From: Trueperaceae bacterium | GTDB taxonomy: Bacteria > Deinococcota > Deinococci > Deinococcales > Trueperaceae | DNA length: 64,000 nt | NCBI GenBank assembly: GCA_965213705.1 | Contig: OZ243913.1 | Location: 3,040,001 to 3,104,000 of the forward strand | Direction: 5' to 3' | Part shown: positions 1 through 64,000 of the stretch, in pieces | Numbering within the stretch: the first letter of the stretch is position 1 | Layout: each line of letters starts with the position of its first letter | The notes under the pieces: model-generated | The model's database searches: none | Told to the model about the DNA's origin: nothing | Seen by the model: the letters and a program-made list of their open reading frames with translations, nothing else | Made by a program: the position numbers and the translations under genes

Positions 1-1711
1 CGACGCCCGAATACACGGTTTGCCGCCAAAAACTGTCGAAGTCGCCCTCGACCCGGCTTTGCCAGTAGCTCCGAACGACATCGTAACCGCTGGCGTTCAC
101 GTCGCCGAGGAGGGCAGCGAGCAGTTCGTGCTCGGACTTGCCACCGTAAAAGGGCGAGATGAGGGGCTGCATGATGGTCGCCGTGCCGTCGAAAGCGCGC
201 GCGTCGCTCCAGGTTTCCAGGTAGTGCGTTTTCGGTACGTGCTGACTCGCCACGGCAGACGTTTCGTCGAAGTGTTCGCTCAAGTGCAAACTGACCGGCA
301 CCTGAGCAAGCGCCTCGGCGAAGTTCAGGTCGGCGGGCGCGGTGTAGACCGGGTTGCCGCCCACGATGACGAGCGTCTCCACGCCGCCCGCACCGATGTC
401 GGCGACGAGTTCGCTCAGCGACCGAAAGTGGTTAGTCGGGTTGGCCTCGACCGGCTCGGTGTAGAACACCGTCTGCCCGACGTTGCCGAGCGCCGCGTTC
501 AGCGCGTGGGCGAGCGCGTGGACCGCACCGCTCTGGTCGTCGCCCGCAATCACGAGGCTGCGGCCACGGCTGGCCTGCAAATCGCCGAGCAGGGCCGTCA
601 GGAACGCCTCGTCGAATTCGGCTGCACCTTCGGCACCCGCGTCGGCACTCGCATCGACACCCGCGACGCCCAACGCGGCGGCGACCGCTCGAGCGAACCC
701 CTCCAGCTGTGTGGGCGACAGCGCCAAGCGGTGGTCGGCGACCGTGCTGGTCGCGCTCGGCGTGCTTTCGACGATGTAGAGACGGTTCATGCTGTCTTCG
801 GCGACCAGCGCGCGGCGACGCCGCGAAAAGTCCCGCTGGTAACGCAGCTTGCCCGCCCCGCGCCCGGTAAAGTCCGCGCCGAGCGACAAAACGGTGTCGG
901 CTTTTGTAAAGTCGTAGACAGTTTGGACCGGCTGCGAAAACGCGAGTTGCGCGCCTTCGAACGCGCCGTCACTGTGCACGGGGTCGTACTGGTGCCAGCG
1001 CGCGCCCGGGTAGCGCTCGAGCAGCGCGTTCAACTGTTGCGCCAGGGTCGGCGAGGTCACCGTCTCGGTAAGCACGCGGAAGCCGCTGCCGTCCCCTTGC
1101 AAGCGGGCGCTCAAGGCGGTCGCCAAGTCTTCCCAGTTGATGTTCAGGCCGTTGTCGAGCAAGGTCTGCGAGCGGTCCGGGTCATAGAGCGACAACACGG
1201 TCGCTTGGGTCGTCGCGTCGGTCGAACCCAAACTCGCCGGGTGGTCCGGGTTGCCCTCGACCTTGGTGGGGCGGCCCATGTGGCTCTCAGCCAACAGGCC
1301 CAGCGCGTAACCGCCCTGTGTCACGGCGGTCGCGTAGAAGAGAGGTTTGCCGGGGATAATTTCTTCGGGAGCCTGGACGTACGGCACGATTTTTTCGTGC
1401 GGCTTGACCGGCCGCACGCACGAACTCAGGCCCGCCATCGCCATCGACGCACCCAGCAGTTTTAGAAAGTTACGGCGGTCGAGCGAACTCTCCAGCGGCG
1501 CCGCCTCACGCGGGAACTCTTTGTCCATAAACGCGCGGAACTCTGCGGTGTCGGCTAGGTCGTCTAAGTTTTGCCAGTAGGCTTTGCCCTGGGCACCGGC
1601 AAGCCGCTTGCGGATATTTTTGATGCTCAGGTCGTCAGTTTTACCGGGCGCTGTGTCGTTCACGTTGCTGGTCACCTTTACAGTTGTCACTGTTCGCGTC
1701 ACCTCGCTCAT
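1..1711 (-). CDS. actB: Alternative complex III subunit B (TAT-variant molybdopterin-oxidoreductase-like), runs off the left edge
   Basis: Missing from the ORF track; translated by hand from ATG at 1711 (ATGA overlap with the actA stop): ...GKAYWQNLDDL...EFP...DRRNFLKLLGASMAMAGLSSC...EKIVPYVQAPEEIIPGKPLFYATA...ESHMGRPTKVEGNPDHPAS, the typical ActB N-terminus with twin-Arg motif and Cys; directly follows actA. Confidence 0.92.
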   Translation of the reverse strand, partial: MSEVTRTVTTVKVTSNVNDTAPGKTDDLSIKNIRKRLAGAQGKAYWQNLDDLADTAEFRAFMDKEFPREAAPLESSLDRRNFLKLLGASMAMAGLSSCVRPVKPHEKIVPYVQAPEEIIPGKPLFYATAVTQGGYALGLLAESHMGRPTKVEGNPDHPASLGSTDATTQATVLSLYDPDRSQTLLDNGLNINWEDLATALSARLQGDGSGFRVLTETVTSPTLAQQLNALLERYPGARWHQYDPVHSDGAFEGAQLAFSQPVQTVYDFTKADTVLSLGADFTGRGAGKLRYQRDFSRRRRALVAEDSMNRLYIVESTPSATSTVADHRLALSPTQLEGFARAVAAALGVAGVDASADAGAEGAAEFDEAFLTALLGDLQASRGRSLVIAGDDQSGAVHALAHALNAALGNVGQTVFYTEPVEANPTNHFRSLSELVADIGAGGVETLVIVGGNPVYTAPADLNFAEALAQVPVSLHLSEHFDETSAVASQHVPKTHYLETWSDARAFDGTATIMQPLISPFYGGKSEHELLAALLGDVNASGYDVVRSYWQSRVEGDFDSFWRQTVYSGV

Positions 1712-2421
1712 CGGTGGCACGTCGAGCACTGGGGTAGTTTTTCGGTGTTGATGTGGTAGGCCTCGACGAGCAAGGGTCCCAGTTCGTCTTGGTTTTCCGG
1801 GTACTCGTAGTCCATGTTGAAGACCTCCTCACGCGGGCGAACGTAATTCTCCGGGTTGCGGTGGCACTCCAAGCACCATCCCATCGTCAGGGGTTGGTTT
1901 TTCCAAATCCCGACCATTTGGTTGATGCGGCCGTGACAGTAGCTGCAGCCGATGCCTTTGTTGATGTGCGCGCTGTGGTTGTAATAGACGAAATCAGCCA
2001 GGTCGTGGACCCGGTTCCAAGCAATCGGCGCGCCCGCACCGGGTTGGTTGGGCAGGCGCAGCGTGTCACCCGCCCCGTCGCCGTCGGTATCGACCCGGCC
2101 CCAACTGGCGTAGACCGCTTCCAGCTGCGGCGAGCCGACGCGAATCTGCGAGTGACAGGTCATACACACTTCGGTCGGCGGCACGTTGGCGCTCGCCGCG
2201 ACCTCGACCGAGGTATGACAGTAGCGACAGTCGACACCCATCTGCCCGTTGTGCAGTTGGTGCGAAAAAGCCACCGGCTGCACGACTGGCACCTTGACGC
2301 GGTTGTTCGAGGTGCGTGCGTATACGGTCAGCGAGGTTACGAGCAGGGCTGTAAAAATAAGGCCTCCCCAAATAAGCCATTTGGCGAAAGCGTTGGAGTT
2401 GGGCGGAAAATATTGCGGCAT
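1708..2421 (-). CDS. actA: Alternative complex III pentaheme cytochrome c subunit A
   Basis: Start MPQYFPP (ATG 2421), one N-terminal TM helix, five CxxCH motifs (CRYCH, CMTCH, CSYCH, CLECH, CSTCH), QPVAFSH and W-RVHDLADFVYYNHSAH signatures. Confidence 0.93.
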   Translation of the reverse strand: MPQYFPPNSNAFAKWLIWGGLIFTALLVTSLTVYARTSNNRVKVPVVQPVAFSHQLHNGQMGVDCRYCHTSVEVAASANVPPTEVCMTCHSQIRVGSPQLEAVYASWGRVDTDGDGAGDTLRLPNQPGAGAPIAWNRVHDLADFVYYNHSAHINKGIGCSYCHGRINQMVGIWKNQPLTMGWCLECHRNPENYVRPREEVFNMDYEYPENQDELGPLLVEAYHINTEKLPQCSTCHR

Positions 2422-2701
2422 CAGCGACCCCCGCGAAAGTGCGCACGGCCACGCGCTATCCCGCGCGGTCTCGAGCACCGTAGAACTAAACCTAAAACGC
2501 TTATGTTAACCCACCTCCCAGACGTGGTGCCAGCGGTCTTGACCACGTCGTGTCGCCTTGTCACCTCGGCCCCATTTGTCGCCTCGGCCCCGTCGCTCCG
2601 GCACCGTGTTGACAGGGACCGTCGGTTTGCGAGGACTGTCGGCTTGTAAGTGCTGCCCGGCACGGGTTCCGCTTCGACCTCCGGCTCCACCGTCCACACC
2701 T

Positions 2702-2715
2702 TTGAACGCTATCAA
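2702..2715. promoter_or_regulatory. FNR-box-like palindrome upstream of actA
   Basis: TTGAA-CGCT-ATCAA, one mismatch to TTGAT-N4-ATCAA, about 280 bp upstream of a respiratory operon. Confidence 0.3.
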
Positions 2716-3061
2716 TGTAACACAAGTCCGGGAGCGCAACGCTGGGACAATTGTCCTCACCCGGAGTGCGCGGAGACCCGCCCAGGACGCTTCTCCGTCG
2801 TCCTCGACCGGGCTGAGGCAAAGCCTAACCCGGACCCGCCGGAAGGGGTCATGAGACGTGTCACATTTGTCACGAACCCCCACCCGCTTGCCGTTCTACG
2901 ATTTACTTCGGTGAGCTGACCTCGGCACAGACTCAAGCCCTCGGTCAAACCCCCGGTTTCGCGCCCGCAGACCCGACGCAAAAAGCCTCACCCCCGCGAA
3001 GCCGACCGCCACAAACCGGTTACCGCCAAGCCTGACTATTGCAAACCCGAACGCCCGGGTC

Positions 3062-3131
3062 CGACTGTACAAGCTCGACTGTACAAATTCGACCCTGCAA
3101 ATTCGACTGTACAAATTCAACTGTGCAGGGT
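3062..3131. repeat. 14-bp tandem repeat, 5 degenerate copies
   Basis: cgactgtacaagct / cgactgtacaaatt / cgaccctgcaaatt / cgactgtacaaatt / caactgtgcagggt. Confidence 0.85.
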
Positions 3132-3246
3132 AAAAGCGCGTGGACGGCTCGGCGGCGAGAGGTTCGGCGGCGCGGGACCACGAAAAACTGCTACGCAGAC
3201 TGTCGAGTGAGAATTTTGTAAGAGTGCGCAACCTACACTCGGGGCT

Positions 3247-4980
3247 ATGGAGGCGCAGGCTTTGCAAAGCGCGACGAACACCGTCTTGGAGGCCATGTCC
3301 GACGCGTATTTGAGTATGCGCGCAGGCGGCCAGACTACCTATCTTAACGCCCGTGGCGAACAACTGCTGGGTTTGAGCCGTGAGGAACTGCTGGGAGCCA
3401 GCCTGTGGGACGCCCTGCCAGGTTTTAGAAACGGGCCCCTCCACAAAGCGGTCGTCCACGCCGAGCGCACGCGTCAGGAAGCCGAAGTCGAACAGTTCCA
3501 CAAAGCGTCGGGGCGCTGGTTGGGTTTGCGCCTCGTTCCCGGTGAAGACGCAGTCCACCTTTATTTCGGCGACGTGACCGACAAGAAGCGGGCTCGAGAG
3601 GCGCGCGAACAAGTACACCTCAACCTTCAAGACCAGGTGCGCACCCACACCGACAAGTTGGAACGCTTAAACGAAAAACTCCTCTACGACTCTTTGCACG
3701 ACGCGCTGACCGGCCTGCCCAACCGCACGCACCTCATCGACAGTTTGCGCCGCGCCCTTGCGTCTTACCAAACCCACGCGGTGCTGTTTTTTGACTTCGA
3801 CGGTTTCAAACTTATCAACGACAGTTTGGGCCACACGGTCGGCGACGAACTGCTTATCGCCGTGGCGCGGCGCTTGAAAAACGAACTTCGCCTCACCGAA
3901 CTCGTCGCCCGACTGGGTGGCGACGAGTTCACCGTGCTTTTGCCCGCTGCGGAGTCGTTGAACCAGGTGCTAGGTATTGTAGGGCGTTTGCAGACGAGTC
4001 TGACTCAACCCTTTCGCGTACAAGACTACTCGTTGCACGTCTCGGCCAGCATCGGGGTCGTCCACGATATTCAGGGCTACACCACGGCCGAAGAGGTCTT
4101 GCGCGACGCCGACATCGCCATGTACCGCGCCAAACGCGAGGGCAAAGGGCAGCACGCGGTATTCGACAGCGCCCTGCACGCCGAAGTCGTCAACCGCATG
4201 ACCTTGGAGTCCGACCTGCGTTTTGCGGTCGAGCGCGGGGAACTCACGGTGCACTACCAACCCATCGTGGCCCTGAACACACTGTTGCCCATAGGCCTCG
4301 AGACCCTGGTGCGCTGGAACCACCCGACGCGCGGCTTTTTGCCACCGAACGAGTTTGTGCCCATCGCCGAAGACACCGGGATGATTACCGCCCTCGACAT
4401 GTGGGTCGTGCAAGAGGCGTGCGGACAGTTGGGGCGCTGGGGCGTGGCGCTGCCGGGCGCGAACGCGCTCGAGCTGAGCGTCAACTTTTCCGGGCGTCAC
4501 TTCGCCGCCGTCGACTTACACGGGCAACTGCGCGGCATCTTCGGCACCACGGGCTTTGCACCCGAACGGCTCAACATCGAAATTACCGAGACCGTTCTTA
4601 TGAACGACACCACGCACACCCAGCTGACCCTGTCCAAACTGTGCGAGGCGGGTATGAACCTGCACATCGACGACTTCGGTACCGGCTACTCGTCGCTCTC
4701 GTACCTGCAGCGTTTCAAGGCCGACGGCCTTAAGATAGACCGCTCGTTCGTGACGCGCCTGAACGACCCCAAAGGCGCCGAACTGGTCCGTTCGCTCATC
4801 GCGATGGCGCACAGCCTCGACATGAAAGTAACCGCCGAGGGCGTCGAGACCGCGCAACAACTGACCTGTCTACGGGACTTCGGCTGCGACTACGCGCAGG
4901 GCTACTACCTGTCCAAACCCTTACCCGCCCCGGAAGCCTACGCCTACCTGAGCCAAAACCGGAAAGCGGTCGTGGCTTAG
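3247..4980 (+). CDS. PAS-GGDEF-EAL diguanylate cyclase/phosphodiesterase
   Basis: N-terminal PAS-like region; HDALTGLPNR, DFDGFKLINDSLGH, RLGGDEF; EAL domain with ETLVRW, EITE, IDDFGTGYSSL, KIDRSF, AEGVE, QGY. Confidence 0.95.
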   Translation: MEAQALQSATNTVLEAMSDAYLSMRAGGQTTYLNARGEQLLGLSREELLGASLWDALPGFRNGPLHKAVVHAERTRQEAEVEQFHKASGRWLGLRLVPGEDAVHLYFGDVTDKKRAREAREQVHLNLQDQVRTHTDKLERLNEKLLYDSLHDALTGLPNRTHLIDSLRRALASYQTHAVLFFDFDGFKLINDSLGHTVGDELLIAVARRLKNELRLTELVARLGGDEFTVLLPAAESLNQVLGIVGRLQTSLTQPFRVQDYSLHVSASIGVVHDIQGYTTAEEVLRDADIAMYRAKREGKGQHAVFDSALHAEVVNRMTLESDLRFAVERGELTVHYQPIVALNTLLPIGLETLVRWNHPTRGFLPPNEFVPIAEDTGMITALDMWVVQEACGQLGRWGVALPGANALELSVNFSGRHFAAVDLHGQLRGIFGTTGFAPERLNIEITETVLMNDTTHTQLTLSKLCEAGMNLHIDDFGTGYSSLSYLQRFKADGLKIDRSFVTRLNDPKGAELVRSLIAMAHSLDMKVTAEGVETAQQLTCLRDFGCDYAQGYYLSKPLPAPEAYAYLSQNRKAVVA

Positions 4981-5083
4981 GAAAACCCTTGCGAAAGTCG
5001 AAAACAGTCGTTTCAGTAACCCGTGACGGCTCAACGAAGGACTGAGACGCCTAGACTTTGACGAGTTTGTTGACCTCAGGGCC

Positions 5084-5611
5084 TCAGCCCCTACCCTCTT
5101 TGCCGTCGGTTGGGTTGGGTACCGTCGGGGCAACTGAGGAGTCGGTTTTCAAACCGCCCAGCAGGTCGGACTTGAACCAGGGTTTGTCGGTCGCCGGCGA
5201 GCCGTCCTCGAGCTTGTCGATAACCTCGGCGTCCCGGACGTTCTTTTGTACGGTGGTCGCCGCGAACAAGCTGAGCACGAACGCCATCCCGTAAAAACCT
5301 TTTTCGCTCAGGGTAAAGGTCGCGTTCCACAGCCCGACAGCCATCAACCCCAGGGCGGACAGCACGGCGGTCCAGGCGATGCCGTAGTACAGGTTCGTTA
5401 CGGGAATGTCTTGCTGGCGGTCGCGCACCGCTTTTTGCAACGACACGACCGAAAACAACCCGTACAGCATAAGGACGAAGTAGTAACCCTTCTCGCCCAA
5501 ACCGATAGTTGCGTTGAACAGGCCGATAAAGTAAGCAATCGCCCCGAGAAACAGGGCGGCCCAGGAGGCACCCACAAAAGCGTTCGTCGGTCTAGGCAGT
5601 TTTGGGGCCAC
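5084..5611 (-). CDS. yiaA: YiaA/YiaB-family inner membrane protein
   Basis: Duplicated GL(F/W)NA...EKG(Y/F)Y...QK(A/N)VRD two-helix repeats; GTG start at 5611 after GAGGTG. Confidence 0.85.
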   Translation of the reverse strand: MAPKLPRPTNAFVGASWAALFLGAIAYFIGLFNATIGLGEKGYYFVLMLYGLFSVVSLQKAVRDRQQDIPVTNLYYGIAWTAVLSALGLMAVGLWNATFTLSEKGFYGMAFVLSLFAATTVQKNVRDAEVIDKLEDGSPATDKPWFKSDLLGGLKTDSSVAPTVPNPTDGKEGRG

Positions 5612-5833
5612 ATCACACCTCTGAAAGTAAAAAATAACAGCAAAGACAGAGTAGTCGACTCGGCGCAGAGACGGCGGTGCTTTTCCGCACATCGTGAGTG
5701 TAAGGGGTTTTAGCAAGAGCATGAACACTGTCGTCACACGTGTTCGTTGGAGATAGGGAGACGCTCGAGCCGCCACGCACTTTTGACCGGACGTCCTAAA
5801 CTCAGGTCGGCTGGAAGACTTGGCCACCCCGTC

Positions 5834-5877
5834 TCCGAGTTAACCCGTTGACAACTACGAGTTAACTCGTATAGACT
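5834..5877 (+). promoter_or_regulatory. Sigma-A promoter with tandem BlaI-type operators
   Basis: TTGACA 5848-5853, TAGACT 5872-5877; perfect palindrome TACGAGTTAACTCGTA (5856-5871) in the spacer and a 13/16 copy TCCGAGTTAACCCGTT (5834-5849). Confidence 0.75.
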
Positions 5878-5896
5878 CGGGCCAAAGGAGACGAAC

Positions 5897-6283
5897 ATGG
5901 CGAGACCCCCGCACCCCGGCCCGACCGAACGCGAGTTGTTGTTGCTGCAACTTTTGTGGAAACACGGCCCCTCCCCCATCCGCGAGTTGCTGGACGCCTT
6001 TCCCGACACACCCAAACCGGCCTACACCTCGTTGCAGACCAACCTGCAGGGGATGCTCGAGAAAGGCTACGTCGCGCGCGACGAAAAAAACCGCACCCAC
6101 GTTTACCACGCCCGCCTGACCCAGGAAGAGGTCGAACGCGACGCCGTCCAAGACCTCGTCAGCCGCGTGTTCGGCGGCTCGGCCCTCCGGCTCGTCGCCA
6201 CGGCCCTCGCGCCCGAAACGACGAGCGAAGAAGAAATCATGCGCCTGCAAGCCCTGATAGACGAGAGAAACGCCAATGGCTGA
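5897..6283 (+). CDS. BlaI/MecI/CopY family transcriptional repressor
   Basis: PTERELLLLQLLW...PAYTSLQTNLQGMLEKGYV...VFGGS; AGGAG RBS; overlaps the M56 gene. Confidence 0.93.
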   Translation: MARPPHPGPTERELLLLQLLWKHGPSPIRELLDAFPDTPKPAYTSLQTNLQGMLEKGYVARDEKNRTHVYHARLTQEEVERDAVQDLVSRVFGGSALRLVATALAPETTSEEEIMRLQALIDERNANG

Positions 6284-7604
6284 GTGGCTGGCGACCTACC
6301 TTTTGCACAGCACCCTGCTCCTCGGGGTGACACTGCTCGCCGTGCGGCTGCCCGGCTTGCGCCGCGCTTGCGTGCGCGACGCGCTGCTGCGTGCGGCCCT
6401 GGTCGCGGGCCTCGTCACCGCAACTTTGCAACCGTTGGCGGGCGTTCTGGTCATCCCGACCGAGGAGGCGACCACCGGAAGTTCAAAAGTAGCGGCTTCC
6501 GCCGTGACGAGCGCGCCCGACCCGGCGGCTGAACCGAAACGTTTTTCGGCCCCCCTTCCCAATCCCTCTCTCGTCTCCGAAGCGTTCGCGCCGCGACCCT
6601 CCACGACGCCACCCTTTTCCTGGAACACCCTTGCCACGCTGCTGTTCGGGGCGACGAGCGTTCTGACCCTGGTTCGGTTCGGCCAGGCCGGTTTCGCGCT
6701 GCGGCGCGTTTTGGTTCACAGTTCGCCTGTCGAGTTTGACGCGGCGGGGCTCGAGCCTTGGTTGCGCCGTCTGCGAGTGCTCGAGTCCGGCGTCGTCACC
6801 GTGCCGCTCGCGATTGCGCGGCGCACCGTGGTTTTGCCGCGGGGGTTGCGAAGCTCGAGCCTGCAGGTCGTTTTGGCCCACGAGGTCGCGCACCTGCGCC
6901 GCCGCGACCCCGCGTGGAACACCGGCTTGTCGCTCCTGAGCCACCTGCTCGCGTTTCAACCGCTCAACTTCGTCGCGCTGCGCGCCTGGCGCGGCGCGAG
7001 CGAGGAAATCTGCGACGCCCACGCGGTTCGGATAACCCGCGACCCGCTCGGTTTGGCGCAAAGCCTCCTCGACCTGACCCGCCGCAAAACGCACTCCCCC
7101 CTCATCGCGGTCGGGATGGCCGGCCGGACGCACCTGTCGCAGCGCGTCGAGGCGCTGTTGAAAGAGCGCGAAGTATTCGTGAAACCCGGCTACGTGGCGC
7201 TGCTCGTCGGAACGCTGCTGCTGTCGGGGAGTCTGCTGCCCGCCCTCACCTTTGCACAAGTCGGAACTTTGCAGGGGCTCGAGGTCGTTATCGACACCAA
7301 ACAGGCCAGACTCCACGATGAACTGACTGAGCTTTTGCGTGAAGCTGGACACCCCTTTGACCAACTGCGTATTACCGAGGCCCGCGCCTACTGCACGGGC
7401 GCAAAGAAGCCGGAAAGTAAAAGTCTGACGCCCGGAGTCGAATACCCTATGGCCTTGGTTCAGCCCAACGCCGACACAGAATTTTTCATTCTGCCGAGTT
7501 CCGAACAGGCCGTCCAAGCGTGTATCGAAAACCTCCTCACCGACCCCGAAGCGCTCGAGCGACTCAGAAACCCGTCGTCGCAGGATTTTTTACTTGGCAA
7601 CTGA
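6276..7604 (+). CDS. BlaR1-like M56 metallopeptidase with an unassigned C-terminal domain
   Basis: TM segments, HEVAHLRRRD zinc motif, EEICD, LSQRVEAL; paired with BlaI. Confidence 0.9.
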   Translation: MAEWLATYLLHSTLLLGVTLLAVRLPGLRRACVRDALLRAALVAGLVTATLQPLAGVLVIPTEEATTGSSKVAASAVTSAPDPAAEPKRFSAPLPNPSLVSEAFAPRPSTTPPFSWNTLATLLFGATSVLTLVRFGQAGFALRRVLVHSSPVEFDAAGLEPWLRRLRVLESGVVTVPLAIARRTVVLPRGLRSSSLQVVLAHEVAHLRRRDPAWNTGLSLLSHLLAFQPLNFVALRAWRGASEEICDAHAVRITRDPLGLAQSLLDLTRRKTHSPLIAVGMAGRTHLSQRVEALLKEREVFVKPGYVALLVGTLLLSGSLLPALTFAQVGTLQGLEVVIDTKQARLHDELTELLREAGHPFDQLRITEARAYCTGAKKPESKSLTPGVEYPMALVQPNADTEFFILPSSEQAVQACIENLLTDPEALERLRNPSSQDFLLGN

Positions 7605-10364
7605 GCGTAAAACGGTTTTTTGCAAGTCTCGAGAAACGACCGGGCTCGAGAACTGCCCCTCCAAAGCCGCCCGCAAATCTTCGTGGGCAACCGGGTAAAC
7701 GACCTTCTCCCGCAAAAACACCAGCTGTACCTCCGGCACCACGCCCCGCACCTCTTCTATCGCCCGCAGGTAGACGGCCAACTGAAAGTGGTACTTCTCA
7801 GGCACGATGTCCCGGTCGGTTTTGTAGTCCTCCAAGTACCAAACGCCGTGCGCGCAGTAAAGCCGGTCGATGACGCCTTGCCACACGGTTGTGCCGACGG
7901 GGAGCGCCATGCCGAGTTCGGGGTAGTCGTGGCTTCGTTCGTGCAGAGCCGCAATTCCAGCGCCGAGAAGCTGTTCGTAGTTGTGCAGGAGCGCCGTGAC
8001 CTCTTGCAAGATGTCGTCTTGCTCCGGCGGCGTGAACGGAAACATGACCTCCTGGGCGCGGAGGTTTTGGAGGTGCGTGGGATTGTCGGCGCGCCAGTTC
8101 TGGCTGACCCCGTAGTGAAGCAAGGTGCCGACGGCGGCGGCGCGGCCGGGCAAGCGTTCGCCCTCGTCGGGGTCGCTGAACGGTAGGGGTTCGTGCTCGA
8201 GCCCTTCCCTTTTGAGCCGCGACGGTGAACTGACCGGCGGGTGCTCGTGGAGCCGGAAGCGTCGGTCGATGTAGGGCGCGGGTTTGACGTTCGAGGCTTG
8301 AGGGCTGAGGCTCGAAGTCGCGACCACGGGCGCGAACACGTGGTTTTGCAGCACGAAGTCGTCGCGCCGGTAAGGCTTGCTGCCGGGACCCAAGTTCATG
8401 GCCTCGAGGGCCTTGGCAAAGCCGTCGCACTTACCGCCCTTGACGCTGCCGGTCATGAGCAGGACGTTTTTGGGGCGGCTGGCGGCGACGTAGAGAAGTC
8501 GGTAAGCCTCGTCGTCTTCGCGCGCTTTCAGGGCGTCGCGGGTGGGCTCGAACACGTCGGTGTTTTCGCAGCAGAGGTGCCCGGTCTGCGGGTGGACGTA
8601 GACCTTTTGGGGCGGGTGGTAGGTGGTGCGGTTGAGGTCGTAGAGGGCGACGACGGGCCACTCGAGCCCCTTCGCCCGGTGAATCGTGAGGAGTTGCACG
8701 CCCTCGCCGCTCTGCGGCACGTCGCCCGCGTCGCCCTGGCGCGACAGCAGGTCGAGGCGCTCGAGCAAAAGTTCGATGTCGCCCGGCGGCGCTTGCGCGA
8801 CGGCGAACAGCAGCGCGTCGACGTTTTCGCGGGCGCGGGTCTCCAGAAAGTCCACGTAGCGCTTGCCCCCGATGAAGGGCTCGCGGATGAGGAACTTAAG
8901 CGCCGCCAGCGGCGTGCCGCGCACCTGCTGGGCGGTAAGCTCGAGCCGTTCCCAAACCTCGGGATGGCTTTGCTCGAGGATTTCGAGCGGCGCGTCGGCT
9001 TTCAAAACCGCGTCGACCTCCGCCAAACCGAGCTGCCCGAACGGCCCCCGCAGCCACACCCCCAAACTCAGGCCGACCGGCTCCACCCCGACGCGGAGCG
9101 CGTGATACAGGTCGCGCACCTCCAGCCGCGCGTAGTAACCGCGACCCTGCAACAAAACGTAGGGCAAACCCGCCGCCAGCAGCGCGGTTTCGACCTGCGC
9201 GAGCCCGGCGTAGGCTCTCGCCAGCACCGCCATGTCGCTGTAGCTGTGGCCGCGTTCATGGAGCGCCTGCAGCCGCGCCACCAGGACTTGCGCCTCGTGC
9301 GCGCGCAGGTCGCTCACGGCCGCGTCGCCGCACACCCAGTGCAGTTCGACGCGGCCCTGCGCCCCCTCTTGTTCGCCCGTGGGACTGACCGGCGGCGCTT
9401 CGCCCTCGCCGAAGCCCATGCCGCGCTCGGCGAGGGTCGCGGTCAGGTGGTTGAGGAAACGAGCCAGCAGCGGGGCGTGGCGGCGGGTGTGAACCAGGGG
9501 TTCGAGCCTCTCCCCACCGGCAAGCGCCCGCCGAAACACGCCCACGTCGGCGTTGCGAAAGCCGTAGATGCTCTGCTTGGGGTCGCCGACGACTTCTAAG
9601 TTGAGGCCGCCTTGCTCCAACGCCTCGAAAAACGCGCCCTGCAACGGGTTTACGTCCTGAAACTCGTCGACCAATACCGTTTGGTAACGCCCCGCGAGCC
9701 GCGCCAAGGCTTTCGGCGTCCGCACGAGCTTCAGGGCGCGGCGCTCGGTTTCGCTCGGCGGCAGCAACGTGGCCCCGAGACGCAGTTCGAAGCGTTTGTA
9801 CACAGCGTCGAACAAACCCTGCAGCGCGTGGTGTTTGGGGTGTTCGTCGGACGCGTAGCGCTCGGTGAGCGAGCGCTGTTTGAACAGGGTGAGGAGCAGG
9901 GCTCGAGCGTCGTCGCCGAGGGTTTCGCACGCCGCGTACAGGCCGTGCTCGGGTGCGGACGCCAGGTAGAGGAGCGAGTTGAGTTCTTCCTCGAACAGCG
10001 CTTGCGCTTCCCACTCGCCGAGGGTTTTGAAGGCGGGGTCGAGGCCCATCGTCGGCGCGCCCAGACGCAGCGCCTCGGTCATAAAGCCGTGGATGGTCGT
10101 CAGGGTCGCGCCGCCGAGTTCGCGCTGCGCTTCCTCAAAAAGAGGTCTCTGAGGCTCGAGCAGACGCACGTGCAAGTAGGTTCCAGTCTCGAGCATCGTT
10201 TGCACGCCCACGCCGACCCGTTGGCGAAGTTCGTCGGCGGCTGTGCGCGTAAAGGTCACCCCGGCGACGCGGCGCAGCGGCGTACCCGACGCGACCAGGT
10301 CTAGGTAACGCAGCACCAGGCTCGTCGTTTTGCCCGTCCCGGCCGAAGCGACGCGGACTTTCAT
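7590..10364 (-). CDS. addA: AddA-like UvrD-family helicase with C-terminal PD-(D/E)xK nuclease
   Basis: ASAGTGKT, TFTRTAA, LVDEFQD, GDPKQSIYGFR, TIHRAKGLEW, LLYVAASR; C-terminal GVIDRL...DYKTD...QLAVY. ATG at 10364. Confidence 0.85.
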   Translation of the reverse strand: MKVRVASAGTGKTTSLVLRYLDLVASGTPLRRVAGVTFTRTAADELRQRVGVGVQTMLETGTYLHVRLLEPQRPLFEEAQRELGGATLTTIHGFMTEALRLGAPTMGLDPAFKTLGEWEAQALFEEELNSLLYLASAPEHGLYAACETLGDDARALLLTLFKQRSLTERYASDEHPKHHALQGLFDAVYKRFELRLGATLLPPSETERRALKLVRTPKALARLAGRYQTVLVDEFQDVNPLQGAFFEALEQGGLNLEVVGDPKQSIYGFRNADVGVFRRALAGGERLEPLVHTRRHAPLLARFLNHLTATLAERGMGFGEGEAPPVSPTGEQEGAQGRVELHWVCGDAAVSDLRAHEAQVLVARLQALHERGHSYSDMAVLARAYAGLAQVETALLAAGLPYVLLQGRGYYARLEVRDLYHALRVGVEPVGLSLGVWLRGPFGQLGLAEVDAVLKADAPLEILEQSHPEVWERLELTAQQVRGTPLAALKFLIREPFIGGKRYVDFLETRARENVDALLFAVAQAPPGDIELLLERLDLLSRQGDAGDVPQSGEGVQLLTIHRAKGLEWPVVALYDLNRTTYHPPQKVYVHPQTGHLCCENTDVFEPTRDALKAREDDEAYRLLYVAASRPKNVLLMTGSVKGGKCDGFAKALEAMNLGPGSKPYRRDDFVLQNHVFAPVVATSSLSPQASNVKPAPYIDRRFRLHEHPPVSSPSRLKREGLEHEPLPFSDPDEGERLPGRAAAVGTLLHYGVSQNWRADNPTHLQNLRAQEVMFPFTPPEQDDILQEVTALLHNYEQLLGAGIAALHERSHDYPELGMALPVGTTVWQGVIDRLYCAHGVWYLEDYKTDRDIVPEKYHFQLAVYLRAIEEVRGVVPEVQLVFLREKVVYPVAHEDLRAALEGQFSSPVVSRDLQKTVLRSVAK

Positions 10365-10478
10365 ATCCCGGTCAGGATAGCATTCCGGCCGTTCCGCGCC
10401 GAACGGAGCGCGGCGAAGTGAAATAACCTTGTTTTCACCGTACCGCCAACGTCTTCTTTCGCCGTCGCTCAGAACGAC

Positions 10479-10509
10479 AAAAAGTCTCGAGGGTTTCCCC
10501 TCGAGACTT
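10479..10509 (-). terminator. Intrinsic terminator after the BMP gene
   Basis: Stem AAGTCTCGAGGG / CCCTCGAGACTT with a 4-nt loop, running into a T-tract on the minus strand. Confidence 0.75.
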
Positions 10510-10532
10510 CTGCGGCACAAACTTTTTACCCT

Positions 10533-11699
10533 TTAGTTACACTCGTCGTACCCCGGCCCGCCCGACCAGGGACCGCGGATGTTCTCGGCGGCCCACTGCA
10601 AGCTGAACAGCTCGGGAATCGTCGCTTGCTGACCCACAGCCAAAATCTCGTTCCCGGCACAGTCCGAAATGGGGCCGGTAAAGGGTTCGAACGTAGGTTC
10701 GTCCATCGTCATCTGCTCGATGCGCCTCGTCACGAGGTCGTAGACCGACACCTCGCCAAGTTCGGGGTCGTTGACCATCTTGGCTTTGAGCGCCTCTTCA
10801 TAAACAGGGTTGATGACCATGCCCGGCTTCGCGCCGACCTCGACCGCGTCTTCACCCAGACGCCAGACGTAGTCGACGTCTTCAAGGTTGGTGCTGTCGT
10901 AAGTTCCGTCCAAAACTTTTGAAAGAAAGTCGGTGTAAATCGCTTCCCACTTGACAAGCTGGCCCGAGACAACCGTGTCCGGCGAAAACTCGTACATCGA
11001 GGCGTAGTGCGAGTAGCTGGGCAAGTCGTTTTCGGCCGCCGTCTGTACCACCGTAGGCGTGTCTTCGGTAAAGGCTAACACGTCGGCACCGTCCGACATC
11101 AGGGCTTCGGTCGCCTCTTTGGCACCGGCCGGGTCGAACCAGGCGTTGAGCCACCGCACCTCGACCACGGCGTCGGGGTTGACCTCTTGTGCGCCGAGCG
11201 CGAAGGCGTCGATGTGGCGCTTGACCTCGGGGATGGGGAAGGCCGCGACGTACCCCAGCTTGTTCGACTCGGTCAGGGCTCCGGCGATGAGGCCGTTTAA
11301 GTAGTAGGTCTGGTACATCTCGGCGATGTAGGTCATCACGTTGGGGGCTCGCTCGATGCCGGTCGCGTGCCCGAAAATCACGTCGGGGTAGCGTTCGGCG
11401 GCGGCCAGGGTGCCGTCCCCGTAGCCGAAGCTCGTCGTGAAGATGACGTTCGCGCCGTCGGCGACGAGCTGGTCGATAAACGACTCGACGTCGGCCTCGG
11501 CGACCGACTCGACGATTACGGTCTCGATGCCGGGCAAGGCTGCCTCGGTCGCGACGCGCCCCAGGTCGTGCGCGTAGGTCCAACCCGCGTCGCCGACCGG
11601 CCCGACGTAGATGAAGCCGACCTTGAGGGGTTCGTCCTGCGCGAAGGCGGTGCCGAGCATGAACAGCGCCACAATCCAAAAAACGTTCCAGTTCCGCAT
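10533..11699 (-). CDS. BMP-family ABC transporter substrate-binding protein (nucleoside/purine)
   Basis: Signal peptide, KVGFIYVGPVGDAGWTYAHDLGR, FTTSFGY, PIPEVKRHIDAFALG, WFDP; GGAGG RBS. Confidence 0.93.
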   Translation of the reverse strand: MRNWNVFWIVALFMLGTAFAQDEPLKVGFIYVGPVGDAGWTYAHDLGRVATEAALPGIETVIVESVAEADVESFIDQLVADGANVIFTTSFGYGDGTLAAAERYPDVIFGHATGIERAPNVMTYIAEMYQTYYLNGLIAGALTESNKLGYVAAFPIPEVKRHIDAFALGAQEVNPDAVVEVRWLNAWFDPAGAKEATEALMSDGADVLAFTEDTPTVVQTAAENDLPSYSHYASMYEFSPDTVVSGQLVKWEAIYTDFLSKVLDGTYDSTNLEDVDYVWRLGEDAVEVGAKPGMVINPVYEEALKAKMVNDPELGEVSVYDLVTRRIEQMTMDEPTFEPFTGPISDCAGNEILAVGQQATIPELFSLQWAAENIRGPWSGGPGYDECN

Positions 11700-11787
11700 G
11701 TGTAACCTCCCAAAAATCCTCTTATCATTTTTATCAAAGAGGTGCACGAGCCGCTGAGCGGCGTGATGCTTAGCTTGGTGTTCTAAG

Positions 11788-12714
11788 TCAGCGTTCGCCC
11801 CGGCGATAAGCTCGGCCCAGGGCCTCGGGCGCACCGAAGGCGCGGCCCCCCTTGCTCATCGACACGAAAACGAGGGCGAGAATCGTAAAAACATAAGGCA
11901 TGAGCGTGAGCAGTTCGGGCGGAAAATAAGCCTGGAGCCGAAACCGCAGCGTAAAAAAAGCGCCGAACAAAAACGCCGCTCCCACCGCTCGCAGCGGGTC
12001 CCAGAGGGCGAAAATCGCCAGGGCCAGGGCAATCCAGCCCATCCCGTCGGTCATGCTTTCACCCCAGGAAGGCCGGTAAGCGAGGGACAGGTAAGCGCCG
12101 GCCACGCCCGCCATGACGCCACCGAAGACGACAGCTCCGTAGCGCGTCCGGGCAACGTTCACCCCCGCCACGTCCGCCGCCGCAGGCGACTCGCCCACGC
12201 TGCGCAGCTTTAGCCCGAGCCGCGTGTAGTACAGGACGAACCAGAGCACAAACGCCGTGAGAAGACCGAGATAGGTGAGTAAATGCTGGTCGGTGAACAG
12301 GGCGGGGCCGAGGACGGGGATGTCGGACAGGACGGGCACGGTGACTTTGGTCATGGGTTGTGCCAACGGCGTCCCCACGTAGTTGCGCCCGACTAACCCC
12401 GACAAGCCGAGGCCGAAAATGGTAATCGCCAAACCCGACACATACTGGTTGGCGCGCAGCGTAACCGAGATAAACGCGTGGACAAGCGCCGCCAAGCCGC
12501 CCGCCGCCGCCGCCGCCAGCAGCGCGACATACGGTTCGCCCGTCGTTTGCCCGACGATGAAACCCGTAACCGCGCCGAGAATCATCATTCCTTCGACGCC
12601 CAAGTTCACCACGCCCGCGCGCTCGGCGTAGATTTCGCCCAGGGCCGCCCACAACAGCGGCGTGCTGAAGGCGAGGGCTCGAGCCACCGTCGACGTCACC
12701 ATTCCCAGGTCCAT
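11788..12714 (-). CDS. ABC transporter permease (nucleoside type)
   Basis: TPLLWAALGEIYAERAGVVNLGVEGMM, RSVGESPAAA, GMGWIALAL. Confidence 0.93.
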   Translation of the reverse strand: MDLGMVTSTVARALAFSTPLLWAALGEIYAERAGVVNLGVEGMMILGAVTGFIVGQTTGEPYVALLAAAAAGGLAALVHAFISVTLRANQYVSGLAITIFGLGLSGLVGRNYVGTPLAQPMTKVTVPVLSDIPVLGPALFTDQHLLTYLGLLTAFVLWFVLYYTRLGLKLRSVGESPAAADVAGVNVARTRYGAVVFGGVMAGVAGAYLSLAYRPSWGESMTDGMGWIALALAIFALWDPLRAVGAAFLFGAFFTLRFRLQAYFPPELLTLMPYVFTILALVFVSMSKGGRAFGAPEALGRAYRRGER

Positions 12715-13829
12715 TACACAGCCTCAGCTTCGGGTTGGGAATCAGGCTGAGACTCGGCTTGAGGTAGGGGCGCGCGCACCAGCCGGTAGCGCAGCAGCGG
12801 CTCGCTGCAAATAAGGCAGAGCAACACGAGTCCGTTGACCAACCCCGTCATCTGCGCCGGTACGCCCAAGGACGCCCGCATCACGTCGCCGCTGGCGAAA
12901 ACGAGGCCCAAAAAGAGGGCGCTGAGAATCGCCGCCAGCGGACTGCCCCTCGCCAACAGCGCCACAATGATGGCCGTGTACCCGTACCCAAGCGAAATGC
13001 TGTCCGGCTCGATAAGCCGGTGGTGAATCCCCATCACCTCGCCGACGCCCGCCAGCCCTGCCGCGCCCGCCGAGAACAGGACGAGAAACAGCGTCGTCTT
13101 GACGAAGTCTATGCCGGCATACCGCGCCGCGCTCGCGCTCTCCCCCATCACGCGGATTTCGAAACCGAGCTTCATCCGCGCAAGCAAAAACGCCACGAAC
13201 AGGGCCAGCGCCAGGGCGAGCAGCAGCGTCGGCCAGTGCAGCCGTGTGGTGCCGAGCGTCGGCAGCCAGTACGCCCGGTCGAACTTGTCGCTGTAGGAAA
13301 ACCCGGTCGTGCTCTGCCCCTTCCAGGGTCCGTTGATGAGCCAGCGGACCAGGTACAGGGCGATGTAGTTCAGCATCAGCGTGGTAATAATTTCGTTGAC
13401 GCCGAGCTTGACTTTGAGAATCGCCGGGAGAAAGCCCCACAGCCCGCCCGCGACAAAGCCCACCAAAAACAGCGTCGGCAGCATGAGTGCCGGGGGCAGC
13501 GGCACGAACAGCGCCACCCCCGAGGCGGCCGTCGCCCCCGCCAAAATCTGCCCTTCCGCGCCGATGTTCCAAAACTGCGCCCGAAACGCCAGCACGAGGC
13601 CGACGCCCGCCAGCATGAGTGGAATCGACTTGCGCAACACTTCGGTAAAGCCGCGAAAGTCGAACAGGGTTTTGTCCAAGATGACGCCGTAAGCGGTCAG
13701 CGGGTTGACGCCAAAGGCCATGAACAAAAATCCGGTCAGCACCAGCGCCAGCACAACCGCCCCGAGCGAGGCTAAAAAGACGAGCGTGCTCGAGGGGTTG
13801 GCCCTGGGCTCGAGCCGCCAGCCCGTCAC
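12714..13829 (-). CDS. ABC transporter permease (nucleoside type)
   Basis: WNIGAEGQ, NEIITTLMLNY, GYGYTAIIVALL. Confidence 0.93.
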   Translation of the reverse strand: MTGWRLEPRANPSSTLVFLASLGAVVLALVLTGFLFMAFGVNPLTAYGVILDKTLFDFRGFTEVLRKSIPLMLAGVGLVLAFRAQFWNIGAEGQILAGATAASGVALFVPLPPALMLPTLFLVGFVAGGLWGFLPAILKVKLGVNEIITTLMLNYIALYLVRWLINGPWKGQSTTGFSYSDKFDRAYWLPTLGTTRLHWPTLLLALALALFVAFLLARMKLGFEIRVMGESASAARYAGIDFVKTTLFLVLFSAGAAGLAGVGEVMGIHHRLIEPDSISLGYGYTAIIVALLARGSPLAAILSALFLGLVFASGDVMRASLGVPAQMTGLVNGLVLLCLICSEPLLRYRLVRAPLPQAESQPDSQPEAEAV

Positions 13830-15385
13830 GCCGCCACGTCCTCGTGCTCGGCCGCGACGCCCGCCATCAGCAAGCCCAAACGCTCCCGGTCTGCGCTGGC
13901 CGCGTCCAACACGCCCATCACTACTCCCGCGAACAAGACCACAATCCGGTCGGCCAGCTTGAGGAGTTCGTCCAAGTCCTCCGAAACGAGCAGCACCCCC
14001 GCCCCCCGCTCGCGCTGCTGCAACAAGAGGTTGTGGGTCAGGGCCGCCGCGCTCACGTCGAGGCCGTAGGTCGGGTGGGCCGCGACGACGAGTTTGGGGT
14101 CGCCGGAGAGTTCCCGCGCCAGGATGATTTTTTGCACGTTGCCGCCCGATAATAGCCGCGCGGGCGTGGCTGTGGACGGCGTCGCCACCTCGTAGTCTTT
14201 GACAGACTTGTCGGCGAACGTTTTGACAGCCCTCCAGTCGAGGAGCGCGCCTTTGGAAAAGGGTTTATAACGATACTGCCGCAGCACGGCGTTCTCGGCG
14301 ACCGACAACGACGGGACGATGCCCACGTGGTTGCGGTCTTCGGGGATGTGCGCCACGCCCGCCTCGAACAAGTCTTTCGCGCCGAGGGCGGTCACGTCCC
14401 GGCCGTCAAGCGTGACGCGGCCCTGGAAAGCGCGCCGCAAACCGGTCAAGGTTTCGATGAGTTCGCCCTGCCCGTTGCCCGCGACCCCGGCGACGCCGAC
14501 GATTTCGCCCCCGTGAACGTTCAGGGACACGTCCCTGAGCGCGTCGACCCCGCGGTCGCCCTTGACGCTCACGCCCTCGAGCGAGAGCACCACCCGTTCC
14601 GTACTTGACGCGTTTTTGGCCCGCAGCGGCGTCACCTTGCGGCCCATCATCATCTGAGCCAAACTTCCCGGCGTCGCTTCGGCACTAGCAAGCGTCCCCA
14701 CCACCGCACCTTTACGCAAAACCGTGACGCGGTCGGCGACGCTCATCACCTCGTCGAGCTTGTGGCTGATAAACACGACCGCCTCGCCCTCGGCCTTCAT
14801 GCGGCCTAGCACCGTGAACAGACTCTCGGCCTCCTGCGGCGTGAGCACGCTTGTGGGCTCGTCCAAAATGAGAATCTTCGCACTCTGCAGCAGCGCCTTG
14901 AGGATTTCGACCCGTTGCTGCTCGCCGGGCGAGAGTTGCCAGACTCGAGCGTTCGGGTCGACGGTGAGCCCATATCTGCGACCCAGCTCGAGAACGCGCG
15001 CGCTCAACTTTTTGACCGGAAACCAAAACGGCGTGTCCGCCAAACCCAGTCCGATGTTCTCGGCGACGGTGTGCCGCCGCGCCAAGTGAAAGTGCTGCGC
15101 GACGAGTCCGACGCCGCGGCTCATGGCGTCCTTGGGCGAACGCAACGTCACGCGCTCGCCGTTTAAGAACACCTCGCCCGCGTCGGGTTGGTAAAGCCCG
15201 TACAAGATGTTCATAAGCGTCGTCTTGCCCGCCCCGTTTTCGCCCAGGAGCGCATGAACCTCGCCCGGTTGCACGGCGAAGCTCACGCGGTCGTTCGCCA
15301 GCACGCCGGGAAAGCGCTTGGTGACGTTTCTCATCTCGAGCAGCGCCGTTCCGGACGTGTTGGGGGCGGGAGCGGTCTCAGGCAT
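13826..15385 (-). CDS. ABC transporter ATP-binding protein (double ABC domain)
   Basis: GENGAGKTT, LSPGEQQ, ILDEPT, second domain LSGGNVQK. Confidence 0.95.
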   Translation of the reverse strand: MPETAPAPNTSGTALLEMRNVTKRFPGVLANDRVSFAVQPGEVHALLGENGAGKTTLMNILYGLYQPDAGEVFLNGERVTLRSPKDAMSRGVGLVAQHFHLARRHTVAENIGLGLADTPFWFPVKKLSARVLELGRRYGLTVDPNARVWQLSPGEQQRVEILKALLQSAKILILDEPTSVLTPQEAESLFTVLGRMKAEGEAVVFISHKLDEVMSVADRVTVLRKGAVVGTLASAEATPGSLAQMMMGRKVTPLRAKNASSTERVVLSLEGVSVKGDRGVDALRDVSLNVHGGEIVGVAGVAGNGQGELIETLTGLRRAFQGRVTLDGRDVTALGAKDLFEAGVAHIPEDRNHVGIVPSLSVAENAVLRQYRYKPFSKGALLDWRAVKTFADKSVKDYEVATPSTATPARLLSGGNVQKIILARELSGDPKLVVAAHPTYGLDVSAAALTHNLLLQQRERGAGVLLVSEDLDELLKLADRIVVLFAGVVMGVLDAASADRERLGLLMAGVAAEHEDVAA

Positions 15386-15633
15386 GACCGACTATAACGA
15401 ACGGTGTCACGGATGAGCAAGACGGCAAGCTCGTTTTGGAAGTACGCTTTACGCAAAGGCGAGGCATTCCGGTCAAACTGTCTGGGTGTAACATGTCGCA
15501 AGGCAAGCTTTTCATACCAGACCTGCTGTCCAAGGCGAAGAGGGGACGGGGTTTGACTTAACTCTTGTATGATTCTAGCAAATCCGGCCTACGCTATTAT
15601 TAGGCTTCTTTGTCCAACCTTTAGGAGACGACC

Positions 15634-16620
15634 ATGAACCCGACGCCACCCCTCGAGGACCCCGTCCTTGTCAACAAATGGCTCGCCGTTGCGACCGCCG
15701 CAGCGGTAGGAGACACGCCCGTCAAGGTGCAGGTTTTGGGCGAGGACGTGGTGCTGTGGCGGAGTTTGAGCGGTCTGCGCGCCTTTCGCGACCTCTGCAT
15801 CCACCGCGGCACCGCGCTGTCGCTCGGGCGGGTCGAGGCGGGGGAACTGGTCTGCCCCTACCACGGTTGGCGCTACGACGAGGGCGGTCAGTGCGTCGCG
15901 ATTCCGGCGCAGCCGGGCGCACCCGTCCCGACCAAAGCCAAGGCTTGGACGTATGCTTGCCTCGAGCGGTACGGGCTCGTCTGGGTTTGCCTCGGCGAAC
16001 CCAAAAACGAGCCGCCCGCGTTTGAAGAGCACACTGACCCCGCCTTTCGCAGCCTCATCTGCGGCCCTTATACGGTTCGGGCCGAAGCGCCGCGGGTGCT
16101 CGAGAACTTCTTGGACGTTTCGCACCTCATGTGGGTTCACGAGGGCTTTTTGGGCGTCCCGAGCCACGCCGAAGTGAACGACTACCGCGTGGTGAACGAG
16201 GGCGACCGCCTCGTCTCGACGCCTATCCACATCTTCCAACCCGACCCCGACGGCCGCGGCCGGGGCGTCACCAACACCTACGTTTACGAGATTTTAAGCC
16301 CACTCACGGCGCGTTTTCGCAAGACCGACGACGCCGGGAGTGACGTTTTCTCAATGCTCCTCACCGCCACGCCGACCTGTAAGGGTGCGACGACCGCCTA
16401 CGCGCTGCTGTCGCGCAACTACGCCTTTGAGGTGCCGGACGAGACGTTTCGAACGTTCCAAGACACCATTTTCGCTCAGGACGTGCGGATTTTGCTCAGC
16501 CAACGCCCCGAACAACTCCCGCTCGACCTGGGGGCCGAACTCCACCTCAAGTCCGACCGCTTAGCCATCGCTTACCGGCAGTGGTTGGCGGGGCTGGGGG
16601 TACGGGTGGGGGTGGCGTGA
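15634..16620 (+). CDS. Rieske non-heme iron oxygenase alpha subunit (VanA/Ndm demethylase-like)
   Basis: CIHRG...CPYHGW Rieske motif; [13 protein letters not shown] and IFAQD mononuclear-iron ligands. Confidence 0.9.
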
Positions 16621-16743
16621 AACTAGGAGTGGCTTAAAACAAGTCGAGACCGACTCGAAAGGGTCCCAACACCTCTCCGGCTCGGTTCTTCATCTTGCTT
16701 CGGCGCAGCAGGTACTGAGCAGTCGGGGCTCGCGGCCTATCCG

Positions 16744-16846
16744 CCGTCTTTCAGGGTCACCGTCTCCGAACGTCACCGTCCCTGAGTGTTACCGTCTTTT
16801 CAGTGCTACCGTCTTTTCAGTGTTACCGTCTTTCAGTGTTACCGTG
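16744..16846. repeat. 16-17-bp tandem repeat, about 6 copies, ending just before dxr
   Basis: Consensus ccgtcttt(t)cagtgtta; copies become more conserved toward the gene. Confidence 0.85.
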
Positions 16847-16852
16847 AAACCG

Positions 16853-17995
16853 ATGAAACGTATTTCAATCTTAGGTTCGACCGGTTCTATCGGCACGCAG
16901 ACGCTGGACGTGGTGCGCTGGCGCGGCTATGAGGTCGTGGGCTTGGCCGCCGGAAACAACGCCGACCTGTTGGTGCGGCAAGCGCAAGAATTCCGACCGC
17001 AAACCGTCGCTTGTAACCCCGAGGTCGCCGGCGCGGTCAAACCGCACCTGCCGAGTGGGACGCGGCTCGTGACCGGGCTGCAGGGGAACGAAGAGGTCGC
17101 TCGCCTAGACGCCGACACGGTCGTCGCGGCGATTTCGGGTGTCGCCGGGCTCAAGCCGACACTCGCCGCGCTCCGTGCGGGCCGCCACGTCGCGCTCGCC
17201 AACAAAGAGGCGATGGTCGTCGCGGGACCGCTCGTTTGGGAAGTGGCGCGGGCGCACGGGGCGACCCTGACCCCGGTCGACTCGGAACACTCGGCGCTGT
17301 TTCAGTGCCTCGTCGGTGAGGCCAAGGACGCGGTCGAGGCGCTCGTGCTGACGGCCTCGGGTGGGCCGTTTCGCACCGAGCCGGACGACCTGAGCAGCGT
17401 CACGCCCGAGCAGGCCCTCGAGCACCCCAACTGGGACATGGGCAGCAAGGTCACGGTGGATTCGGCGACGCTGTTCAACAAAGGTTTGGAAGTGTTGGAA
17501 GCGCACTTTTTGTTCGAGCTGCCCCTGGAAAACATCGAGGTCGTCGTCCACCCGCAGTCGCTCATCCACAGCTTCGTGCGCTTCAAAGACGGCAACCTCA
17601 AAGCCCAAATCGGGCCGCACGACATGCGCGTGCCGATTCACTACGCGCTCGCCTATCCCGAGCGGCACCGGGTCCCTCTGGAGCCCCTGCCCCTGCGCGG
17701 CGTTTGGGAACTCTTCGAGCCCGACCACGCCCGCTTTCCAAGCCTGAACCTGGCTTACCGGGCGGGCGAACTGGGTGGCGTCGCCCCGGCCGCGCTCAAC
17801 GCCGCCGACGAAGTCGCCGTGCAGGCGTTTCTGGCAGGCCGCATCGGTTTTATGCAGGTTCCCGAAGTGTTGGCGGGGATTTTGGAAGCCCTCGAGAACG
17901 CCCCCCTGAGTTGGGAAGCCGTCGACGAGGCCGACGCCTGGGCGCGGACGCGGGCCGAAGAACTCGTCAGGACAACCTGGAGTACCGAGTCCTAA
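16853..17995 (+). CDS. dxr: 1-deoxy-D-xylulose 5-phosphate reductoisomerase
   Basis: [54 protein letters not shown]. Confidence 0.97.
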
Positions 17996-18090
17996 ATGCC
18001 AAGTCCTGAGCACCGAGTCCTGAGCACCGAGTAAAAAGTGGTTGACTCGGTACTTTTTACTCGGTGCTCGGTACTTTTTCCTCGGTACTT
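17980..18090. repeat. Heptamer-based tandem repeat plus 18-bp perfect inverted repeat
   Basis: GAG(T/C)ACC-GAGTCCT units; arms GAGCACCGAGTAAAAAGT (18022-18039) and ACTTTTTACTCGGTGCTC (18052-18069). Confidence 0.85.
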
Positions 18091-18137
18091 CCCCTTTCAG
18101 TACAGAAGCTGCGAAGGGTCTCGAGTACACTGCGTAC

Positions 18138-19253
18138 ATGTTTCGAAACGCCATAAAGTTACCTTTCAAGTTGCTCGGTATCCCCATCAGTTTGGACCGC
18201 TCGTTTTTGATCGTGTTGCCGCTGTTCGCTTGGCTTATCGGCTCGCAAGTGCCCAACTACTTAGCCGCGCTCGGCGGCGCGGTAGACCCACGGTTGTCGA
18301 CCGGGACTTTTCCTTACCTTCTCGGCCTCGCCGCCGCCGTAGGGTTGTTTGCCAGCGTGCTGGTTCACGAACTCGGGCACGCCGTCGCCGGGCGCATGTA
18401 CGGGGTTAAGACGAAAGAAATCACTTTGTGGTTTTTCGGCGGCGTCGCGCAGTTCGATGACATGCCGCGGCAGCGCGGCGCGGAAGCCGTCGTCGCTATC
18501 GCCGGACCCGTCACCAGCGTTGCGCTCGCAGGACTTTTTTGGGGCGTGCTGCAGGCCGGCAGCTTCGGCCCGGCCGCACTGTTCGTCGTGAGCTACCTTG
18601 TCTATACCAACGGCGCACTCGCCGTGTTCAACCTGCTGCCCGCCCTACCCCTCGACGGCGGTAGGGTGCTGCGCTCGCTCCTCGCGCTCAAACTCGACCA
18701 CTTGCGCGCGACCAAAATCTCGGTGCGGGTAAGCCAGGTGGCGGCCGTGCTGCTGGGGTTGTTTGGGCTTTACAGCCGCAACTTTTTCTTGGCGGCCATC
18801 GCCTTTTTTATCTTCAACGCCAGCCGCAACGAGGCGCGTTACGCCGTCGTCACCCGGGCTCTCGACCCCTTGAAGGTGCGCGACCTGATGCACCGCGAGG
18901 TCGTGACCGTCGAACCCGAAATGCGGCTCGAGAGCTTCACCCAACTCCTCGCCTTTAAGCGGCAAGCGAGCTTTCCGGTGGTAGACCGCGACGGCCACCT
19001 GCTCGGCCTGGTTACCCGGCACGCGGCCGAGGGCCGACCGGGCGACGCAGAAGTAGGCAGCGTCGTCAGCCCCGCCGAGACGATTCTCGAAGACGAGGAC
19101 GCGCTTCAGGCCTTAAAACGCATGGCGGGCAACAGCTTGGGGCAACTCATCGTGACCGACGCCCTCGGCAAACTCGTGGGCACACTCAGCGCCGCCGACC
19201 TGGCCCGGCGCATGCAAGACCCCGCGCAGCAAACCGCTCCCGTCAACGTTTAA
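18138..19253 (+). CDS. Site-2 protease (M50) with CBS domains
   Basis: HELGH, AIAGP, FNLLPALPLDGG, C-terminal CBS pair; ATG 18138 preceded by TACACT. Confidence 0.92.
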   Translation: MFRNAIKLPFKLLGIPISLDRSFLIVLPLFAWLIGSQVPNYLAALGGAVDPRLSTGTFPYLLGLAAAVGLFASVLVHELGHAVAGRMYGVKTKEITLWFFGGVAQFDDMPRQRGAEAVVAIAGPVTSVALAGLFWGVLQAGSFGPAALFVVSYLVYTNGALAVFNLLPALPLDGGRVLRSLLALKLDHLRATKISVRVSQVAAVLLGLFGLYSRNFFLAAIAFFIFNASRNEARYAVVTRALDPLKVRDLMHREVVTVEPEMRLESFTQLLAFKRQASFPVVDRDGHLLGLVTRHAAEGRPGDAEVGSVVSPAETILEDEDALQALKRMAGNSLGQLIVTDALGKLVGTLSAADLARRMQDPAQQTAPVNV

Positions 19254-19394
19254 GGGAAACGCTGTTCGTTATTTGGTCGTTCGTCGTTCGTTTTTGCCGA
19301 GAACCAAGAACGAATGACGAACGGCTGTTTGAGGTCGCCCCCATCCGTTAGCTGTCGTACCGACGAGGCTCACCCACTCTGCCATACTCTGAAG

Positions 19395-20480
19395 ATGCTC
19401 ACCGCTCTCGTTTTTCTCGTCATCCTGACGACGGCCGTCGTCATTCACGAACTCGCGCACTACTTCAACGCCAAAAGCGTCGGGTTGGAGGTGCGGGCGT
19501 TCAGCGTCGGCATGGGGCCGGTGGTGTGGCGCAAGCTGTGGCGCGGCACCGAGTGGCGCTTGTCGCTGCTGCCCTTGGGCGGCTACGTCGACATCCCCGG
19601 TATGGCCCCCAAACAAGACGACGCGGGGCAGTTGCAACACCCCGACGAAGGCTTTGCCACCCGCACGCTGCCTCAAAAGCTGTGGGTCTTGGTAGGCGGC
19701 GTGCTGGCGAACTTCGCCCTGGCGGTACTGCTGATGGCGGTGGTGCTGGCGAACGACCCCCTCACCCGCGCCGGAGCGCTCGAGCTGGACGTACCCCTCC
19801 AAACCGAAATCGGGGGCGTGCTGGCGGACTCGCCCGGGGAAAGCCTGGGCTTGGCGGCGGGAGACCGCGTTTTGGCCGTCAACGGCATCGAAAACCCGAG
19901 CGTTCAACAGCTCATCGACACCATCCAGAGCGCGAACGGGCTCGAGCTGAAGTTGCTCAGAGACAACGAGACCCTGACCGTGACAACCGACTGGCCGCCG
20001 TTCGGCACGGAAGTCCCGCGGCTCGGCGTCAACATCGGCGCGGTGCCGACCGAGCTGCCGCCCAACCCCACTTTTGTCAGGGCGTTGGGTGAGTCCAGCA
20101 CGTTCTTGATTCGCTTTGTGCCGGAAGCGGTGACGGGCTTCGTGCGCGGCTTCGGCGCAGTCCTGACCGGGCAAAAGAGCGAGGACGTGGCCGGACCGGT
20201 ACAGCTCGTCAACTACACTTCTCAGGCGGCTAAAGCAGGTTTCATCCCTGTTTTGTTCTTAGCCGCCCTCATCAACTTCTCGCTCGCCATTTTCAACTTG
20301 TTGCCGATTCCGGGGTTGGACGGCGGCCGGATGTTGCTGGCAGCAATCGTCTCCCTGCGCGGACGACCCTTCAAACCGGGCCAGGAAGAGTTTGTCCACT
20401 TTTTGGGCTTTATGGCGATTCTCGCGTTTATGGTGCTTATTACCTTCAACGAGGTCAGCGGCCTTTTCACACGAGGTTAG
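19395..20480 (+). CDS. rseP: RIP metalloprotease RseP (M50 + PDZ)
   Basis: HELAH, FSVGMGP, LPLGGYV, GLAAGDRVLAVNG PDZ, NLLPIPGLDGG; close to dxr. Confidence 0.9.
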   Translation: MLTALVFLVILTTAVVIHELAHYFNAKSVGLEVRAFSVGMGPVVWRKLWRGTEWRLSLLPLGGYVDIPGMAPKQDDAGQLQHPDEGFATRTLPQKLWVLVGGVLANFALAVLLMAVVLANDPLTRAGALELDVPLQTEIGGVLADSPGESLGLAAGDRVLAVNGIENPSVQQLIDTIQSANGLELKLLRDNETLTVTTDWPPFGTEVPRLGVNIGAVPTELPPNPTFVRALGESSTFLIRFVPEAVTGFVRGFGAVLTGQKSEDVAGPVQLVNYTSQAAKAGFIPVLFLAALINFSLAIFNLLPIPGLDGGRMLLAAIVSLRGRPFKPGQEEFVHFLGFMAILAFMVLITFNEVSGLFTRG

Positions 20481-20525
20481 GTCGACCCGTGTTGATGTGA
20501 CTCGTACCGACGTGAACGTGTTGAC

Positions 20526-21191
20526 GTGAACCTTTATCCCCCCAATCCCGACCTGGGCGGCGCTTGCGGCGTCCTCATTCCGGCTTTCAACGAGGAAACG
20601 ACGGTAGCAAGGGTCGTCGAAGTGGCGCGCGCCGCCCGCCTGGGGCCGGTGTTGGTGGTCGATGACGGTTCCGACGACGCGACCCGGGCGGCTGCCCTGC
20701 AAGCGGGCGCGGTCGTCCTCACGCTGCTTGCCAATTCGGGCAAAGGCGGCGCGGTTTTCGTGGGCGCTTCAATGTTGCAAACTCGTGTCGTCGTCCTCTT
20801 GGACGCCGACCTCGTCGGGCTCACGCCTCAACACGTACACGACCTGGCGCGGCCGGTGCTGGACCACACCCTGGACATGACGCGCGGCGTGTTCCTTGGC
20901 GGGCGCTGGCGCACGACGGCCGCACAAAACCTGGTGCCCGTACTGAACGGCCAGCGGGCGCTGGTGCGCAGAAAACTGCTCGGCGTGCCCGGTCTGGCGG
21001 CAAGCCGCTACGGCTTGGAAGTTTTGATGACCGAACAAGCCAAGTACGAGGCCTGGCGCACGGGCGACGTGCCCTTGCGCGGCGTGTCGCAAGTCATGAA
21101 AGAGGAAAAACGGGGGTTTCGGCAGGGGTTCCAGGTGCGCCTCCGCATGTACCGGGACATCCTCGAGGCTTATATCAAGACACGAGCCTGA
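20526..21191 (+). CDS. Glycosyltransferase family 2
   Basis: IPAFNEE, VVDDGSDD, NSGKGGA, LDAD. Confidence 0.9.
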   Translation: MNLYPPNPDLGGACGVLIPAFNEETTVARVVEVARAARLGPVLVVDDGSDDATRAAALQAGAVVLTLLANSGKGGAVFVGASMLQTRVVVLLDADLVGLTPQHVHDLARPVLDHTLDMTRGVFLGGRWRTTAAQNLVPVLNGQRALVRRKLLGVPGLAASRYGLEVLMTEQAKYEAWRTGDVPLRGVSQVMKEEKRGFRQGFQVRLRMYRDILEAYIKTRA

Positions 21192-21202
21192 TACACTCGC
21201 CT

Positions 21203-21835
21203 ATGGCGCTTATCCTCAAACGTTTCACCGTCGGCCCGCTGCTGGAAAACTGCTACCTCCTCAGCGACCCGGCCTCCAACCGAGCGGTCCTTGTCGACCC
21301 CGGCGACGAGGCCGAACGGTTGTTGCAGGCCTTGAGCAGCGACGGTTTGAAGTTGCAAGCCGTGTGGCTGACGCACGCCCACTTCGACCATATAGGCGCG
21401 CTCGCGGACCTTGAAGAGGCGTTGAATGTCCCAGTTTACCTCCACCCGGCCGACCTGCCGCTGTACGAAAACGCGGCGCAGGCGGCGCGACTCTGGGAAA
21501 TCCCCTTCAAACAGCCGCGGTCCAAGCCGCTCGAGCTTGCCGACGCCCAGACGCTCACTCTCGGTGACGCCGAAGTCCACTGCTTGTTTACGCCCGGCCA
21601 CGCCCCCGGCCACGTCGCGTTTTACGTGCCGAGCGAGGGCTTGGTGCTGGCGGGCGATGCCCTGTTCCAAGGCTCCATCGGCCGTACCGACCTGCCGATG
21701 GGCGACCACGCGCAACTTTTGGAGAGCATCAAAACAAAGCTCCTCACCCTGCCGGATGAAACCGTCGTTTACCCCGGTCACGGGCCGGAGACGACGGTGG
21801 GGCGGGAGAAGGGGAGCAATCCATTTCTGCAGTGA
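21203..21835 (+). CDS. MBL-fold metallo-hydrolase (glyoxalase II-like)
   Basis: THAHFDHIG, TPGHAPG, GDALF, YPGHG. Confidence 0.93.
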   Translation: MALILKRFTVGPLLENCYLLSDPASNRAVLVDPGDEAERLLQALSSDGLKLQAVWLTHAHFDHIGALADLEEALNVPVYLHPADLPLYENAAQAARLWEIPFKQPRSKPLELADAQTLTLGDAEVHCLFTPGHAPGHVAFYVPSEGLVLAGDALFQGSIGRTDLPMGDHAQLLESIKTKLLTLPDETVVYPGHGPETTVGREKGSNPFLQ

Positions 21836-21849
21836 AAGCAGTCCTCTTC

Positions 21850-22035
21850 TCACAGCTTTGTCAAACCGAGTTGCTTGCGGATGACCTCACACAAACTTTC
21901 TTTGAGTTCGGAATGGCGAGGCACGGGCGACTTTTTCCCGTTGCGCAAGTTAACGTAAAGGTCGTGCTTTTTGCCATGTCTTTGCAAGTAGCAACCAGCG
22001 TCTACAAATTCACGGACAAAGTCACGGCGCTTCAC
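21850..22035 (-). CDS. hicA: HicA-family toxin
   Basis: 61 aa, RHGKKHD...VPRHSEL...IRKQLG. Confidence 0.88.
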   Translation of the reverse strand: MKRRDFVREFVDAGCYLQRHGKKHDLYVNLRNGKKSPVPRHSELKESLCEVIRKQLGLTKL

Positions 22036-22238
22036 ACCTCAAGGGCGAACTCTTTGGTTTTAACATCGGCATGAGGTGGTGAGGTTTCATCTCCCACGAC
22101 GAGGTCAAAAGCGTCTTTGATATTTTCTTCGAGTTCTTCCAACGTCTCCCCCTGGCTGAAGACACCAGGTATTTCCCGAAGTCGGCCTACATACCAGCCA
22201 TCGTCTTGCCAGTACTCGAGCGTGTAGTGTCGCACCAA
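22032..22238 (-). CDS. hicB: HicB-family antitoxin (short form)
   Basis: DGWYVG...PGVFSQGETLEELEENIKDA; 4-nt overlap with hicA. Confidence 0.88.
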   Translation of the reverse strand: MVRHYTLEYWQDDGWYVGRLREIPGVFSQGETLEELEENIKDAFDLVVGDETSPPHADVKTKEFALEV

Positions 22239-22256
22239 GTGAACCTCCGAACCTAA

Positions 22257-22916
22257 TTATGCCTTGTTCTCGAGCCACGCCCTAATCACCCCGTACGCCG
22301 CGCTCGGGACGCGGTGGCCGCCCGGTACTTCATACCAGGTGAGGTCGGCGCAGCGGGTTTGCAGTTGCGCCTTGAACACGGCGGTTTTTGCGGGTGGATA
22401 AGCTGGGTCGGCGCTCGGCGCGACGTGCAGGACGGGTACGGGCAGGTTCGGCTCCGGTTCTGACTTAGGCCAATCCGAGGGCGTCGCCCCCGCGACCGCG
22501 ACGACGCCCCGCACGAGTTCGGGATGCGCCGCGGCGAAGCGGTAGTTCAGGCTCACGCTCTGCGAAAAGCCGAACAAAAAGGCTTTAGGCTCGCTCGTCA
22601 CGCCTTCCTTAAAAAGTTCCCCAATCACGTGCCGCAAAAAAGCGTGATGATTGTCGACGTCTTCTTGCGGCTCGAAGCTGCTGACCCAACTGAAACCCGC
22701 GCCGACAATCTTGCCGCCCTCGACCCTGTGATGTGGGTGCGGGGCTTGCAGCGCGGCCGTCGGCCAGTCCAGTCCGAGCGAACGCCCGAAGTGCAGCGCG
22801 TCCGCCACGCTTTGCCCGTAGCCGTGGAGACAGACGAGAAGAGGCGCCCTCGAGCCCAACCGTTCGACCCTGTAGCGGTAAGAAATCGGTAGTTTGACGC
22901 TCCGCTCGTCAGGCAT
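22257..22916 (-). CDS. Alpha/beta hydrolase (phospholipase/carboxylesterase-like)
   Basis: LHGYGQ, FGFSQ nucleophile, D and GGH triad positions. Confidence 0.82.
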   Translation of the reverse strand: MPDERSVKLPISYRYRVERLGSRAPLLVCLHGYGQSVADALHFGRSLGLDWPTAALQAPHPHHRVEGGKIVGAGFSWVSSFEPQEDVDNHHAFLRHVIGELFKEGVTSEPKAFLFGFSQSVSLNYRFAAAHPELVRGVVAVAGATPSDWPKSEPEPNLPVPVLHVAPSADPAYPPAKTAVFKAQLQTRCADLTWYEVPGGHRVPSAAYGVIRAWLENKA

Positions 22917-22930
22917 TACAGGGCCTGCGC

Positions 22931-23548
22931 TCAGCGGATGATGCCGAGGTGATAAGCCGACAGGATGACGAGTTCGCGCAGGAGGTAGGGGCTGCGGTTC
23001 AGGGGGGTTTTTACGGGCGCGAGTTCGGGCGCGTAGCCCAGGTGCTCGGCGAGCCAGCGCGTCCGGTAGGCGTGCAGGTCGTCGGTGACGATGGTGAGGG
23101 CGCGCTCGTCCAGCAGCGGCGCGGCGTTAGCCAGGTTTTGGTAGCTCGTGGTGCTGGTCGTCTCGCTGGCGAGGGCCGCGGCGGGAACGCCCTTGGTCGC
23201 GAGGTAGCGCACCCCGGACACGCCCTCGGTATAGACATCGCCCGCTTGTTTGCCGCCGGTCACGACGACGCGCTCGGCGCAGCCCTGGCGGTACAACTCC
23301 AAGGCCTTGTCGAGCCGCCGCTGAAACGCGGGCGAGGGTACGCCGTTGTACTGGGCCGCGCCCATCACCAGCACAGTGTCGGCGCGGCAGGTGAGCCGGG
23401 CTCCTTGCGGGTACAGCAAGATGCCGACGCCGTCGCGGAGGACGAACAGCGCCAAGACGAGCGGGACGAGGAGCCACAGCCGCAACCCCTGCGGCCGGGC
23501 GCGGCGCGCGCTAGTCTTTGGACAAGCGGGACTCAATCGCTCGAGCAT
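22931..23548 (-). CDS. YdcF/DUF218 family membrane protein
   Basis: VLVMGAAQY...RRLDKA...VTGG...ETTSTTSYQN...VTDDLHAYR; start uncertain. Confidence 0.85.
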   Translation of the reverse strand: MLERLSPACPKTSARRARPQGLRLWLLVPLVLALFVLRDGVGILLYPQGARLTCRADTVLVMGAAQYNGVPSPAFQRRLDKALELYRQGCAERVVVTGGKQAGDVYTEGVSGVRYLATKGVPAAALASETTSTTSYQNLANAAPLLDERALTIVTDDLHAYRTRWLAEHLGYAPELAPVKTPLNRSPYLLRELVILSAYHLGIIR

Positions 23549-24782
23549 GAGCTTCCAACCCTTCCGCCCGCGCCATTGTCGCGGCGGCGGGACCGACTTG
23601 TTCGACCAGGGACTTGTCCAAACTCACTATTGGAATCACTTTTTGAAAGTCACGGACGTTGACGGCGCTCGCAAATCTAGCCGTGCCGCCGGTCGGCATC
23701 ACGTGGCTCGGCCCGGCGACGTAGTCGCCCAGCGCTTCCGTGCTGTACGCGCCGACGAACAGGCCGCCCGCGTGCTTGACCCCCGGCACCAGTGCCCACG
23801 GGTCGCGCACCAGCAAACACAAGTGTTCGGGCGCGTAGGCGTTGGCAACCTCGACGGCCTCGGTAAGCGTAGCGACCAAAACGGCGACGCCGCGCGTCTC
23901 GAGGGAGGCTCGAGCGCTTCTACCCGTGGGCAGGCTGCGCAGTTGGGGCTCGAGGGTGTTCAGGACGGTTTCCAACAGCGTTCCGCTCGTCGTGACCAGC
24001 ACCGGCTGCGCCCCGTCGTGCTCGGCCTGCGCAAGCAGGTCGGCCGCGACGTGGTGGGCGTCTGCGGTTTCGTCGGCGATGACAAGCGTTTCGGTAGGAC
24101 CGGGCAGGGCCTCGATGCCGACCTCGCCGTAGACGAGCTGTTTGGCAAGCATGGTGAGCGCGCTGCCGGGGCCGACGATTTTGTCGACCGGAGAAACCGT
24201 TTCGGTGCCGTAGGCGAGGGCGGCTACAGCGACCGGCCCGCCAAGTCGGTAAACCGTGTCGACGCCGATTTCGTGCGCCGCGGCGAGGATTTCGACCGGA
24301 ACATTGCCGTTTTTGTCGGCCGGCGAAGCTATCACGATGTCGGGCACGCCCGCGACCTGCGCGGGGACGGCGGTCATGAGGAGGGTACTAAAGAGCGGCG
24401 CTTGCCCACCCGGCACGTAACAAGCCACGCGCTCCAAGGGCCGCACAAGCTGCCCGAGCAGCGCGCCGCCGTCCTGGACGATAAAGCCCTCTTTGGGTTG
24501 ATGTTCGTAAAAAGCGCGGATACGGCCCGCCGCTAAGCGAATCGCCGCTTTCAGGTCTTCCGGGACCTCCCGCGCCGAACTTTCAAACGCCGCCGCAGGC
24601 ACGCGCGCGTCCTCAACCCGGAAACCCCCGTAACGTTCACTCAGGTCGGCGACGGCCGCGTCGCCGCGGGTTCGGACCTCGGCCAAAATGTCGGCGACCG
24701 CCGCGCGCCGCTCGTCGGGCGCGGTCAAGTGACGGTTTCTGAAAAAGGCAAGCGCGTCTTGCACGCCGCGGAGAACTCGCAT
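23511..24782 (-). CDS. hisD: Histidinol dehydrogenase
   Basis: YVPGG, VDKIVGPG, PGPTE, DLLAQAEHD, APEHL, GDYVAGPSHVMPT. Confidence 0.97.
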   Translation of the reverse strand: MRVLRGVQDALAFFRNRHLTAPDERRAAVADILAEVRTRGDAAVADLSERYGGFRVEDARVPAAAFESSAREVPEDLKAAIRLAAGRIRAFYEHQPKEGFIVQDGGALLGQLVRPLERVACYVPGGQAPLFSTLLMTAVPAQVAGVPDIVIASPADKNGNVPVEILAAAHEIGVDTVYRLGGPVAVAALAYGTETVSPVDKIVGPGSALTMLAKQLVYGEVGIEALPGPTETLVIADETADAHHVAADLLAQAEHDGAQPVLVTTSGTLLETVLNTLEPQLRSLPTGRSARASLETRGVAVLVATLTEAVEVANAYAPEHLCLLVRDPWALVPGVKHAGGLFVGAYSTEALGDYVAGPSHVMPTGGTARFASAVNVRDFQKVIPIVSLDKSLVEQVGPAAATMARAEGLEAHARAIESRLSKD

Positions 24783-24942
24783 AGGACCCCATCATAAGCA
24801 GGTTTTCGCGCACGGCAATGGCGAATTTGCGACAAAAGAGCGGCGCTTTGGGGAGGACCCGTCTTCGCCCCGGCTCGCGGGGACGTTTCGGTTTGAAGAC
24901 TCGGTCCAAAGGGCGGGGCGGCGTTTCGTTAGAATGGGGCGC

Positions 24943-26085
24943 ATGGCACTTCACGTCGCAGTCGTCGGGGCGGGCATCGTCGGGGCGAGTTGCGCTTACT
25001 ACCTGAGCGAGCGCGGGGCGCGGGTGACCGTGCTCGAGCGCGCTCCCGCCCCCGCCTCGGGCTCGACGGCGAAGTCCGCGGCCGGGTTGCGCCACCAGTT
25101 TTCGCACCCCGAAAACGTGAAGATGTCGCTTTACAGCGCGGGCGTGTTCGGGCGTTTCGAAAAGCTCACCGGCTACGACGCGGGCTACCGCAAAGTGGGC
25201 TATCTCTTTTTGATTGCCGAGGCTTTGACCGAAACCTGGGCCAAACAGCGCGAGATGCAAACCTCTTTAGGAGCTAGGGTTGTGGGTTTGAACCTGGCGG
25301 AGACGGCCGCGCGCTTTCCTTACCTAAACTTAGGCGACGTGGCGGGCTCGAGCTTCGGACCCGACGACGGCGTGGTCGACCCGCACGCAGTCACTTTAGG
25401 CTTTTTGGCGGCGGCGCGCTCGAACGGGGCGAACATTTTGCTCGAAACAGAAGTGCTGGGTCTCTCGCAGCAGGCCGGAGTTTGGCGGCTCGAGACCACC
25501 AACGGCACTTTCAGCGTTGACGCGGTTCTCAACGCCGCGGGCGCGTTCGGGGGCGAATTCGGGGCGCGCGCCGGCCTCGACGTGCCCGTTCTCCCCTACC
25601 GCCGCAACGTCTACGCCACCGCGCCCGTGCCGGACTTTGCACACCCGACGCCGCTCGTTATCGACCTGAGCACGGGCGTGTACTTGCGCAGCGAGGGCGA
25701 GCGCTTTATCTTCGGTTTGTCGAACCTTCACGAGCCGCCCGGCGACCGGCAGGCGGTGGACTGGGCGTGGTTGGAACACACCCTCGACCTCGCCCTGCCC
25801 AGGTTTCCTTTTTTAGAAACGGCCGGCTTAGACCGCAAAGCGTGCTGGGCTGGACTCTACGAAGTCACGCCCGACCACCTGCCGATTCTCGGGCTCATGC
25901 CTGGGGTGGACGGCTTTTACAACGCCTGCGGCTTCTCCGGCCACGGCGTGCAGCACGCGCCCGCCAGCGGGCTCATCCTCAGCGAAGAAATTTTGGACGG
26001 CGCGGCGCACAGTTTCGACATCACGGACTTTCGCGTTGAGCGGTTCAGTGAGGTGAGGGCTCGAGGGGAGGCGAACATCGTCTGA
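24943..26085 (+). CDS. FAD-dependent oxidoreductase (DAO/sarcosine oxidase beta-like)
   Basis: VVGAGIVG, GSTAKSAAG, WAGLYEVTPDH, GFSGHG. Confidence 0.9.
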   Translation: MALHVAVVGAGIVGASCAYYLSERGARVTVLERAPAPASGSTAKSAAGLRHQFSHPENVKMSLYSAGVFGRFEKLTGYDAGYRKVGYLFLIAEALTETWAKQREMQTSLGARVVGLNLAETAARFPYLNLGDVAGSSFGPDDGVVDPHAVTLGFLAAARSNGANILLETEVLGLSQQAGVWRLETTNGTFSVDAVLNAAGAFGGEFGARAGLDVPVLPYRRNVYATAPVPDFAHPTPLVIDLSTGVYLRSEGERFIFGLSNLHEPPGDRQAVDWAWLEHTLDLALPRFPFLETAGLDRKACWAGLYEVTPDHLPILGLMPGVDGFYNACGFSGHGVQHAPASGLILSEEILDGAAHSFDITDFRVERFSEVRARGEANIV

Positions 26086-26112
26086 GGCGTGTCCGGCACG
26101 TTATAGTCTTGC

Positions 26113-27090
26113 ATGTCTCTAAACGTCCTCTGGCGCAGCAACTTAGCCGCCGACCTCGTCACCGACCACCGAGACTTGTTCGACTCGAGCGTCAGCCTAA
26201 CCGTCGAAACGGACAAAGACGAAGCGAAAAAGCTCAGCGGCTACGAGGTTTTGGTCGACGGCAACCCCAACGCCGCGCTGCTCGACGCGCCGACTTTAAA
26301 GCACGTCGTCGTGCCCTACGTCGGCGTGAACGACGCGTTACGCGAGAACATCCTTGCCAGGCCGCACCTGAACCTCTACAACTCGCACTTCAACGACGCT
26401 TTCGTCGCGCAGCACGCGCTGGCGCTGCTGCTCGCTTGCAGCAACCGCGTCGTCGAAGCCGACACCTTCCTTAGAAAAGGCGACTGGCGACCCCGGCACG
26501 ACGACGCCTTCGAGTCGGTCTTTTTGCCCGGCAAAACGTGTTTGCTGCTCGGCTACGGCGCGATTGGCAGGGCGGTCGAAACGCGTGTGCGCGGCCTCGG
26601 CATGAAGGTCAGCGCCTTGCGACGCGAACCGCAAAAAGGCGGCGAGGTCAAGGAATACGGCCCCGACGAGCTGCACGAAGCGCTGGGCGAGGCGGACGCG
26701 GTCGTCGTCAGCTTGCCCTCGACGCCGCAGACGAAAAACCTGTTGGACGCGGCGGCCCTCAAAGCGCTGCAGCCGGGCGGCATCCTCGTCAACGTCGGGC
26801 GGGGCGACGTTGTCGACCAGCACGCCCTTTACGACGTCTTGAAGTCACAGCACCTGTTCGCCGCCGGGCTGGACGTGTGGTGGAACTATCCCAAAGACGA
26901 ATCGGACCGGGCGCACACTCCCCCCGCCGACGCGCCGCTCTTTGAGCTGCCCAACGTCGTGCTGAGCCCGCACCGCGCCAACCAGGTGCAGGGCTGGGCG
27001 TTTGAAAGTTTGAAAGACGTCTCCCGAACGCTCAACGCGCTCGTTCAAGGCGAGGAGCGCAACCGCGTCGACCCGGACAAGGGGTACTGA
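26113..27090 (+). CDS. D-2-hydroxyacid dehydrogenase family protein
   Basis: GYGAIG, NVGRG, GLDVWW, SPHR. Confidence 0.88.
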   Translation: MSLNVLWRSNLAADLVTDHRDLFDSSVSLTVETDKDEAKKLSGYEVLVDGNPNAALLDAPTLKHVVVPYVGVNDALRENILARPHLNLYNSHFNDAFVAQHALALLLACSNRVVEADTFLRKGDWRPRHDDAFESVFLPGKTCLLLGYGAIGRAVETRVRGLGMKVSALRREPQKGGEVKEYGPDELHEALGEADAVVVSLPSTPQTKNLLDAAALKALQPGGILVNVGRGDVVDQHALYDVLKSQHLFAAGLDVWWNYPKDESDRAHTPPADAPLFELPNVVLSPHRANQVQGWAFESLKDVSRTLNALVQGEERNRVDPDKGY

Positions 27091-27117
27091 GAAGATTGAC
27101 GACTGAGAAGATTGACG
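27086..27117. repeat. Perfect 16-bp duplication over the stop codon
   Basis: ACTGAGAAGATTGACG x2. Confidence 0.9.
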
Positions 27118-27256
27118 AGCGTGCTGGTAAACATGACAAAACGGTGCGGCACAGGCGGGAGTACACCGAACCTCTTCCGGTTCACGGTTTCGTCGCTGAA
27201 AGTCTCGAGCCGTCCTGTTTCGAACACCGCCCAAACCTTGTGGGCCGCGTCGCGAG

Positions 27257-27463
27257 CTAGCGGCGGCCGGGACGGTTGAAGAGGCTACCGGCAAGTTGAA
27301 ACACGGACTCGAGCACGTACCAGGTGCCCAAAAACGCCAGACACTCGAGCGCGAAACTGTGAAACTTGTAAAAAAATTCGGCGATGAAAAACGAGATGAC
27401 GAAGCTGGGCAGCGCCCTGGCGACGACTTGACGCACGGGACTCGAGTGGATAAGTGTGAACAT
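27257..27463 (-). CDS. Small hypothetical membrane protein
   Basis: AAAGGAG RBS, two hydrophobic segments, IAEFFYKFHSFALECLAFL. Confidence 0.65.
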   Translation of the reverse strand: MFTLIHSSPVRQVVARALPSFVISFFIAEFFYKFHSFALECLAFLGTWYVLESVFQLAGSLFNRPGRR

Positions 27464-27580
27464 GGTATCTCCTTTGAGGTTTGAAAATTATACGTTTAAT
27501 GTCTTTCGGTATTGCGCCCATCCCCTGAGTAGTAACTCGAGGGATGGGCTGTAATGAAAAAGGCTTACTCGAGCTGGATT

Positions 27581-29128
27581 TTATTCCAGCCAGGTCGTTC
27601 GCAGCCCGAGGTAACTCGTGTTCGGAAAGTGCTCGAAGCCCCGAACGTTATTGCGGATCGCCTCGTACTGCGCGGAGTGGTACAGGAAAATGTGCGGCGC
27701 TTCGTCGAGAATCAGGTTTTGCGCTTCGGTGTAGATGGTTTTGCGCTCCTCCGGGTCGGCCGCTTGACGGCCCTGCTCCAACAGCGCGTCCAGCTCGGAG
27801 TTACTGTACAGCCCCAAGTTGCCGCCGCCGCCCGTGTGGAACACGTCGTACAAAAAGTCGTCCGGGTCGCTCTGGCCCGACTCGCCCAGGATCGTCGCGT
27901 CAAAGTCGTTCTCTAAGACTCTGGGTAAATAGATGCTCCAGTCTTCCGGCACGATGTTGACCGTCACGCCGATGTCGGCCAAGTTCGCCTGGATAATCTC
28001 GGCCGGCGTGCGCAGAAAGTCGTAGGTGCTGGTGACGTAGAGGTCGAAGGTGAAACCGTCCGGGTAGCCCGCTTCGGTGAGGAGTTCCCTGGCTTTTTGG
28101 ACGTCGCGGCCGTCGTAGGGGCTGGACTCCACGGCGTAAAACTGGCCCACCGGGACCGTCGTGCCGGTCGCGGCGACCCCGCCGGTGCCGAACAGGGCGA
28201 CGTCCACCACCTCTTGTTCATCGACGGCGTAAGCGAGCGCCTCGCGCACGAGTTTGTTGTCGAAGGGCGGGCGGGTCACGTTGAGGTAGATGCTGCGAAA
28301 GTTCGCCGACAAACCGCCCACGACCTCGACCTCGGGGTCGGCCCGAAGGATGTCCACGTCGGGCGCGGGCACGTACTCGACAAAGTCGGCGTTGCCGGTT
28401 TGAATGGCGGTCGTGCGGGCGGTCGGTTCGGGATAAAAGGTGAAAGTGACGCCGTCTAAGTAGGGCAGCGGGTTACCGCCCTCGTCGGTGCCCCAAAAGT
28501 TCTCGTTTTTCTCCAAAACGAGTCGCGTTTGCGGCACGTACTCGGCGAACCGGAACGGCCCGGTGCCGACGACGACACTGTTGAGGTCGTTCCCGTTGGC
28601 AAGCGCCACCTCTTCGGAGACGATGACGTTGAGGCTTTGCGCCAACTTGGCGAGCAACGGGCTGAACGGCTCGGACAGGGTGATGACGACGGTCGAATCG
28701 TCGGGCGCGCTGACCGACTCGACGACCGCGAAGTCGCCCGAGCGGGGCGAGGCTATTTCCGGGTCGACGATGCGTTGCAGCGAAAACACCACGTCCGACG
28801 CCCTCAGCGGCGTGCCGTCGTGAAAAGTGACGCCGTCGCGCAGCTCGAACGTCCAGGTGAGGCCGTCCTCGCTCGCCACCCAGGACTCGGCCAGACCGGG
28901 CACGATTTTGAGGCTGCTGTCGAACATCACCAGGGTGTCGTAGACGTTCTCGAGCATGTTGCGGGTCGAGGTGGCTTGCGTCGAGTGCGGGTCGAGGCCG
29001 ACCGGGTCGGTCTGCATCCCGGCACGGAGCACGCCGCCGTATTGAGGAGTGGATTCAGATTGGGCCGCGGCCAGCGTCGCGACGAAACCGAAACCTAAAA
29101 GAACCAGCAGGACGAAAAAACGCTTCAT
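27581..29128 (-). CDS. Peptide/nickel ABC substrate-binding protein (family 5)
   Basis: Signal peptide MKRFF..., PGLAESW, LRDGVTFHDG, GTGPF. Confidence 0.93.
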   Translation of the reverse strand: MKRFFVLLVLLGFGFVATLAAAQSESTPQYGGVLRAGMQTDPVGLDPHSTQATSTRNMLENVYDTLVMFDSSLKIVPGLAESWVASEDGLTWTFELRDGVTFHDGTPLRASDVVFSLQRIVDPEIASPRSGDFAVVESVSAPDDSTVVITLSEPFSPLLAKLAQSLNVIVSEEVALANGNDLNSVVVGTGPFRFAEYVPQTRLVLEKNENFWGTDEGGNPLPYLDGVTFTFYPEPTARTTAIQTGNADFVEYVPAPDVDILRADPEVEVVGGLSANFRSIYLNVTRPPFDNKLVREALAYAVDEQEVVDVALFGTGGVAATGTTVPVGQFYAVESSPYDGRDVQKARELLTEAGYPDGFTFDLYVTSTYDFLRTPAEIIQANLADIGVTVNIVPEDWSIYLPRVLENDFDATILGESGQSDPDDFLYDVFHTGGGGNLGLYSNSELDALLEQGRQAADPEERKTIYTEAQNLILDEAPHIFLYHSAQYEAIRNNVRGFEHFPNTSYLGLRTTWLE

Positions 29129-29254
29129 GGTGTAACCTTTCCGGCTCACTTGACTGAACCCAAACGGAACGAAAACGGGGGCGGACTGAGCGAAACTGAA
29201 AAACTCTACCAAATTTCTCAGACCTGAGAAAGCCGCTTTCCAAAACCTCCCGTT

Positions 29255-30115
29255 TCAGCCGGACTTCAGACGCGGGTCGAGAACGTCTCTCAGACCGTCG
29301 CCCAACAAGTTGAAGCCGAGCACTGCGACCATGATAGCCAATCCGGGCGCAACTGTGGCCCAAGGGCTCAGCGCCAAAAAGCGCCGGTTCTCCGCAATCA
29401 TCTGACCCCAGCTCGGCGCGGGCGGCGGCGTGCCGAGGCCCAAAAACGACAAGCCCGCTTCTATGAGGATGGCGTAGGCGAGCCGCAAGCTGACCTCGAC
29501 GATGATGGGGGCGAGGGCGTTGGGCAAGAGCGTCAGAAACAGGGTGCGCGCGTCGGAACTCCCGGCGGCGCGGCTCGCCTCGACGAACAACTCTTCGCGC
29601 AGCGCCAAAACCGCGGCGCGCGCCACTCGAGCGAACGGCCCCACGTAAACGATGCCGACGGCGAGAACCAAGCTGCCGAACCCGCTGCCCAAAAAAGCCA
29701 GCAGCGCAATCGCTAGGAGCACCGCTGGAAACGACAGCAAAATATCGGTGAAGCGCATGACGAGCACGTCCAGCAGGCCGCCGTAATAGCCCGCGAACAG
29801 TCCCAAGAGCGTGCCGACCAAGCTGGATACCAAAATCGCCACGCCCGCGACCGAAAGCGAGGTGCGCCCGCCGTATACGACGCGCGAAAACGTGTCGCGC
29901 CCGTACTGGTCGGTGCCTAAGAGATGTGTGGTGGACGGCCCCTGCAAACGGTCGGGCGAGTTGAGGGCTACGGGGTCGTAAGGCGCGACGACGGGCGCGA
30001 ACACGGCGCTCAAAACGACCAGCGTGATGAGCAGCAGGCCCGTCGCCCCCGAAACGTTTTTGAGGAGTTTCTCAAAGTTGAGGGCAATCCGTCCTCCGGC
30101 TGACGCCCTGAACAC
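29255..30115 (-). CDS. Peptide ABC permease (DppC-like)
   Basis: LGTDQYGRD, FVEASRAAG, EAGLSFLGLG, NLLGDGLRD; GTG start at 30115 is uncertain. Confidence 0.9.
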   Translation of the reverse strand: MFRASAGGRIALNFEKLLKNVSGATGLLLITLVVLSAVFAPVVAPYDPVALNSPDRLQGPSTTHLLGTDQYGRDTFSRVVYGGRTSLSVAGVAILVSSLVGTLLGLFAGYYGGLLDVLVMRFTDILLSFPAVLLAIALLAFLGSGFGSLVLAVGIVYVGPFARVARAAVLALREELFVEASRAAGSSDARTLFLTLLPNALAPIIVEVSLRLAYAILIEAGLSFLGLGTPPPAPSWGQMIAENRRFLALSPWATVAPGLAIMVAVLGFNLLGDGLRDVLDPRLKSG

Positions 30116-30120
30116 AAACC

Positions 30121-31071
30121 TCAACCGTAGCGGATGCGCGGGTCGATGAGGGAATATGCGAGGTCGACGAGCAAGTTGACGAGGATGAACGCGCCCGCGA
30201 TGAAAATAATCGCGCCCTGCACCACCGGGTAGTCGCGCAGGTTGATGCCCTCGAGCGCAAACCGCCCCACCCCCGGCAGACTGAACACCTGCTCGATGAT
30301 AATCGAGCCGCCCAGCAGCGCCCCGAACTGCAAACCGATGACCGTGATGACCGGGATGAGCGCGTTGCGCAGCGCGTGCCGGTAGGTGACGCGCGGCTCG
30401 GCGAGTCCTTTGGAGCGGGCGGTGCGGACAAAGTCGCGGCTCAAGACCTCCAACATGCTGGAGCGCACGATGCGGGTAAGCGCCGCAGCCAGCACCAACC
30501 CGAGCGAAACCGCGGGCAAAACCATGTGCTCTAAGTTGGCGAGCGGCGCTTCGGCAAAGGGGACGTAACCCGCGGGCGGCAACCACCTCAGTTTGAGCGA
30601 GAACAGCAAAATGAGCAGGATGCTTAGAAAAAACCCCGGAATCGACAACCCCAGCAGCGCAAACACCGACACGAGCGCGTCGAGGAGTTTACCCCGGTGC
30701 AGCGCGGCGGCGACGCCCAACGGCACCGCGACCGCGAGCGCGACGAGCAAACTGAGCAGGGTGAGCTCGAGCGTCACCGGAAAGCGCAGCGCTAAGTCCG
30801 TGAGGATAGGTCGCCCGGTGCGCAGCGAACTGCCCAAGTCCCCCTGCAACAGCGCCCCGAACCATTGTATAAACTGTTCGTGAACGGCTAAGTCGAGCCC
30901 GAACATGCGCCGCATTTCAGCTAAGCGCTCGGCGCTCACGTTGCCTTCTAACCCCACCAACTGCGTGACCACGTCGCCGGGCACCGCCCGCATCAGCACA
31001 AACGTCAGCAAGACCACGCCGAACAGGGCGGGAACCCCGAGCAACAGCTGCCGGAGAAAATAAAGAAGCAC
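30121..31071 (-). CDS. Peptide ABC permease (DppB-like)
   Basis: GDLGSS, RTARSKGL, HALRNA, IDPRIR. Confidence 0.92.
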   Translation of the reverse strand: MLLYFLRQLLLGVPALFGVVLLTFVLMRAVPGDVVTQLVGLEGNVSAERLAEMRRMFGLDLAVHEQFIQWFGALLQGDLGSSLRTGRPILTDLALRFPVTLELTLLSLLVALAVAVPLGVAAALHRGKLLDALVSVFALLGLSIPGFFLSILLILLFSLKLRWLPPAGYVPFAEAPLANLEHMVLPAVSLGLVLAAALTRIVRSSMLEVLSRDFVRTARSKGLAEPRVTYRHALRNALIPVITVIGLQFGALLGGSIIIEQVFSLPGVGRFALEGINLRDYPVVQGAIIFIAGAFILVNLLVDLAYSLIDPRIRYG

Positions 31072-31127
31072 AGCAGTCAGTATGACACTTTCGACCCGGA
31101 CGCTCGAGCCCGACTAGGGTTGGCACC

Positions 31128-31445
31128 TCAAGGAACCGTCGTCACGACCTCTTCGGAAATCAAGAAGACGGGGTCGGCGATGTTTTCTAAGTCCCGCTCG
31201 AGCTGCCGCTGCGCCTCCTCGCTGAAAAAAGCGGCTTCCAAATCCTTGAGCGTCGCAAAGTACGCTTCGGTGACGTAGCGGTAGCGGGGCGGGCCCAATG
31301 GGGTCTCGAGCCCCACGTAAAAGTCCGTCCTGAGGACGCCGGGGGCGTTTGAATTGCTCGCCTGGTGGGGGCCGGTGCGCCAGGCCAGAAAAGCCTCGTG
31401 GTCGGCTCCGGCGGGCAGGTTGTACAAAACGGTGAGTTTGACCAT
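31128..31445 (-). CDS. EthD-like dimeric alpha-beta barrel protein
   Basis: MVKLTVLY...H...PGV...EAYF...LEAAF.SEE pattern. Confidence 0.65.
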   Translation of the reverse strand: MVKLTVLYNLPAGADHEAFLAWRTGPHQASNSNAPGVLRTDFYVGLETPLGPPRYRYVTEAYFATLKDLEAAFFSEEAQRQLERDLENIADPVFLISEEVVTTVP

Positions 31446-31492
31446 AGGCGTAGTTATATCTTGTCGTTCATGTTTTTGTCGCCCCGGACGGC

Positions 31493-33361
31493 CTACTGAA
31501 TTTTCACCCTGAACTGCACGTAGCCCGATTCACCGAACGACATCTTGTCCTTGTTGCAAACCCCGCCGGGAGTGGTGCCGTTGCCGCCGGTCAGCGTGAC
31601 GCGCAACGTGGTGCGGCCGGAGTTGGGCGCGGTACTGGCCCCGTAGTTCGGGCTGGCAACGTCTAAGTCGATAGGTTGGGCGGCGGCACCCGGACAGGTG
31701 AACTCCAGCTCGCCCGCGCCGTACTGGTTCGTTTGCAACGTCGTGTAAAAAGGCAACGCGTCCGTCAAGGAAATGTCGTAGCTGCTTCCTCCTTGGCTCA
31801 AGTAGGTGACGCGGTACTCGAGGACGTCCCCCGGCAAGCCGGTGTTGTTGGTCCTGAACACGCCGCCGCGCGTGACGTTGCGGACCTCCTTGACGAGTTC
31901 CAAAGCCGCGCGGGGGGTGTCGTCGCTGGCAACGACCGCCGTCGCCGAGGCGTAACTCGCCAGACCGTACACGTGGGTGTCGACGAAGGCCGAGTCGCCG
32001 AACGAAGAGCTGGTAAAGTTGCCCCAGGTGTGCCTGAACGCGCCCGACGCTTGCCCGACGACCGACACCTGCCCCAAAGGGCGCGTGCTGCCGCCGTTCC
32101 CCGCTTTGTTGGGGTTGAAACCGGTTAAGTCGTCCCAGTAGACCGGCACACCGTAGAGGCTTTTGTCGGTGTTGACGCCGTAAATGGTCAAGCCGTTCTG
32201 AGTACCGCCGCCGCTCGTCTCGGCGTCGCTGGCGACGAAGTGATACTCCCCGATGCGGCCCTGGACTTGGGCATGGTAAACGCCGTTCGGAAGTACAGCG
32301 TTGCGGTTGTCACGCCCGTTCCAAACGACCGAATTAACGCCCGCCGCCATCGTGCCGAACAGGTACACGTCGTCCACTTCGCTGCCGTCCACGACGACGC
32401 TGTTGCCGAACACCCCGTCCTGGTTGGCGTCGATGGTGATGAGGTAACGGCCCGGTACGTCGCTCGTAAACTTAAAGACCCCCGAGTCCTGCACCCCCGC
32501 CGAGCTGCCGGGCGAAATGGTCTGGTCGACGCCGCTGTTGTCGGTAAAGGTGATGTCGGAAAGTTGGGGTGCCGAGGTGGGCGGCGGCAGCACGTTCACG
32601 GGATAACCCAAGTAAATCGGATACTTTTCGCTCACGCTGTTGCCCGCCTGCGGCACGCTGTAGATAACGTTGGCGGCGTCCACCCCCTTGTCGTTCGCGA
32701 CAAGGTCGTAGCCGTAGCCTGCAAAGTTGTTGAGGTCGAGCTGCCACACGAAGTTGGTGTTGGGCCGCCCGCCCGGCACGAGGATGTAGTAGTCGGCGTC
32801 GGTCGACTTGTTTTCTGTAAACGCGCCCGCACTGTAAGCCCAGTTGTAAGCAAACACGCGCCCGGCGGCGAGTTTCGGGTTCGGCTTCGTCGCCGTGTTC
32901 GGCGTCACCGTGATGTCGAAGCGGCTGAGAAGGTCTGAGGTGGCGTTGTATAGTCGCAACTGGTAAGTACCGGCAGGCAGACCCGAGGTACTGGGCGACC
33001 ACTTGAAGGCGGTGGGCGGGTCGAGTTCGGTCGGATAGGTCGTCGCCGAAAAGCCGCAGAAACCGGTCTGGGTTTCTTTGAGGGCGTTGGGCGACTTGTA
33101 GTGCAACGTTGCGCCGTTCGCACTCCTGACCTCGAAGTAGACGTTGTCGTTCGAGCTGCTGCCGCGCCCGCACAAAGACACGTTCACGACCTCGGTGGCC
33201 GAGGTGAAAACGACGTATTGAGGGTGGGTAGCGGTCGCGAAGTTGGCCGCCGAAGAGTCGTACTCGTAAAGAGCTTGGGTTAGGCCGACCTGCCATGACC
33301 CTTCGGAAAAAGTGGTAGCACCAAACATAAAGGCCAGCAGACCCAAGCAAACCCGTACCAT
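31493..33361 (-). CDS. Secreted protein with C-terminal truncated DUF11 domain (putative tip adhesin)
   Basis: Hydrophobic N-terminus, beta-rich N-domain, DANQDG loop, WNGRD...LPNGVY (FlgD-like), then LELVKEV...PGDVLEYRV...LTDALP...VQFRVKIQ-stop. Confidence 0.75.
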   Translation of the reverse strand: MVRVCLGLLAFMFGATTFSEGSWQVGLTQALYEYDSSAANFATATHPQYVVFTSATEVVNVSLCGRGSSSNDNVYFEVRSANGATLHYKSPNALKETQTGFCGFSATTYPTELDPPTAFKWSPSTSGLPAGTYQLRLYNATSDLLSRFDITVTPNTATKPNPKLAAGRVFAYNWAYSAGAFTENKSTDADYYILVPGGRPNTNFVWQLDLNNFAGYGYDLVANDKGVDAANVIYSVPQAGNSVSEKYPIYLGYPVNVLPPPTSAPQLSDITFTDNSGVDQTISPGSSAGVQDSGVFKFTSDVPGRYLITIDANQDGVFGNSVVVDGSEVDDVYLFGTMAAGVNSVVWNGRDNRNAVLPNGVYHAQVQGRIGEYHFVASDAETSGGGTQNGLTIYGVNTDKSLYGVPVYWDDLTGFNPNKAGNGGSTRPLGQVSVVGQASGAFRHTWGNFTSSSFGDSAFVDTHVYGLASYASATAVVASDDTPRAALELVKEVRNVTRGGVFRTNNTGLPGDVLEYRVTYLSQGGSSYDISLTDALPFYTTLQTNQYGAGELEFTCPGAAAQPIDLDVASPNYGASTAPNSGRTTLRVTLTGGNGTTPGGVCNKDKMSFGESGYVQFRVKIQ

Positions 33362-36300
33362 TTAGTTGCCACCCCCCGTCGGCGCGGCGCGGCCGCAGGT
33401 CCACTGCTCGTCGAACACCGCGTCGAGCCGCACGAACACGCCGCTGCCGCCGTAAACCGCGCCGTAGTCGCGGTCCAGACCGCCCAGGTTGTAACCCGCC
33501 ACGCCGTAAACGCCGCAACCGAGGCGCTGTGAGACTTCCAGACCGACGCCGAAAGCGCGCTCTTGGACAGTCCAGTCGTTGAAAAGCCGGGCTTGAACCA
33601 GCACGTTGCCGCCCTGCCAAGCGTAAAAGCCGCCACCCACGTTGACGAGGTCTAAGTAGTTCTCCCCGACCAGGTAGCGGTAGGCGTAGCCGAAGCGCAG
33701 GTCGTAGCGCTCGCCGAGCGTCCAAGTCGCTCGAGAGTCGCCCCACACGCTGTCGCCCTGTCCTATACTGCCCCGTCCTGTGCCGCCTCCCCGGGACAGC
33801 GCACCGAACTGGGCTTCGTTGTTCGTGAGCAGGGCGAGGCGTTTGCCCCGGTAAGCGCCCGCGACGCCGAAACTCGCGCCCGAGCCCTGGGCGCTGTCGT
33901 ACAGGTAAGTGCCGGTCACGCTGCCGTAGAGACGGTCCGACAGGGCAAAGGTGCTGCCGCCGACAACGACGTGCTTCGAGGCGGCCGGGTTCCAGGAGAC
34001 TTCATAACGGAGCGCCGCGTCCACTGTGTCGGTGTCGTAGTTCGCGCCGGCGCGCACCGCGACCTGCGTGTCGGTTTGCGCGCCGCCCTGTACGCCGTCC
34101 GCGCTGGACAAGCCGCGGCGGTACTCCGCGCCGAACTGCAGGCTCAGGGTTTCGCTCAGCGGCAACGTCGTGTCCAGACCGAGACGCACCCGCCCGGCCG
34201 CCGCGCTCACCCCGCCCGGAAGTTCGTACTGCGCGGTCACGGTGGTGCTGCCGCCGGACAAGTTGCCGAGTGCGCGCGACGGGTCCGCGCAGTTCAGGGT
34301 GCGGCACAGACTCGCCCGGACGCGGTCGTGTTGCAGGGTCGCCTCGAGCCCCAGCAACAACGCGTTACTGTCGCCCCACACCAGTTCGTCGCTGAGGGTG
34401 AGGCTCAAAAACTCGAGCAGGGGAAAAGCGGCGCTGAACTGGGTAACGCTGCGCGCGTCCGCGCCCAGGCCCTGGCGGTGAACGACGCCCAAGCGGCTCC
34501 CCTGCCAACCGAACAGGTCATAAAGGTTGCCGCCGACCAGTGGACGCAGCAAACCGCCTTCTAAATTCGCCCCGAACTGCAGGTCGAAGCCCTCACCCCG
34601 GTACAGCCCGAGCGCGTCGGCGCTCAAGTCGGTGTTGCCCGCCGTGGCCGACAAACTGGTGCGCGCCGCCACGCTGAAAGCCGAGGAAAACGCGTAGCTT
34701 GCGGCGGCCTCCAACGTGTGGCCTGCCGCTCCCAGCGCGGTCGGCGAGCGGTAACCTGCCGACACGAAGCGCCAACCGGCTTCGGCGTTGAGCGCGTCGG
34801 CGCTGTAGAGCAACCGGGTCGTGACGGCCACGCCGCCGGAACTTTCGCTGACGCCGTACGCGACTTCGGCGTCGGCGCGGACACCGCTACCCTCGTAACT
34901 CGCCCCGCCCGCCACGACGCGGTTGTAGCTGAGGTCGCTGCTCGTTTCCTGCGCCACGCCGAGCCGAAACTTGGCGCCGCCCAGCCCGACCTCGGCCTGC
35001 GCGCCCGCTTGCAAGTAGCGCGCCGCGTTGCCTGCGGCCAAGGTGTAGCTGAGCCGCAAATAGTAGACGTCGCCGCGGGCGTCTACGAGGGGTACGGGCT
35101 TGAAAAGCTCGAGCAGGCCCGTCTCTTCGTTTATCCGGAAGTCCTTCAGGGGCACCAGGACGCGGGTCACCGGGTCGAGGTCGTCCTCGGGCACGCTCAC
35201 GCCGAGGCCGTCTTTTTTGACAACCTCGACGCGCAGCGTGTTGGGCTCAATGGGCGCGTCCGGCACGAAGCGCAGACTTGTCCCGTCGCTTTTCAGGTCG
35301 ACGACGCGCATGTCGGTGACACCGTTGAAGGCCGCGTAAGCGCGCACGCCGAAGTCCACGCCCTCGTGCGCGCCCACATAGACGCCGCTCAGGCCGGTGT
35401 AGAACCGGCCCAGGTCGAGAAAGCCGCTCAGCGGCGTCGTAAAGTCGCCGTACTGAAGGTAACTCTCGTCGCGTTCCAACCGTGCGTAGACCCCTTGGCG
35501 GCTCTCGGCCCCGTAGCTGGCCGCGCCGCTGCTGCCGGGCACGGGAAAAGCTTGATAAGGATTGCTGTCGGCGGGTCCCAAATCGGCAAACGGGTAGCGC
35601 GCCGCCAGGGTCAACAAATAGTCGCCGAGAACGCGGCCTCGAGCGAAAAAGCTGCCGCCCACGCCGAACTCAAACCCCTCACCGTAAGCCGCCCCGACGC
35701 TGCCCGTCCCGCTCACAAGCCAGGGGCGCAAGTTGCTCGTCACCTTTACCGTCTGGCTTTGAAACGTTTCACCCACCAAGACCCTGAGGACGACCTCGGT
35801 GGGTTCGGCGAGGGGCGCGAGCTTTAAGCGCGCGTGGCCGGCCTTCGAGCGAAGCTGAAACCCGACCTCCTCGCTGGCGTCTGCCGAAGCTAGGCCCGCA
35901 CCCTCGACCTCCAGGGTGACGAACCCGTCCAGCGTCGCGTTGCCCCAGGCGTCGGTCACGACGAGGTCCAGCGCGAGCGGCGTGGCCGAGTCGGCGACGA
36001 GCGGCGTCAGGGGCGTGAGGGTAAACCCGGCGGCAGGGCCGGAAAAATAGACGGTGACGCTGTCGCTGACAACCTCGCCGTCCAGGGCGCTCTCGAGCCG
36101 CACCTCGTTCGGGCCGGGCTGCAAGGGCACGCCGACGAAGTCGTAGGTTTGACGGTTCAGGTTGGGGTCGAAGACGCGCTGACCGACGGTGTCAGCGGCG
36201 ACGGGTTCGCCGTTCACCGTAAGGGTCACCTCGCTGTTCAAGGGCGTGTCCGTGCTCACCGTGACGCGGTCGCGCTCGCGCAGCACCAACCCGGGGGCCG

Positions 36301-38383
36301 GCGCCAGGATGACCGCCCCGACACGCTCGCGGGCCACCATGTTCGTCGCCGGACCGCTCTCACTCGCTTCGGCACCATATTCAACACCGAGCGGTTCGGC
36401 GCGGGTGTACAGCTCGAGCGCGTCTTCGCTCCCCAGCAACACTTCGGGCTCGGGCGTAAGACCTACCAGGCTGCTGTGGTCTTTGCCGAGACCCAAAAGA
36501 CCCTCGTGCAACACGGTAAAGCTCACCTGGCCGACCGCCGCCCCCGGCAGTTCGAACACGAGCGCGTCGTCCACGCCCTGCGGGTCGGCTGCCACTCGGC
36601 CGTTGACCGTCGCGCTGCCCGCGACGTAGCTGGCCCCCGCCGGCAACCGCTCGACTAACACCAGGCCGTCCAGCACCGGCAGGTCGTAGGCGGCGACGTC
36701 GACCACCACGGTCGTCGTCTGGTGGGGTTGGGGCAGTTCGGGCAGGGTTTCGACTTTGAACTGCAACAAGCCACTCGAGCCCGCCGGGACACCCTCAAAA
36801 CCTACTGAGTCGCAGTAGGGCGTGACCTCGAGCAAGCCCGTCCCCTCGACCACGCCCCGCACGGTGAGGTTGGCGGTGGCGCTGGCGGCTGCGGGGAGGG
36901 TCAGCGTCCGGGGCGCGTCGACCACCTCCGAACGGCCGCTCCCCTGTACGCCCAAACCGACGGTGACAGGTACGTGGAGCGGGTTGGTGACGGTAAAGTG
37001 AAGCGTCGTTTCCTCGCCTACATAAACCGGGCCGGCTGGGGGCGTCACCTTGGTCGTAAAGTCGGCGCGCATCACGGTGTCCTCGGCGACTCGCTCGAGT
37101 CCCGTTCCGTCCAACACCCCGCGCAAGGTCACCAGGGGCGGCGCGGCGGGCGTGAGGGTGACGGTATAAGAAACCGCGGTCGTCGCCCCCGGCTCCAAAC
37201 TTCCTTGCCACACCAGGTCGTTGCCCGAAACTGTAGCGCCCTCTTGCGCGACGAGTTGCAAGCCCTCGGGCAGCGCTTCGCGCAGCAGGTAGTCCCCGGC
37301 CGCCGCGCCGCCGTTCGTGACGCTCAAGGTGACCGTCAGGGTCTGACAAGGCGCCAGCAGTTCAGAACTCAGGGCACGTGTGAACCCGAGTTTGGGTTGC
37401 GGCGAGACCGAGACCTCAACCTGTGGCAGCTCGACGGGGCGTTTGGGCGTCACGGCGGCGCTTGGAACTGGCAGCGGCAGCGGGCGTTTGGGCGTCACCG
37501 TCACTTCCAGCGTTGGTAACTCGACGGGTTTGAGCGGCGCGACGAGTTGCGCGGCGGGCGTCAGGGTGACGCGCTGCGCCGCGCCGCCGCAGCGCACGAC
37601 GAAGCGCACCGCGTTCGTTTTTTGATACCGCCCCGTGGGCAGCGCGAGTTGCACCGTGTACAGGCCGGGCAAGCGGGGCAGCGCCTGGCTGACCGAAGCG
37701 CGGTCGCCGGACACCGCGAGTTGCAAGGTCACGGGTTGCAGGGTTACGGGTTGCAGGGTTACAGGTTGAAGGGTGCCCGAGGGCAGGCGCAGGCGGGCCG
37801 ACAGTTCGCCACGTCCGTCGCCGTCGTACAGCTCGAGCGCGCAAGCCCGGTGGCCTGCAATGTCGAAACTGAACGCGTCCGTCCAGGCTTCGCTGCTCAC
37901 GTTCACGGTAACGCTTTCGGCTTGCAAAGTCACGTCCGCCAGTTCGGTCTCGAGCTTGAGCAAGTAGACGTTTTTGCCGTTGCCGGCGACCTCGCTCCGC
38001 AAGGTGTAGCTTCCGGCCGCGGCCGGGCCCTCGAAAAAGGTCAGCCACCTAGAAGCGCCCAGACTGAAGCGCTCGCTCCTCAGCGTCGCGACGGTGGCAG
38101 ACCCGCCCCTGGACAGGGTAAAAGCGGCCTCGAGCGGGGCGGCGTCATAATGTTCGTCGCCGGGCTCGTCGAGGTCGATGTTGGGAGAGTAGACCGAGAG
38201 CTTGACCCAGGAGCTTTGCGGTAGGTCGAACACGACTTCGTCGCCGTCGGGTGCCCAGCGTAAAACCGTGCCCGCCGTCACCAGCGGCAGGTGAGTTCCG
38301 GCAGCCTGCGGCGCGTTTTGCGCCCACGCAAACGTGCCGAACAAGCTCAGCAGAAACAGGTACTTCAAGACAAGGTGCTTCAT
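33362..38383 (-). CDS. Large (about 1673 aa) exported protein with Ig/DUF11-like domains and a C-terminal beta-barrel-like region
   Basis: Start MKHLVLK (ATG 38383, ATGA overlap) plus signal peptide; LREALPEG and VERLPAGASYVAGS DUF11-like units; about 780 aa of alternating Gly/Tyr amphipathic strands. Confidence 0.8.
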   Translation of the reverse strand: MKHLVLKYLFLLSLFGTFAWAQNAPQAAGTHLPLVTAGTVLRWAPDGDEVVFDLPQSSWVKLSVYSPNIDLDEPGDEHYDAAPLEAAFTLSRGGSATVATLRSERFSLGASRWLTFFEGPAAAGSYTLRSEVAGNGKNVYLLKLETELADVTLQAESVTVNVSSEAWTDAFSFDIAGHRACALELYDGDGRGELSARLRLPSGTLQPVTLQPVTLQPVTLQLAVSGDRASVSQALPRLPGLYTVQLALPTGRYQKTNAVRFVVRCGGAAQRVTLTPAAQLVAPLKPVELPTLEVTVTPKRPLPLPVPSAAVTPKRPVELPQVEVSVSPQPKLGFTRALSSELLAPCQTLTVTLSVTNGGAAAGDYLLREALPEGLQLVAQEGATVSGNDLVWQGSLEPGATTAVSYTVTLTPAAPPLVTLRGVLDGTGLERVAEDTVMRADFTTKVTPPAGPVYVGEETTLHFTVTNPLHVPVTVGLGVQGSGRSEVVDAPRTLTLPAAASATANLTVRGVVEGTGLLEVTPYCDSVGFEGVPAGSSGLLQFKVETLPELPQPHQTTTVVVDVAAYDLPVLDGLVLVERLPAGASYVAGSATVNGRVAADPQGVDDALVFELPGAAVGQVSFTVLHEGLLGLGKDHSSLVGLTPEPEVLLGSEDALELYTRAEPLGVEYGAEASESGPATNMVARERVGAVILAPAPGLVLRERDRVTVSTDTPLNSEVTLTVNGEPVAADTVGQRVFDPNLNRQTYDFVGVPLQPGPNEVRLESALDGEVVSDSVTVYFSGPAAGFTLTPLTPLVADSATPLALDLVVTDAWGNATLDGFVTLEVEGAGLASADASEEVGFQLRSKAGHARLKLAPLAEPTEVVLRVLVGETFQSQTVKVTSNLRPWLVSGTGSVGAAYGEGFEFGVGGSFFARGRVLGDYLLTLAARYPFADLGPADSNPYQAFPVPGSSGAASYGAESRQGVYARLERDESYLQYGDFTTPLSGFLDLGRFYTGLSGVYVGAHEGVDFGVRAYAAFNGVTDMRVVDLKSDGTSLRFVPDAPIEPNTLRVEVVKKDGLGVSVPEDDLDPVTRVLVPLKDFRINEETGLLELFKPVPLVDARGDVYYLRLSYTLAAGNAARYLQAGAQAEVGLGGAKFRLGVAQETSSDLSYNRVVAGGASYEGSGVRADAEVAYGVSESSGGVAVTTRLLYSADALNAEAGWRFVSAGYRSPTALGAAGHTLEAAASYAFSSAFSVAARTSLSATAGNTDLSADALGLYRGEGFDLQFGANLEGGLLRPLVGGNLYDLFGWQGSRLGVVHRQGLGADARSVTQFSAAFPLLEFLSLTLSDELVWGDSNALLLGLEATLQHDRVRASLCRTLNCADPSRALGNLSGGSTTVTAQYELPGGVSAAAGRVRLGLDTTLPLSETLSLQFGAEYRRGLSSADGVQGGAQTDTQVAVRAGANYDTDTVDAALRYEVSWNPAASKHVVVGGSTFALSDRLYGSVTGTYLYDSAQGSGASFGVAGAYRGKRLALLTNNEAQFGALSRGGGTGRGSIGQGDSVWGDSRATWTLGERYDLRFGYAYRYLVGENYLDLVNVGGGFYAWQGGNVLVQARLFNDWTVQERAFGVGLEVSQRLGCGVYGVAGYNLGGLDRDYGAVYGGSGVFVRLDAVFDEQWTCGRAAPTGGGN

Positions 38384-39684
38384 CGGCGCACGTCCCAACT
38401 TAGTGTGGGCGCGGTGAGCAGCTTTTCGGGCGCGCCTGCAAACGCGACCCGGTAGCTGAGGGTGCGCGCGTAGCCCGCCGGAACGTCGCCGAGGGAGAGT
38501 TCGAGCCCCGCACCCGCCGGGGGTGTGCCGTCCGCGAACACCGGAGCCTCTAGCAAAATCGCTCCGGCGACAAGCGTCTCGCGCACGACCACGCCGCGCA
38601 GGGGTGCGCTCGAGCCGACCTGCAAGGTGACTAAAAATCCACCGGGTACGGGCTCGAGGCTTTTTTCGACCGCGAGCGGCCCCATCGCCACGTTCAACCT
38701 CTGCCGCACCGACAGCTCCGTCCGGGGCGGTTTGAAAGGAATGTCTCGCCGCGTGACGACGCCCGGCAGCAAGCGCACGCGCCACAGCCCCGCCTTGTCC
38801 TCGCCGACGCTCACCCCGAACAGCCGCGCGGGCGTGGTGCTGGTGTCGACCCGTAAGGCGGCCAGCGACGGCTCTACGTTTTGAAAGGTGTAACGCCCGA
38901 GTTCGTCGGTCACGGTTTCGCTGCCGTCGGACAGGTAAAGCCGCAAGTTGGGCACCGGGACGTCGTCAGCATCGTACAGGCCGTTCGCGTCCCGGTCGAC
39001 AAAGGCCGTACCGAGCAGCGCCGCGCGCTGCTCGAACAAACCCAGCTCGACGGGCGTCGTTGCCGTGTCCGCCGCGCCCGCCAGCACCAGGCCCGCACCG
39101 TCTTCGGCCAGGGCCTCGGCCCGGTTGACGAGGTCGGTCGCAAACAGGGCGGTAGGCAGCACGACGGCCTGAAAGGTGACCGTCACGACGTCGTTAGGAG
39201 CCAGGTCTACAAGCGTCCAGCGCAAGGTCGAACCGTCGACCTCGGCTTCCGCAGCGACGGTTGCGCCGTCCGGGCGCAGCACCCGGGCGCTGCCCGGAAC
39301 GTAGCGCAGCGCTGCGGGCAAGGTGTCGACGAGTTGTAACTTGCCGATGGACACGCTCTCGGGGTCGTTGGTGACCTGTAACTCGTAAGTCAGGGTGTCA
39401 CCGACGTTGACACGGCTCGGCACGGCGGTTTTTTGCAGGTCGATGAGGACGGGTTGAAAAGTCGTTACGACCTCGGGCGACAGGTCTTCGCGCTCGTCGC
39501 CGTTCCGCAGGTAGGTCGCGCGCGCCTGGTTGACGATTTTGTTGCCCGTCGGCTCAGCCGTTTGGTTGAAACCGGGCAGTGCGGGCGGGCGGGTCTCCGC
39601 GTCCTGGGCCGCCGCAAGGGTCAAGCCGGCCGACAGCAGGACGGGTAGCAGCGCGAGCAAGCTGCGGGAGACGACGGTGTACAT
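38380..39684 (-). CDS. Secreted DUF11 + SdrD-B-like protein (putative base/adaptor)
   Basis: Signal peptide; IVNQARATY donor-like segment; full DUF11 (LQKT...DTLP...LVNRA); GTAFVDRDANG...TDELGRYTF. Confidence 0.8.
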   Translation of the reverse strand: MYTVVSRSLLALLPVLLSAGLTLAAAQDAETRPPALPGFNQTAEPTGNKIVNQARATYLRNGDEREDLSPEVVTTFQPVLIDLQKTAVPSRVNVGDTLTYELQVTNDPESVSIGKLQLVDTLPAALRYVPGSARVLRPDGATVAAEAEVDGSTLRWTLVDLAPNDVVTVTFQAVVLPTALFATDLVNRAEALAEDGAGLVLAGAADTATTPVELGLFEQRAALLGTAFVDRDANGLYDADDVPVPNLRLYLSDGSETVTDELGRYTFQNVEPSLAALRVDTSTTPARLFGVSVGEDKAGLWRVRLLPGVVTRRDIPFKPPRTELSVRQRLNVAMGPLAVEKSLEPVPGGFLVTLQVGSSAPLRGVVVRETLVAGAILLEAPVFADGTPPAGAGLELSLGDVPAGYARTLSYRVAFAGAPEKLLTAPTLSWDVRR

Positions 39685-39784
39685 GCTGTTACCTTTCTCC
39701 TTCCGGGGCAAACGAATCCGGCAAACAAAGCCTCAAATAGGTGGGTTGAGCGGGTAGTCCAATAGGGGTCACAAGCAAGATAGC

Positions 39785-39811
39785 GGCTCCGTCCCTGACA
39801 GGGACGGAGCC
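39785..39811 (-). terminator. Strong hairpin after the major DUF11 gene (terminator or mRNA stabiliser)
   Basis: Inverted repeat GGCTCCGTCCCTG-A-CAGGGACGGAGCC; only a weak T-tract. Confidence 0.65.
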
Positions 39812-39821
39812 AAAGGCGTCG

Positions 39822-42605
39822 TTATTGCACTCGAACGACGAACACGAGGGTGATGGACTGGCCGGGCGTGAGCACGTCGGCGGTGGTGATGGTTCCGTCT
39901 TTGGTGGCCGGTGCCGTGTCCACACCGACGTAGATGCTCTGCCCGACGGTCAAGCTGGGCGCTGTAGAGGTCCAGGTCGAACCGTTCACCGAGTACAGCA
40001 CGGTACCGCCGGTCGCAGTCGTGGTCGCCGCGGCGGAGGTAAAGGTCGTGTAGCTCGGCAGCGGGTCGGACACCTTGACGTTGGTCAGGTTGCCCGAGCC
40101 GATGTTGGTGGCGACAACGGTGTACTCCAAATAGTCGCCGGGTTTGGCGGTCGCGCCGGAGGCGTCGAGCACTGCGCTAGCAGGACTGCACGTCGCGCTC
40201 GAGCAGGTCCGCACCGTCTTGACGAGCCTGAGTTCGCCCGACCTTACGAGGGTCCTGTCTTGCACGCTGGCCGTGGCCGTCGTGCCGCCCGGATAGGTTG
40301 CCGTCGCGGTCACGGTGACCGTCTCCTCAGCGCCGTCCGCTGCGCTGCCGGGCACGATGACGCGGACGTAAACCGTCCGGGACGCGCCCGCCGCAACGGT
40401 CACGCCGCTCAGCGACGAACTGAAGGTGTTGCCGTCAAGGGAGTACTGGTAGGTGAAAGCCTTGCCCGTCTGTTCCGGGATAGCCACGGTCGCGCTGGCG
40501 TTGCCGTTGTTGGTCAGGGTGTGGGTGTAGGTCACGACGCCGTTGGGCGAGGTGGTGGCGGTCTGGTTGGTGACAAAGGTGAGGGCGGTAACCGTGGTGA
40601 CCGTGACCGTCGTGGTGACGGAGTCAGTTCCGGTGCCGACCGGGTCGGTGGTGCTGGTAGCGGTAAAGGTGAGAGGGTTGTCGCCGGGTACAGCGCTGGC
40701 CGGAACGGTGACCTGGACGACGTAACAGGCTTTGGCACCGACGGCGAGCTGAGGCGTTTGGCTTACCGTGGGGCCGTTCGGGGCACCGGTGGCGCAGTCC
40801 GCTTGCACGAACACCGCGCTCCAACCCGCGGGCAGGTTCGGCACCGTGAGGTTGTAGCTGTCGGCCTGTTTGCCGTCGTTCAACACTTCGACCGGATAAG
40901 AAAGCGTCGTGCCGGGGGTGGTGCTCTGGTTGTCCGGGTTGTCGTTGGCATCGTTACGCGGGGATTCGCCACTAAACCCGCGCGTGGCGAGGTCGACGCT
41001 GTAGCCCTTGACGGGCGTGGGGACAACGTCTTTGGTGGCGTCGGTCGCCCCGCTCGAGGTCGAGGTGGCGGTCAGGGTGACGGTGGTACCCGCCGTGGCG
41101 CCGACCGGAACGGCGACCTTGACGACCACGTCTTGCGAAGCGCCCGGCGCGAGCGGCCCCAAGGTGCCGGACAGCGGGGTGACGCCGTCGGCCGCGTAAA
41201 GCGTCACGCTGTAGCCGTTGGCGCTGCTCGTGGTGGACAAGGTATAAGAACTGGTCGCGTTGCCGTTGTTGAGCACCGTGTGTCTGAAGGCCACGGTGTC
41301 GCCGGTATAGACGGGAACGGTGCTGGGGGCGGTAGCCGTCAGGGTTTGGGTGTCGGTATAGGGTGCGGCGGCGGTGTAACCGCCCGACAGGGTGACGGTC
41401 CAGGTTTTGCCCGTTGCCGGGTCGGTGTAAGTCGCGTTGCCCGACAGGGTGGGGTCGGCCGCTTTACCCGCAGGGCCGACGGCCACCCTGGCGTTTGCGT
41501 TGACCGTCACGCTGGTGGTGTTGGTGGGGGTCGTTTTGTTGGTGGCGGAGGTGGTGCCGGTAGCATAGGTGACGTTGGCGGTGTTGGTCACGGTCGTGTT
41601 GGCCGCCGCACCGGCAGCCACCGTGACGCTGAAGGTCATCGAGTAGTTCGTGCCTTGCGTAAAGAAAGCGCTTTTGGTGGGCGAGGTGGGATCGCGAATC
41701 ACGATACCGACGGCGTTGACGGTGCCCGTGGTGGGTACCGTGGTCGACCAAGTGGTGCCGTTGTTGGTCGAGTAAATAGGCTCAACCGCACCCTTGCCGG
41801 AGGTGCCGGACAGGCTGCCTGCAGTGAAGGTCTGGTTGGTGTTCAACACGTCGGTGACGATGATACCGACGCCCGTGAGACCGTAGCTCGAGAGGTCGAC
41901 GCCGTAAGCCGCCGAGCCGCCGTTGTTCGAACCCGCAACGGTGTAAGTAACGGTACCGCCCGCGGCGACCGTGCTCGTCGGGTTGGCCGTTTTGGTGGCG
42001 GTCAGGTTGCCCGCCGTGTTGACGACGGCCCTGGCCCAGTTGTTGGTGTCGGTGACGGCCGTGTTGCCGGCCGAGGTGCCGGTGATGTTTAGAAGCGCGT
42101 TTTGGTTGTTGGTGGCGGTGCCGGGCAAGGTACCCGCGACAATCAAACAGACTGAGGCATCTGCATTGAGGGTAACGCTTGTTACAACCGGGTCGCCCGC
42201 GACGCTGCCGTCACAACCCGCGTCCCGGTAGATGGTCACGCTGCTCAGGTCGAAATTGTCGGTCGTCGGCTGCACGTTTGCCAGGTTGAAGGTATCACTG
42301 CCGTTGCCGGTGTTGGTCAAAATATAGTTGAAATACACAGGTGCACCCGGCAGCGCGCTTTTGGTTTGGCCCGGCGCGGCTTCGGTGCCGTCGGGCGTGA
42401 TGGTGAGGCTGTAGACTTGCTGCACGATGGTAGTGACCGGGTTAGAGAACGTCGTCTTGGGCGTGCCCCCCGAGACGTAAGTCGCCGAGGCGGTGTTGGT
42501 TATCGGCGTGTCCTTGGGCGTGCCGGCGGCGAAAGCCAAACCGAACACGCTCAAAAAGAGGCCGAACAACGCGGTTCGGCTCGAGCGGTTGAAAGACGGG
42601 GTCAA
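39822..42605 (-). CDS. Thr-rich secreted multi-Ig DUF11 protein, about 927 aa (putative major filament subunit)
   Basis: GGAGG then TTG at 42605 (alternative ATG 42626); signal peptide ending AFA; AGTP..ITNTASATY; four Ig repeats with N-x-G-N-like motifs; one complete DUF11; C-terminal truncated DUF11 ending LVFVVRVQ. Confidence 0.85.
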   Translation of the reverse strand: MTPSFNRSSRTALFGLFLSVFGLAFAAGTPKDTPITNTASATYVSGGTPKTTFSNPVTTIVQQVYSLTITPDGTEAAPGQTKSALPGAPVYFNYILTNTGNGSDTFNLANVQPTTDNFDLSSVTIYRDAGCDGSVAGDPVVTSVTLNADASVCLIVAGTLPGTATNNQNALLNITGTSAGNTAVTDTNNWARAVVNTAGNLTATKTANPTSTVAAGGTVTYTVAGSNNGGSAAYGVDLSSYGLTGVGIIVTDVLNTNQTFTAGSLSGTSGKGAVEPIYSTNNGTTWSTTVPTTGTVNAVGIVIRDPTSPTKSAFFTQGTNYSMTFSVTVAAGAAANTTVTNTANVTYATGTTSATNKTTPTNTTSVTVNANARVAVGPAGKAADPTLSGNATYTDPATGKTWTVTLSGGYTAAAPYTDTQTLTATAPSTVPVYTGDTVAFRHTVLNNGNATSSYTLSTTSSANGYSVTLYAADGVTPLSGTLGPLAPGASQDVVVKVAVPVGATAGTTVTLTATSTSSGATDATKDVVPTPVKGYSVDLATRGFSGESPRNDANDNPDNQSTTPGTTLSYPVEVLNDGKQADSYNLTVPNLPAGWSAVFVQADCATGAPNGPTVSQTPQLAVGAKACYVVQVTVPASAVPGDNPLTFTATSTTDPVGTGTDSVTTTVTVTTVTALTFVTNQTATTSPNGVVTYTHTLTNNGNASATVAIPEQTGKAFTYQYSLDGNTFSSSLSGVTVAAGASRTVYVRVIVPGSAADGAEETVTVTATATYPGGTTATASVQDRTLVRSGELRLVKTVRTCSSATCSPASAVLDASGATAKPGDYLEYTVVATNIGSGNLTNVKVSDPLPSYTTFTSAAATTTATGGTVLYSVNGSTWTSTAPSLTVGQSIYVGVDTAPATKDGTITTADVLTPGQSITLVFVVRVQ

Positions 42606-42628
42606 AGTGTTACCTCCAAAAGACATCG

Positions 42629-43216
42629 TTAAAGAACCTCGACGCGGTAGACGAGGTTGTGTTGGGCGCCGGGCGGCAGCGCTTCTTGCAGGGTCCAGCG
42701 AACGCCTGTGTACTGGTCCGGGTTGGCGACGACTCGCTTCTGTTCGCCCGCTTCGTTGGTGACGGTCATCATGACGGGCGCGGCCATAAAGACGGGCGAG
42801 CCGTCGGCGGCAAGCTCGGCCGAAAACTCGGTCGTGACCAGGTCGCCGCCGCTCGCCGTGTCGGCCAAGTAGGCGGTGGTCGCAGGCACCGGCCCCGCCA
42901 CCACGACGGCGCCGGCCGGTAAGGTTTCGGCGCCGTCGTTGCGGACCAGAACCCGGTATTCGACCACTTGGCCGGGCCTGGCCTCGGCGGCGGCGGTGAA
43001 CGTCTCGGTCACGGTGCCGTCGTCCTGGGTAACGGTCGTTACTATGAACGCTTCCAACGTCACGGTGACCGGCTCGGCTTGGGCGGCGGCCCAGCCCGTC
43101 GCGGCCCAAGCCACTACCAGGGCGAACAAAAAGACCCACGTCGAACGCCCGACCCTGGAACTACTGACCCTGGAACCATCGACCCTAGAAATATCGACCC
43201 TGTGACTCTCGACCAT
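42629..43216 (-). CDS. Small secreted single-domain DUF11-like protein
   Basis: GAGGAGG RBS; signal peptide; ARPGQVVEYRVLVRN...GPVP...VRWTL...LVYRVEVL-stop. Confidence 0.8.
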   Translation of the reverse strand: MVESHRVDISRVDGSRVSSSRVGRSTWVFLFALVVAWAATGWAAAQAEPVTVTLEAFIVTTVTQDDGTVTETFTAAAEARPGQVVEYRVLVRNDGAETLPAGAVVVAGPVPATTAYLADTASGGDLVTTEFSAELAADGSPVFMAAPVMMTVTNEAGEQKRVVANPDQYTGVRWTLQEALPPGAQHNLVYRVEVL

Positions 43217-43220
43217 AGAA
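43146..43220. repeat. 15-bp tandem repeat, 5 copies, over the start codon and N-terminus
   Basis: Units ending gaccctggaa / gaccctagaa; encodes SHRVD-ISRVD-GSRVS-SSRVG. Confidence 0.8.
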
Positions 43221-43397
43221 TGACCCTCCTCGAGGAATTACCCCGCACCTAGAAGCGCTCGGCCTTAGTCAGTGGGGGTTCTCGAACACGTCATCATGGC
43301 GTTTGGGGCTGCCAAAGCCTGTTAAATTTTCTGTTTTTTGGTGAAGCTGTCGTGTTTTTTACAAGTAGTTTGTGCGCGTGGCTTTTACCTTTACAGC

Positions 43398-43430
43398 AGC
43401 ACGTCGCTAGCACGTCGCTAGCACGTCGCT
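43398..43430. repeat. Perfect 11-bp tandem repeat x3
   Basis: AGCACGTCGCT x3. Confidence 0.9.
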
Positions 43431-44401
43431 TAGGCTAGCCGCGCTTTGAGCGTCTGGGCGCGCCCGGTTCGGAGCGCCCGGTTCGCCGCCAGCGTCACCC
43501 GAAAAGTTTGCAGGGCGTCCTCGTACGGGGACCTGATAAGGCTTGCGTCGCCCGTCTCGAGCGCGCGCACAAACGCCTCGACTTGCTCCGGGTAGCCGCT
43601 GCGCGGCTCGTGCTCGTCGACACGTTCGCCGTCCACCACGCCTTTTATCGTGAAAACGTCGTAGACGAGTTCTAAGTGCAAGTCGCGCGCCACCAAGGTC
43701 AGCGCCCAGTAAAAGTTCCACACCGCCGCCGACGACACCACCGAGCCGACCGCGCCCGAGCCGAAGTCCAGGTTCACAAGGGTCGTGTCCGGATAGTCCA
43801 CCCGGTCGGGGACGTGACCGCTGCTGGCTTTGGCCGACACCCGCGTCACGTCGCCGACCAAGTAGCGAGCTACGTCGACGATGTGGGTGCTCTGCTCGAC
43901 GATTTGACCGCCCGAGAGGTCCCCACGCCCCACCCAACCCCCCGGCGTCGCCCCGATGACTTGCCCCAGCACGAGCGCGGGGCGGCGCGCGCCCAACAGT
44001 TCTTTCGCCCGCTCGGTAATCCCGCTGTAGCGAAACATGTAACCGACGCTGCACAAGACGCCCGCCGCCCGAATCGCCGCGGCCGAGCGCTCGGCCGTGC
44101 CCAAATCCAGCGCCAGCGGTTTGGTCGTGAAAATGTGGAGCCCGCGCGCGGCGGCCTGCACGAGTTCGTCACCGCGCGCGAACGGCGGCAAACAGACGAA
44201 CACGGCGTTTAAGTCGGCCGTTTCGTACAGTTCTTGGTAGCTCTGCAAGGCCCTGGCCCCGCGCCAATTCGCCAGCGCTTCGGCCCTGGCGAGGTCCAGG
44301 TCGCAAAACGCCGTGACCCGCACGCGCTCGCCCAGTTCGTCCAGGCGAGCCAGGTACTCGTGCGCTATCCCGCCGCAGCCGACAAAGCCAATCCGTATCA
44401 C
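43430..44401 (-). CDS. Gfo/Idh/MocA family oxidoreductase
   Basis: IGFVGCGGIA, TKPLA, SGGQIVEQSTHIVD. Confidence 0.92.
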   Translation of the reverse strand: MIRIGFVGCGGIAHEYLARLDELGERVRVTAFCDLDLARAEALANWRGARALQSYQELYETADLNAVFVCLPPFARGDELVQAAARGLHIFTTKPLALDLGTAERSAAAIRAAGVLCSVGYMFRYSGITERAKELLGARRPALVLGQVIGATPGGWVGRGDLSGGQIVEQSTHIVDVARYLVGDVTRVSAKASSGHVPDRVDYPDTTLVNLDFGSGAVGSVVSSAAVWNFYWALTLVARDLHLELVYDVFTIKGVVDGERVDEHEPRSGYPEQVEAFVRALETGDASLIRSPYEDALQTFRVTLAANRALRTGRAQTLKARLA

Positions 44402-44464
44402 CGGGCCACGGTTACAGGGCCTGCAGCCGCTGGGCTACGGTCACCGGGCCGCACATTTTCGCCA

Positions 44465-45379
44465 CTAGTCTTGTAACCGGGCAAAGTCGGACGCGCTCAG
44501 GGGCGAACGCGCGGCTTCTACGTTCGCGCGCAGGTGGGCCACACGGCTCGTCCCCACGATGGCGGTGTCGACGCGCTCGTCGGCCAACAGCCAGCGCAAC
44601 GCGCCGGCGGTGCGCGCGCCGGGGTCGCCCAACGGGGCCAAGTCCATACGCCGCGCCCGCGCCCACTTGGCGGCCCAGTCGGGGTGTTCGGGCTGCTCGG
44701 CCAAGTCCGCAACGCCGTTGGCGACCGGCTGCTTGACGATGACGCCCACGCCTCTGCGCCGCGCTTCGTCCAACAGAGCGCCCGAGTCCTGCTCGAGCAC
44801 GCTGTATGAAAGCTGCAACGTTTCAAAATCTCCCGAGCGCAACGCCCACCCGGCCGCTTCGCCGTCGGCACTCACGCCGAGGTGCCTCACCAGACCGTCC
44901 GAACGGGCCAGGCGCAGACCCTCGAGCGCTTCACCCGAGTGCAGGACTGAAAGCGGCGGCGAGTGCAGCTGGACGAGGTCGAGCGTGTCGGTTTGCAACG
45001 CCGCCAAGCTGCGCTCGAGCGAGGCGTAGACGCCGGCGGCGCTCCAGTCCTCGTAAACTTGCCAAACGCCGCCGTCTTCAACCTGGTAACGCCCGACCTT
45101 GGTCGCCACGACGGTCTCGCCGCGCACGTCGGCAGGCGCGGCAACTAAGACCTCGCCCAGCAGCCGTTCGCTGGCCCGGTAGTCGGGAGCGGTGTCGAAA
45201 AAAGTGATGCCCGCCTCGAGCGCCGCCCGGACGACCCTTTTCAGGTCGGCCTCGCCGCGCTCCTCACAAAACCCTATCGTCGCCCCGCCGAAACCGAGGC
45301 GCGACACGAGCAGGTCGGTCGCGCCCAGCCGGGCGTGCGTTGGTGTACCTTTTGTCGTTGCCGTACCCTTTTCGGCCAT
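44465..45379 (-). CDS. Aldo/keto reductase
   Basis: GITFFDTAPDY, VATKVG, SLERSL..LQTDTLDLVQLH, LGVS. Confidence 0.92.
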   Translation of the reverse strand: MAEKGTATTKGTPTHARLGATDLLVSRLGFGGATIGFCEERGEADLKRVVRAALEAGITFFDTAPDYRASERLLGEVLVAAPADVRGETVVATKVGRYQVEDGGVWQVYEDWSAAGVYASLERSLAALQTDTLDLVQLHSPPLSVLHSGEALEGLRLARSDGLVRHLGVSADGEAAGWALRSGDFETLQLSYSVLEQDSGALLDEARRRGVGVIVKQPVANGVADLAEQPEHPDWAAKWARARRMDLAPLGDPGARTAGALRWLLADERVDTAIVGTSRVAHLRANVEAARSPLSASDFARLQD

Positions 45380-45505
45380 GTGCCTGCCCCCCGTCGCCCC
45401 ATCATGACATGACGACCGCCGGAGGCCCGGGAAGCCGCGGCGAGTTTCGAGGCTCGAGCCCCAAAGCCGCCCGCTCTCCCGCGAGAAGTTGGGCAAGTTT
45501 ACTTG

Positions 45506-45539
45506 GCGGTACCCCCTCAGAACCTTGCGGGGGTACCGC
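45506..45539. terminator. Hairpin after the SDR gene
   Basis: GCGGTACCCC ... GGGGTACCGC stem. Confidence 0.45.
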
Positions 45540-45562
45540 TTCGTCGGTCTTTGTTTGTCACC

Positions 45563-46253
45563 TCAGCCGGGTCGAACGACTATTTCGGTGGTTGCCGCCG
45601 TGCGGGGCAGCGCCAGGGCGCCGACGAGCACCTGCGCCACGTCGTCCGGCTGAATAAAGGTGTCCGCGTCGTAGCTCTCCCCTTCCATCTCGCGCACCTG
45701 GCGCTGCATGGGGCTGGCGGTGCGGCCGGGGTAAACGCTCACGACGCGGACGCCCGCCGCTTTGACCTCGTCGCGCAGGCTGTCGGCCAAAGCTTTCAGG
45801 CCGTGTTTGCTGGCGGCGTACTGGCTCCAGTTGCCGCGCGCGCTCAAGCCCGCGCCCGAGTTGATAAAGGCGATTTGGCCCTTGGCAGCAAGCAGCCGCG
45901 GCAACAAAAGCTGCGTGAGCAAGTAGGGCGCGCGCAAGTTGAGCCGGTAGTGCCGGTCAAACGTCTCGACGCTGAGGCTCGCCACCGGCCCCAACGCCAC
46001 CAGCCCGGCGCTGTGAACGAGGACGTCGAGCGGGCCTCGCGCCCCGAAATCTGCGCAGAAACGGTGGACTTGAACGTCGTCGTCCAGGTCGACGCTGTGA
46101 GGAACGGCCCCCGACCCAATCTCTTGGACGGCGTCCGCCAACTTCCGTTCGTCCCGACCGAGCACGTGGACCTCGGCCCCCGCCGCCGCCAACCGCCGCG
46201 CCGTCGCCAAGCCGATGCCGCTGCTGCCGCCCGTGACGAGCGCTACCTTGCCG

Positions 46254-46264
<11 letters not shown>
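45563..46264 (-). CDS. Short-chain dehydrogenase/reductase
   Basis: [22 protein letters not shown]. Confidence 0.93.
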
Positions 46265-47121
<857 letters not shown>

Positions 47122-47144
<23 letters not shown>

Positions 47145-47424
47145 GCCCCGTCACCTCCCCCCAAGCCTGCTCTACGGCGGCAACGGAGGCGTGCGCGGGA
47201 CCGTTTTTGAGCTTGACGAGCAGGGCTTCTAAGTCTGCCCGCAAACCCTCGGCGACGACCTCGACCCGGCCGTCGCTCAGGTTTTCGGCGTAACCCACCA
47301 AGCCGAAGTCCAGGGCGTGCCGTCTTACAAAGGCCCGGAAGCCGACGCCCTGCACGTCGCCGGACACCAGCAAGGTGAGGCGTTCTTTACTTTGGTCGGG
47401 ATAGGGTTCGGGATGGGCGGTCAT
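47122..47424 (-). CDS. acyP: Acylphosphatase
   Basis: [25 protein letters not shown]. Confidence 0.93.
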
Positions 47425-47477
47425 GACGCGGTTCGCGACTGCTTTCTCATGGATTGGATGTTATCTTAACCTTGCGT

Positions 47478-47605
47478 GGGCAGGCGTAGCGCCGACAGGT
47501 GCCACGCCTGCCCTGCCGTTGTAGATAACCTTTGTAGACAACCGTTGTGGACAGCCGTTGTAAGTCGTCGTTGTAGACAGTTGCTGTCAAGAGCCGCTGT
47601 AGAAA
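47478..47605. repeat. Hairpin followed by seven 13-bp tandem units upstream of the TamB-like gene
   Basis: GGGCAGGCGT...ACGCCTGCCC (47478-47513); units near consensus gccgttgtagaca (47515-47605). Confidence 0.8.
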
Positions 47606-47622
47606 GCCGCACAGACCCCCTT

Positions 47623-50600
47623 ATGGACGTTCAAACACCCGCGCCCACCGACCATCCTGGGCCGCCGCGTTTTCTAAAGTGGAGCCTGCCCGTCCTCGTC
47701 GCGGGTTTGCTGCTGGCGTTGTACTTTGCGCCGCAACTGCCCGCGGTGCGAGGGTGGCTGTTGTCGCAAGTTGACAGCGCGGTCCCGGCGGGCTACAGCC
47801 TCGACTACAGCAGCAGCGGCGGCAACCTGTGGAGCGGTATCGAGTTCGGCGGGGCGAACGTGGACGGTCCCGGTTTGGCGGTCGAGGCCGACACGCTCAG
47901 CCTGGGCTACTCTTTGCCCGCGCTGCTCACGGGCAGACTGCCCGTGTCGGTGACGGCCGAAGGTGTCCGCGGCAGGGTCGCGCTCAAAGACCTCACTGTA
48001 GGAGGTTCCGGCAGAGGTTCCAACGCCGCGCCCGTCCGACCCGTGTTGCGCGACCTGAGCCTCAAAGACGTCAACCTCCGGCTTGTCGACGTGCCCTACA
48101 CCCTGCCCGACCTGAACGTGACAAACCTGCAAGCACGGCCCGTAGGCGACGCCTTTCGCGCCGAGGCCACCCTGAAAACGGCCGAGGGCGAGGCCGTCGT
48201 CAACGGCACGCTGGCCCTGAACCCGCTCCGCTTTACCGCCGACGTGCCCCGCCTGGACGCGCGCGTGGCGCGGCAGTGGTGGCGGGGCATTACCGGCGGC
48301 ACCCTGGCCGGCACGGTGAGCTACGCGGACGGCCGCCTGCGCGCCGACGCCAGCCTTCGAGACGGCAGTCTGGACTTTTTGGGCGAGACCGCGTCGGGTA
48401 TTCAGGGCGACGTCGCTTATGAGAACGCCACCGTCCGCGCCGACCTGACCGGCGCCGCCCTGGGCGGCGAGGTGACGGCCGCCGGCAGCGTGGACGTCGC
48501 GGCGCTGCGCTGGTCAGCCGAGGCGGTCGGCACCGTGAACTTGCGCGACGCCGTCCTGTGGCTCGCCGCCGGGCGCGTGCCGGTCGACGTGTCCGACGTA
48601 GGGCTGAGCGGCAGCGCTCAAACCCGGCTGAGCGCTGAGGGCTGGCGCGACTTCACGCTCGACGGCGCGGCCACGGGCGCGGGCGACGTGGCGGGCTACG
48701 CGCTCGAGGATTTACAGGTCGACTACAGTTTTGACAGTGATACAGGCGCCCGCGTCGACGCCACGGCAAACTTGGCCGGGGGCGACGTCACGGCCAGCCT
48801 CACGCCGCAAGCGGACGGCTTCTCGTTCGACTTCGGCGGTGCAGGCGTGCAGCTGTCACCCGCGGTCAGGGCCGACCTAGAAGTCGCCCTGACAAGGTCG
48901 CCGGGCGGCCTCGCCGGCACCACCGAGGCCGCGCTGACGGGCACCCTCCTCGACCAAGCCCTGAACGTGACCTTGGGCGGCGTGTTCAAGCCGGACGTCG
49001 TCCAGGCGAGTGTCGACGGAACCGCGCTCGGCGGGCCGCTCACGGGCGCGGGCTCGCTCCAGGGCGGCGCTGTGGCGGCGCGGCTCGAGCTGCCGGGGGC
49101 GGTCCTGCCCGGCCTGAAACGTCCGGTGGGTCTTGAACTCAGCGCGACCGGCCCCGCCGACGCCCTCCCCCTCACTTTCACCCTCACGACGCCGGAGCCG
49201 ACCGGGCTGGTGCTCGGGCCGCTCACCGTTCCCAAAGACATCGGGGGGCAGGCCAGCGCCACGCTGCGCGGGACGCGCCTCGAGGACCTCAGCGGCCGCT
49301 TCGGCACCTTGACCGTGGCGGGCGACCTGGGCCCGGACGCTTCCGGCAACTTGAGCTACAGCTTGGCGAACACGCCCCTAAGCGGCGTCGTACAGGGTGA
49401 GGCGAGCGTCGACGGCGTGTTGACGCTCGCCGACAGGGTGCTCGAAAGCAAGGCGACGGTGACAAGTTCGGACCTGCGGCTAGCCAACCTGACCTTGCCG
49501 CCGCTCGCCGCCGCCGAGCTTGAAGTCAGGCGTGCCGACACCTGGACGGCGACGCTCACAGCGCCGGACGAAACCTTCAAGCTCGGTTACGGCGGCGGTG
49601 ATGACGGCGGTGACGACGGTGACGCTTTGCGCGTGACCACGGCGGACTATCCGGTCACGGTCGCCGGGCAAGCTCTCACCCTCACGGGAACCGGTAAGCT
49701 GGCGGCGGCGGACCCCTTGGGCTCGCTCGACCTCGCGCTGAACACGCAAACCCCGTTCGGCGACGTGACGCTGACGGGCGGGGCGGCGGCGCTCCGATAC
49801 ACCCTCGAGACCCCGACCCTCGGCCCCGGTTCCCAACTGACGGGCACGGCAAACCTGCTCGAGCGCACCACGAGCTTGAGCGGGCGGCTCGGCGCTTTGG
49901 ACGTTGCCGGGACGGGTCGTTGGGACGACAGCTTGGACGGGACGCTCACCGTCGAGGGCGGCGGCGAAAAACTCGAGCTGCGCGTTCGCGGCCAACCGGC
50001 CCAGCCCAGTTTGGCGCTGACCGGGCGACTGCCGCTGAACCTCGTCGGCGACCTCTTCGGCGTGACAGCGAGCGGCACCGTGAACGCCGACCTGGTGCGC
50101 ACCGGCAGCCTCTATCAAGAAGGTCGTTATCGAGACGGCCGTTATCAAGGGAGCGCCGAGGTGGTGGGCACCCTTGCCTCGGTGCCTGTCGGGTTGCGTT
50201 TTTTAGGCGAGGGCGACACCCTCGGAGTGACGGGCGACGTGACGCCGTTTGCCGTGCCGCTCAGTCTCAGCGGTCGACTGCTTCCCACCATTGAGCTGAA
50301 CGGGGCGAGCGAACTGGGCCGTGTCGCCCTGGTTGAAACCGGCTTGACGGGCGCGGGTACCGTACCCGGCGGGACGTTTGCAGGTTTTACGCTCGAGCCG
50401 CAACCGTGGACGCTGGCAGGCGACTTGGCCGCAGGCACGGCGACGCTGTCGCTGCCCGAAACCGCTTCGAGCGTGAGGGTCGACCGGGGCGCGGCGGGCT
50501 GGCGGGCCACCCTCGACCTCGCCCAAACCCTTGCGCGGGGCGACAGCGCGGTGAGCGTCGAGACGAGCGGCACCTTGGCCGCCGGGTCTGCGGTGCGGGG

Positions 50601-53600
50601 AGAAGTCCGGCTGCAGACGCCCGCGGGCGACGCGACGCTGCCGTTGACGGGGTCTCTGGAGGGGCTCGAGCTGGGCGGCACCCTGCCCGCGCCGGTCGCC
50701 GCAAGCTTGCTCGGGTCACCCGTGGCTGTAACCGGCGACCTGGAGGTTGCGGCTCGGGCGCAGGTTGGCGGCGGGTTGACCTACGCCGCCACAGCCGCCT
50801 GGCAAACGCCCCGCAGCACGCTGACGGCGCAGCTTGACGGCGCCGGCACAAACTTCAATATCACGGCGGCGGGCGGCGGCCTCGACCTCCGTTACGGCCC
50901 CGACGGGTTGAGCGTGCAGGCCGACGGTTTTCAGCTCGAGCCGTTTCTGGGCGCGGCGGGCGTGCAGGGCAGTCTGAACGGCTCTTTGCGGCGCACGCTC
51001 ACGTTGAACGAAACCGGGGCGGGTTGGGACGGGGTGCTCACCTTGGACACGCGTGCGCCCGTTGCGCTCCAAGCAGTGCTCAGCGGCGCGGGTGAACGGC
51101 TCGAGCTGTCCACCGACTACGACGCGGACGCCCTGAACGCCCGAGCCGTAGGTACGCTCCTGCCCACGCTCGACCTCGCGCTGAGCGGCGCGTTCCGCGA
51201 CTTGGCGACGCTCCAGGGGCGGGTTGGCGGCACCCTCACCCGGCCCGCCGTGGCCGCCACACTGACGACGAAACCGCTGGACGTTCAGGGGGGCCTCGAG
51301 CTGAGCGTTCCCGCTCAAACCCTGACGCTCACGGCCGACTTCGGAAACGGCTTGAACGCGCCCGGTTTGAACGCGACCGGCCTAAACGCGACGCTGCAGG
51401 GTGACGCGCTCGAGCTTGAACTTTCCGAAGGCGGTTTGCAAGGCGCGCTCAGGCTGCCCTTCACCTTGGCGGGCGCAGAGGAAGTGTTGAGCGCGGAAGT
51501 CGGCGGCACCCTCAGTCGTCCGAGCTTGGACGGCACCTTGGTGGGCAACGTCGCCAGCGGCCCGGTCAGGGTCGCCGACGGCCGCTTGACGACGACCCTG
51601 AACCTCAGGCCTTCACCCTTACTGGGCGGCCTGCCGCTCGACGCGCCCGCGCTCACGGTGGCGTTCACGGGGGCGTTCGAGGGCGCGCGTGACCTGGCTT
51701 GGCAGGCGCAGGTCGAAGGTTCGGCCCAGTTCCAGGGTCTGCCGCTGGCGCTGGGCGGCACGCTTTCGGGTGAGGGCGCAAGCTACCGCGGAACCGTGAG
51801 CGCGACCCTCGCCGGGGAGAGCGTGCCGCTCACCGTGGCTGGGCAAGGTAGCGCGGTGCAGGTGCAAGCGAACCTCGAGGCTTTCAGCTTGGCGAGCTTG
51901 GCACCCGCCCTGCCCGTTCCCGTGACCGGGACGCTCGGCGGCACCCTCGACCTCGACACGCGCGCCCCACAACTCCTGTCGTTCGACCTCACAGCTTCGG
52001 GAGCGGTGCGGGGCCGCGGGTTCGACCTTACGGCCGAACGTACGGAAGGTGAACTGAGCGTCACAGGCGACGTTGCGGGCGCACCCTTCACGCTCGGTGA
52101 CGAAACGGGCGCTTACTCGTTCACCCTCGGCTCGAGTACGGACCTCTCGAGTTTGGCGGGACGGCTCGAGCTTGCCCCCGCGCTCCGTTTAGACGTCTCA
52201 GGACAGTATCTTGCGCAACCCCTCACGGCGACGGCGGCTTACGCGACTTCGGACGCAAGCTCTGGTACGGTGACCCCCGACACGGCGACCCCTGACACAG
52301 CAACCTGGGCGGCGGCGGTCGGCGACGCGACCGTTTCGGGCGACGCCAGGCGGGTCGGCGGCGTTTGGACGTTGCAAAGCGTCGTGAACAGTCCGGCCGA
52401 CGGCGTTTTGCCCTTCCAGGGGCGAGCCGAGGTCGCGGCGCGGGTCGAGGGCGGCAACGTCACCTTGGACACGCTCACGGCGAACACGGCGCTCGGCGGG
52501 CGCGCGGTCGGGCTCGAGCTGTCCGGCCCCGCCTGGCCCGCGCCCGAGCTGACGGGCGGGCTGGAGGTCGCCGGTTTCGGGCGCGGCGACCTCACCTTGA
52601 GCGGCGCCGCGCCCGGTTACGACGTCGCCCTGAACTACGACGGGCTCGTGTTAGCCGCCGCACTCACTCCGGGGTTGGCCGTTGAGACCGTCACGCTCGG
52701 CGGTGCGGGCACCTTGCCCGTCGGCGGGGGCGTCCCCCTGACCTCCGACTTGACCTGGACGGCGGCGGGCTTCAGCGGCAAGGCCGGCGCCGACCTCTCG
52801 TTCGGCAACCTCAGCGCCAACCTGACCGCCGTCGGCACCGGCCCGCTCGGGGTGGCGGGGCGCGCGACGTACCGGGGCCGGGGCGAAAGTCAGGAGGTGG
52901 CGCGGCTCGAGCTGGCCCTTTCCGCCAACCCCTTCGCCCGGCCCGGTCTGAACGGCCACCTCGCCTTGCAGGGTGACGTTGGACGGTTTCTACCCGCTTA
53001 CCGAACCCTCACCGCGACGCCGACGACCCTCACTGGACGGCTCGACGTTTCGGGCGAGGTGACGCGGCCGCGCCTCAGCGGCCCCGTGACCCTGCAGGGC
53101 GCGCTCGCTGCGGCGGGAGCGTTCGTTTGGGACGGGGCTGTCGGGCGGCTCGAGCTGTCCGGGGACGGTCTGGACGCGACCGCGGCGCTCCGCGCGAGCG
53201 GCTGGAGCGTCGCGGCGCGGGCCGACGGCCTCGACCTCACACCTCTCCTGCCCCAACTCGACGCACCCCGGCTCGGCGCGACGGTCACCGGCTCCGGCAG
53301 CTGGGGCGAGCCCGTCCTGCAAGTCGACGGCCTCACCCTGCAAACGCCGAACGGCTCGCTTGCCGGCGACTTGACCTACGACGGGGCGTTGAGCGGGCGG
53401 CTCGAGACCGACCTCGCCCTCGGCGACCTGAACCTCGGCCCGGCGCTCCGGGGACGCCTGACGGGCGACCTCTTGCTAACCGGCGATTCGGGCGGCTCCG
53501 ACCTCACCGGGACGTTGCAAGCGGTCTCGCTCGGGCTTGACGAGCAACCCGCCGTGCTTGACGGGCAAAGCGCCGGGCTTGACGGCACTTTGGTGGTGAG

Positions 53601-56600
53601 GGGAACGCTGGCCGCCCCCGACCTGAACTTGAACCTGCGCGGGGTGGGCGGGGCGAGCGGCACGCTTTCGGGTAGGTTCGCGCCGAGCCAAGGCAGCTAC
53701 GCGCTGACGAGTACCCTGACGCTGGGCGACTTGGAAAGCGACTTTGCCGTGAGCTTGAACGCCGCGAGCCCCGACGGTGTGAAACTCGGTGCCAGCGGTG
53801 AGCTGGCCTACCGCGACTACGCCGTCACGCTTCGCGGCGCGGCGGCCGGCGGCGATTTGACCTTGACCGGCCGTGACCGCCTGGAGGGCTGGCACCTCGA
53901 CCTCGTTCCAGCGGCGGCGCGGCTCGAGGTGCGCGGGCCGCTGGCCGGTCTCGCCGACGCGCTTGCCGGTAACCTGGCGCTCAGCGCCGCCTGGCCGCCC
54001 GCGGACGGTTGGCTCGGCGGCGGCGTGAGCGGTTTGGCGGTAGGGCCGCTTCAAGTCGGCGACGTGGCCTTGGCCTCGAGCGGCGCACGCACCTTGACCC
54101 TGGCCGGCGACCGCCTCGCCGCCACGGTGGCGTTGCGGGGGGGCGTCGCTTGGAGCGGTTTTACTTGGGACGTCGCGCGCTTGGACGCGGAACTGCCCGG
54201 GAATTTGGCGATAAGGGCCGCGGGCCGAGGCACCCTGACCAGCGCCGACTTGAGCACTGTCGTAAGCGCCCAGGTGCAGGGCGAGTCTTTGCAGGTTCCC
54301 GCCGACCTGAGCTACAACCGGGGAACCGTCACGGTAAAGAGCGACGCCGACGCGCTCGGCGGGCACGTCTTCCTGAACGCGCGCGGCTCGGCTGCAGCGG
54401 GCTGGCAGGGCGAGCTGGCGGTCGAAGCCAGCCTGAGCGGGGTCACCGCCAGCCTCGAAGGCACCCTGAGCGGAGCCTGGCAAACGCCCGAACTGGCGGC
54501 GGCGCTGAGGGTCAGCCCCGCGGCCTCGCCGACTACCGTTTTCAGCGGGACCGTGACGGCTTCTCCCGCTTCGCTCAGCCTGACAGGCGACCTGACCTCG
54601 CCGCTCCTCGAAGAGTCTTTAAACCTCGCGGGCACTTTTGCGGCCGAGCCCGCGCTGACCTTGCAAAAGCCTGACGGCGAAACCCTGACGCTGAGTACCC
54701 AAGACGGCTTACTGACGGCCACAGGCGCGCTCGAGCTGGCGGCGGGGCCGGTGCGCGCCCGACTCGCCGCCCTACCCGGCGCGGCCGCCGGTGAGGCCGG
54801 GCTGGCGCTGACCCTCGACGTGCCGAGTCTGGCCGGCCTCACCTTGGAGAGCGCGTTGCCCCGCGTAGCTCCGGCGGACTTGCCGGAGGTCCTCAGCGGC
54901 GGCCTCGTGTTTCGGGGCGGCCGGGACTCCCTGGACGGCACCGGGGGTGGTACCAGCAACACCGAGGGCAGCGTCGTGGTGAACGTCGCCGGGGCAAGCG
55001 CCGACGTGCGCGCGCTGAGCTTTGAAACGCCCGACGGTCGCCTCGAGCTGTCCGGCACCGTCGCGCCGCGCACCAGCCGCCTGAGCGGACGCTGGCAGGG
55101 CGCGGCGTCGGCGTCGGCCACACTGCCCTGGTTGGCGTCGCTGACCGACCTGAGCTTTGAAACCGAGCTGACCGGTGCCGAGCTGAAGGCGAGCGCGACC
55201 GGGAACGGCAGCCACCTGGACGCCCGCTACAGTTTGGAGACGCGAAACGGCGCGCTGGACGCGGCGCTCGACTTGCCCACGGGCAGCGCCCGCGCCACGC
55301 TCGTTTACGACGCCGCGCGCGGTCCGAGCGGCAGCTTGGCCTTTGCGGACTTCCCGCTGTTTTCAGGTCCCACGACCGGCGACGCTCACTTGGGTGCGGT
55401 CCTAACGCTCACACCCGAGGCGCTGTCCGGCACGGCCGACTTGGAGTTGGCCGGCGGAAACCTCACCTTAGACGGCAGCCTCGGCCTGGCAAGCGTGCTG
55501 CCGGGCGCGGTCGTGCCGCTGGGTGCGAACAGCCAAGACGTCACGGCGCGGCTCACGGACTTCGGCGTGGAAAACGTGCCCTGGGCGGCTCGGGTTCTGC
55601 CCTACGTGAGCGCGCCGCTGACCGGCACCGCCGCGCTGCGCGGTGGCAAGCTGTCGGGGCGGCTCACCGCGCCGGTCACGGTGACGGAAGAAACGCTGCC
55701 GCTGACCCTTACCCTCGGCGGCGCGTTCGGCGCGGTGGAGGCCGAAGGCACGTTGGGGCGGAGCACGTTCAAGCTCAGCCGTTCGGGCGGCACCGTGGCC
55801 GGGTTGGTGCGCTTTGTGGACTTTCCTTTGGACGAGGCCGTCGCGGCGGTCGCCGGGCCGCGCGAGGTGAGCGCGCAACTGACCGGCGCGCTGCGTTTCG
55901 AGGTGCCCGGAGGGGTGCTCGAGCAGAGCTACATCCGCTTTTCGAGCGAGCGCTTCGTGTTGGAAGAGGGCGGCGTCTCTACAGAAGGCGACCTCAGTTT
56001 CGACTTGGAAAACGGCGCGCTGACCGTCCAGAGAGCGTCGTTCGAGGGCGTCGGCAGCTGGCAGGCGAGCGGCGTCGCGTCCCGCAACCGCCTCGACCTT
56101 CGTTTCGACGCCCAAGACGCCGACTTCAGCCCGCTGTTGCGGCTCGTCCCGCAGTTGGCCGGGCTGAACGTGGGCGCGTTCGGCAGCGTACAACTCGTCA
56201 CCAGCGGCAGCCTGGTCAACCCGGTGGTGCGGGCCAGCAGTTCAGAGTTGGAGGTGCGTCTGGGCGGCTCGGCTTACCGCTTATTGGACACCGGGTTGAC
56301 CGTGCAAAACAGCGACTTCGTCACGTCGGGGCGGCTGGACGGCGTCGCGCCGCTGACCGGCAGCCTCGCTTTTACCGGCGGCGGCCAGGTCAAACTCGCC
56401 GCGCCGCGCCGCTTCGACCTCGGTTTACGCTTTGCAGGCAACCCCGAGGTGCCGGTTTTGGGCACCCTGGAGAGTGTCGAGGGCACGGTCAGCGTGCGGC
56501 CCGGTGAGCCCTGGCAAATTGCCACGACCGGCGTGCTCGGCAACGATTTCCAACTGTCGGGCAGCCTGAGCCCGCTCGACCTGCGCCTGACGGGTGAGGG

Positions 56601-57927
56601 CCTGAACCTGCGCGCGCCGCAGTTCTTTTTAGCCTCGAGCCTCACCGACGCCGACCTGCGCTTTTTTCGCGCGGACGGCTACCACTTAGCGGGCGCGCTC
56701 CAGGTTCGGCAAGCCGAACTCGACTTGGAAAGTCGCAAGACCGCAGCTACCCCGCCGGAAGCTTCAGCCAATGAAACCTCAGCCGACGAAACCCCAATCG
56801 ACGAAACCCCACCAGTCGACGAAACCCCGGCCGACGAGGCCGCGAGCAGCCCACGCGCGCGCAGCCCCTTTTTGTCTCGTCTGACCTTTGACGACCTCAG
56901 CTTGAGAGCGCCGCAGCAAATCAGCTTTGCGGAGAACTTCGGTTCGGGCGAACTCGGCAACGTCGACCTGGTTTTGAGCGGGACGGCCGCGCAGCCGCGT
57001 TTGAGCGGCGCGGCGCAAGGGCTGCGCGGCACGGTGCGTTTTGCCGGGCGCGACTTCGCCCTGGAAAAAGCGCTCGCCACCTTTGAGCCCGCTCAGGGCC
57101 TCTACCCGACGCTTGACATTGCAGCTACCACCCAGTTCGACAAGCTGCAGGTGCTCGCCGGGCTCGCCGACCGGGTCAGCTTTGTCGAGCCGCGGAGCGG
57201 CAACGATTTCAACGTCACCTTGAGCCTGACCGGCGGCGTGGTACCCAACCCGGCACCCGATCCGGACGCGCCGAAACCGTTCAAGGTCGACGTCACCCCG
57301 AGCTTGAGCAGCGACGCCGTCATCGAAGTCAGCGGTGCCCGGGGGGGCGAGGCGAGCGGCGAAAACCTCGCGGCCGGAACCCGGCCCCTGAGCGAGCCCG
57401 AACTGTTTTCGCTGCTGACTTTGGGCAAGCTCGAGCTGTCCCCCGAATTCGCCCGAGGCGGCCTAGCGACCTCGCTCGCCCAAGGCGCACTCGACACGGC
57501 CGTCGACTTTCTCATTTTGTCCGAACTGCAGCGCGGCCTGGGCGACGCCCTGGGCCTCGAGTTGCTGGAAATCCGCACCACGCCGCTGGGGTCACTGTTG
57601 ACCGGCGACAACGAAGCCTTCGGCGTGTCGCTGCGCTTGGGCGGCTACCTCAGCGACGAGGTTTTTGCCAGCTACGAGGTCGGCAGCTTGGGCGTCGGCG
57701 CGGACGTGTCGCTGCGCAACCAGTTCGACGTTCGCTACAGTCTGGGCGCGCTCGAGTTCAACCTGGCGGGTCGGCTCGACTTTTACCGCGACGCCGGCTT
57801 GGAACCCCTGCCCGAAATCGACCTCAACCTCGCCTACGCGTTTTCGCCGCTGGTCCGGCTCGAGACGGGCATAGACCTCTCGACCGCCAAACAGGGCGTG
57901 CGCTTCGGGGTGAGCCTGCGCTGGTAA
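47623..57927 (+). CDS. tamB: Giant AsmA/TamB-like beta-rich envelope protein (about 3434 aa)
   Basis: N-terminal TM anchor, Gly/Leu/Thr-rich beta repeats with recurring GTL..P.L.G, C-terminal DUF490-like region (LSGTAAQPRLSG, G..RFAGRDF, P.LDI.A, LSEPELFSLL), ends FGVSLRW. Confidence 0.8.
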   Translation: MDVQTPAPTDHPGPPRFLKWSLPVLVAGLLLALYFAPQLPAVRGWLLSQVDSAVPAGYSLDYSSSGGNLWSGIEFGGANVDGPGLAVEADTLSLGYSLPALLTGRLPVSVTAEGVRGRVALKDLTVGGSGRGSNAAPVRPVLRDLSLKDVNLRLVDVPYTLPDLNVTNLQARPVGDAFRAEATLKTAEGEAVVNGTLALNPLRFTADVPRLDARVARQWWRGITGGTLAGTVSYADGRLRADASLRDGSLDFLGETASGIQGDVAYENATVRADLTGAALGGEVTAAGSVDVAALRWSAEAVGTVNLRDAVLWLAAGRVPVDVSDVGLSGSAQTRLSAEGWRDFTLDGAATGAGDVAGYALEDLQVDYSFDSDTGARVDATANLAGGDVTASLTPQADGFSFDFGGAGVQLSPAVRADLEVALTRSPGGLAGTTEAALTGTLLDQALNVTLGGVFKPDVVQASVDGTALGGPLTGAGSLQGGAVAARLELPGAVLPGLKRPVGLELSATGPADALPLTFTLTTPEPTGLVLGPLTVPKDIGGQASATLRGTRLEDLSGRFGTLTVAGDLGPDASGNLSYSLANTPLSGVVQGEASVDGVLTLADRVLESKATVTSSDLRLANLTLPPLAAAELEVRRADTWTATLTAPDETFKLGYGGGDDGGDDGDALRVTTADYPVTVAGQALTLTGTGKLAAADPLGSLDLALNTQTPFGDVTLTGGAAALRYTLETPTLGPGSQLTGTANLLERTTSLSGRLGALDVAGTGRWDDSLDGTLTVEGGGEKLELRVRGQPAQPSLALTGRLPLNLVGDLFGVTASGTVNADLVRTGSLYQEGRYRDGRYQGSAEVVGTLASVPVGLRFLGEGDTLGVTGDVTPFAVPLSLSGRLLPTIELNGASELGRVALVETGLTGAGTVPGGTFAGFTLEPQPWTLAGDLAAGTATLSLPETASSVRVDRGAAGWRATLDLAQTLARGDSAVSVETSGTLAAGSAVRGEVRLQTPAGDATLPLTGSLEGLELGGTLPAPVAASLLGSPVAVTGDLEVAARAQVGGGLTYAATAAWQTPRSTLTAQLDGAGTNFNITAAGGGLDLRYGPDGLSVQADGFQLEPFLGAAGVQGSLNGSLRRTLTLNETGAGWDGVLTLDTRAPVALQAVLSGAGERLELSTDYDADALNARAVGTLLPTLDLALSGAFRDLATLQGRVGGTLTRPAVAATLTTKPLDVQGGLELSVPAQTLTLTADFGNGLNAPGLNATGLNATLQGDALELELSEGGLQGALRLPFTLAGAEEVLSAEVGGTLSRPSLDGTLVGNVASGPVRVADGRLTTTLNLRPSPLLGGLPLDAPALTVAFTGAFEGARDLAWQAQVEGSAQFQGLPLALGGTLSGEGASYRGTVSATLAGESVPLTVAGQGSAVQVQANLEAFSLASLAPALPVPVTGTLGGTLDLDTRAPQLLSFDLTASGAVRGRGFDLTAERTEGELSVTGDVAGAPFTLGDETGAYSFTLGSSTDLSSLAGRLELAPALRLDVSGQYLAQPLTATAAYATSDASSGTVTPDTATPDTATWAAAVGDATVSGDARRVGGVWTLQSVVNSPADGVLPFQGRAEVAARVEGGNVTLDTLTANTALGGRAVGLELSGPAWPAPELTGGLEVAGFGRGDLTLSGAAPGYDVALNYDGLVLAAALTPGLAVETVTLGGAGTLPVGGGVPLTSDLTWTAAGFSGKAGADLSFGNLSANLTAVGTGPLGVAGRATYRGRGESQEVARLELALSANPFARPGLNGHLALQGDVGRFLPAYRTLTATPTTLTGRLDVSGEVTRPRLSGPVTLQGALAAAGAFVWDGAVGRLELSGDGLDATAALRASGWSVAARADGLDLTPLLPQLDAPRLGATVTGSGSWGEPVLQVDGLTLQTPNGSLAGDLTYDGALSGRLETDLALGDLNLGPALRGRLTGDLLLTGDSGGSDLTGTLQAVSLGLDEQPAVLDGQSAGLDGTLVVRGTLAAPDLNLNLRGVGGASGTLSGRFAPSQGSYALTSTLTLGDLESDFAVSLNAASPDGVKLGASGELAYRDYAVTLRGAAAGGDLTLTGRDRLEGWHLDLVPAAARLEVRGPLAGLADALAGNLALSAAWPPADGWLGGGVSGLAVGPLQVGDVALASSGARTLTLAGDRLAATVALRGGVAWSGFTWDVARLDAELPGNLAIRAAGRGTLTSADLSTVVSAQVQGESLQVPADLSYNRGTVTVKSDADALGGHVFLNARGSAAAGWQGELAVEASLSGVTASLEGTLSGAWQTPELAAALRVSPAASPTTVFSGTVTASPASLSLTGDLTSPLLEESLNLAGTFAAEPALTLQKPDGETLTLSTQDGLLTATGALELAAGPVRARLAALPGAAAGEAGLALTLDVPSLAGLTLESALPRVAPADLPEVLSGGLVFRGGRDSLDGTGGGTSNTEGSVVVNVAGASADVRALSFETPDGRLELSGTVAPRTSRLSGRWQGAASASATLPWLASLTDLSFETELTGAELKASATGNGSHLDARYSLETRNGALDAALDLPTGSARATLVYDAARGPSGSLAFADFPLFSGPTTGDAHLGAVLTLTPEALSGTADLELAGGNLTLDGSLGLASVLPGAVVPLGANSQDVTARLTDFGVENVPWAARVLPYVSAPLTGTAALRGGKLSGRLTAPVTVTEETLPLTLTLGGAFGAVEAEGTLGRSTFKLSRSGGTVAGLVRFVDFPLDEAVAAVAGPREVSAQLTGALRFEVPGGVLEQSYIRFSSERFVLEEGGVSTEGDLSFDLENGALTVQRASFEGVGSWQASGVASRNRLDLRFDAQDADFSPLLRLVPQLAGLNVGAFGSVQLVTSGSLVNPVVRASSSELEVRLGGSAYRLLDTGLTVQNSDFVTSGRLDGVAPLTGSLAFTGGGQVKLAAPRRFDLGLRFAGNPEVPVLGTLESVEGTVSVRPGEPWQIATTGVLGNDFQLSGSLSPLDLRLTGEGLNLRAPQFFLASSLTDADLRFFRADGYHLAGALQVRQAELDLESRKTAATPPEASANETSADETPIDETPPVDETPADEAASSPRARSPFLSRLTFDDLSLRAPQQISFAENFGSGELGNVDLVLSGTAAQPRLSGAAQGLRGTVRFAGRDFALEKALATFEPAQGLYPTLDIAATTQFDKLQVLAGLADRVSFVEPRSGNDFNVTLSLTGGVVPNPAPDPDAPKPFKVDVTPSLSSDAVIEVSGARGGEASGENLAAGTRPLSEPELFSLLTLGKLELSPEFARGGLATSLAQGALDTAVDFLILSELQRGLGDALGLELLEIRTTPLGSLLTGDNEAFGVSLRLGGYLSDEVFASYEVGSLGVGADVSLRNQFDVRYSLGALEFNLAGRLDFYRDAGLEPLPEIDLNLAYAFSPLVRLETGIDLSTAKQGVRFGVSLRW

Positions 57928-58022
57928 ACCGACTCGGCGGCTACAAACAGCTTTCGCGCATTACTTTTGCGACAAGGGTGGAAAAACCTCCACCAAGTTT
58001 GTGCAGCGTATGATTGCCGAAC

Positions 58023-58517
58023 ATGACGATACGAACCCTCACGCCCGCGGACGTAACGGCCTACCGAAGCCTCCGCTTAGCCGCTCTGGGGGAGCAACCG
58101 CCCGCGTTCGGGACGCCGCTCGAGAGGGAAGAACGGCTTCCTCTCGAGACGCTGGCTTTACGCCTTCAACCAGCCGAGGACAGCTATCTTCTCGGGGCTT
58201 TCGTAGACGACGCCCTCGTCGGGACGGTTCGCTTTGCGCGTTTTGAGGAGAACGAGAAACACCGCGGCTTGGTTGCGGGTCTCTACGTCGCACCGGACTT
58301 TCGGGGACGGGGGATTGCGCGGGCGCTTTTGAGCGAAGTGCTGGTGAGGGCTCGAGCCTTACGGTTGCGCAGGCTTCACCTCACCGTCGTCACGGGTCAA
58401 AACGCCGCCGTCCGACTTTACGAGTCGTTCGGCTTCAGCATCTATGGCACGGAGCGCGAAGCGTTTTCCAACGGGGGCCGATTTTATGACGAGTATTTGA
58501 TGGAACTGGTTTTGTAA
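58023..58517 (+). CDS. GNAT family N-acetyltransferase
   Basis: LYVAPDFRGRGIARALL, NAAVRLYESFGF. Confidence 0.92.
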   Translation: MTIRTLTPADVTAYRSLRLAALGEQPPAFGTPLEREERLPLETLALRLQPAEDSYLLGAFVDDALVGTVRFARFEENEKHRGLVAGLYVAPDFRGRGIARALLSEVLVRARALRLRRLHLTVVTGQNAAVRLYESFGFSIYGTEREAFSNGGRFYDEYLMELVL

Positions 58518-58672
58518 GTCTAAGCACCGTGAGTCCGGAAACTGGCAGATACCACGTAGATTATCTATACTGTTCCGACAAGAAGCAGTACCCATCCTTC
58601 AAAGCTCAGGGGTTGTTCGTTCAGTGTGTGAATTTTATATCATCTTGCTAGAATGGTTTTGCGGAGGAAATT

Positions 58673-58990
58673 ATGGCGAAAAAAGAACCCACCTCGAAAC
58701 ACGACCGGCGAGGGATTAAGAACGACGAACAAGGGAACAAAGCTTTCAACAAAAGCGTAGCATCGGGGCGTCTGGTCAGGGAGAAGTCGGGCAATATAAG
58801 CATGGCGTATCCCAAGCGCCATCCAAAAACGGGTGTTCGCGTTAGCGAAAGCGAGCAGGCCGAGACAAAAGCTCGAGCGAGTCTCATGCTTGAATTCCTA
58901 GACGAGCTGGCGTCGTCACCAATGCCCCCTCGCACAGCCGAGGAAATCGAGGCGGACGTTCGTACCGAGCAAAATGCTTGGGATGAGTGA
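58673..58990 (+). CDS. Putative antitoxin paired with the PIN toxin
   Basis: GGAGG RBS; acidic C-terminus RTAEEIEADVRTEQNAWDE; 4-nt overlap with the PIN gene; lower GC. Confidence 0.6.
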   Translation: MAKKEPTSKHDRRGIKNDEQGNKAFNKSVASGRLVREKSGNISMAYPKRHPKTGVRVSESEQAETKARASLMLEFLDELASSPMPPRTAEEIEADVRTEQNAWDE

Positions 58991-59385
58991 TTTACCTGGA
59001 CAGCTGCATCGTCATCTACCTTGTCGAGAAACACCCGATTTACTATAGACACCTCAGTAAGCTATTCAGGGACAACGTTGACAAGGGGTTCGCTACGTCG
59101 TCGCTGGTAGCGCTGGAATGCCTGGTCGGCCCTTTAAAGCGTGGCGACGAGGCGCTCGAGGCCCGGTTCGGTAAATTTTTCGCGGCGACCAGACATCTTC
59201 ATCTTAGCAACGACGTTTACCTGGAAGCAGCCCGAAAGCGCGCGCAACACGGCATAAAAACGCCCGACGCCCTGCATTTGTCGACAGCAGAAATTAATGG
59301 TTGCACCGAGTTCTGGACTAACGACAATAGGCTGGAAAAAGCGTCACCCATTGTGAAGAACATACTCGACGACTCGAGTGCTTGA
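58987..59385 (+). CDS. vapC: VapC/PIN-domain toxin
   Basis: IYLDSCIVIY, ALECLVGP, KTPDALHLSTA, FWTND. Confidence 0.9.
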   Translation: MIYLDSCIVIYLVEKHPIYYRHLSKLFRDNVDKGFATSSLVALECLVGPLKRGDEALEARFGKFFAATRHLHLSNDVYLEAARKRAQHGIKTPDALHLSTAEINGCTEFWTNDNRLEKASPIVKNILDDSSA

Positions 59386-59535
59386 CTTCGGTCTTGATAC
59401 TTTCATCCCGAACGTACTTGAGAAACCGTTGAGGTGAAGGAGACTTTCCTTCTCCCCTACCAAACTACTGCTTCCACCGCATTCACACCCGGTCGGCCAG
59501 CGCTACAAACTCCAGCAGGCAGGTCAGCGCAAACT

Positions 59536-59862
59536 CTAAAGCCGCGCCATCTCGTCCAGGGCCAGCACGAACACGACCGCCCCGCCGACCTTGACTTCGA
59601 CCGGTTCCGCGTAGGCACTTTCACCGCCGTTGAAGTACTGGTTGGACGGCGCGAGCTTGGTGCGCTCTTTGCACACTTTGTGGATAAGCGCCTTGACGTG
59701 CCAGACTGCCGTGTCCTCCACGCCGATGAGGAAGGTCGTGTTGCCTTCGCGCAAAAAGCCGCCCGTCGAGGCCAACTTTGTCGACTTGAAGCCCTGACGG
59801 GTGAGTTCTTGCCGCAGCTTGGCGGCGTCGTTGTCCTGGACGATGGCGACGACGAGTTTCAT
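59536..59862 (-). CDS. darA: PII-like cyclic-di-AMP receptor (DarA/PstA, DUF970)
   Basis: MKLVVAIVQDND, TKLASTGGFLREGNTTFLIG, EVKVGGAVVFV. Confidence 0.9.
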   Translation of the reverse strand: MKLVVAIVQDNDAAKLRQELTRQGFKSTKLASTGGFLREGNTTFLIGVEDTAVWHVKALIHKVCKERTKLAPSNQYFNGGESAYAEPVEVKVGGAVVFVLALDEMARL

Positions 59863-59901
59863 GTTCCCCTCCCCGCTCGAGCCCTCGTTCTGTCTTCGTT
59901 T

Positions 59902-61506
59902 TTAAGCCTCATGCACTATTTTACCCCCGCAGACGGTCAACTCGGCGCTGAGCTTTGCCAAGTCTGCGGGCGGAAGCTCGAGCACGTCCTCCGACAGCAG
60001 CACCATGTCGGCGAGCAAGCCCGTTTTGAGGGTGCCTTTTTCGTGTTCCATAAATTCCGTATAGGCGGCGTCTCGAGTGTAAGCGGCCAAGGTTTGTGCC
60101 AGGGTCTGCGCCTCACTGGGCAGCGTGTCCGCCCACGGTTGCCGGTTGACAGCCGCGTCGAAACCCAAAAAAGGGTTCATGCTCACCACCGGCCAATCGC
60201 TGCCGAAAGCGAGGTGCGCCCCCGCCGCGCGCAAACTCCGCCAGGGAAAGCTGTCCCTGAAACGCGCCTCCGGCACAAAGCGCAGCCACGACGGCAGGTA
60301 ACCCAGCTCGGGCCGGGTGCAGTGGTAGGGCTGCATACTGGCAACCACGCCGAGGTCATGAAAACGGCCCGTGTCGTCCGGGTGCAGCAGTTCGACGTGC
60401 TCGACGCGGTGGCGGCTGTCGCGCACGCCGTTCTCGCGCTGCGCCAGCGCGTAGCCGTCCAGGGTGCGGCGCACCGCCGCGTCGCCGACGGCGTGAACTG
60501 CGATTTGCAAGCCCGCCGCGTCGGCGCGTACGGCCACATCTTCGAAGTGTTCGGCGCTGAAAATCGCCTCGCCGGTTGTAGTCAGGTCGGTGTAGGGCCC
60601 TGTCAAAAAGGCCGTAAACGACTCGACCACCCCGTCCATAAACAGTTTCAGCGCGCCTGCCCGCAAAAAATCGCTGCGGTAGCCGTCGCGTAACGAGACC
60701 GCCTCAGCCACGGCCTTTTCGACCGACTCGTGCGGGTTTGTCCGGTAAGGCAGGTACACGCGCAAACTCAGTTCGCCGCGCTCGTCGAGCTTCTGGTACA
60801 GGGAAAACTCTTCGGCGTCGCCGTTCATGTTGTGGACGCTCGTGATGCCGAAAGAATGGGCGAGTTTGACGCCCTGCTCGAGCAGCCGCAGCTTCTCCGC
60901 CGCGCCCACCTTGGGGATGAGGTCATAAACGAGGTGCATCGCCTCGAACTCGCGCAGCTCGCCGGTCGCCGCGCCGTCGTCGCCGAGCACGACCTCGGCG
61001 TTGCCGCCGGGGTTCGCGCCGTGTAAAATCCCCGCCGCGTTGAGCGCCACGGTGTTGCACCAGACCGTGTGAAAGTCGAAACAGGTCAGGACCAACGGGA
61101 GGTTCGGCTCAATAGCGTCCAAGTGCTGCCGGGTCAGGCGCTCGTCACCGGGCAGAACGTCGTAACTGAGGCCGGAGCCGCGCAGCCAGGTCGCGTCAGG
61201 GTTTGCGGCTCGGTAAGTGGCTACGGCCGTTCTCAGGCCCTCGAGACCCCGGACGCCGGTAAGTAAAATATCGTTCAACCGTAACGAACCCCACATCAAG
61301 TGGAAATGCGCGTCGACGATGCCGGGCAGCAGCGTCCTACCGCCCCCGTCAACCACCTTCGTGTCCGGGCCGCGTAGTTGAAGCGCCTCCGCCTCACTGC
61401 CGACGAACGCGATGCGGTCGCCCACCACCGCGACGGCCTCCGCGTGAGGCTTCTCCGGGTCAAGGGTGAAAACCGAAACGTTTGCAACAATCAAATCCGC
61501 CTTCAT
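59902..61506 (-). CDS. Amidohydrolase (YtcJ-like)
   Basis: PGIVDAHFH, KLFMDG, VHAVGD, RHRVEH, FGSDWPV, KG.L..GLLAD. Confidence 0.92.
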   Translation of the reverse strand: MKADLIVANVSVFTLDPEKPHAEAVAVVGDRIAFVGSEAEALQLRGPDTKVVDGGGRTLLPGIVDAHFHLMWGSLRLNDILLTGVRGLEGLRTAVATYRAANPDATWLRGSGLSYDVLPGDERLTRQHLDAIEPNLPLVLTCFDFHTVWCNTVALNAAGILHGANPGGNAEVVLGDDGAATGELREFEAMHLVYDLIPKVGAAEKLRLLEQGVKLAHSFGITSVHNMNGDAEEFSLYQKLDERGELSLRVYLPYRTNPHESVEKAVAEAVSLRDGYRSDFLRAGALKLFMDGVVESFTAFLTGPYTDLTTTGEAIFSAEHFEDVAVRADAAGLQIAVHAVGDAAVRRTLDGYALAQRENGVRDSRHRVEHVELLHPDDTGRFHDLGVVASMQPYHCTRPELGYLPSWLRFVPEARFRDSFPWRSLRAAGAHLAFGSDWPVVSMNPFLGFDAAVNRQPWADTLPSEAQTLAQTLAAYTRDAAYTEFMEHEKGTLKTGLLADMVLLSEDVLELPPADLAKLSAELTVCGGKIVHEA

Positions 61507-61625
61507 AGCGAGAACTCCATGCCGCATTGTATGGCTTGGGTCAGGAAAAAGGAGAAAGGAGAAAGTGAAAGTCAAAAGCTTGTTCTCCTTTGCTTCCCGC
61601 CCTCCCCTACGCCCCCACTTACCTT

Positions 61626-62366
61626 CTAACCATAACGCCGCTGCCGCAGCACCTCGAAGGCGATGACCGCGGCCGCGGGCGTCGTGCCCAGGGCTTGTTT
61701 GAAGTTGCGTCCGTAAGGAATTTCCACGACGAGGTCGGCGTTGCCGAGCAGCGTACGGCTCACCCCGCGTTTTTCACCGCCGACGACGACGAGCAGGGGT
61801 TGGGTCAAGTCCGCTTGGTAAAGCGAGGTTGCCCGCTCGCTCAGGTCGGTGCAGACGAGGCGGACGTCTCGAGCCTTCAAAAGCGTCACGAGTTCTTCGT
61901 CCGAACCCGCCACCGCCATCGGCAAAAACTCCGACGCGCCCGCCGAGGCCCGCGCCACGGTCGCGGCGGCCGTCGTCCAGTTGCGCTCCCGCACGACCAG
62001 GCCGTGCGCCCCCGCCGCGTGGAGCGCGCGCACGGCTTGCCCGAAGTTGTAAGGGTCTTCCACGCCGTCGAGCATCGCTAAAAAGGCGGCTTGTGGGCCT
62101 CTGCCCAAGTTTTCCAAACTCACAAACCGCCGTGGCCCCACCAGCGCAACCGCGCCGCCGTGCGTGCTGCCGGAGGTGAACCGCTCGAGTTCCTCCGCGG
62201 ACACGTAGCGCAGCGGCACCCGTTTTTCCTTGGCGCGTTTCTCGAGCGCCGCCAACCGTGAACTTTTACCCCGTTGCAGCAAAATCTCGAATATTTCGCG
62301 GCTGCCGCTGACGAGGCAGGCGCGGATGGACACCCAGCCCTCGAGGGTTTGGGGGGAACCGGTCAT
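61626..62366 (-). CDS. SpoU/TrmH-family RNA methyltransferase (RlmB-like)
   Basis: LDGVEDPYNFG, ARASAGA, VVGGEKRGVS, EIPY. Confidence 0.88.
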   Translation of the reverse strand: MTGSPQTLEGWVSIRACLVSGSREIFEILLQRGKSSRLAALEKRAKEKRVPLRYVSAEELERFTSGSTHGGAVALVGPRRFVSLENLGRGPQAAFLAMLDGVEDPYNFGQAVRALHAAGAHGLVVRERNWTTAAATVARASAGASEFLPMAVAGSDEELVTLLKARDVRLVCTDLSERATSLYQADLTQPLLVVVGGEKRGVSRTLLGNADLVVEIPYGRNFKQALGTTPAAAVIAFEVLRQRRYG

Positions 62367-62721
62367 GGCTCAAGGGTAACGTTTTAAGACGGTGAGAACA
62401 CGGTGGGAACACCCAGACGAACCACAACAGACCGTGACGTCGGCATGGCTGTCCTTAAAAATCTCCAGCAACGACGTCGCCCGCGTGCCCAATTCCCGAT
62501 GGGTGCGCTCGTCGCGGCCATAGTTTTCATCGACACTTTCGATTCGAGTAGCTGTAGAAGCTAAACCAATCTCCGATTTTTTGTGACGGCGTTGGACTCC
62601 GCTTGTTAGCTAATCAAAACCCAACGGCGTCTTTGACCGGAACCTCGGGCTCACCTTTGACCGTAAGCGTCCGACAGGCCTCTGTCGGAGGTGAACGAGT
62701 AGTGAACCCCGCACACGGCTG

Positions 62722-63189
62722 TCAGCGCTTCTCCAACCGCCCCGGCTTGACGCTGTCGAGTTGCTTGATTTCCTCGATAAACCGGTCTACCGAGTCGAAG
62801 TCTCGGTAGACGCTCAAAAAACGGATATAGGCCACGTCGTCTAAGTTTTTCAAGAACTGTAAAGTGCGCAGGCCGATTTCTTCCGAAGTGATTTCGGGGG
62901 CTTGGACTTCGTCTTCCAAGCCGTAAGCGAACTCGCGCAGTTGCTTGTCGGTGACGGGGCGTTTGTTGGTGGCGATACTGAGCTTGTCGAGGAGTTTGTC
63001 GGGCGTGAACACTTCGCGGCGACCCGAGCGCTTGACAACCATCAGCGCTTCGAACTGGGCGCGCTCATAAGTGGTAAAGCGCCGGTTACAAGCGCTGCAC
63101 TCGCGCCTGCGGCGAATCGCGTTGCCCTCGTCGGAGGGTCGTGAATTGATGACGCGGGTTTCCTCGCTCGTGCAGTAAGGGCACTTCAC
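62722..63189 (-). CDS. nrdR: Transcriptional regulator NrdR
   Basis: MKCPYC...IRRRRECSAC..RFTTYE, ATP cone, VAYIRFLSVY. Confidence 0.97.
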   Translation of the reverse strand: MKCPYCTSEETRVINSRPSDEGNAIRRRRECSACNRRFTTYERAQFEALMVVKRSGRREVFTPDKLLDKLSIATNKRPVTDKQLREFAYGLEDEVQAPEITSEEIGLRTLQFLKNLDDVAYIRFLSVYRDFDSVDRFIEEIKQLDSVKPGRLEKR

Positions 63190-63205
63190 GCGCCGACCCC
63201 GAAAG

Positions 63206-64000
63206 TCACTTGAGGTATTCCTCTAGCGTGGTCGCGGCCTCGGCCACAAGCTGTTCGTCCTCTAAACCGTCTTCCAAGCTGTCATCGTCTGCGCGCTCAC
63301 TCTCGAAGTTGGGCAGCCCGTCCTCAGTCTCGTCTTCGCCGTACAGACTTGCCTCCAAATCGTCCTGGCGCACGTTGTCGTCGAGGGCGGCGCGCACCTC
63401 GGGGAGCATGGACTCGGTCACGCGGGGCGGCGGCGGCAGTTCGACGTACAGGCGGTGGCCCGAGACGCCGCTCGCGTCCCCCGAACTGAGGTAGCGAACG
63501 CTCCTGACCAGGGCCGCGTCGTGTTTGGGGTCCGACGCCGCGCGGGACGGCACCACCACGTTGACGCGCAAACTGGCGTTGCGCGCTTCGAAAGCCGCCG
63601 CCATCCGCGTAATCGCGCCGCGGATGGAGAGCATGTGCGGCTCGGTCGCGCTCCGGGGCGGGCTCACCAGCACAATCCAGGCGTTTTCTAACAGCCGTTC
63701 GGCCATCTTGAGCGTCAAAAAGGTGCTGCGCACGTTCTCGACGAACAGCTCGCCGAATTCTCCCTCGCTCAGGTCGCGGAAGCGGGTGTAGCTCTGACCC
63801 GTAGCGACGTGGACGACGCCGGACAGCTCGCCGAAAATCTCGAACACCTTGTTGAAAGCGTTCTGAACGTCCATCTGGGTCGTCATGTCGGCCTGAATCG
63901 GAATCGCCTGGCCGCCCAACTCTTCAATTTCAGCCGCCGTTTTCGAGGCGAGGTCGACGTCTTTGTCGGCGCAGACCACGTCGAACCCGGCCTGCCCGTA
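63206..64000 (-). CDS. Degenerate SDR-fold protein with acidic tail, 5' end off the right edge
   Basis: Rossmann/SDR-like sequence (IQADMT, G.LSGVVH, LRVNVVVP, YLSS..ASGVSG); no YxxxK; Asp/Glu-rich C-terminus. Confidence 0.7.
   Translation of the reverse strand, partial: YGQAGFDVVCADKDVDLASKTAAEIEELGGQAIPIQADMTTQMDVQNAFNKVFEIFGELSGVVHVATGQSYTRFRDLSEGEFGELFVENVRSTFLTLKMAERLLENAWIVLVSPPRSATEPHMLSIRGAITRMAAAFEARNASLRVNVVVPSRAASDPKHDAALVRSVRYLSSGDASGVSGHRLYVELPPPPRVTESMLPEVRAALDDNVRQDDLEASLYGEDETEDGLPNFESERADDDSLEDGLEDEQLVAEAATTLEEYLK

Follow-up and report, generated by a model that had tools for sequence, protein, structure and literature searches.

An operon of five genes on the minus strand of the window (the whole stretch of DNA analysed, 64,000 nucleotides from a Trueperaceae bacterium) is read here, with good confidence, as encoding a donor-hairpin pilus whose subunits are probably linked by isopeptide bonds between chains. 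The reading turns on the domain family DUF11 (PF01345), since renamed CLIPPER, which forms the stalks of surface adhesins and in which a Lys715-Asn806 bond lies beside Asp748 in PDB 9IFR (PMC12617251). The family is present in split form in the operon: the proteins that we call A and D end one hairpin early with the Lys and Asp retained, and A and B begin with the missing, Asn-bearing hairpin. As DUF11 is an isopeptide domain, such a split would make the link between subunits covalent. Taken at its widest, the proposal is of a natural pilus of the SpyTag/SpyCatcher type, covalent but enzyme-free, widespread in two-membrane bacteria, restrained by an unreactive decoy acceptor, and served by a new barrel family of the outer membrane that also exports giant single-chain adhesins; for this larger picture we put the chances slightly above even.

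Organization of the operon

The genes run in the order E, A, B, C, D, as confirmed by an open reading frame check of the window (Table 1), and are separated by 2 nt (E/A) and 137 nt (A/B), overlap in ATGA (B/C, -4) or abut (C/D, 0). The first-pass annotation had described five co-oriented, tightly spaced frames, and its coordinates agree with ours except at the start of A, which we place at the ATG at 42626, seven codons before the TTG at 42605 given earlier. The signal peptides of the operon proteins were judged by eye. A frameshift artefact as the source of the truncated domains was rejected, given five clean reading frames and relatives that end alike; named relatives come from Thermus, Meiothermus, Oceanithermus, Deinococcus and Trueperaceae, which points to Deinococcota as the phylum. 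DUF11/PF01345 is found above the Pfam cut-off in A, B and C, and E scores above the TIGR01451 cut-off. The acceptor of D is called by neither Pfam nor NCBIfam for DUF11/TIGR01451, yet it aligns with the other acceptors and carries K491/D534. Elsewhere in the same genome (G000:C1:3654197-3663594, plus strand), a cluster of lipoprotein-like genes combines complete DUF11 domains with ends that resemble leucine-rich repeats by eye; as far as tested, it is unrelated to the split-domain system.

Table 1. Features of the window discussed in the text
Feature	Position	Strand	Description
E	42629-43216	-	195 aa ORF; small secreted protein, a CLIPPER-like acceptor lacking both reactive residues (Lys, Asp); candidate donor-hairpin cap
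A	39822-42626	-	934 aa ORF, start ATG; predicted shaft subunit with donor hairpin, Ig domains, one complete CLIPPER and C-terminal acceptor
A, donor hairpin	42411-42527	-	Residues 34-72, Asn44, right after the predicted signal-peptide cut
A, acceptor	39825-40241	-	Residues 796-934, Lys803 and Asp854, last two strands absent
RNA stem-loop	39785-39811	-	12-bp stem, 11 bases past the A stop codon; from RNA folding
B	38380-39684	-	434 aa ORF; predicted base with donor hairpin of residues 46-77 containing Asn52, complete CLIPPER, SdrD_B-like domain and Lys-bearing C-terminal domain
B, C-terminal domain	38383-38712	-	Residues 325-434; probable docking partner of C 545-665
C	33362-38383	-	1673 aa ORF; Ig and DUF11-like domains, then a large predicted outer-membrane beta-barrel at about 885-1660
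D	31493-33361	-	622 aa ORF; predicted tip with variable N-terminal region, FlgD_ig match, acceptor of residues 485-622 containing K491/D534, and no donor
TamB-domain gene	47476-57927	+	3483-codon ORF, TamB domain at the C-terminus; 4 kb from the operon
PAS-GGDEF-EAL gene	3247-4980	+	Ordinary
Helicase gene	7590-10520	-	UvrD-type helicase with PD-(D/E)XK nuclease domain; ordinary

A CLIPPER domain divided into donor and acceptor

The Lys and the Asp of 9IFR are both matched in the alignment with the internal domain of B (E 0.012; our count of the Asp is one off the paper's 748), and complete triads are present in A (K212/D259/N348, within residues 206-378) and in B (K85/D120/N187). A reference profile of 144 positions was made from 24 complete domains of B proteins, and the C-terminal domain of A stops at its position 101. 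The N-terminal piece of A falls on positions 106-134 (E 0.019 in a search of 10 targets) and that of B on positions 105-120 (E 0.071), matches that are weak alone, and the Asn of each piece is in register with the complete domain. Placed on one profile, the donor and acceptor pieces are thus complementary. That A unites a donor and an acceptor, as first proposed, is borne out by these extents, with N44 at one terminus and K803 and D854 at the other; D as an acceptor without a donor stands as well. B had been taken for a donor only, which is wrong: the last 110 residues of B form a CLIPPER-like domain that contains Lys341.

The division is conserved. Across 120 aligned rows of A relatives, N44 stands in 112 (7 of the others being gaps), K803 in 116 and D854 in 117; of the 111 relatives covering all three positions, 108 retain the full set, so that the donor/acceptor pattern anticipated for homologous operons is indeed found there. 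The same end column as in A is shared by 116 of the 117 rows with D854. Judged on these alignments, the split triad and the common end point of A are beyond chance. Covariation between donor and acceptor columns gave no usable signal in an underpowered set of 139 A-type proteins (effective number 41), and searches of PDB sequences with A and with the A profile returned no match.

The predicted shaft subunit and its RNA hairpin

A stem-loop lies behind A. Scored over the 60 bases behind each gene (z < -2 against mononucleotide shuffles), a strong hairpin follows A in 26 of 29 cases, E in 1 of 22, B in 1 of 25 and C in 4 of 28, a comparison that is uneven in that E and B are followed mostly by coding sequence; the whole A/B gap, folded alone as a 141-nt piece, reaches z -1.7. 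Control of subunit ratios by an RNA hairpin is known from pilus operons, and a hairpin behind A is what would be expected of a high-copy subunit. A is therefore likely to be the abundant subunit, and the stem-loop likely stabilises or terminates an E-A message so as to give an excess of A.

A-type open frames are multi-domain and span about 670-1360 aa, with a compact form of 336 residues in Novosphingobium. One locus (L054) holds two A-type genes in tandem, and another (L082) an apparent second acceptor-bearing gene between E and B. By its tag order, DR_B0037 of D. radiodurans may be an A orthologue, and it was left uncounted. In one paper, DR_B0037 is among the supernatant proteins of a D. 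radiodurans tamB mutant.

Predicted base, barrel and tip

The first-pass annotation had also assigned the roles of tip, barrel, base and shaft; the domain split and gene order that recur in three phyla, the co-occurrence of donor and barrel in 22 of 22 genomes and the hairpin behind A all speak for that assignment. In B, the SdrD_B-like match falls below the cut-off. Of the 39 aligned B proteins, all 39 have Lys341 in the C-terminal domain and 38 have Asp or Glu at 369; one further strand, T-D-P-x-L-x-W, follows the domain. The 545-665 piece of C is present in all 37 loci in which B and C are separate. In the 3 of 40 loci where they are fused, residues 83-319 of B are joined to C from 689 onward, and both pieces are missing (matches of the docking profiles in the three fusions fall on the internal CLIPPER and SdrD_B domains of B, and were read as absence). 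That both pieces are present when the proteins are separate and gone when they are fused suggests a docking pair, and residues 325-434 of B probably dock on 545-665 of C. B-C fusions occur on two proteobacterial plasmids as well, and the cyanobacterial B proteins are without the C-terminal docking domain.

The predicted outer-membrane barrel of C (about 885-1660) draws no Pfam match at E up to 10 over residues 885-1673. Its profile, run against PDB sequences at the same limit, meets only VDAC barrels (E 4e-4), and its Atlas neighbours, at 0.97, include outer-membrane clusters, one of them a named outer membrane protein. The N-terminal regions of D differ between loci, and an Atlas search with that of the window found unnamed clusters only; D-type acceptors have both Lys and Asp in 13 of 13 aligned sequences, which were picked by eye.

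E, a candidate cap

E is homologous to the acceptor of A and co-terminal with it (probability 98.6). Its AlphaFold2 model, built from 108 sequences, is a single domain of high confidence (pLDDT 96.9) that ends at strand F. The model aligns with 9IFR over residues 19-109 of 123 (91 aligned, Z 8.4, rmsd 2.8), and with the CnaA-type domains of RrgB over 187-307, Asn318 lying beyond, and of SpaD over 182-289, Asn299 lying beyond (Asn numbering from Table 1 of PMC12617251); it covers the solved CnaA-type domains only as far as the strand before the Asn. The Z-scores, 6.7-8.4, are tied with those of unrelated Ig-like folds, and so demonstrate the extent of the domain and not its identity; the top structural rows hold CLIPPER, CnaA pilins and generic Ig folds, with no PapD or usher entry among the 50 best matches listed. 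Asp stands at the catalytic column in only 5 of 108 relatives, and the Lys column, in strand register, holds Leu, Met, Val or Ile in 100 of 108 (Lys is found in the neighbouring column in 12 of 108), which upholds the earlier description of E as an acceptor without Lys and Asp.

The E family reaches beyond the fibre. It was found in 117 of the 128 genomes of the Trueperaceae-family set; among the 81 that are at least 90% complete, which are kin and not independent and include one genome (G324) flagged as unpublished, at least two copies are present in 20 of the 22 donor-positive genomes and exactly one copy in 56 of the 59 donor-negative ones. In five closed genomes E occurs without A, and none of the three of these tested for the barrel has one. 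The lone gene sits among housekeeping genes. A second, stand-alone E also lies outside the window in the same genome (G000:C1:3358437-3359003, minus strand). A lone E in donor-less genomes indicates that the fold has a use apart from the fibre, which brings a capping role down to about an even chance. Of the roles first proposed, the chaperone-like one is the weakest: the operon copy of E tracks the fibre, as that role would have it, but the lone copy in donor-less genomes goes against it. That E is a cap holding donor hairpins we rate, tentatively, a shade under even.

Distribution of the operon and its two locus classes

With the C-terminal 992 residues of C as query, 215 of the 364 genomes of the phylum were matched. 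We fetched 40 of roughly 320 barrel matches, chosen on long contigs and from five families, with neighbouring genes not a criterion. B adjoins C or is fused to it in 39 of the 40, the remaining locus being cut by a contig end. A gene with donor plus acceptor is present in 31 of the 40, the polymer-type loci (28 by script and 3 by eye, two of the latter having A on the opposite strand and one having the donor in a separate short frame). A donor was also recognised in B at every one of these loci, 28 times by profile and 3 by eye. E belongs to the locus in 25 of the 31; the other 6, without E nearby, count against a simple reading, and all six genomes have E elsewhere. A gene with an acceptor and no donor turned up in 17 of the 40, in fetches ending about 5 kb past C. 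A synteny survey, suggested as a check when the operon was first described, found the split and the order E-A-B-C-(D) recurring across the phylum, in cyanobacteria and in proteobacteria.

The operon is patchy and often on plasmids. All five genes are intact on pTT27 of T. thermophilus HB8 (TTH_RS10905-10925; presumably the old locus tags TTHB179-183), and D. radiodurans has the roles of A to D, with broken frames in the record fetched. The same roles are found on plasmid records of Synechococcus NIES-970, Kovacikia and Novosphingobium, of Acinetobacter haemolyticus, with A in pieces, and of Pacificitalea, where no D was seen. A scan of the genome collection with the A acceptor gave 4 loci only, so that breadth beyond the phylum rests on the plasmid records. 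Within the 81 Trueperaceae-family genomes described above, donors were detected in 22, all of which have the barrel (20 by single-protein search, 2 by profile); one fragmented genome has a barrel without a detected donor. The pTT27 locus differs between strains of T. thermophilus (L076, L077): HB8 has the intact operon and HB27 is left with C together with the last part of B and a fragment of D, both versions lying upstream of a type I CRISPR-Cas locus. The two form a natural strain pair for comparison.

A second class, 8 of the 40 loci, pairs a large B with C and lacks A, E and any detected donor; three of the eight have B truncated by the limits of the fetch and one has it broken, and three are close relatives. 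Loci of this two-gene form, a giant DUF11/SdrD_B adhesin lacking a donor plus the barrel, are L044, L045, L046, L048, L056, L083, L084 and L085. The form is known from Nitratireductor, Eleftheria and Croceibacterium too, whose B ends in an annotated OmpA domain; with the head of B outside, its C-terminus would lie in the periplasm. A giant B with C, but without A, E or donor, implies that C needs no polymer and that the two form a stand-alone display module, possibly an undescribed display route for single-chain adhesins.

Proposed mechanism and alternative readings

From the sequences we infer polymerisation, export through C and a filament, which may proceed as follows. All five proteins would be exported to the periplasm, and the Asn-bearing N-terminal hairpin of one subunit would complete the truncated C-terminal CLIPPER of the next; Lys, Asp and Asn would thereby be reunited, and a spontaneous isopeptide bond would lock the two chains. 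D would start the chain and many copies of A would be added at its base, giving the order D-A(n)-B; B would supply the last hairpin and anchor the fibre on C through the C-terminal domains, with C serving as outer-membrane exit and anchor. E may bind free donor hairpins without reacting with them, the opposite of the logic of PapD.

The giant B on C with which 8 of the 40 loci, and those of Nitratireductor, Eleftheria and Croceibacterium, manage would also suit a short fixed adhesin of B, one or few A and D on C, in effect a giant adhesin in pieces and no long pilus, and so would the large, multi-domain build of A. We regard this as unlikely: A has donor and acceptor in nearly all of its relatives (108 of 111), permitting self-repetition, the RNA hairpin is specific to A, and the A of Novosphingobium is compact, with an open frame of only 336 residues. 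Less probable again is a polymer that never leaves the envelope and serves there as a barrel-bound scaffold, periplasmic or associated with the S-layer, with no surface pilus. The variable N-termini of D look like adhesin heads, the operon occurs patchily, in 22 of the 81 family genomes, and often on plasmids, and CLIPPER domains are known as surface-adhesin stalks (PMC12617251), all of which tell against such a scaffold, although lone E copies in housekeeping contexts and OmpA-type domains with B or C in proteobacterial loci would fit it.

The confident model of E without a donor shows that a folded structure can be predicted for a truncated domain, as it should be if such domains were stable alone, or if A closed on itself with its own donor in its own acceptor, leaving separate secreted adhesins. 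This we hold to be the least probable of the alternatives. A donor in B without a matching acceptor, and an acceptor in D without a donor, imply at least some pairing between chains, and no donor was found in the B proteins of loci that lack A, D and E.

If the donor-hairpin pilus is real, it would be a new class of pilus served by an outer-membrane export family of its own, the barrel alone reaching 215 of the 364 genomes of the phylum as well as cyanobacteria and proteobacteria. It would offer a function for many genes annotated as DUF11 or hypothetical, and its donor/acceptor pairs would be natural protein-ligation tags, partly thermophilic.

Comparison with known fibre systems

Covalent pili are known from Gram-positive bacteria, where they are made by way of sortase. 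An enzyme-free covalent pilus in diderms has no description in the literature searched, and no published account of a split-CLIPPER pilus was found in a search whose scope took in few subscription journals. Type 1 pili, arranged as FimH-FimG-FimF-FimA(n)-FimI on FimD with FimC (PMC12122975), resemble the operon in having a tip, a repeated rod, a terminating anchor and an outer-membrane platform in one operon, and in completing incomplete Ig folds with the N-terminus of a neighbour, all of which is here predicted from sequence. They differ in that the operon uses the CLIPPER fold, a two-strand donor, multi-domain subunits and a predicted covalent lock, and in that its small protein is an acceptor mimic and not a strand donor. 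Usher (PapC/FimD), PapD, pilin and sortase families had no match in the five proteins in Pfam or NCBIfam, in line with the first-pass remark that no PapC, PapD or sortase-like sequence was recognisable, and above cut-off E matches DUF11-type families only; membership of the chaperone-usher class was rejected for want of any usher or PapD-family sequence.

CLIPPER adhesins share the family and the Lys-Asp-Asn triad, of which A and B hold complete copies, but their bonds lie within one chain (PMC12617251), whereas here the triad appears to be divided between chains; the word 'donor' does not occur in that paper. Other papers on DUF11 deal with haloarchaeal tafi, a single-chain grappling-hook protein and a signal-peptide screen.

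The sortase pili (RrgB, SpaD, BcpA) are alike in their covalent chain and multi-domain pilins, and their CnaA-type domains neighbour E; unlike them, the operon has no sorting signal and no sortase gene, and its chains end at an acceptor strand, the C-termini of A, D and E all lying at a beta-strand. A sortase-assembled pilus was rejected on the lack of a sorting signal and of any sortase family among the five proteins. Type V pili are built from lipoprotein precursors matured by a protease, with a C-terminal donor; such a pilus was rejected since the donor here is N-terminal and, by eye, A, B, C and E have no Cys where their signal peptides are predicted to be cut. A TasA/BsaA fibre was also rejected, the five proteins having no SipW family and only a sub-threshold TIGR04090 match in E (15.7 bits against a cut-off of 60).

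Two fibres nonetheless come close in principle. BsaA of Clostridium perfringens likewise undergoes donor-strand exchange and then forms a self-catalysed intermolecular Asn-Lys bond, as backed by mutants, but it is TasA-like, SipW-processed and Gram-positive, with a Glu catalyst and no outer-membrane barrel (bioRxiv 2024.11.04.621531). The archaeal thread Saci_0406 joins donor-strand complementation to a proposed intermolecular isopeptide bond, but this runs from the N-terminal amine to an Asn of subunit n+2, in another fold and in a barrel-less archaeon (PMC9715654). Together they are precedent for a donor strand with a self-made intermolecular bond. Because by sequence the operon fits none of the chaperone-usher, sortase, type V and TasA fibres, and yet its predicted working is like that of chaperone-usher pili, we rate the system encoded by the operon as a new class.

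Follow-up and report, generated by a model that had tools for sequence, protein, structure and literature searches.

A CLIPPER (DUF11) domain split between chain ends points to a probable self-locking, pilus-like surface fibre of diderm bacteria

A domain divided between the two ends of the shaft protein

The window, a 64,000-nucleotide stretch of a Trueperaceae genome, contains five genes that abut on the minus strand and encode, in this order, a small acceptor-fold protein, a shaft protein, a donor-only protein, a barrel protein and an acceptor-only protein (Table 1). The reading frame of the shaft gene stands as originally predicted; its start is moved from the TTG at 42605 to the ATG at 42626, which is likelier because a 95% identical homologue starts at the same Met. 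The signal peptide of the shaft ends at Ala33, is of the Ala-x-Ala type and has no lipobox Cys. The C-terminal end matches the DUF11 families PF01345 (49.1 bits, cut-off 24.6) and TIGR01451 (43.2 bits, cut-off 24). Of 8000 candidates scored in a homolog search, 143 proteins had E<=0.001, and 120 of these were used for the alignment; the named ones come from Meiothermus, Thermus, Oceanithermus, Deinococcus, Acinetobacter, Moraxella, and Ramlibacter. Sequence searches of the PDB gave no relevant match, whether the query was the small protein, the shaft, or a profile of the shaft or the barrel.

Table 1. Features of the operon (positions in the window; donor, the two strands that end a CLIPPER domain; acceptor, CLIPPER head without those two strands)
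Feature	Position	Strand	Description
Acceptor-only protein, 622 aa	31493..33361	-	Variable N-terminal part; C-terminal split CLIPPER, Lys491 (31889-31891), Asp534 (31760-31762); no donor
Barrel protein, 1673 aa	33362..38383	-	Has its own signal peptide; C-terminal region of ~795 aa (33392-35776), modelled outer-membrane beta-barrel
Donor-only anchor/terminator (putative), 434 aa	38380..39684	-	Donor Asn52 (39529-39531); complete CLIPPER Lys85/Asp120/Asn187; SdrD-B-like domain; no C-terminal acceptor
RNA hairpin just past shaft stop	39784..39812	-	Stable; -27.3 kcal/mol, z -5.9
Shaft (major) subunit, 934 aa	39822..42626	-	Residues 1-33 signal peptide, then the donor tail; five whole domains, one of them CLIPPER; acceptor at the C-terminus
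C-terminal acceptor of shaft	39825..40241	-	Lys803 (40218-40220), Asp854 (40065-40067)
Complete internal CLIPPER domain of shaft	41496..42014	-	Lys212/Asp259/Asn348; intramolecular isopeptide predicted
N-terminal donor of shaft	42414..42527	-	Asn44 (42495-42497)
Small secreted acceptor-fold protein, 195 aa	42629..43216	-	No donor; DUF11 E 1.5e-4, acceptor profile 40 bits

The original prediction held that the segment following the signal peptide resembles the tail of the internal domain, and that the last domain stops where such a tail should start. A single-sequence BLAST comparison of the N-terminal tail with the internal domain gave no significant match (E 34), but the resemblance was clear when profiles were used. 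When an HMM of 170 positions was built from the complete internal domain, the C-terminal domain matched positions 11-131 and the N-terminal segment positions 131-170 (median positions), so that the tiling breaks at position 131. The matches reached iE<0.01 in 108/120 C-terminal domains and in 109/113 N-terminal segments, versus 0/40 for domain 1 and 13/98 for the middle region. Comparison by hhalign gave 96% (E 2.7e-9) for the N-terminal tail against the internal tail, with Asn44 falling on Asn348, and 99% for the acceptor half. The latter match begins past the Lys strand; the equivalence of the Lys rests on the motif, on the alignment of the neighboring gene's domain with the solved domain 9IFR, and on the contacts in the complex model described below. 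All 121 alignment rows end 0-2 residues past the Gln934 column, after the last strand. At the level of sequence, therefore, the split is confirmed and is not due to chance: the C-terminal part and the first 38 mature residues, with Asn44 among them, together cover the profile of the complete domain from one end to the other. By the donor profiles, the remaining DUF11 genes in the genome are all without a donor.

The proposed bonding residues were found at the predicted codons, AAC for Asn44 and AAG for Lys803, and the VSDPLP motif contributes Asp854. In the internal domain the triad lies within one domain, whereas in the terminal domain it is spread over the chain ends, with the Asn on the N-terminal segment. 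Among the homologs, Asn44 was kept in 112/112 ungapped rows (8/120 rows are gapped there), Lys803 in 120/120 and Asp854 in 119/119. Only 14 of the 725 well-filled columns are invariant, and these residues occupy three of them. We also pooled 232 rows, 212 of them distinct, into one alignment with 29-96% identity, leaving out rows that were missing either end. The split triad was complete in 232/232 rows, a count that is partly circular for the Asn because the locus-derived rows were picked by a pattern including it, and the internal triad was complete in 225/232 and altered in 7. Covariation analysis (MI-APC) showed no enrichment of pairs between the N-terminal tail and the acceptor, which accounted for 5 of the top 30 pairs at an Neff of only 66.

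Partner proteins in related loci

In order to see how the halves are distributed among the neighboring genes, we compared 101 loci, the window included. A search gave some match in 178/201 genomes, many of them weak or partial, and 20 loci of 20 kb from the same phylum were picked from the strongest. The best 80 of 354 confirmed loci were added from a further genome scan, for which 16 distant homologs were aligned as the query; their hosts include Acidobacteriota, Pseudomonadota, Eisenbacteria, Nitrospirota, Geobacteraceae, Verrucomicrobiota, Gracilimonas, Abditibacterium, and others. Ninety-five loci have a shaft bearing both ends (chosen by profile scores). The loci are related to each other, and the following counts are thus tallies rather than statistics.

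The acceptor residues were kept in nearly all shafts (Lys in 94/95, Asp in 95/95). The complete last genes of the loci, of which there are 52, encode an acceptor with Lys and Asp in 51 each and a donor in none, and their products end 0-1 residue past the same strand. We propose that the acceptor-only protein is a tip adhesin. The gene following the shaft showed the opposite arrangement: a donor was found in 86/93, with its Asn in 81/86, and a C-terminal acceptor in 0/82 of the complete ones. Three of the seven misses (L046, L069, and L086) arose from the selection of another frame, a donor-bearing ORF being present. An iterated profile was used for donor detection; a strict regular expression caught only 61/93 of these putative anchors. 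The N-terminal part of the tip protein varies in an adhesin-like manner.

The small gene upstream of the shaft was found in 84 loci. Its product has the catalytic Asp in 0/84 (Leu, Ile, Val, or Met in 80) and a donor in 0/84, and keeps the residues of the fold (Pro, Tyr/Trp, Asn, and Pro), which indicates that the Asp is not needed for the fold. In the window, both the Lys and the Asp positions are replaced (Phe57 and the Gly108 region, respectively), and a match to TIGR04090 is below threshold (15.7 versus 60 bits). These sequence features suggest that the small Asp-less acceptor is likely a reversible cap or chaperone for donor tails. The Lys column in the 84 proteins holds Arg in 47 and Lys in 21, and this retention of Lys counts against the pilus reading. 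TTHA1873 (7WRK), whose fold matches the internal domain (Z 11.5), was considered as the cap and rejected, as neither the sequence nor the profile of the small protein matches it.

The barrel region was detected in 84/101 loci, and many of the remaining ones are truncated at a contig end. Among barrel-bearing loci, the region follows the donor in one fused protein in 63/63 outside Deinococcota and in 2/20 within the phylum; in this genome the anchor and the barrel are encoded by separate genes, which counts against the pilus reading. The AF2 model of the region (70 sequences) had a pLDDT of 85.7 and a pTM of 0.80, and displayed about 39-40 long strands, as counted from DSSP, with a plug-like insert near residues 162-246. 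A fold search returned only other outer-membrane barrels at TM <=0.27 (LptD, 0.19; FimD, 0.27 with an rmsd of 25 Å), and a second comparison gave Z <=13.9, from partial alignments with porins, at an rmsd of 4-21 Å (FimD, Z 11.8 and 10.5 Å). Matches in the ESM Atlas were unnamed "outer membrane protein" clusters, and an NCBIfam scan of the single barrel protein found no barrel family. A C-terminal OmpA domain occurs on one of ten scanned proteins (L101). Identification with a PapC/FimD usher was rejected: the scanned barrels have no usher Pfam match, the barrel profile finds no usher among PDB sequences, and the fit to FimD is poor. On the basis of synteny and fusion, we propose that the barrel is an assembly or export platform.

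A strong hairpin (z<-3 against mononucleotide shuffles) follows 58/94 shaft genes but only 1/84 small genes and 3/52 tip genes. It likely raises the level of shaft mRNA over that of the downstream genes, which would fit a major subunit. A promoter and terminator scan gave no informative site on the operon strand. Judged from its sequences, the operon as a whole reads like that of a pilus, with an acceptor-only tip, a shaft carrying donor and acceptor, a donor-only anchor usually fused to an outer-membrane barrel of ~40 strands, and a small acceptor without the Asp.

Models of the shaft and of the predicted joint

The AF2 model of the shaft (109 sequences) is all-beta, with a mean pLDDT of 92 and a pTM of 0.46. 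The strands of the N-terminal tail mirror those of the internal tail, and the tail has a pLDDT of 91-96. This confidence, together with the presence of both halves on one chain, could be taken to mean that the shaft closes on itself into a covalent ring, a natural cyclization for stability that yields no polymer. In the model, the high values probably reflect a modelled ring closure and decide between no readings. The inter-domain linkers are only about five residues long (DSSP), the pTM of the monomer is low, and the donor-only and acceptor-only partners present in the operon throughout would have no role in such a ring. Because the operon has these partners, we favor an intermolecular joint and regard the ring as very improbable.

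The model of the internal domain has the CnaA-like fold of the CLIPPER/DUF11 domains: it superposes on 9IFR with Z 12.5 and an rmsd of 2.4 Å over 122/123 residues (VIA-align). The pilin D2 domains of BcpA, SpaD, and RrgB are the nearest solved folds (Z 11.4-13.7); Foldseek with the whole shaft model returned generic Ig chains only. The two halves, the acceptor (mature residues 760-901) and the donor (mature residues 1-40), were then folded together with their own alignments. The complex model had an ipSAE of 0.83, versus 0.00 for the best of three controls, with 100% contact agreement between runs and a partner pLDDT of at least 85. The mark used for this score is reached by 116/157 solved pairs and 2/215 mismatched pairs, a calibration that is rough here, and the pass may reflect likeness to solved CnaA/CLIPPER domains such as 9IFR, because the halves belong to a domain with solved likes. 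Lys803, Asp854, and Asn44 (mature 770, 821, and 11) all lie within the confident interface, and both Lys803 and Asp854 touch Ala46, two residues from Asn44. The binding of the C-terminal domain to the N-terminal 40-mer and the approach of the three residues, both expected from the original prediction, are thus reproduced in the models, the latter at the level of contacts. Profiles and complex model together predict that the N-terminal donor completes the incomplete Ig fold of a neighboring subunit with two strands, not one.

The presumption that DUF11-type domains make a Lys-Asn bond has meanwhile been substantiated for a CLIPPER/DUF11 domain, 9IFR, in which the bond is solved with an Asp nearby (PMC12617251). 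The same fold and the same Lys...Asp...Asn triad occur here, with the triad in register with the 9IFR motifs. In the reported adhesin, uncut CLIPPER domains are repeated along one long chain and the bond is intramolecular, whereas in the present system the domain is divided between proteins; the main text of that report never uses the word "donor" (PMC12617251). A donor-strand filament of the same architecture might nevertheless be non-covalent or only partly cross-linked, the Lys, Asp, and Asn being kept for packing or specificity. The bond is reported to be absent from some DUF11 domains (PMC12617251), and a bond-less mutant of BsaA is described as still making SDS-stable oligomers (10.1101/2024.11.04.621531). 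Against this stand the register with 9IFR and the retention of the Asp in shafts and tips, exactly where a permanent joint would be expected, while the small acceptor has lost it; we therefore consider a non-covalent filament unlikely. The original reading of a covalent head-to-tail assembly is supported in that its computational predictions (tiling, invariant triad, docked complex, and precedent for the DUF11 bond) held, with the bond and the polymer themselves predicted.

Comparison with known fibers and a possible assembly route

Covalent bonds between pilus subunits are usually tied to the sortases of monoderms. Sortase-assembled pili (BcpA, SpaD, and RrgB) share with the present system the CnaA-type D2 domains with Lys-Asn bonds and the covalent head-to-tail shafts of several domains. 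In those pili a sortase forms the inter-subunit bond, using a sorting motif at the C-terminus; in the shaft, no residues follow the last acceptor strand, and no sortase (PF04203) was found in this 98%-complete genome. The BsaA fibers of Clostridium perfringens are closer in chemistry, with an Asn on the N-terminal donor, a Lys and a catalytic acid on the acceptor, and an enzyme-free intermolecular isopeptide, and mutants of that triad are reported to lose oligomers (10.1101/2024.11.04.621531). BsaA differs in being a TasA-family subunit with a Glu catalyst and SipW in a monoderm host, described with no such outer-membrane barrel, tip, or cap (10.1101/2024.11.04.621531). Archaeal threads of Sulfolobus acidocaldarius share the donor-strand filament and a proposed self-made intermolecular isopeptide, but are described with a bond between the N-terminal amine and Asn, from n to n+2, a different subunit, and no barrel (PMC9715654). 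Pfam and NCBIfam-type scans found no TasA/BsaA family on the shaft, the sub-threshold TIGR04090 match of the small protein being the only hint of one; the predicted catalyst here is an Asp, and no SipW signal peptidase occurs among the five operon genes and two flanking genes.

Chaperone-usher pili are non-covalent and have one donor strand, single-domain pilins, and a strand-donating chaperone; their usher barrel has 24 strands, versus about 40 here. Their logic (Fim/Pap) is nevertheless shared, comprising an acceptor-only tip, a shaft with donor and acceptor, a chain stopper, a small periplasmic helper, and an outer-membrane barrel (PMC11821415). Strand donation is the part of the chaperone in those pili; the small protein of the present operon is itself a DUF11-type acceptor and lacks a donor. 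No usher or chaperone Pfam match was found among the operon proteins and the scanned locus proteins. Type V pili are made from a lipoprotein precursor with a protease-triggered C-terminal donor strand; the donor of the shaft is N-terminal. As far as their descriptions go, TLP-1 (PMC11494351), tafi (PMC11821415), and Litorilinea GhlA, with 49 whole DUF11 domains (10.1101/2025.08.19.671072), were rejected as the same system, and a DUF11 protein appears in PMC8779699 in a table only. The principle of a donor strand combined with a self-made isopeptide thus has precedent in BsaA and the archaeal threads, and the parts and the machine match no pilus family tested.

We consider it probable that the operon encodes a pilus-like surface fiber of diderm cells, built by donor-strand complementation in split CLIPPER (DUF11) domains and locked by autocatalytic intermolecular Lys-Asn isopeptides. 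Sequences and models tell which protein carries which half, and provide the invariance of the triad, the fold, and the barrel; the bond, the polymer, and export we infer. All five proteins would be exported by Sec. In a new shaft, the two free donor strands would be held reversibly by the small Asp-less acceptor, which would prevent ring closure or premature chaining. At the barrel, the new donor would complete the acceptor of the previous subunit, the acceptor-only tip being first. In the re-formed core, Asp854 would catalyze the bond between Lys803 and Asn44' of the incoming subunit, with loss of NH3. The chain of six-domain repeats would end on capture of the anchor donor, by which the fiber would be tied to the outer membrane; in most phyla, this donor would be the barrel protein's own N-terminus. 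A covalent chain that is polar and terminated would require such parts: a tip, a shaft, an anchor, and an unreactive cap.

The same parts could instead form a short fixed assembly of a tip, one or a few shafts, and an anchor, acting as a fibrillar adhesin exported in pieces or as a tether spanning the periplasm rather than as a long pilus. One subunit, with its six domains, is a stalk in itself, the anchor donor competes with shaft donors and could end growth early, and no filament of this system is described in the literature searched. On the other hand, only the shaft has both halves, the strong hairpin is confined to the position after the shaft gene as for a subunit made in excess, and the tip varies as an adhesin does, which together make a short assembly rather improbable in our estimate. 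The fiber that we prefer likely serves as an adhesion or biofilm stalk that resists heat, force, and proteases and shows a variable tip.

The system is real, conserved, and widespread, and it is undescribed in the papers searched: we found neither a description of it nor an experiment on it in this literature, which comprised few subscription papers and main texts rather than supplements (that of PMC12617251 could mention split domains). We lean, by a little, towards regarding it as an undescribed pilus class of many diderm phyla, with its own plugged export barrel of ~40 strands that has no near relative among solved structures, an inverted chaperone that caps donors rather than acceptors, enzyme-free covalent joints that make a single unbroken chain from the tip adhesin to the outer-membrane protein, and a natural Tag/Catcher family including thermophilic members. 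If this is true, many genes annotated as "DUF11 domain-containing" or "hypothetical" in Deinococcota, Pseudomonadota, Acidobacteriota, Verrucomicrobiota, Nitrospirota, and others would encode a covalent pilus of Gram-negative-type cells. It would also add a candidate secretion barrel larger than the ushers, and ligation of the SpyTag/SpyCatcher kind would gain a precedent in nature and a varied source. Thermus thermophilus HB8 carries the five genes on pTT27 (TTH_RS10905, TTH_RS10910, TTH_RS11750, TTH_RS10920, and TTH_RS10925), with the same halves and residues; the system is therefore directly testable, and HB8 offers an immediate host for such tests.

Tip, anchor and barrel proteins

The tip proteins of the window and of four related operons (the last genes of loci L112, L059, L039 and L138) diverge widely on the N-terminal side of their common acceptor. 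The parts found ahead of the acceptor in these five proteins comprise glycine-rich, beta-helix, DUF3344, tandem DUF11 and FlgD-Ig regions. At its C-terminus, the anchor has a degenerate CLIPPER-like domain with Lys341 and Glu369, and a similar stretch closes the anchor of Thermus thermophilus HB8. The anchor and the barrel protein are encoded by separate genes in the window. Locus L067 has an additional barrel gene, located upstream of its operon.

Non-CLIPPER domains of the shaft

The shaft's four domains that are not of the CLIPPER type contain motifs of the N-x-G-N-x-x-D type that are nearly invariant (Asn105, Asn108, Asp111, Asp135, Asn453, Asn583, Asn706, and Asn709). We speculate that these motifs are calcium sites stiffening the rod.

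Related genes and folds outside the operon

The small acceptor protein lacking the Asp is present a second time in the genome, as an orphan copy with a signal peptide. No other operon genes were detected in its neighbourhood. Elsewhere in the genome, DUF11 matches occur in a secreted frame without linkage to the operon and, together with leucine-rich-looking ends, in three of a series of related lipoprotein-like genes, a series in which neither donor nor barrel was found with the profiles used. The complete CLIPPER domain matched the fold of TTHA1873 (PDB 7WRK), a hypothetical T. thermophilus protein (Z 11.5, rmsd 2.8 Å, 130 aligned residues); its identity as the small operon protein was rejected by sequence. 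A large ORF in another part of the window resembles, by eye, TamB/AsmA-like envelope proteins, a label that we take as putative. In the phylum genome scan, many genomes of the largest genus possessed several extra genes of ~950 aa matching only profile positions 1 to 500–650, donor included, which may represent additional anchors or alternative subunits.

Coordinates of the features described (G000:C1, the window's own genome; G004, another genome of the phylum)
Feature	Location	Strand
Tip protein	window 31493-33361	
Anchor C-terminus	window 38380-38700	-
Shaft motif region	window 40242-42413	-
ORF of 3483 aa	window 47476-57927	+
Additional barrel gene	L067:2-3895	
Second small acceptor (3' portion of this stop-to-stop frame)	G000:C1:3358440-3359840	-
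Lipoprotein-like series	G000:C1:3654197-3663591	+
Secreted frame, 791 residues, three DUF11 matches	G000:C1:264941-267313	+
Extra ~950-aa gene (example)	G004:C4:1517155-1518906

Follow-up and report, generated by a model that had tools for sequence, protein, structure and literature searches.

The question raised by this locus is why an operon for a presumed covalently locked fibre should begin with a small secreted protein that resembles the docking domains of the fibre subunits and lacks their reactive residues. The locus lies in a stretch of 64,000 nucleotides from a Trueperaceae bacterium (hereafter the window), where five genes, here called G1 to G5, are encoded on the reverse strand. Their features are collected in Table 1.

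Table 1. Features of the G1-G5 locus, in positions of the window.
Feature	Position	Strand	Details	Basis
G1 CDS, small acceptor-only protein	42629..43216	(-)	195 aa; stop codon 42629-42631	ORF list and sequence
Shine-Dalgarno-like GGAGGG	43224..43229	(-)	7 nt 5' of G1 ATG	sequence
G1 signal-peptide-like N-terminus, residues 1-47	43076..43216	(-)	Arg-rich n-region, hydrophobic TWVFLFALVVAWAATGWAAA, AQA before Glu48	
15-nt tandem repeat in G1 n-region	43150..43214	(-)	4.3 copies; encodes xRVxx pentapeptides	Tandem Repeats Finder score 74
G1 mature domain, residues 48-195	42632..43075	(-)	DUF11/CLIPPER-like beta-sandwich ending ahead of the Asn-bearing strand	
G1 Ala56 codon	43049..43051	(-)	column of the acceptor-domain reactive Lys; inside predicted interface 48-56	alignments
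G1 Gly108 codon	42893..42895	(-)	column of the catalytic Asp (SDPLP/TDALP/VDTLP in G2/G5/G3)	alignments
G2, shaft-type subunit	39822..42626	(-)	DUF11 at C-terminus	
G2 N-terminal donor hairpin	42405..42527	(-)	residues 36-76 in the frame from 42632 (34-74 from ATG 42626)	
G2 C-terminal acceptor domain	39825..40238	(-)	Lys805 40218-40220, Asp856 40065-40067 (numbered from 42632); ends VVRVQ	
G3, donor-bearing protein (KIVNQARATY, Asn61)	38380..39711	(-)	complete DUF11 (Lys94, Asp129, Asn196) and SdrD_B-like domain	
G4, presumed outer-membrane component	33362..38383	(-)	1673 aa; ATG overlaps G3 stop (ATGA)	
G5, tip-type protein without donor	31493..33361	(-)	C-terminal acceptor: Lys491 31889-31891, Asp534 31760-31762; ends FRVKIQ	

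Inspection of the sequence placed the start of G1 at the ATG in 43214-43216, with no alternative ATG, GTG or TTG upstream of Leu30. As this is the sole such codon ahead of that residue, the long form is the likely G1 product. The first 47 residues resemble a Sec signal peptide, with a putative cleavage site read from the translation, and residues 27-39 are helical at low pLDDT in the AF2 model. The tandem repeat of the n-region is missing from a same-genus homologue, whose frame starts with MVKGSTLVFLF. A homologue search returned 17 homologues of G1 at E<=0.001, and G1-like matches were present in 32 of 41 related genomes.

The genes downstream of G1 carry the parts of a split domain. The ATG of G2 follows the G1 stop codon after 2 nt (TAA CG ATG), with a GAGG within the 3' end of G1, and G5 abuts G4. 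The C-terminal domains of G2 and G5 keep Lys and Asp but stop two strands early (at VFVVRVQ and FRVKIQ, each followed by the stop codon), and the two missing strands are those with which G2 and G3 open, straight after their signal peptides (DTPITNTASATYV...SNPVTTIVQQV in G2 and, of the same type, IVNQARATY ... VVTTFQPV in G3). Within the genome of the window, only G2 and G3 carry the donor motif at the N-terminus (four matches, the other two being one internal to G2 and one in an unrelated frame). The donor residues A35, T38, I44, N46 and A48 of G2 are invariant in 12/12 homologues in a 12-row alignment, Asn46 being encoded at 42495-42497 on the reverse strand (numbered from 42632). On the acceptor side Asp856 of G2 is nearly invariant across 12 homologues, and the Lys was found in 11 of 13 acceptor cuts of 140 residues and, for the remaining two, in the full-length alignment. 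The AF2 model of full-length G2 had a mean pLDDT of 81.2 and a pTM of 0.44, with 84-90 in the donor strands for residues 41-80. G4 gave only weak DUF11-type matches in family scans, for which the query began 4 residues later, and is presumed from its sequence to form a barrel. Judging from this architecture, the fibre subunits would be joined by an intermolecular Lys-Asn bond. Intrinsic terminators in the operon numbered 11 against 13.1 expected, which leaves an attenuator unsupported.

Mature G1 is a single domain of 148 residues. As a monomer without a partner it was modelled by AF2 as one beta-sandwich, with pLDDT values of 92-98 per 10-residue block from residue 51. The earlier note had described a single truncated DUF11-like domain with a PG-x-x-x-EY core, a terminal LVYRVEVL strand, the motifs TLEAF and GPVP and no donor segment, and a check of the sequence confirmed this description throughout. 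PGQVVEYRV occupies residues 81-89 (PGDYLEYTV in G2, PGDVLEYRV in G5), LVYRVEVL is the C-terminal strand at 188-195 (LVFVVRVQ at the end of G2, VQFRVKIQ at the end of G5), TLEAF stands at 53-57 where G2 and G5 have LVK, and AGPVP at 107-111 where G2, G5 and G3 have SDPLP, TDALP and VDTLP. The mature chain starts EPVTVTLEAF, directly with the first strand. Its last two strands are missing, as in the C-terminal domains of the neighbours; the complete DUF11 of G3 has two strands more (LVNRAEAL...) beyond the LVYRVEVL at which G1 stops.

DUF11 has been renamed CLIPPER. In the crystal structure 9IFR, Lys715 and Asn806 form an intramolecular isopeptide bond, with Asp748 as the catalytic residue (PMC12617251). 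By sequence G1 appears to be a borderline member of this family: PF01345 scored 22.5 bits, below its cut-off of 24.6 and over profile positions 4-64 of 114 (Pfam), and TIGR01451 scored 25.3 bits, above its cut-off of 24. When the G1 family was compared by hhalign with 13 fibre-subunit acceptor domains, a probability of 97.9% was obtained (E 3.9e-13, 105 columns), and the alignment reaches the last residue of both. This comparison makes the G1 domain a homologue of the G2 and G5 acceptor domains, with the same end strand. Superposition of the G1 model on 9IFR gave Z 7.8 and an rmsd of 2.2 over 88 residues (VIA-align), a Z under 8 being common. A Foldseek search of the PDB with the G1 model gave no match at E<=0.001, and a PDB sequence search with the G1 family profile and a Thermus-like homologue returned nothing meaningful. 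TTHA1873 of Thermus thermophilus, similar in fold (Z 8.1, rmsd 2.9, 103 residues) but with no detectable sequence kinship, was dropped as a candidate relative. Carbohydrate-binding modules are among the weak fold matches of G1.

Of the two hallmarks of an acceptor, the reactive Lys of the first strand and the Asp of the D-x-L-P motif, neither is found in G1. Ala56 and Gly108 take the places of Lys and Asp in the 9IFR triad, and the chain stops short of the Asn strand. Some DUF11 domains are also reported to be without the triad (PMC12617251). The systematic loss of Lys and Asp among G1 homologues was a check set beforehand, and the loss was observed in both samples aligned. Among 27 G1-like proteins (14 operon heads, 7 stand-alone copies and 6 further proteins), Lys was present in 0/27 and Asp in 0/27 at the respective columns, the Asp column being occupied by Gly in the clade of the window's family and by Leu, Ile or Val elsewhere. 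A profile search of 1.84 billion representative proteins with the G1 family reached 2,965 at E<=0.001, of which 1,212 had E<=1e-10, counted as clusters at 50% identity. From the best 150 matches, the 128 of 120-235 aa were kept for residue counts, 21 longer ones and 1 shorter one being left out; Lys occurs in none of these 128 small representatives and Asp in 5, and 94 of them end at exactly the last column of G1. Judged by these alignments, the loss is systematic and not due to chance, and it is well supported that G1 is an acceptor-type domain unable to lock. The earlier note had called it a catalytically dead acceptor. The absence of Lys and Asp from their columns agrees with that label; the triad of DUF11/CLIPPER domains is intramolecular, so the label itself interprets a split triad. 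A search directed at longer homologues found none with a longer, fused architecture at E<=0.001, which is weak evidence. The 21 longer proteins among the best 150 matches include some with two G1-like stretches and some giant DUF11 adhesins matching the core only.

The gene order is the same across four families: small protein, shaft with donor and acceptor, donor-bearing base, giant protein, and acceptor-only tip. In 15 of the 18 operons with a readable upstream side, which cover four families of the order, the gene immediately upstream of the donor-bearing shaft gene is G1-like; one further locus that starts at a contig end was left out. The three operons without an adjacent G1 belong to one genus, and their genomes carry three G1-like genes elsewhere: each has two other operons with a G1-like gene and, in the two genomes examined for it, one stand-alone copy beside a phosphoglucosamine-mutase-like gene. 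Matches to G2 were obtained in 18 of the 41 related genomes, and a genuine G2-like protein remains in 14 of these after four were dropped in which the match was the small gene itself. Thirteen of the 14 also have a G1-like gene; the exception is an assembly of 460 contigs in which the G2 match lies 334 nt short of a contig end. Wherever the genes are linked (15 operons), G1 adjoins G2 and not G3. This position speaks against a role of G1 as a regulator of length or termination, by which it would prefer the donor of the base protein G3, delay the terminating or anchoring step and so set fibre length. The donor of G3 is of the same type as that of G2, which would make G3 a possible client, but given the constant place of G1 beside the shaft gene such a role is very improbable.

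For the prediction of a complex, mature G1 (residues 47-195) was combined with the G2 hairpin (residues 36-76), with own alignments. Three runs gave ipSAE values of 0.85, 0.86 and 0.85 against 0.00, 0.00 and 0.01 for controls, with 99-100 contacts, a partner pLDDT of 85 and at least 98% contact agreement between runs. Of 157 solved pairs used for calibration, 116 reached the mark, as did 2 of 215 mismatched ones, figures that are a rough guide only when own alignments are used. In the model the hairpin packs on G1 strands 103-109 (with Gly108) and 48-56 (Leu54, Ala56) and on the inward-facing residues of 85-91. The first donor strand runs along 103-109, with donor residues 48-50 against 105-108 and Gly108 near donor residues 48-49, while donor Asn46 contacts Leu54 and Tyr87, beside Ala56; the second donor strand contacts 52-54 and 78-79. 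Completion of the DUF11 sandwich by the hairpin would be expected to produce this predicted geometry, in which Asn46 comes within reach of a Lys. The prediction may be completing a DUF11 fold known from intact domains, and is accordingly read as likeness and compatibility. For the non-covalent donor-strand binding proposed in the earlier note, the outcome is partial: the hairpin was placed in the domain with ipSAE 0.85 against 0.01 for the best control, and this placement is that of a model. Two of the conditions that the note had set for refuting its idea, retention of Lys/Asp in homologues and failure to bind the donor, were checked by the alignments and by this model, and neither refuted it. 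G1 probably binds donors, and the claim is put no higher than this because the fold is possibly self-sufficient in the stand-alone copies described below.

If G1 does clasp the plugs, its role may be that of a holder. Our preferred reading, offered tentatively, is that G1 is a copy of the acceptor without Lys and Asp that clasps the plugs non-covalently in the periplasm and guards against early locking before the outer-membrane protein is reached. The N-terminus of the Sec-exported G2 would emerge first and be captured by G1, and early capture is sensible since the donor is the first part of G2 out of the Sec channel. As G1 has no Lys, the complex with the donor would stay non-covalent. At G4 the hairpin would pass to the reactive acceptor of the preceding subunit, where formation of the Lys-Asn bond would make the step irreversible. 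The periplasmic location, the reversibility, the handover and the effect on polymerisation are each proposed parts of this reading. Two points weigh on the other side. Where two strands rebuild a hydrophobic core, their release could be too slow for a holder, and G1 would leave the open acceptor domains of the subunits unprotected.

The first of these points favours a permanent cap, for which the predicted interface would be identical. As a non-covalent distal cap or initiator, G1 would remain on the free hairpin of the first shaft subunit, exit via G4 and sit at the tip; in variants of this explanation it replaces the large tip protein G5 or primes secretion. High stability would be expected of a sandwich core rebuilt by two strands, and G1 is acceptor-only, as is G5. 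However, G5 is already an acceptor-only tip with Lys and Asp, and the finished fibre would thus have no free donor: according to the domain maps, every donor in a fibre of the form G5-(G2)n-G3 has a reactive acceptor, so that no plug would be left for a permanent G1. Nor would one expect a protein needed once per fibre to be encoded first and 2 nt ahead of the shaft gene, whereas the tip is encoded last; the position of G1 would rather suggest amounts like those of the shaft. Further, the three operons without G1 in cis retain G2, a G3-type donor region, a G4-type protein and G5, and stand-alone copies of G1 exist in genomes without fibres. A cap is therefore held to be unlikely, and the spent plugs, together with the coupling of the G1 and shaft genes, plausibly favour a transient holder.

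The stand-alone copies bear on the holder as well. Within the window's family a G1-like gene is present in 23 of 24 other genera and a genuine G2-like protein in only 5 of the 24. Seven stand-alone copies were examined, one of them in the window's own genome (G000:C1:3358449-3358916), and each adjoins either a PIG-L-type gene or an ABC-transporter pair. A maximum-likelihood tree of 29 rows groups all seven in a single clade (support 88/95). This clade is nested in a larger, family-specific one (99/98) that also includes the operon heads of G000, the window's genome, and of G001 and G004, and the nesting indicates that the stand-alone copy is a derived duplicate and the operon-linked state the older one. 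In five genomes with orphan copies only, a donor-like N-terminus was not found (best E 0.048, in a 38-aa frame), short donors being hard to find, and in three of the five (G024, G021, G011) there was no other DUF11 match. The fold can evidently persist under selection without these donors. Either the stand-alone copies have a hairpin partner still to be found or their fold is self-sufficient, and the presence of the clade in genomes without detectable donors counts against a dedicated chaperone.

These copies lend weight to the explanation that G1 acts independently of donors, as a self-sufficient secreted beta-sandwich descended from an acceptor (for example binding envelope, matrix or glycan) whose place in the operon reflects co-regulation. 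Such copies are kept at the seven loci named above in genomes without detectable donors and, next to a phosphoglucosamine-mutase-like gene, at two loci of another family, and the AF2 monomer is confident on its own. The conserved, outward-facing charged residues Glu86, Arg88, Arg173 and Arg191 could form another binding surface, and the weak matches to carbohydrate-binding modules would agree with such a function. Yet the predicted interface consists of inward hydrophobic residues that are buried in intact DUF11 domains, and these remain conserved, in the stand-alone copies too. The stand-alone clade is derived and not ancestral, the tight operon linkage is held across four families, and the exact truncation point of the acceptor is kept in the 94 small representatives from the best 150 matches counted above. 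With these points in view, a donor-independent function is considered improbable.

If the holder reading is correct, a polymerisation that is covalent and needs no enzyme would be controlled in the periplasm by a decoy socket. A wider claim can also be made, that the 1,212 clusters (50% identity, E<=1e-10) belong with G1 to one large family of 'reverse' pilus chaperones that has so far gone undescribed, in which disabled sockets sequester plugs and stand-alone descendants in bacteria without fibres have been re-used as beta-hairpin receptors; for the present this generalisation is regarded as doubtful. The stand-alone copies in any case make the biology of the family wider than the operon suggests.

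No description of a G1-type protein or of a split-DUF11 fibre was found in the published full-text literature, a scope that excludes subscription journals, and the part of a 2026 review of bacterial surfaces that was available mentions neither DUF11 nor CLIPPER. As a candidate assembly helper, G1 would be of a kind for which this literature gave no published account. From sequence, comparative and model evidence, G1 would combine known kinds, namely donor-strand fibre assembly and CLIPPER domains. It matches the latter at the borderline in sequence and resembles their Ig-like sandwich at a Z just under 8, and its columns for Lys and Asp map one to one. Unlike CLIPPER domains, G1 stands alone and is not a stalk repeat, is without the Lys, the Asp and the Asn strand, and is predicted to be completed by the strands of another protein.

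In its way of working G1 would resemble PapD and FimC, the periplasmic chaperones of chaperone-usher pili, of which PapD has two domains and donates a strand to the groove of the subunit. G1 and these chaperones alike are small secreted Ig-type proteins encoded beside incompletely folded fibre subunits, and both sorts are proposed to block early strand complementation until the assembly site at the outer membrane is reached. Classical pilus chaperones protect the acceptor side of the subunits. G1, in contrast, has one domain and would accept strands, leaving the acceptor groove of the subunit unprotected, and its polarity would thus be opposite to that of the chaperone-usher chaperones. No match to the PapD-like families (PF00345/PF02753) was present among the Pfam matches of G1 at E<=0.01, and a PapD-type chaperone was rejected on the lack of a family match, the single domain and the absence of a donor segment.

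A fibre of the 'exchange and lock' kind is formed by BsaA of Clostridium perfringens, in which a donor strand is inserted and an intermolecular isopeptide bond then joins the subunits, and BsaB is a non-polymerising paralogue in the same operon (10.1101/2024.11.04.621531). The likeness covers donor-strand insertion, the isopeptide lock and the presence of a non-polymerising paralogue in the operon. BsaA differs in its TasA-like fold, Gram-positive host and SipW-dependent export, and the available portion of that report describes no unreactive acceptor-only helper. Against TIGR04090 (BsaA/TasA), G1 scored 15.7 bits with a cut-off of 60, and no stretch passes alone. Archaeal threads are reportedly also assembled by donor-strand insertion and then closed by an intermolecular isopeptide lock. 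In Bacillus cereus, CapP is a chaperone-like regulator of TasA/CalY filaments, a sortase-independent fibre (PMC13082335). As an accessory protein that modulates polymerisation and prevents uncontrolled aggregation it is comparable to G1, but its sequence context is unrelated, it acts through oligomerising domains of its own, and in the accessible part of that article it does not appear as a disabled copy of the docking domain.

A further comparison is with an engineered system. Non-reactive SpyCatcher variants, in which the larger half has lost a reactive residue, bind SpyTag reversibly. As is proposed for G1, they represent the larger half of a split isopeptide domain that has lost its reactive residue and docks non-covalently, although they are man-made, of the CnaB type and take up a single strand, whereas G1 would be natural and CnaA-like with a two-strand partner. 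If the holder reading is correct, a natural pair of the tag/catcher kind would have in G1 a partner that is itself natural and binds reversibly.

In each of three genomes of genus g25, three fibre operons were found, one of which is without a gene resembling G1, the small acceptor-only protein that opens the fibre operon of the window (loci L035, L036, L037, L040 and L041). Each of these genomes also carries one stand-alone G1-like gene, adjoined by a phosphoglucosamine-mutase-like gene in both readable loci. Since the stand-alone copy and the G1-less operon occur in one-to-one numbers, service in trans is possible, and the stand-alone gene might supply the operon that has no G1-like gene of its own.

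A stand-alone G1 paralogue is also present in the genome to which the window belongs, where its neighbours are a gene of the PIG-L type and an ABC-transporter pair. Stand-alone copies of this kind form a derived clade, and genomes without a detectable donor-bearing protein include carriers of stand-alone G1 copies. Among the protein representatives matching the G1-family profile, four of 285-331 aa (P0019, P0025, P0058 and P0078) were matched in two or three stretches; the non-reactive acceptor domain may have been duplicated in tandem in them, or their starts may have been mis-called. At locus L020, a frame of 1416 aa follows the G1-like gene at a distance of about 900 nt, and its C-terminal end is a tail of the type seen in G3, the donor-bearing base protein (...DPNASWRYLR). 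A search of this genome (G026) with G2, the shaft-type subunit of the window, as query found no G2-like protein.

The DNA features in and around the operon are listed with these loci in the table.

Features of the fibre operon, its surroundings and related loci
Feature	Position	Strand	Details
15-nt tandem repeat	window 43150-43214	-	4.3 copies, 76% matches; within the coding n-region of the G1 signal peptide
11-nt perfect tandem repeat, three copies	window 43398-43430		AGCACGTCGCT; spacer from the upstream gene stop to the G1 promoter region
Terminator-like hairpin	window 42561-42580	-	7 pairs then CTCTTTTTGA; no more than 70 nt into the G2 coding region
G3 stop/G4 start overlap	window 38380-38383		ATGA
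G5 start directly after G4 stop	window 33361-33364		
Stand-alone G1 paralogue	G000:C1:3358449-3358916 (L013:12438-12950)	-	same genome, outside the window
Locus L020	G026:C1:2096000-2110500		genus of family f3; G1-like gene without a G2-like shaft gene after it
3483-aa frame	window 47476-57927	+	C-terminal TamB domain, PF04357, E 4.2e-25

The 15-nt repeat encodes the xRVxx pentapeptides HRVDI, SRVDG, SRVSS and SRVGR; this repeat is present in P0001, which is 97% identical to G1, and absent from the same-genus homologue. The spacer holding the 11-nt repeat is preceded by a GFO/IDH/MocA oxidoreductase gene. The terminator-like hairpin lies just past G1, but may be without meaning, because such sites are no more frequent across the operon than expected by chance (11 versus 13.1). 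Genes 3 to 5 look translationally coupled, and the gap between G2 and G3 is about 110 nt. In the monomer model of G2 (window 39822-42626), the N-terminal donor strands (residues 43-70) have pLDDT values of 84-90, which argues that, as modelled, they have a packing partner, possibly the C-terminal acceptor domain of G2 itself.

On the opposite strand, upstream of the operon and separated from it by a few genes, lies the gene for a giant TamB-like protein, the 3483-aa frame being recognized as such by its C-terminal PF04357 match.
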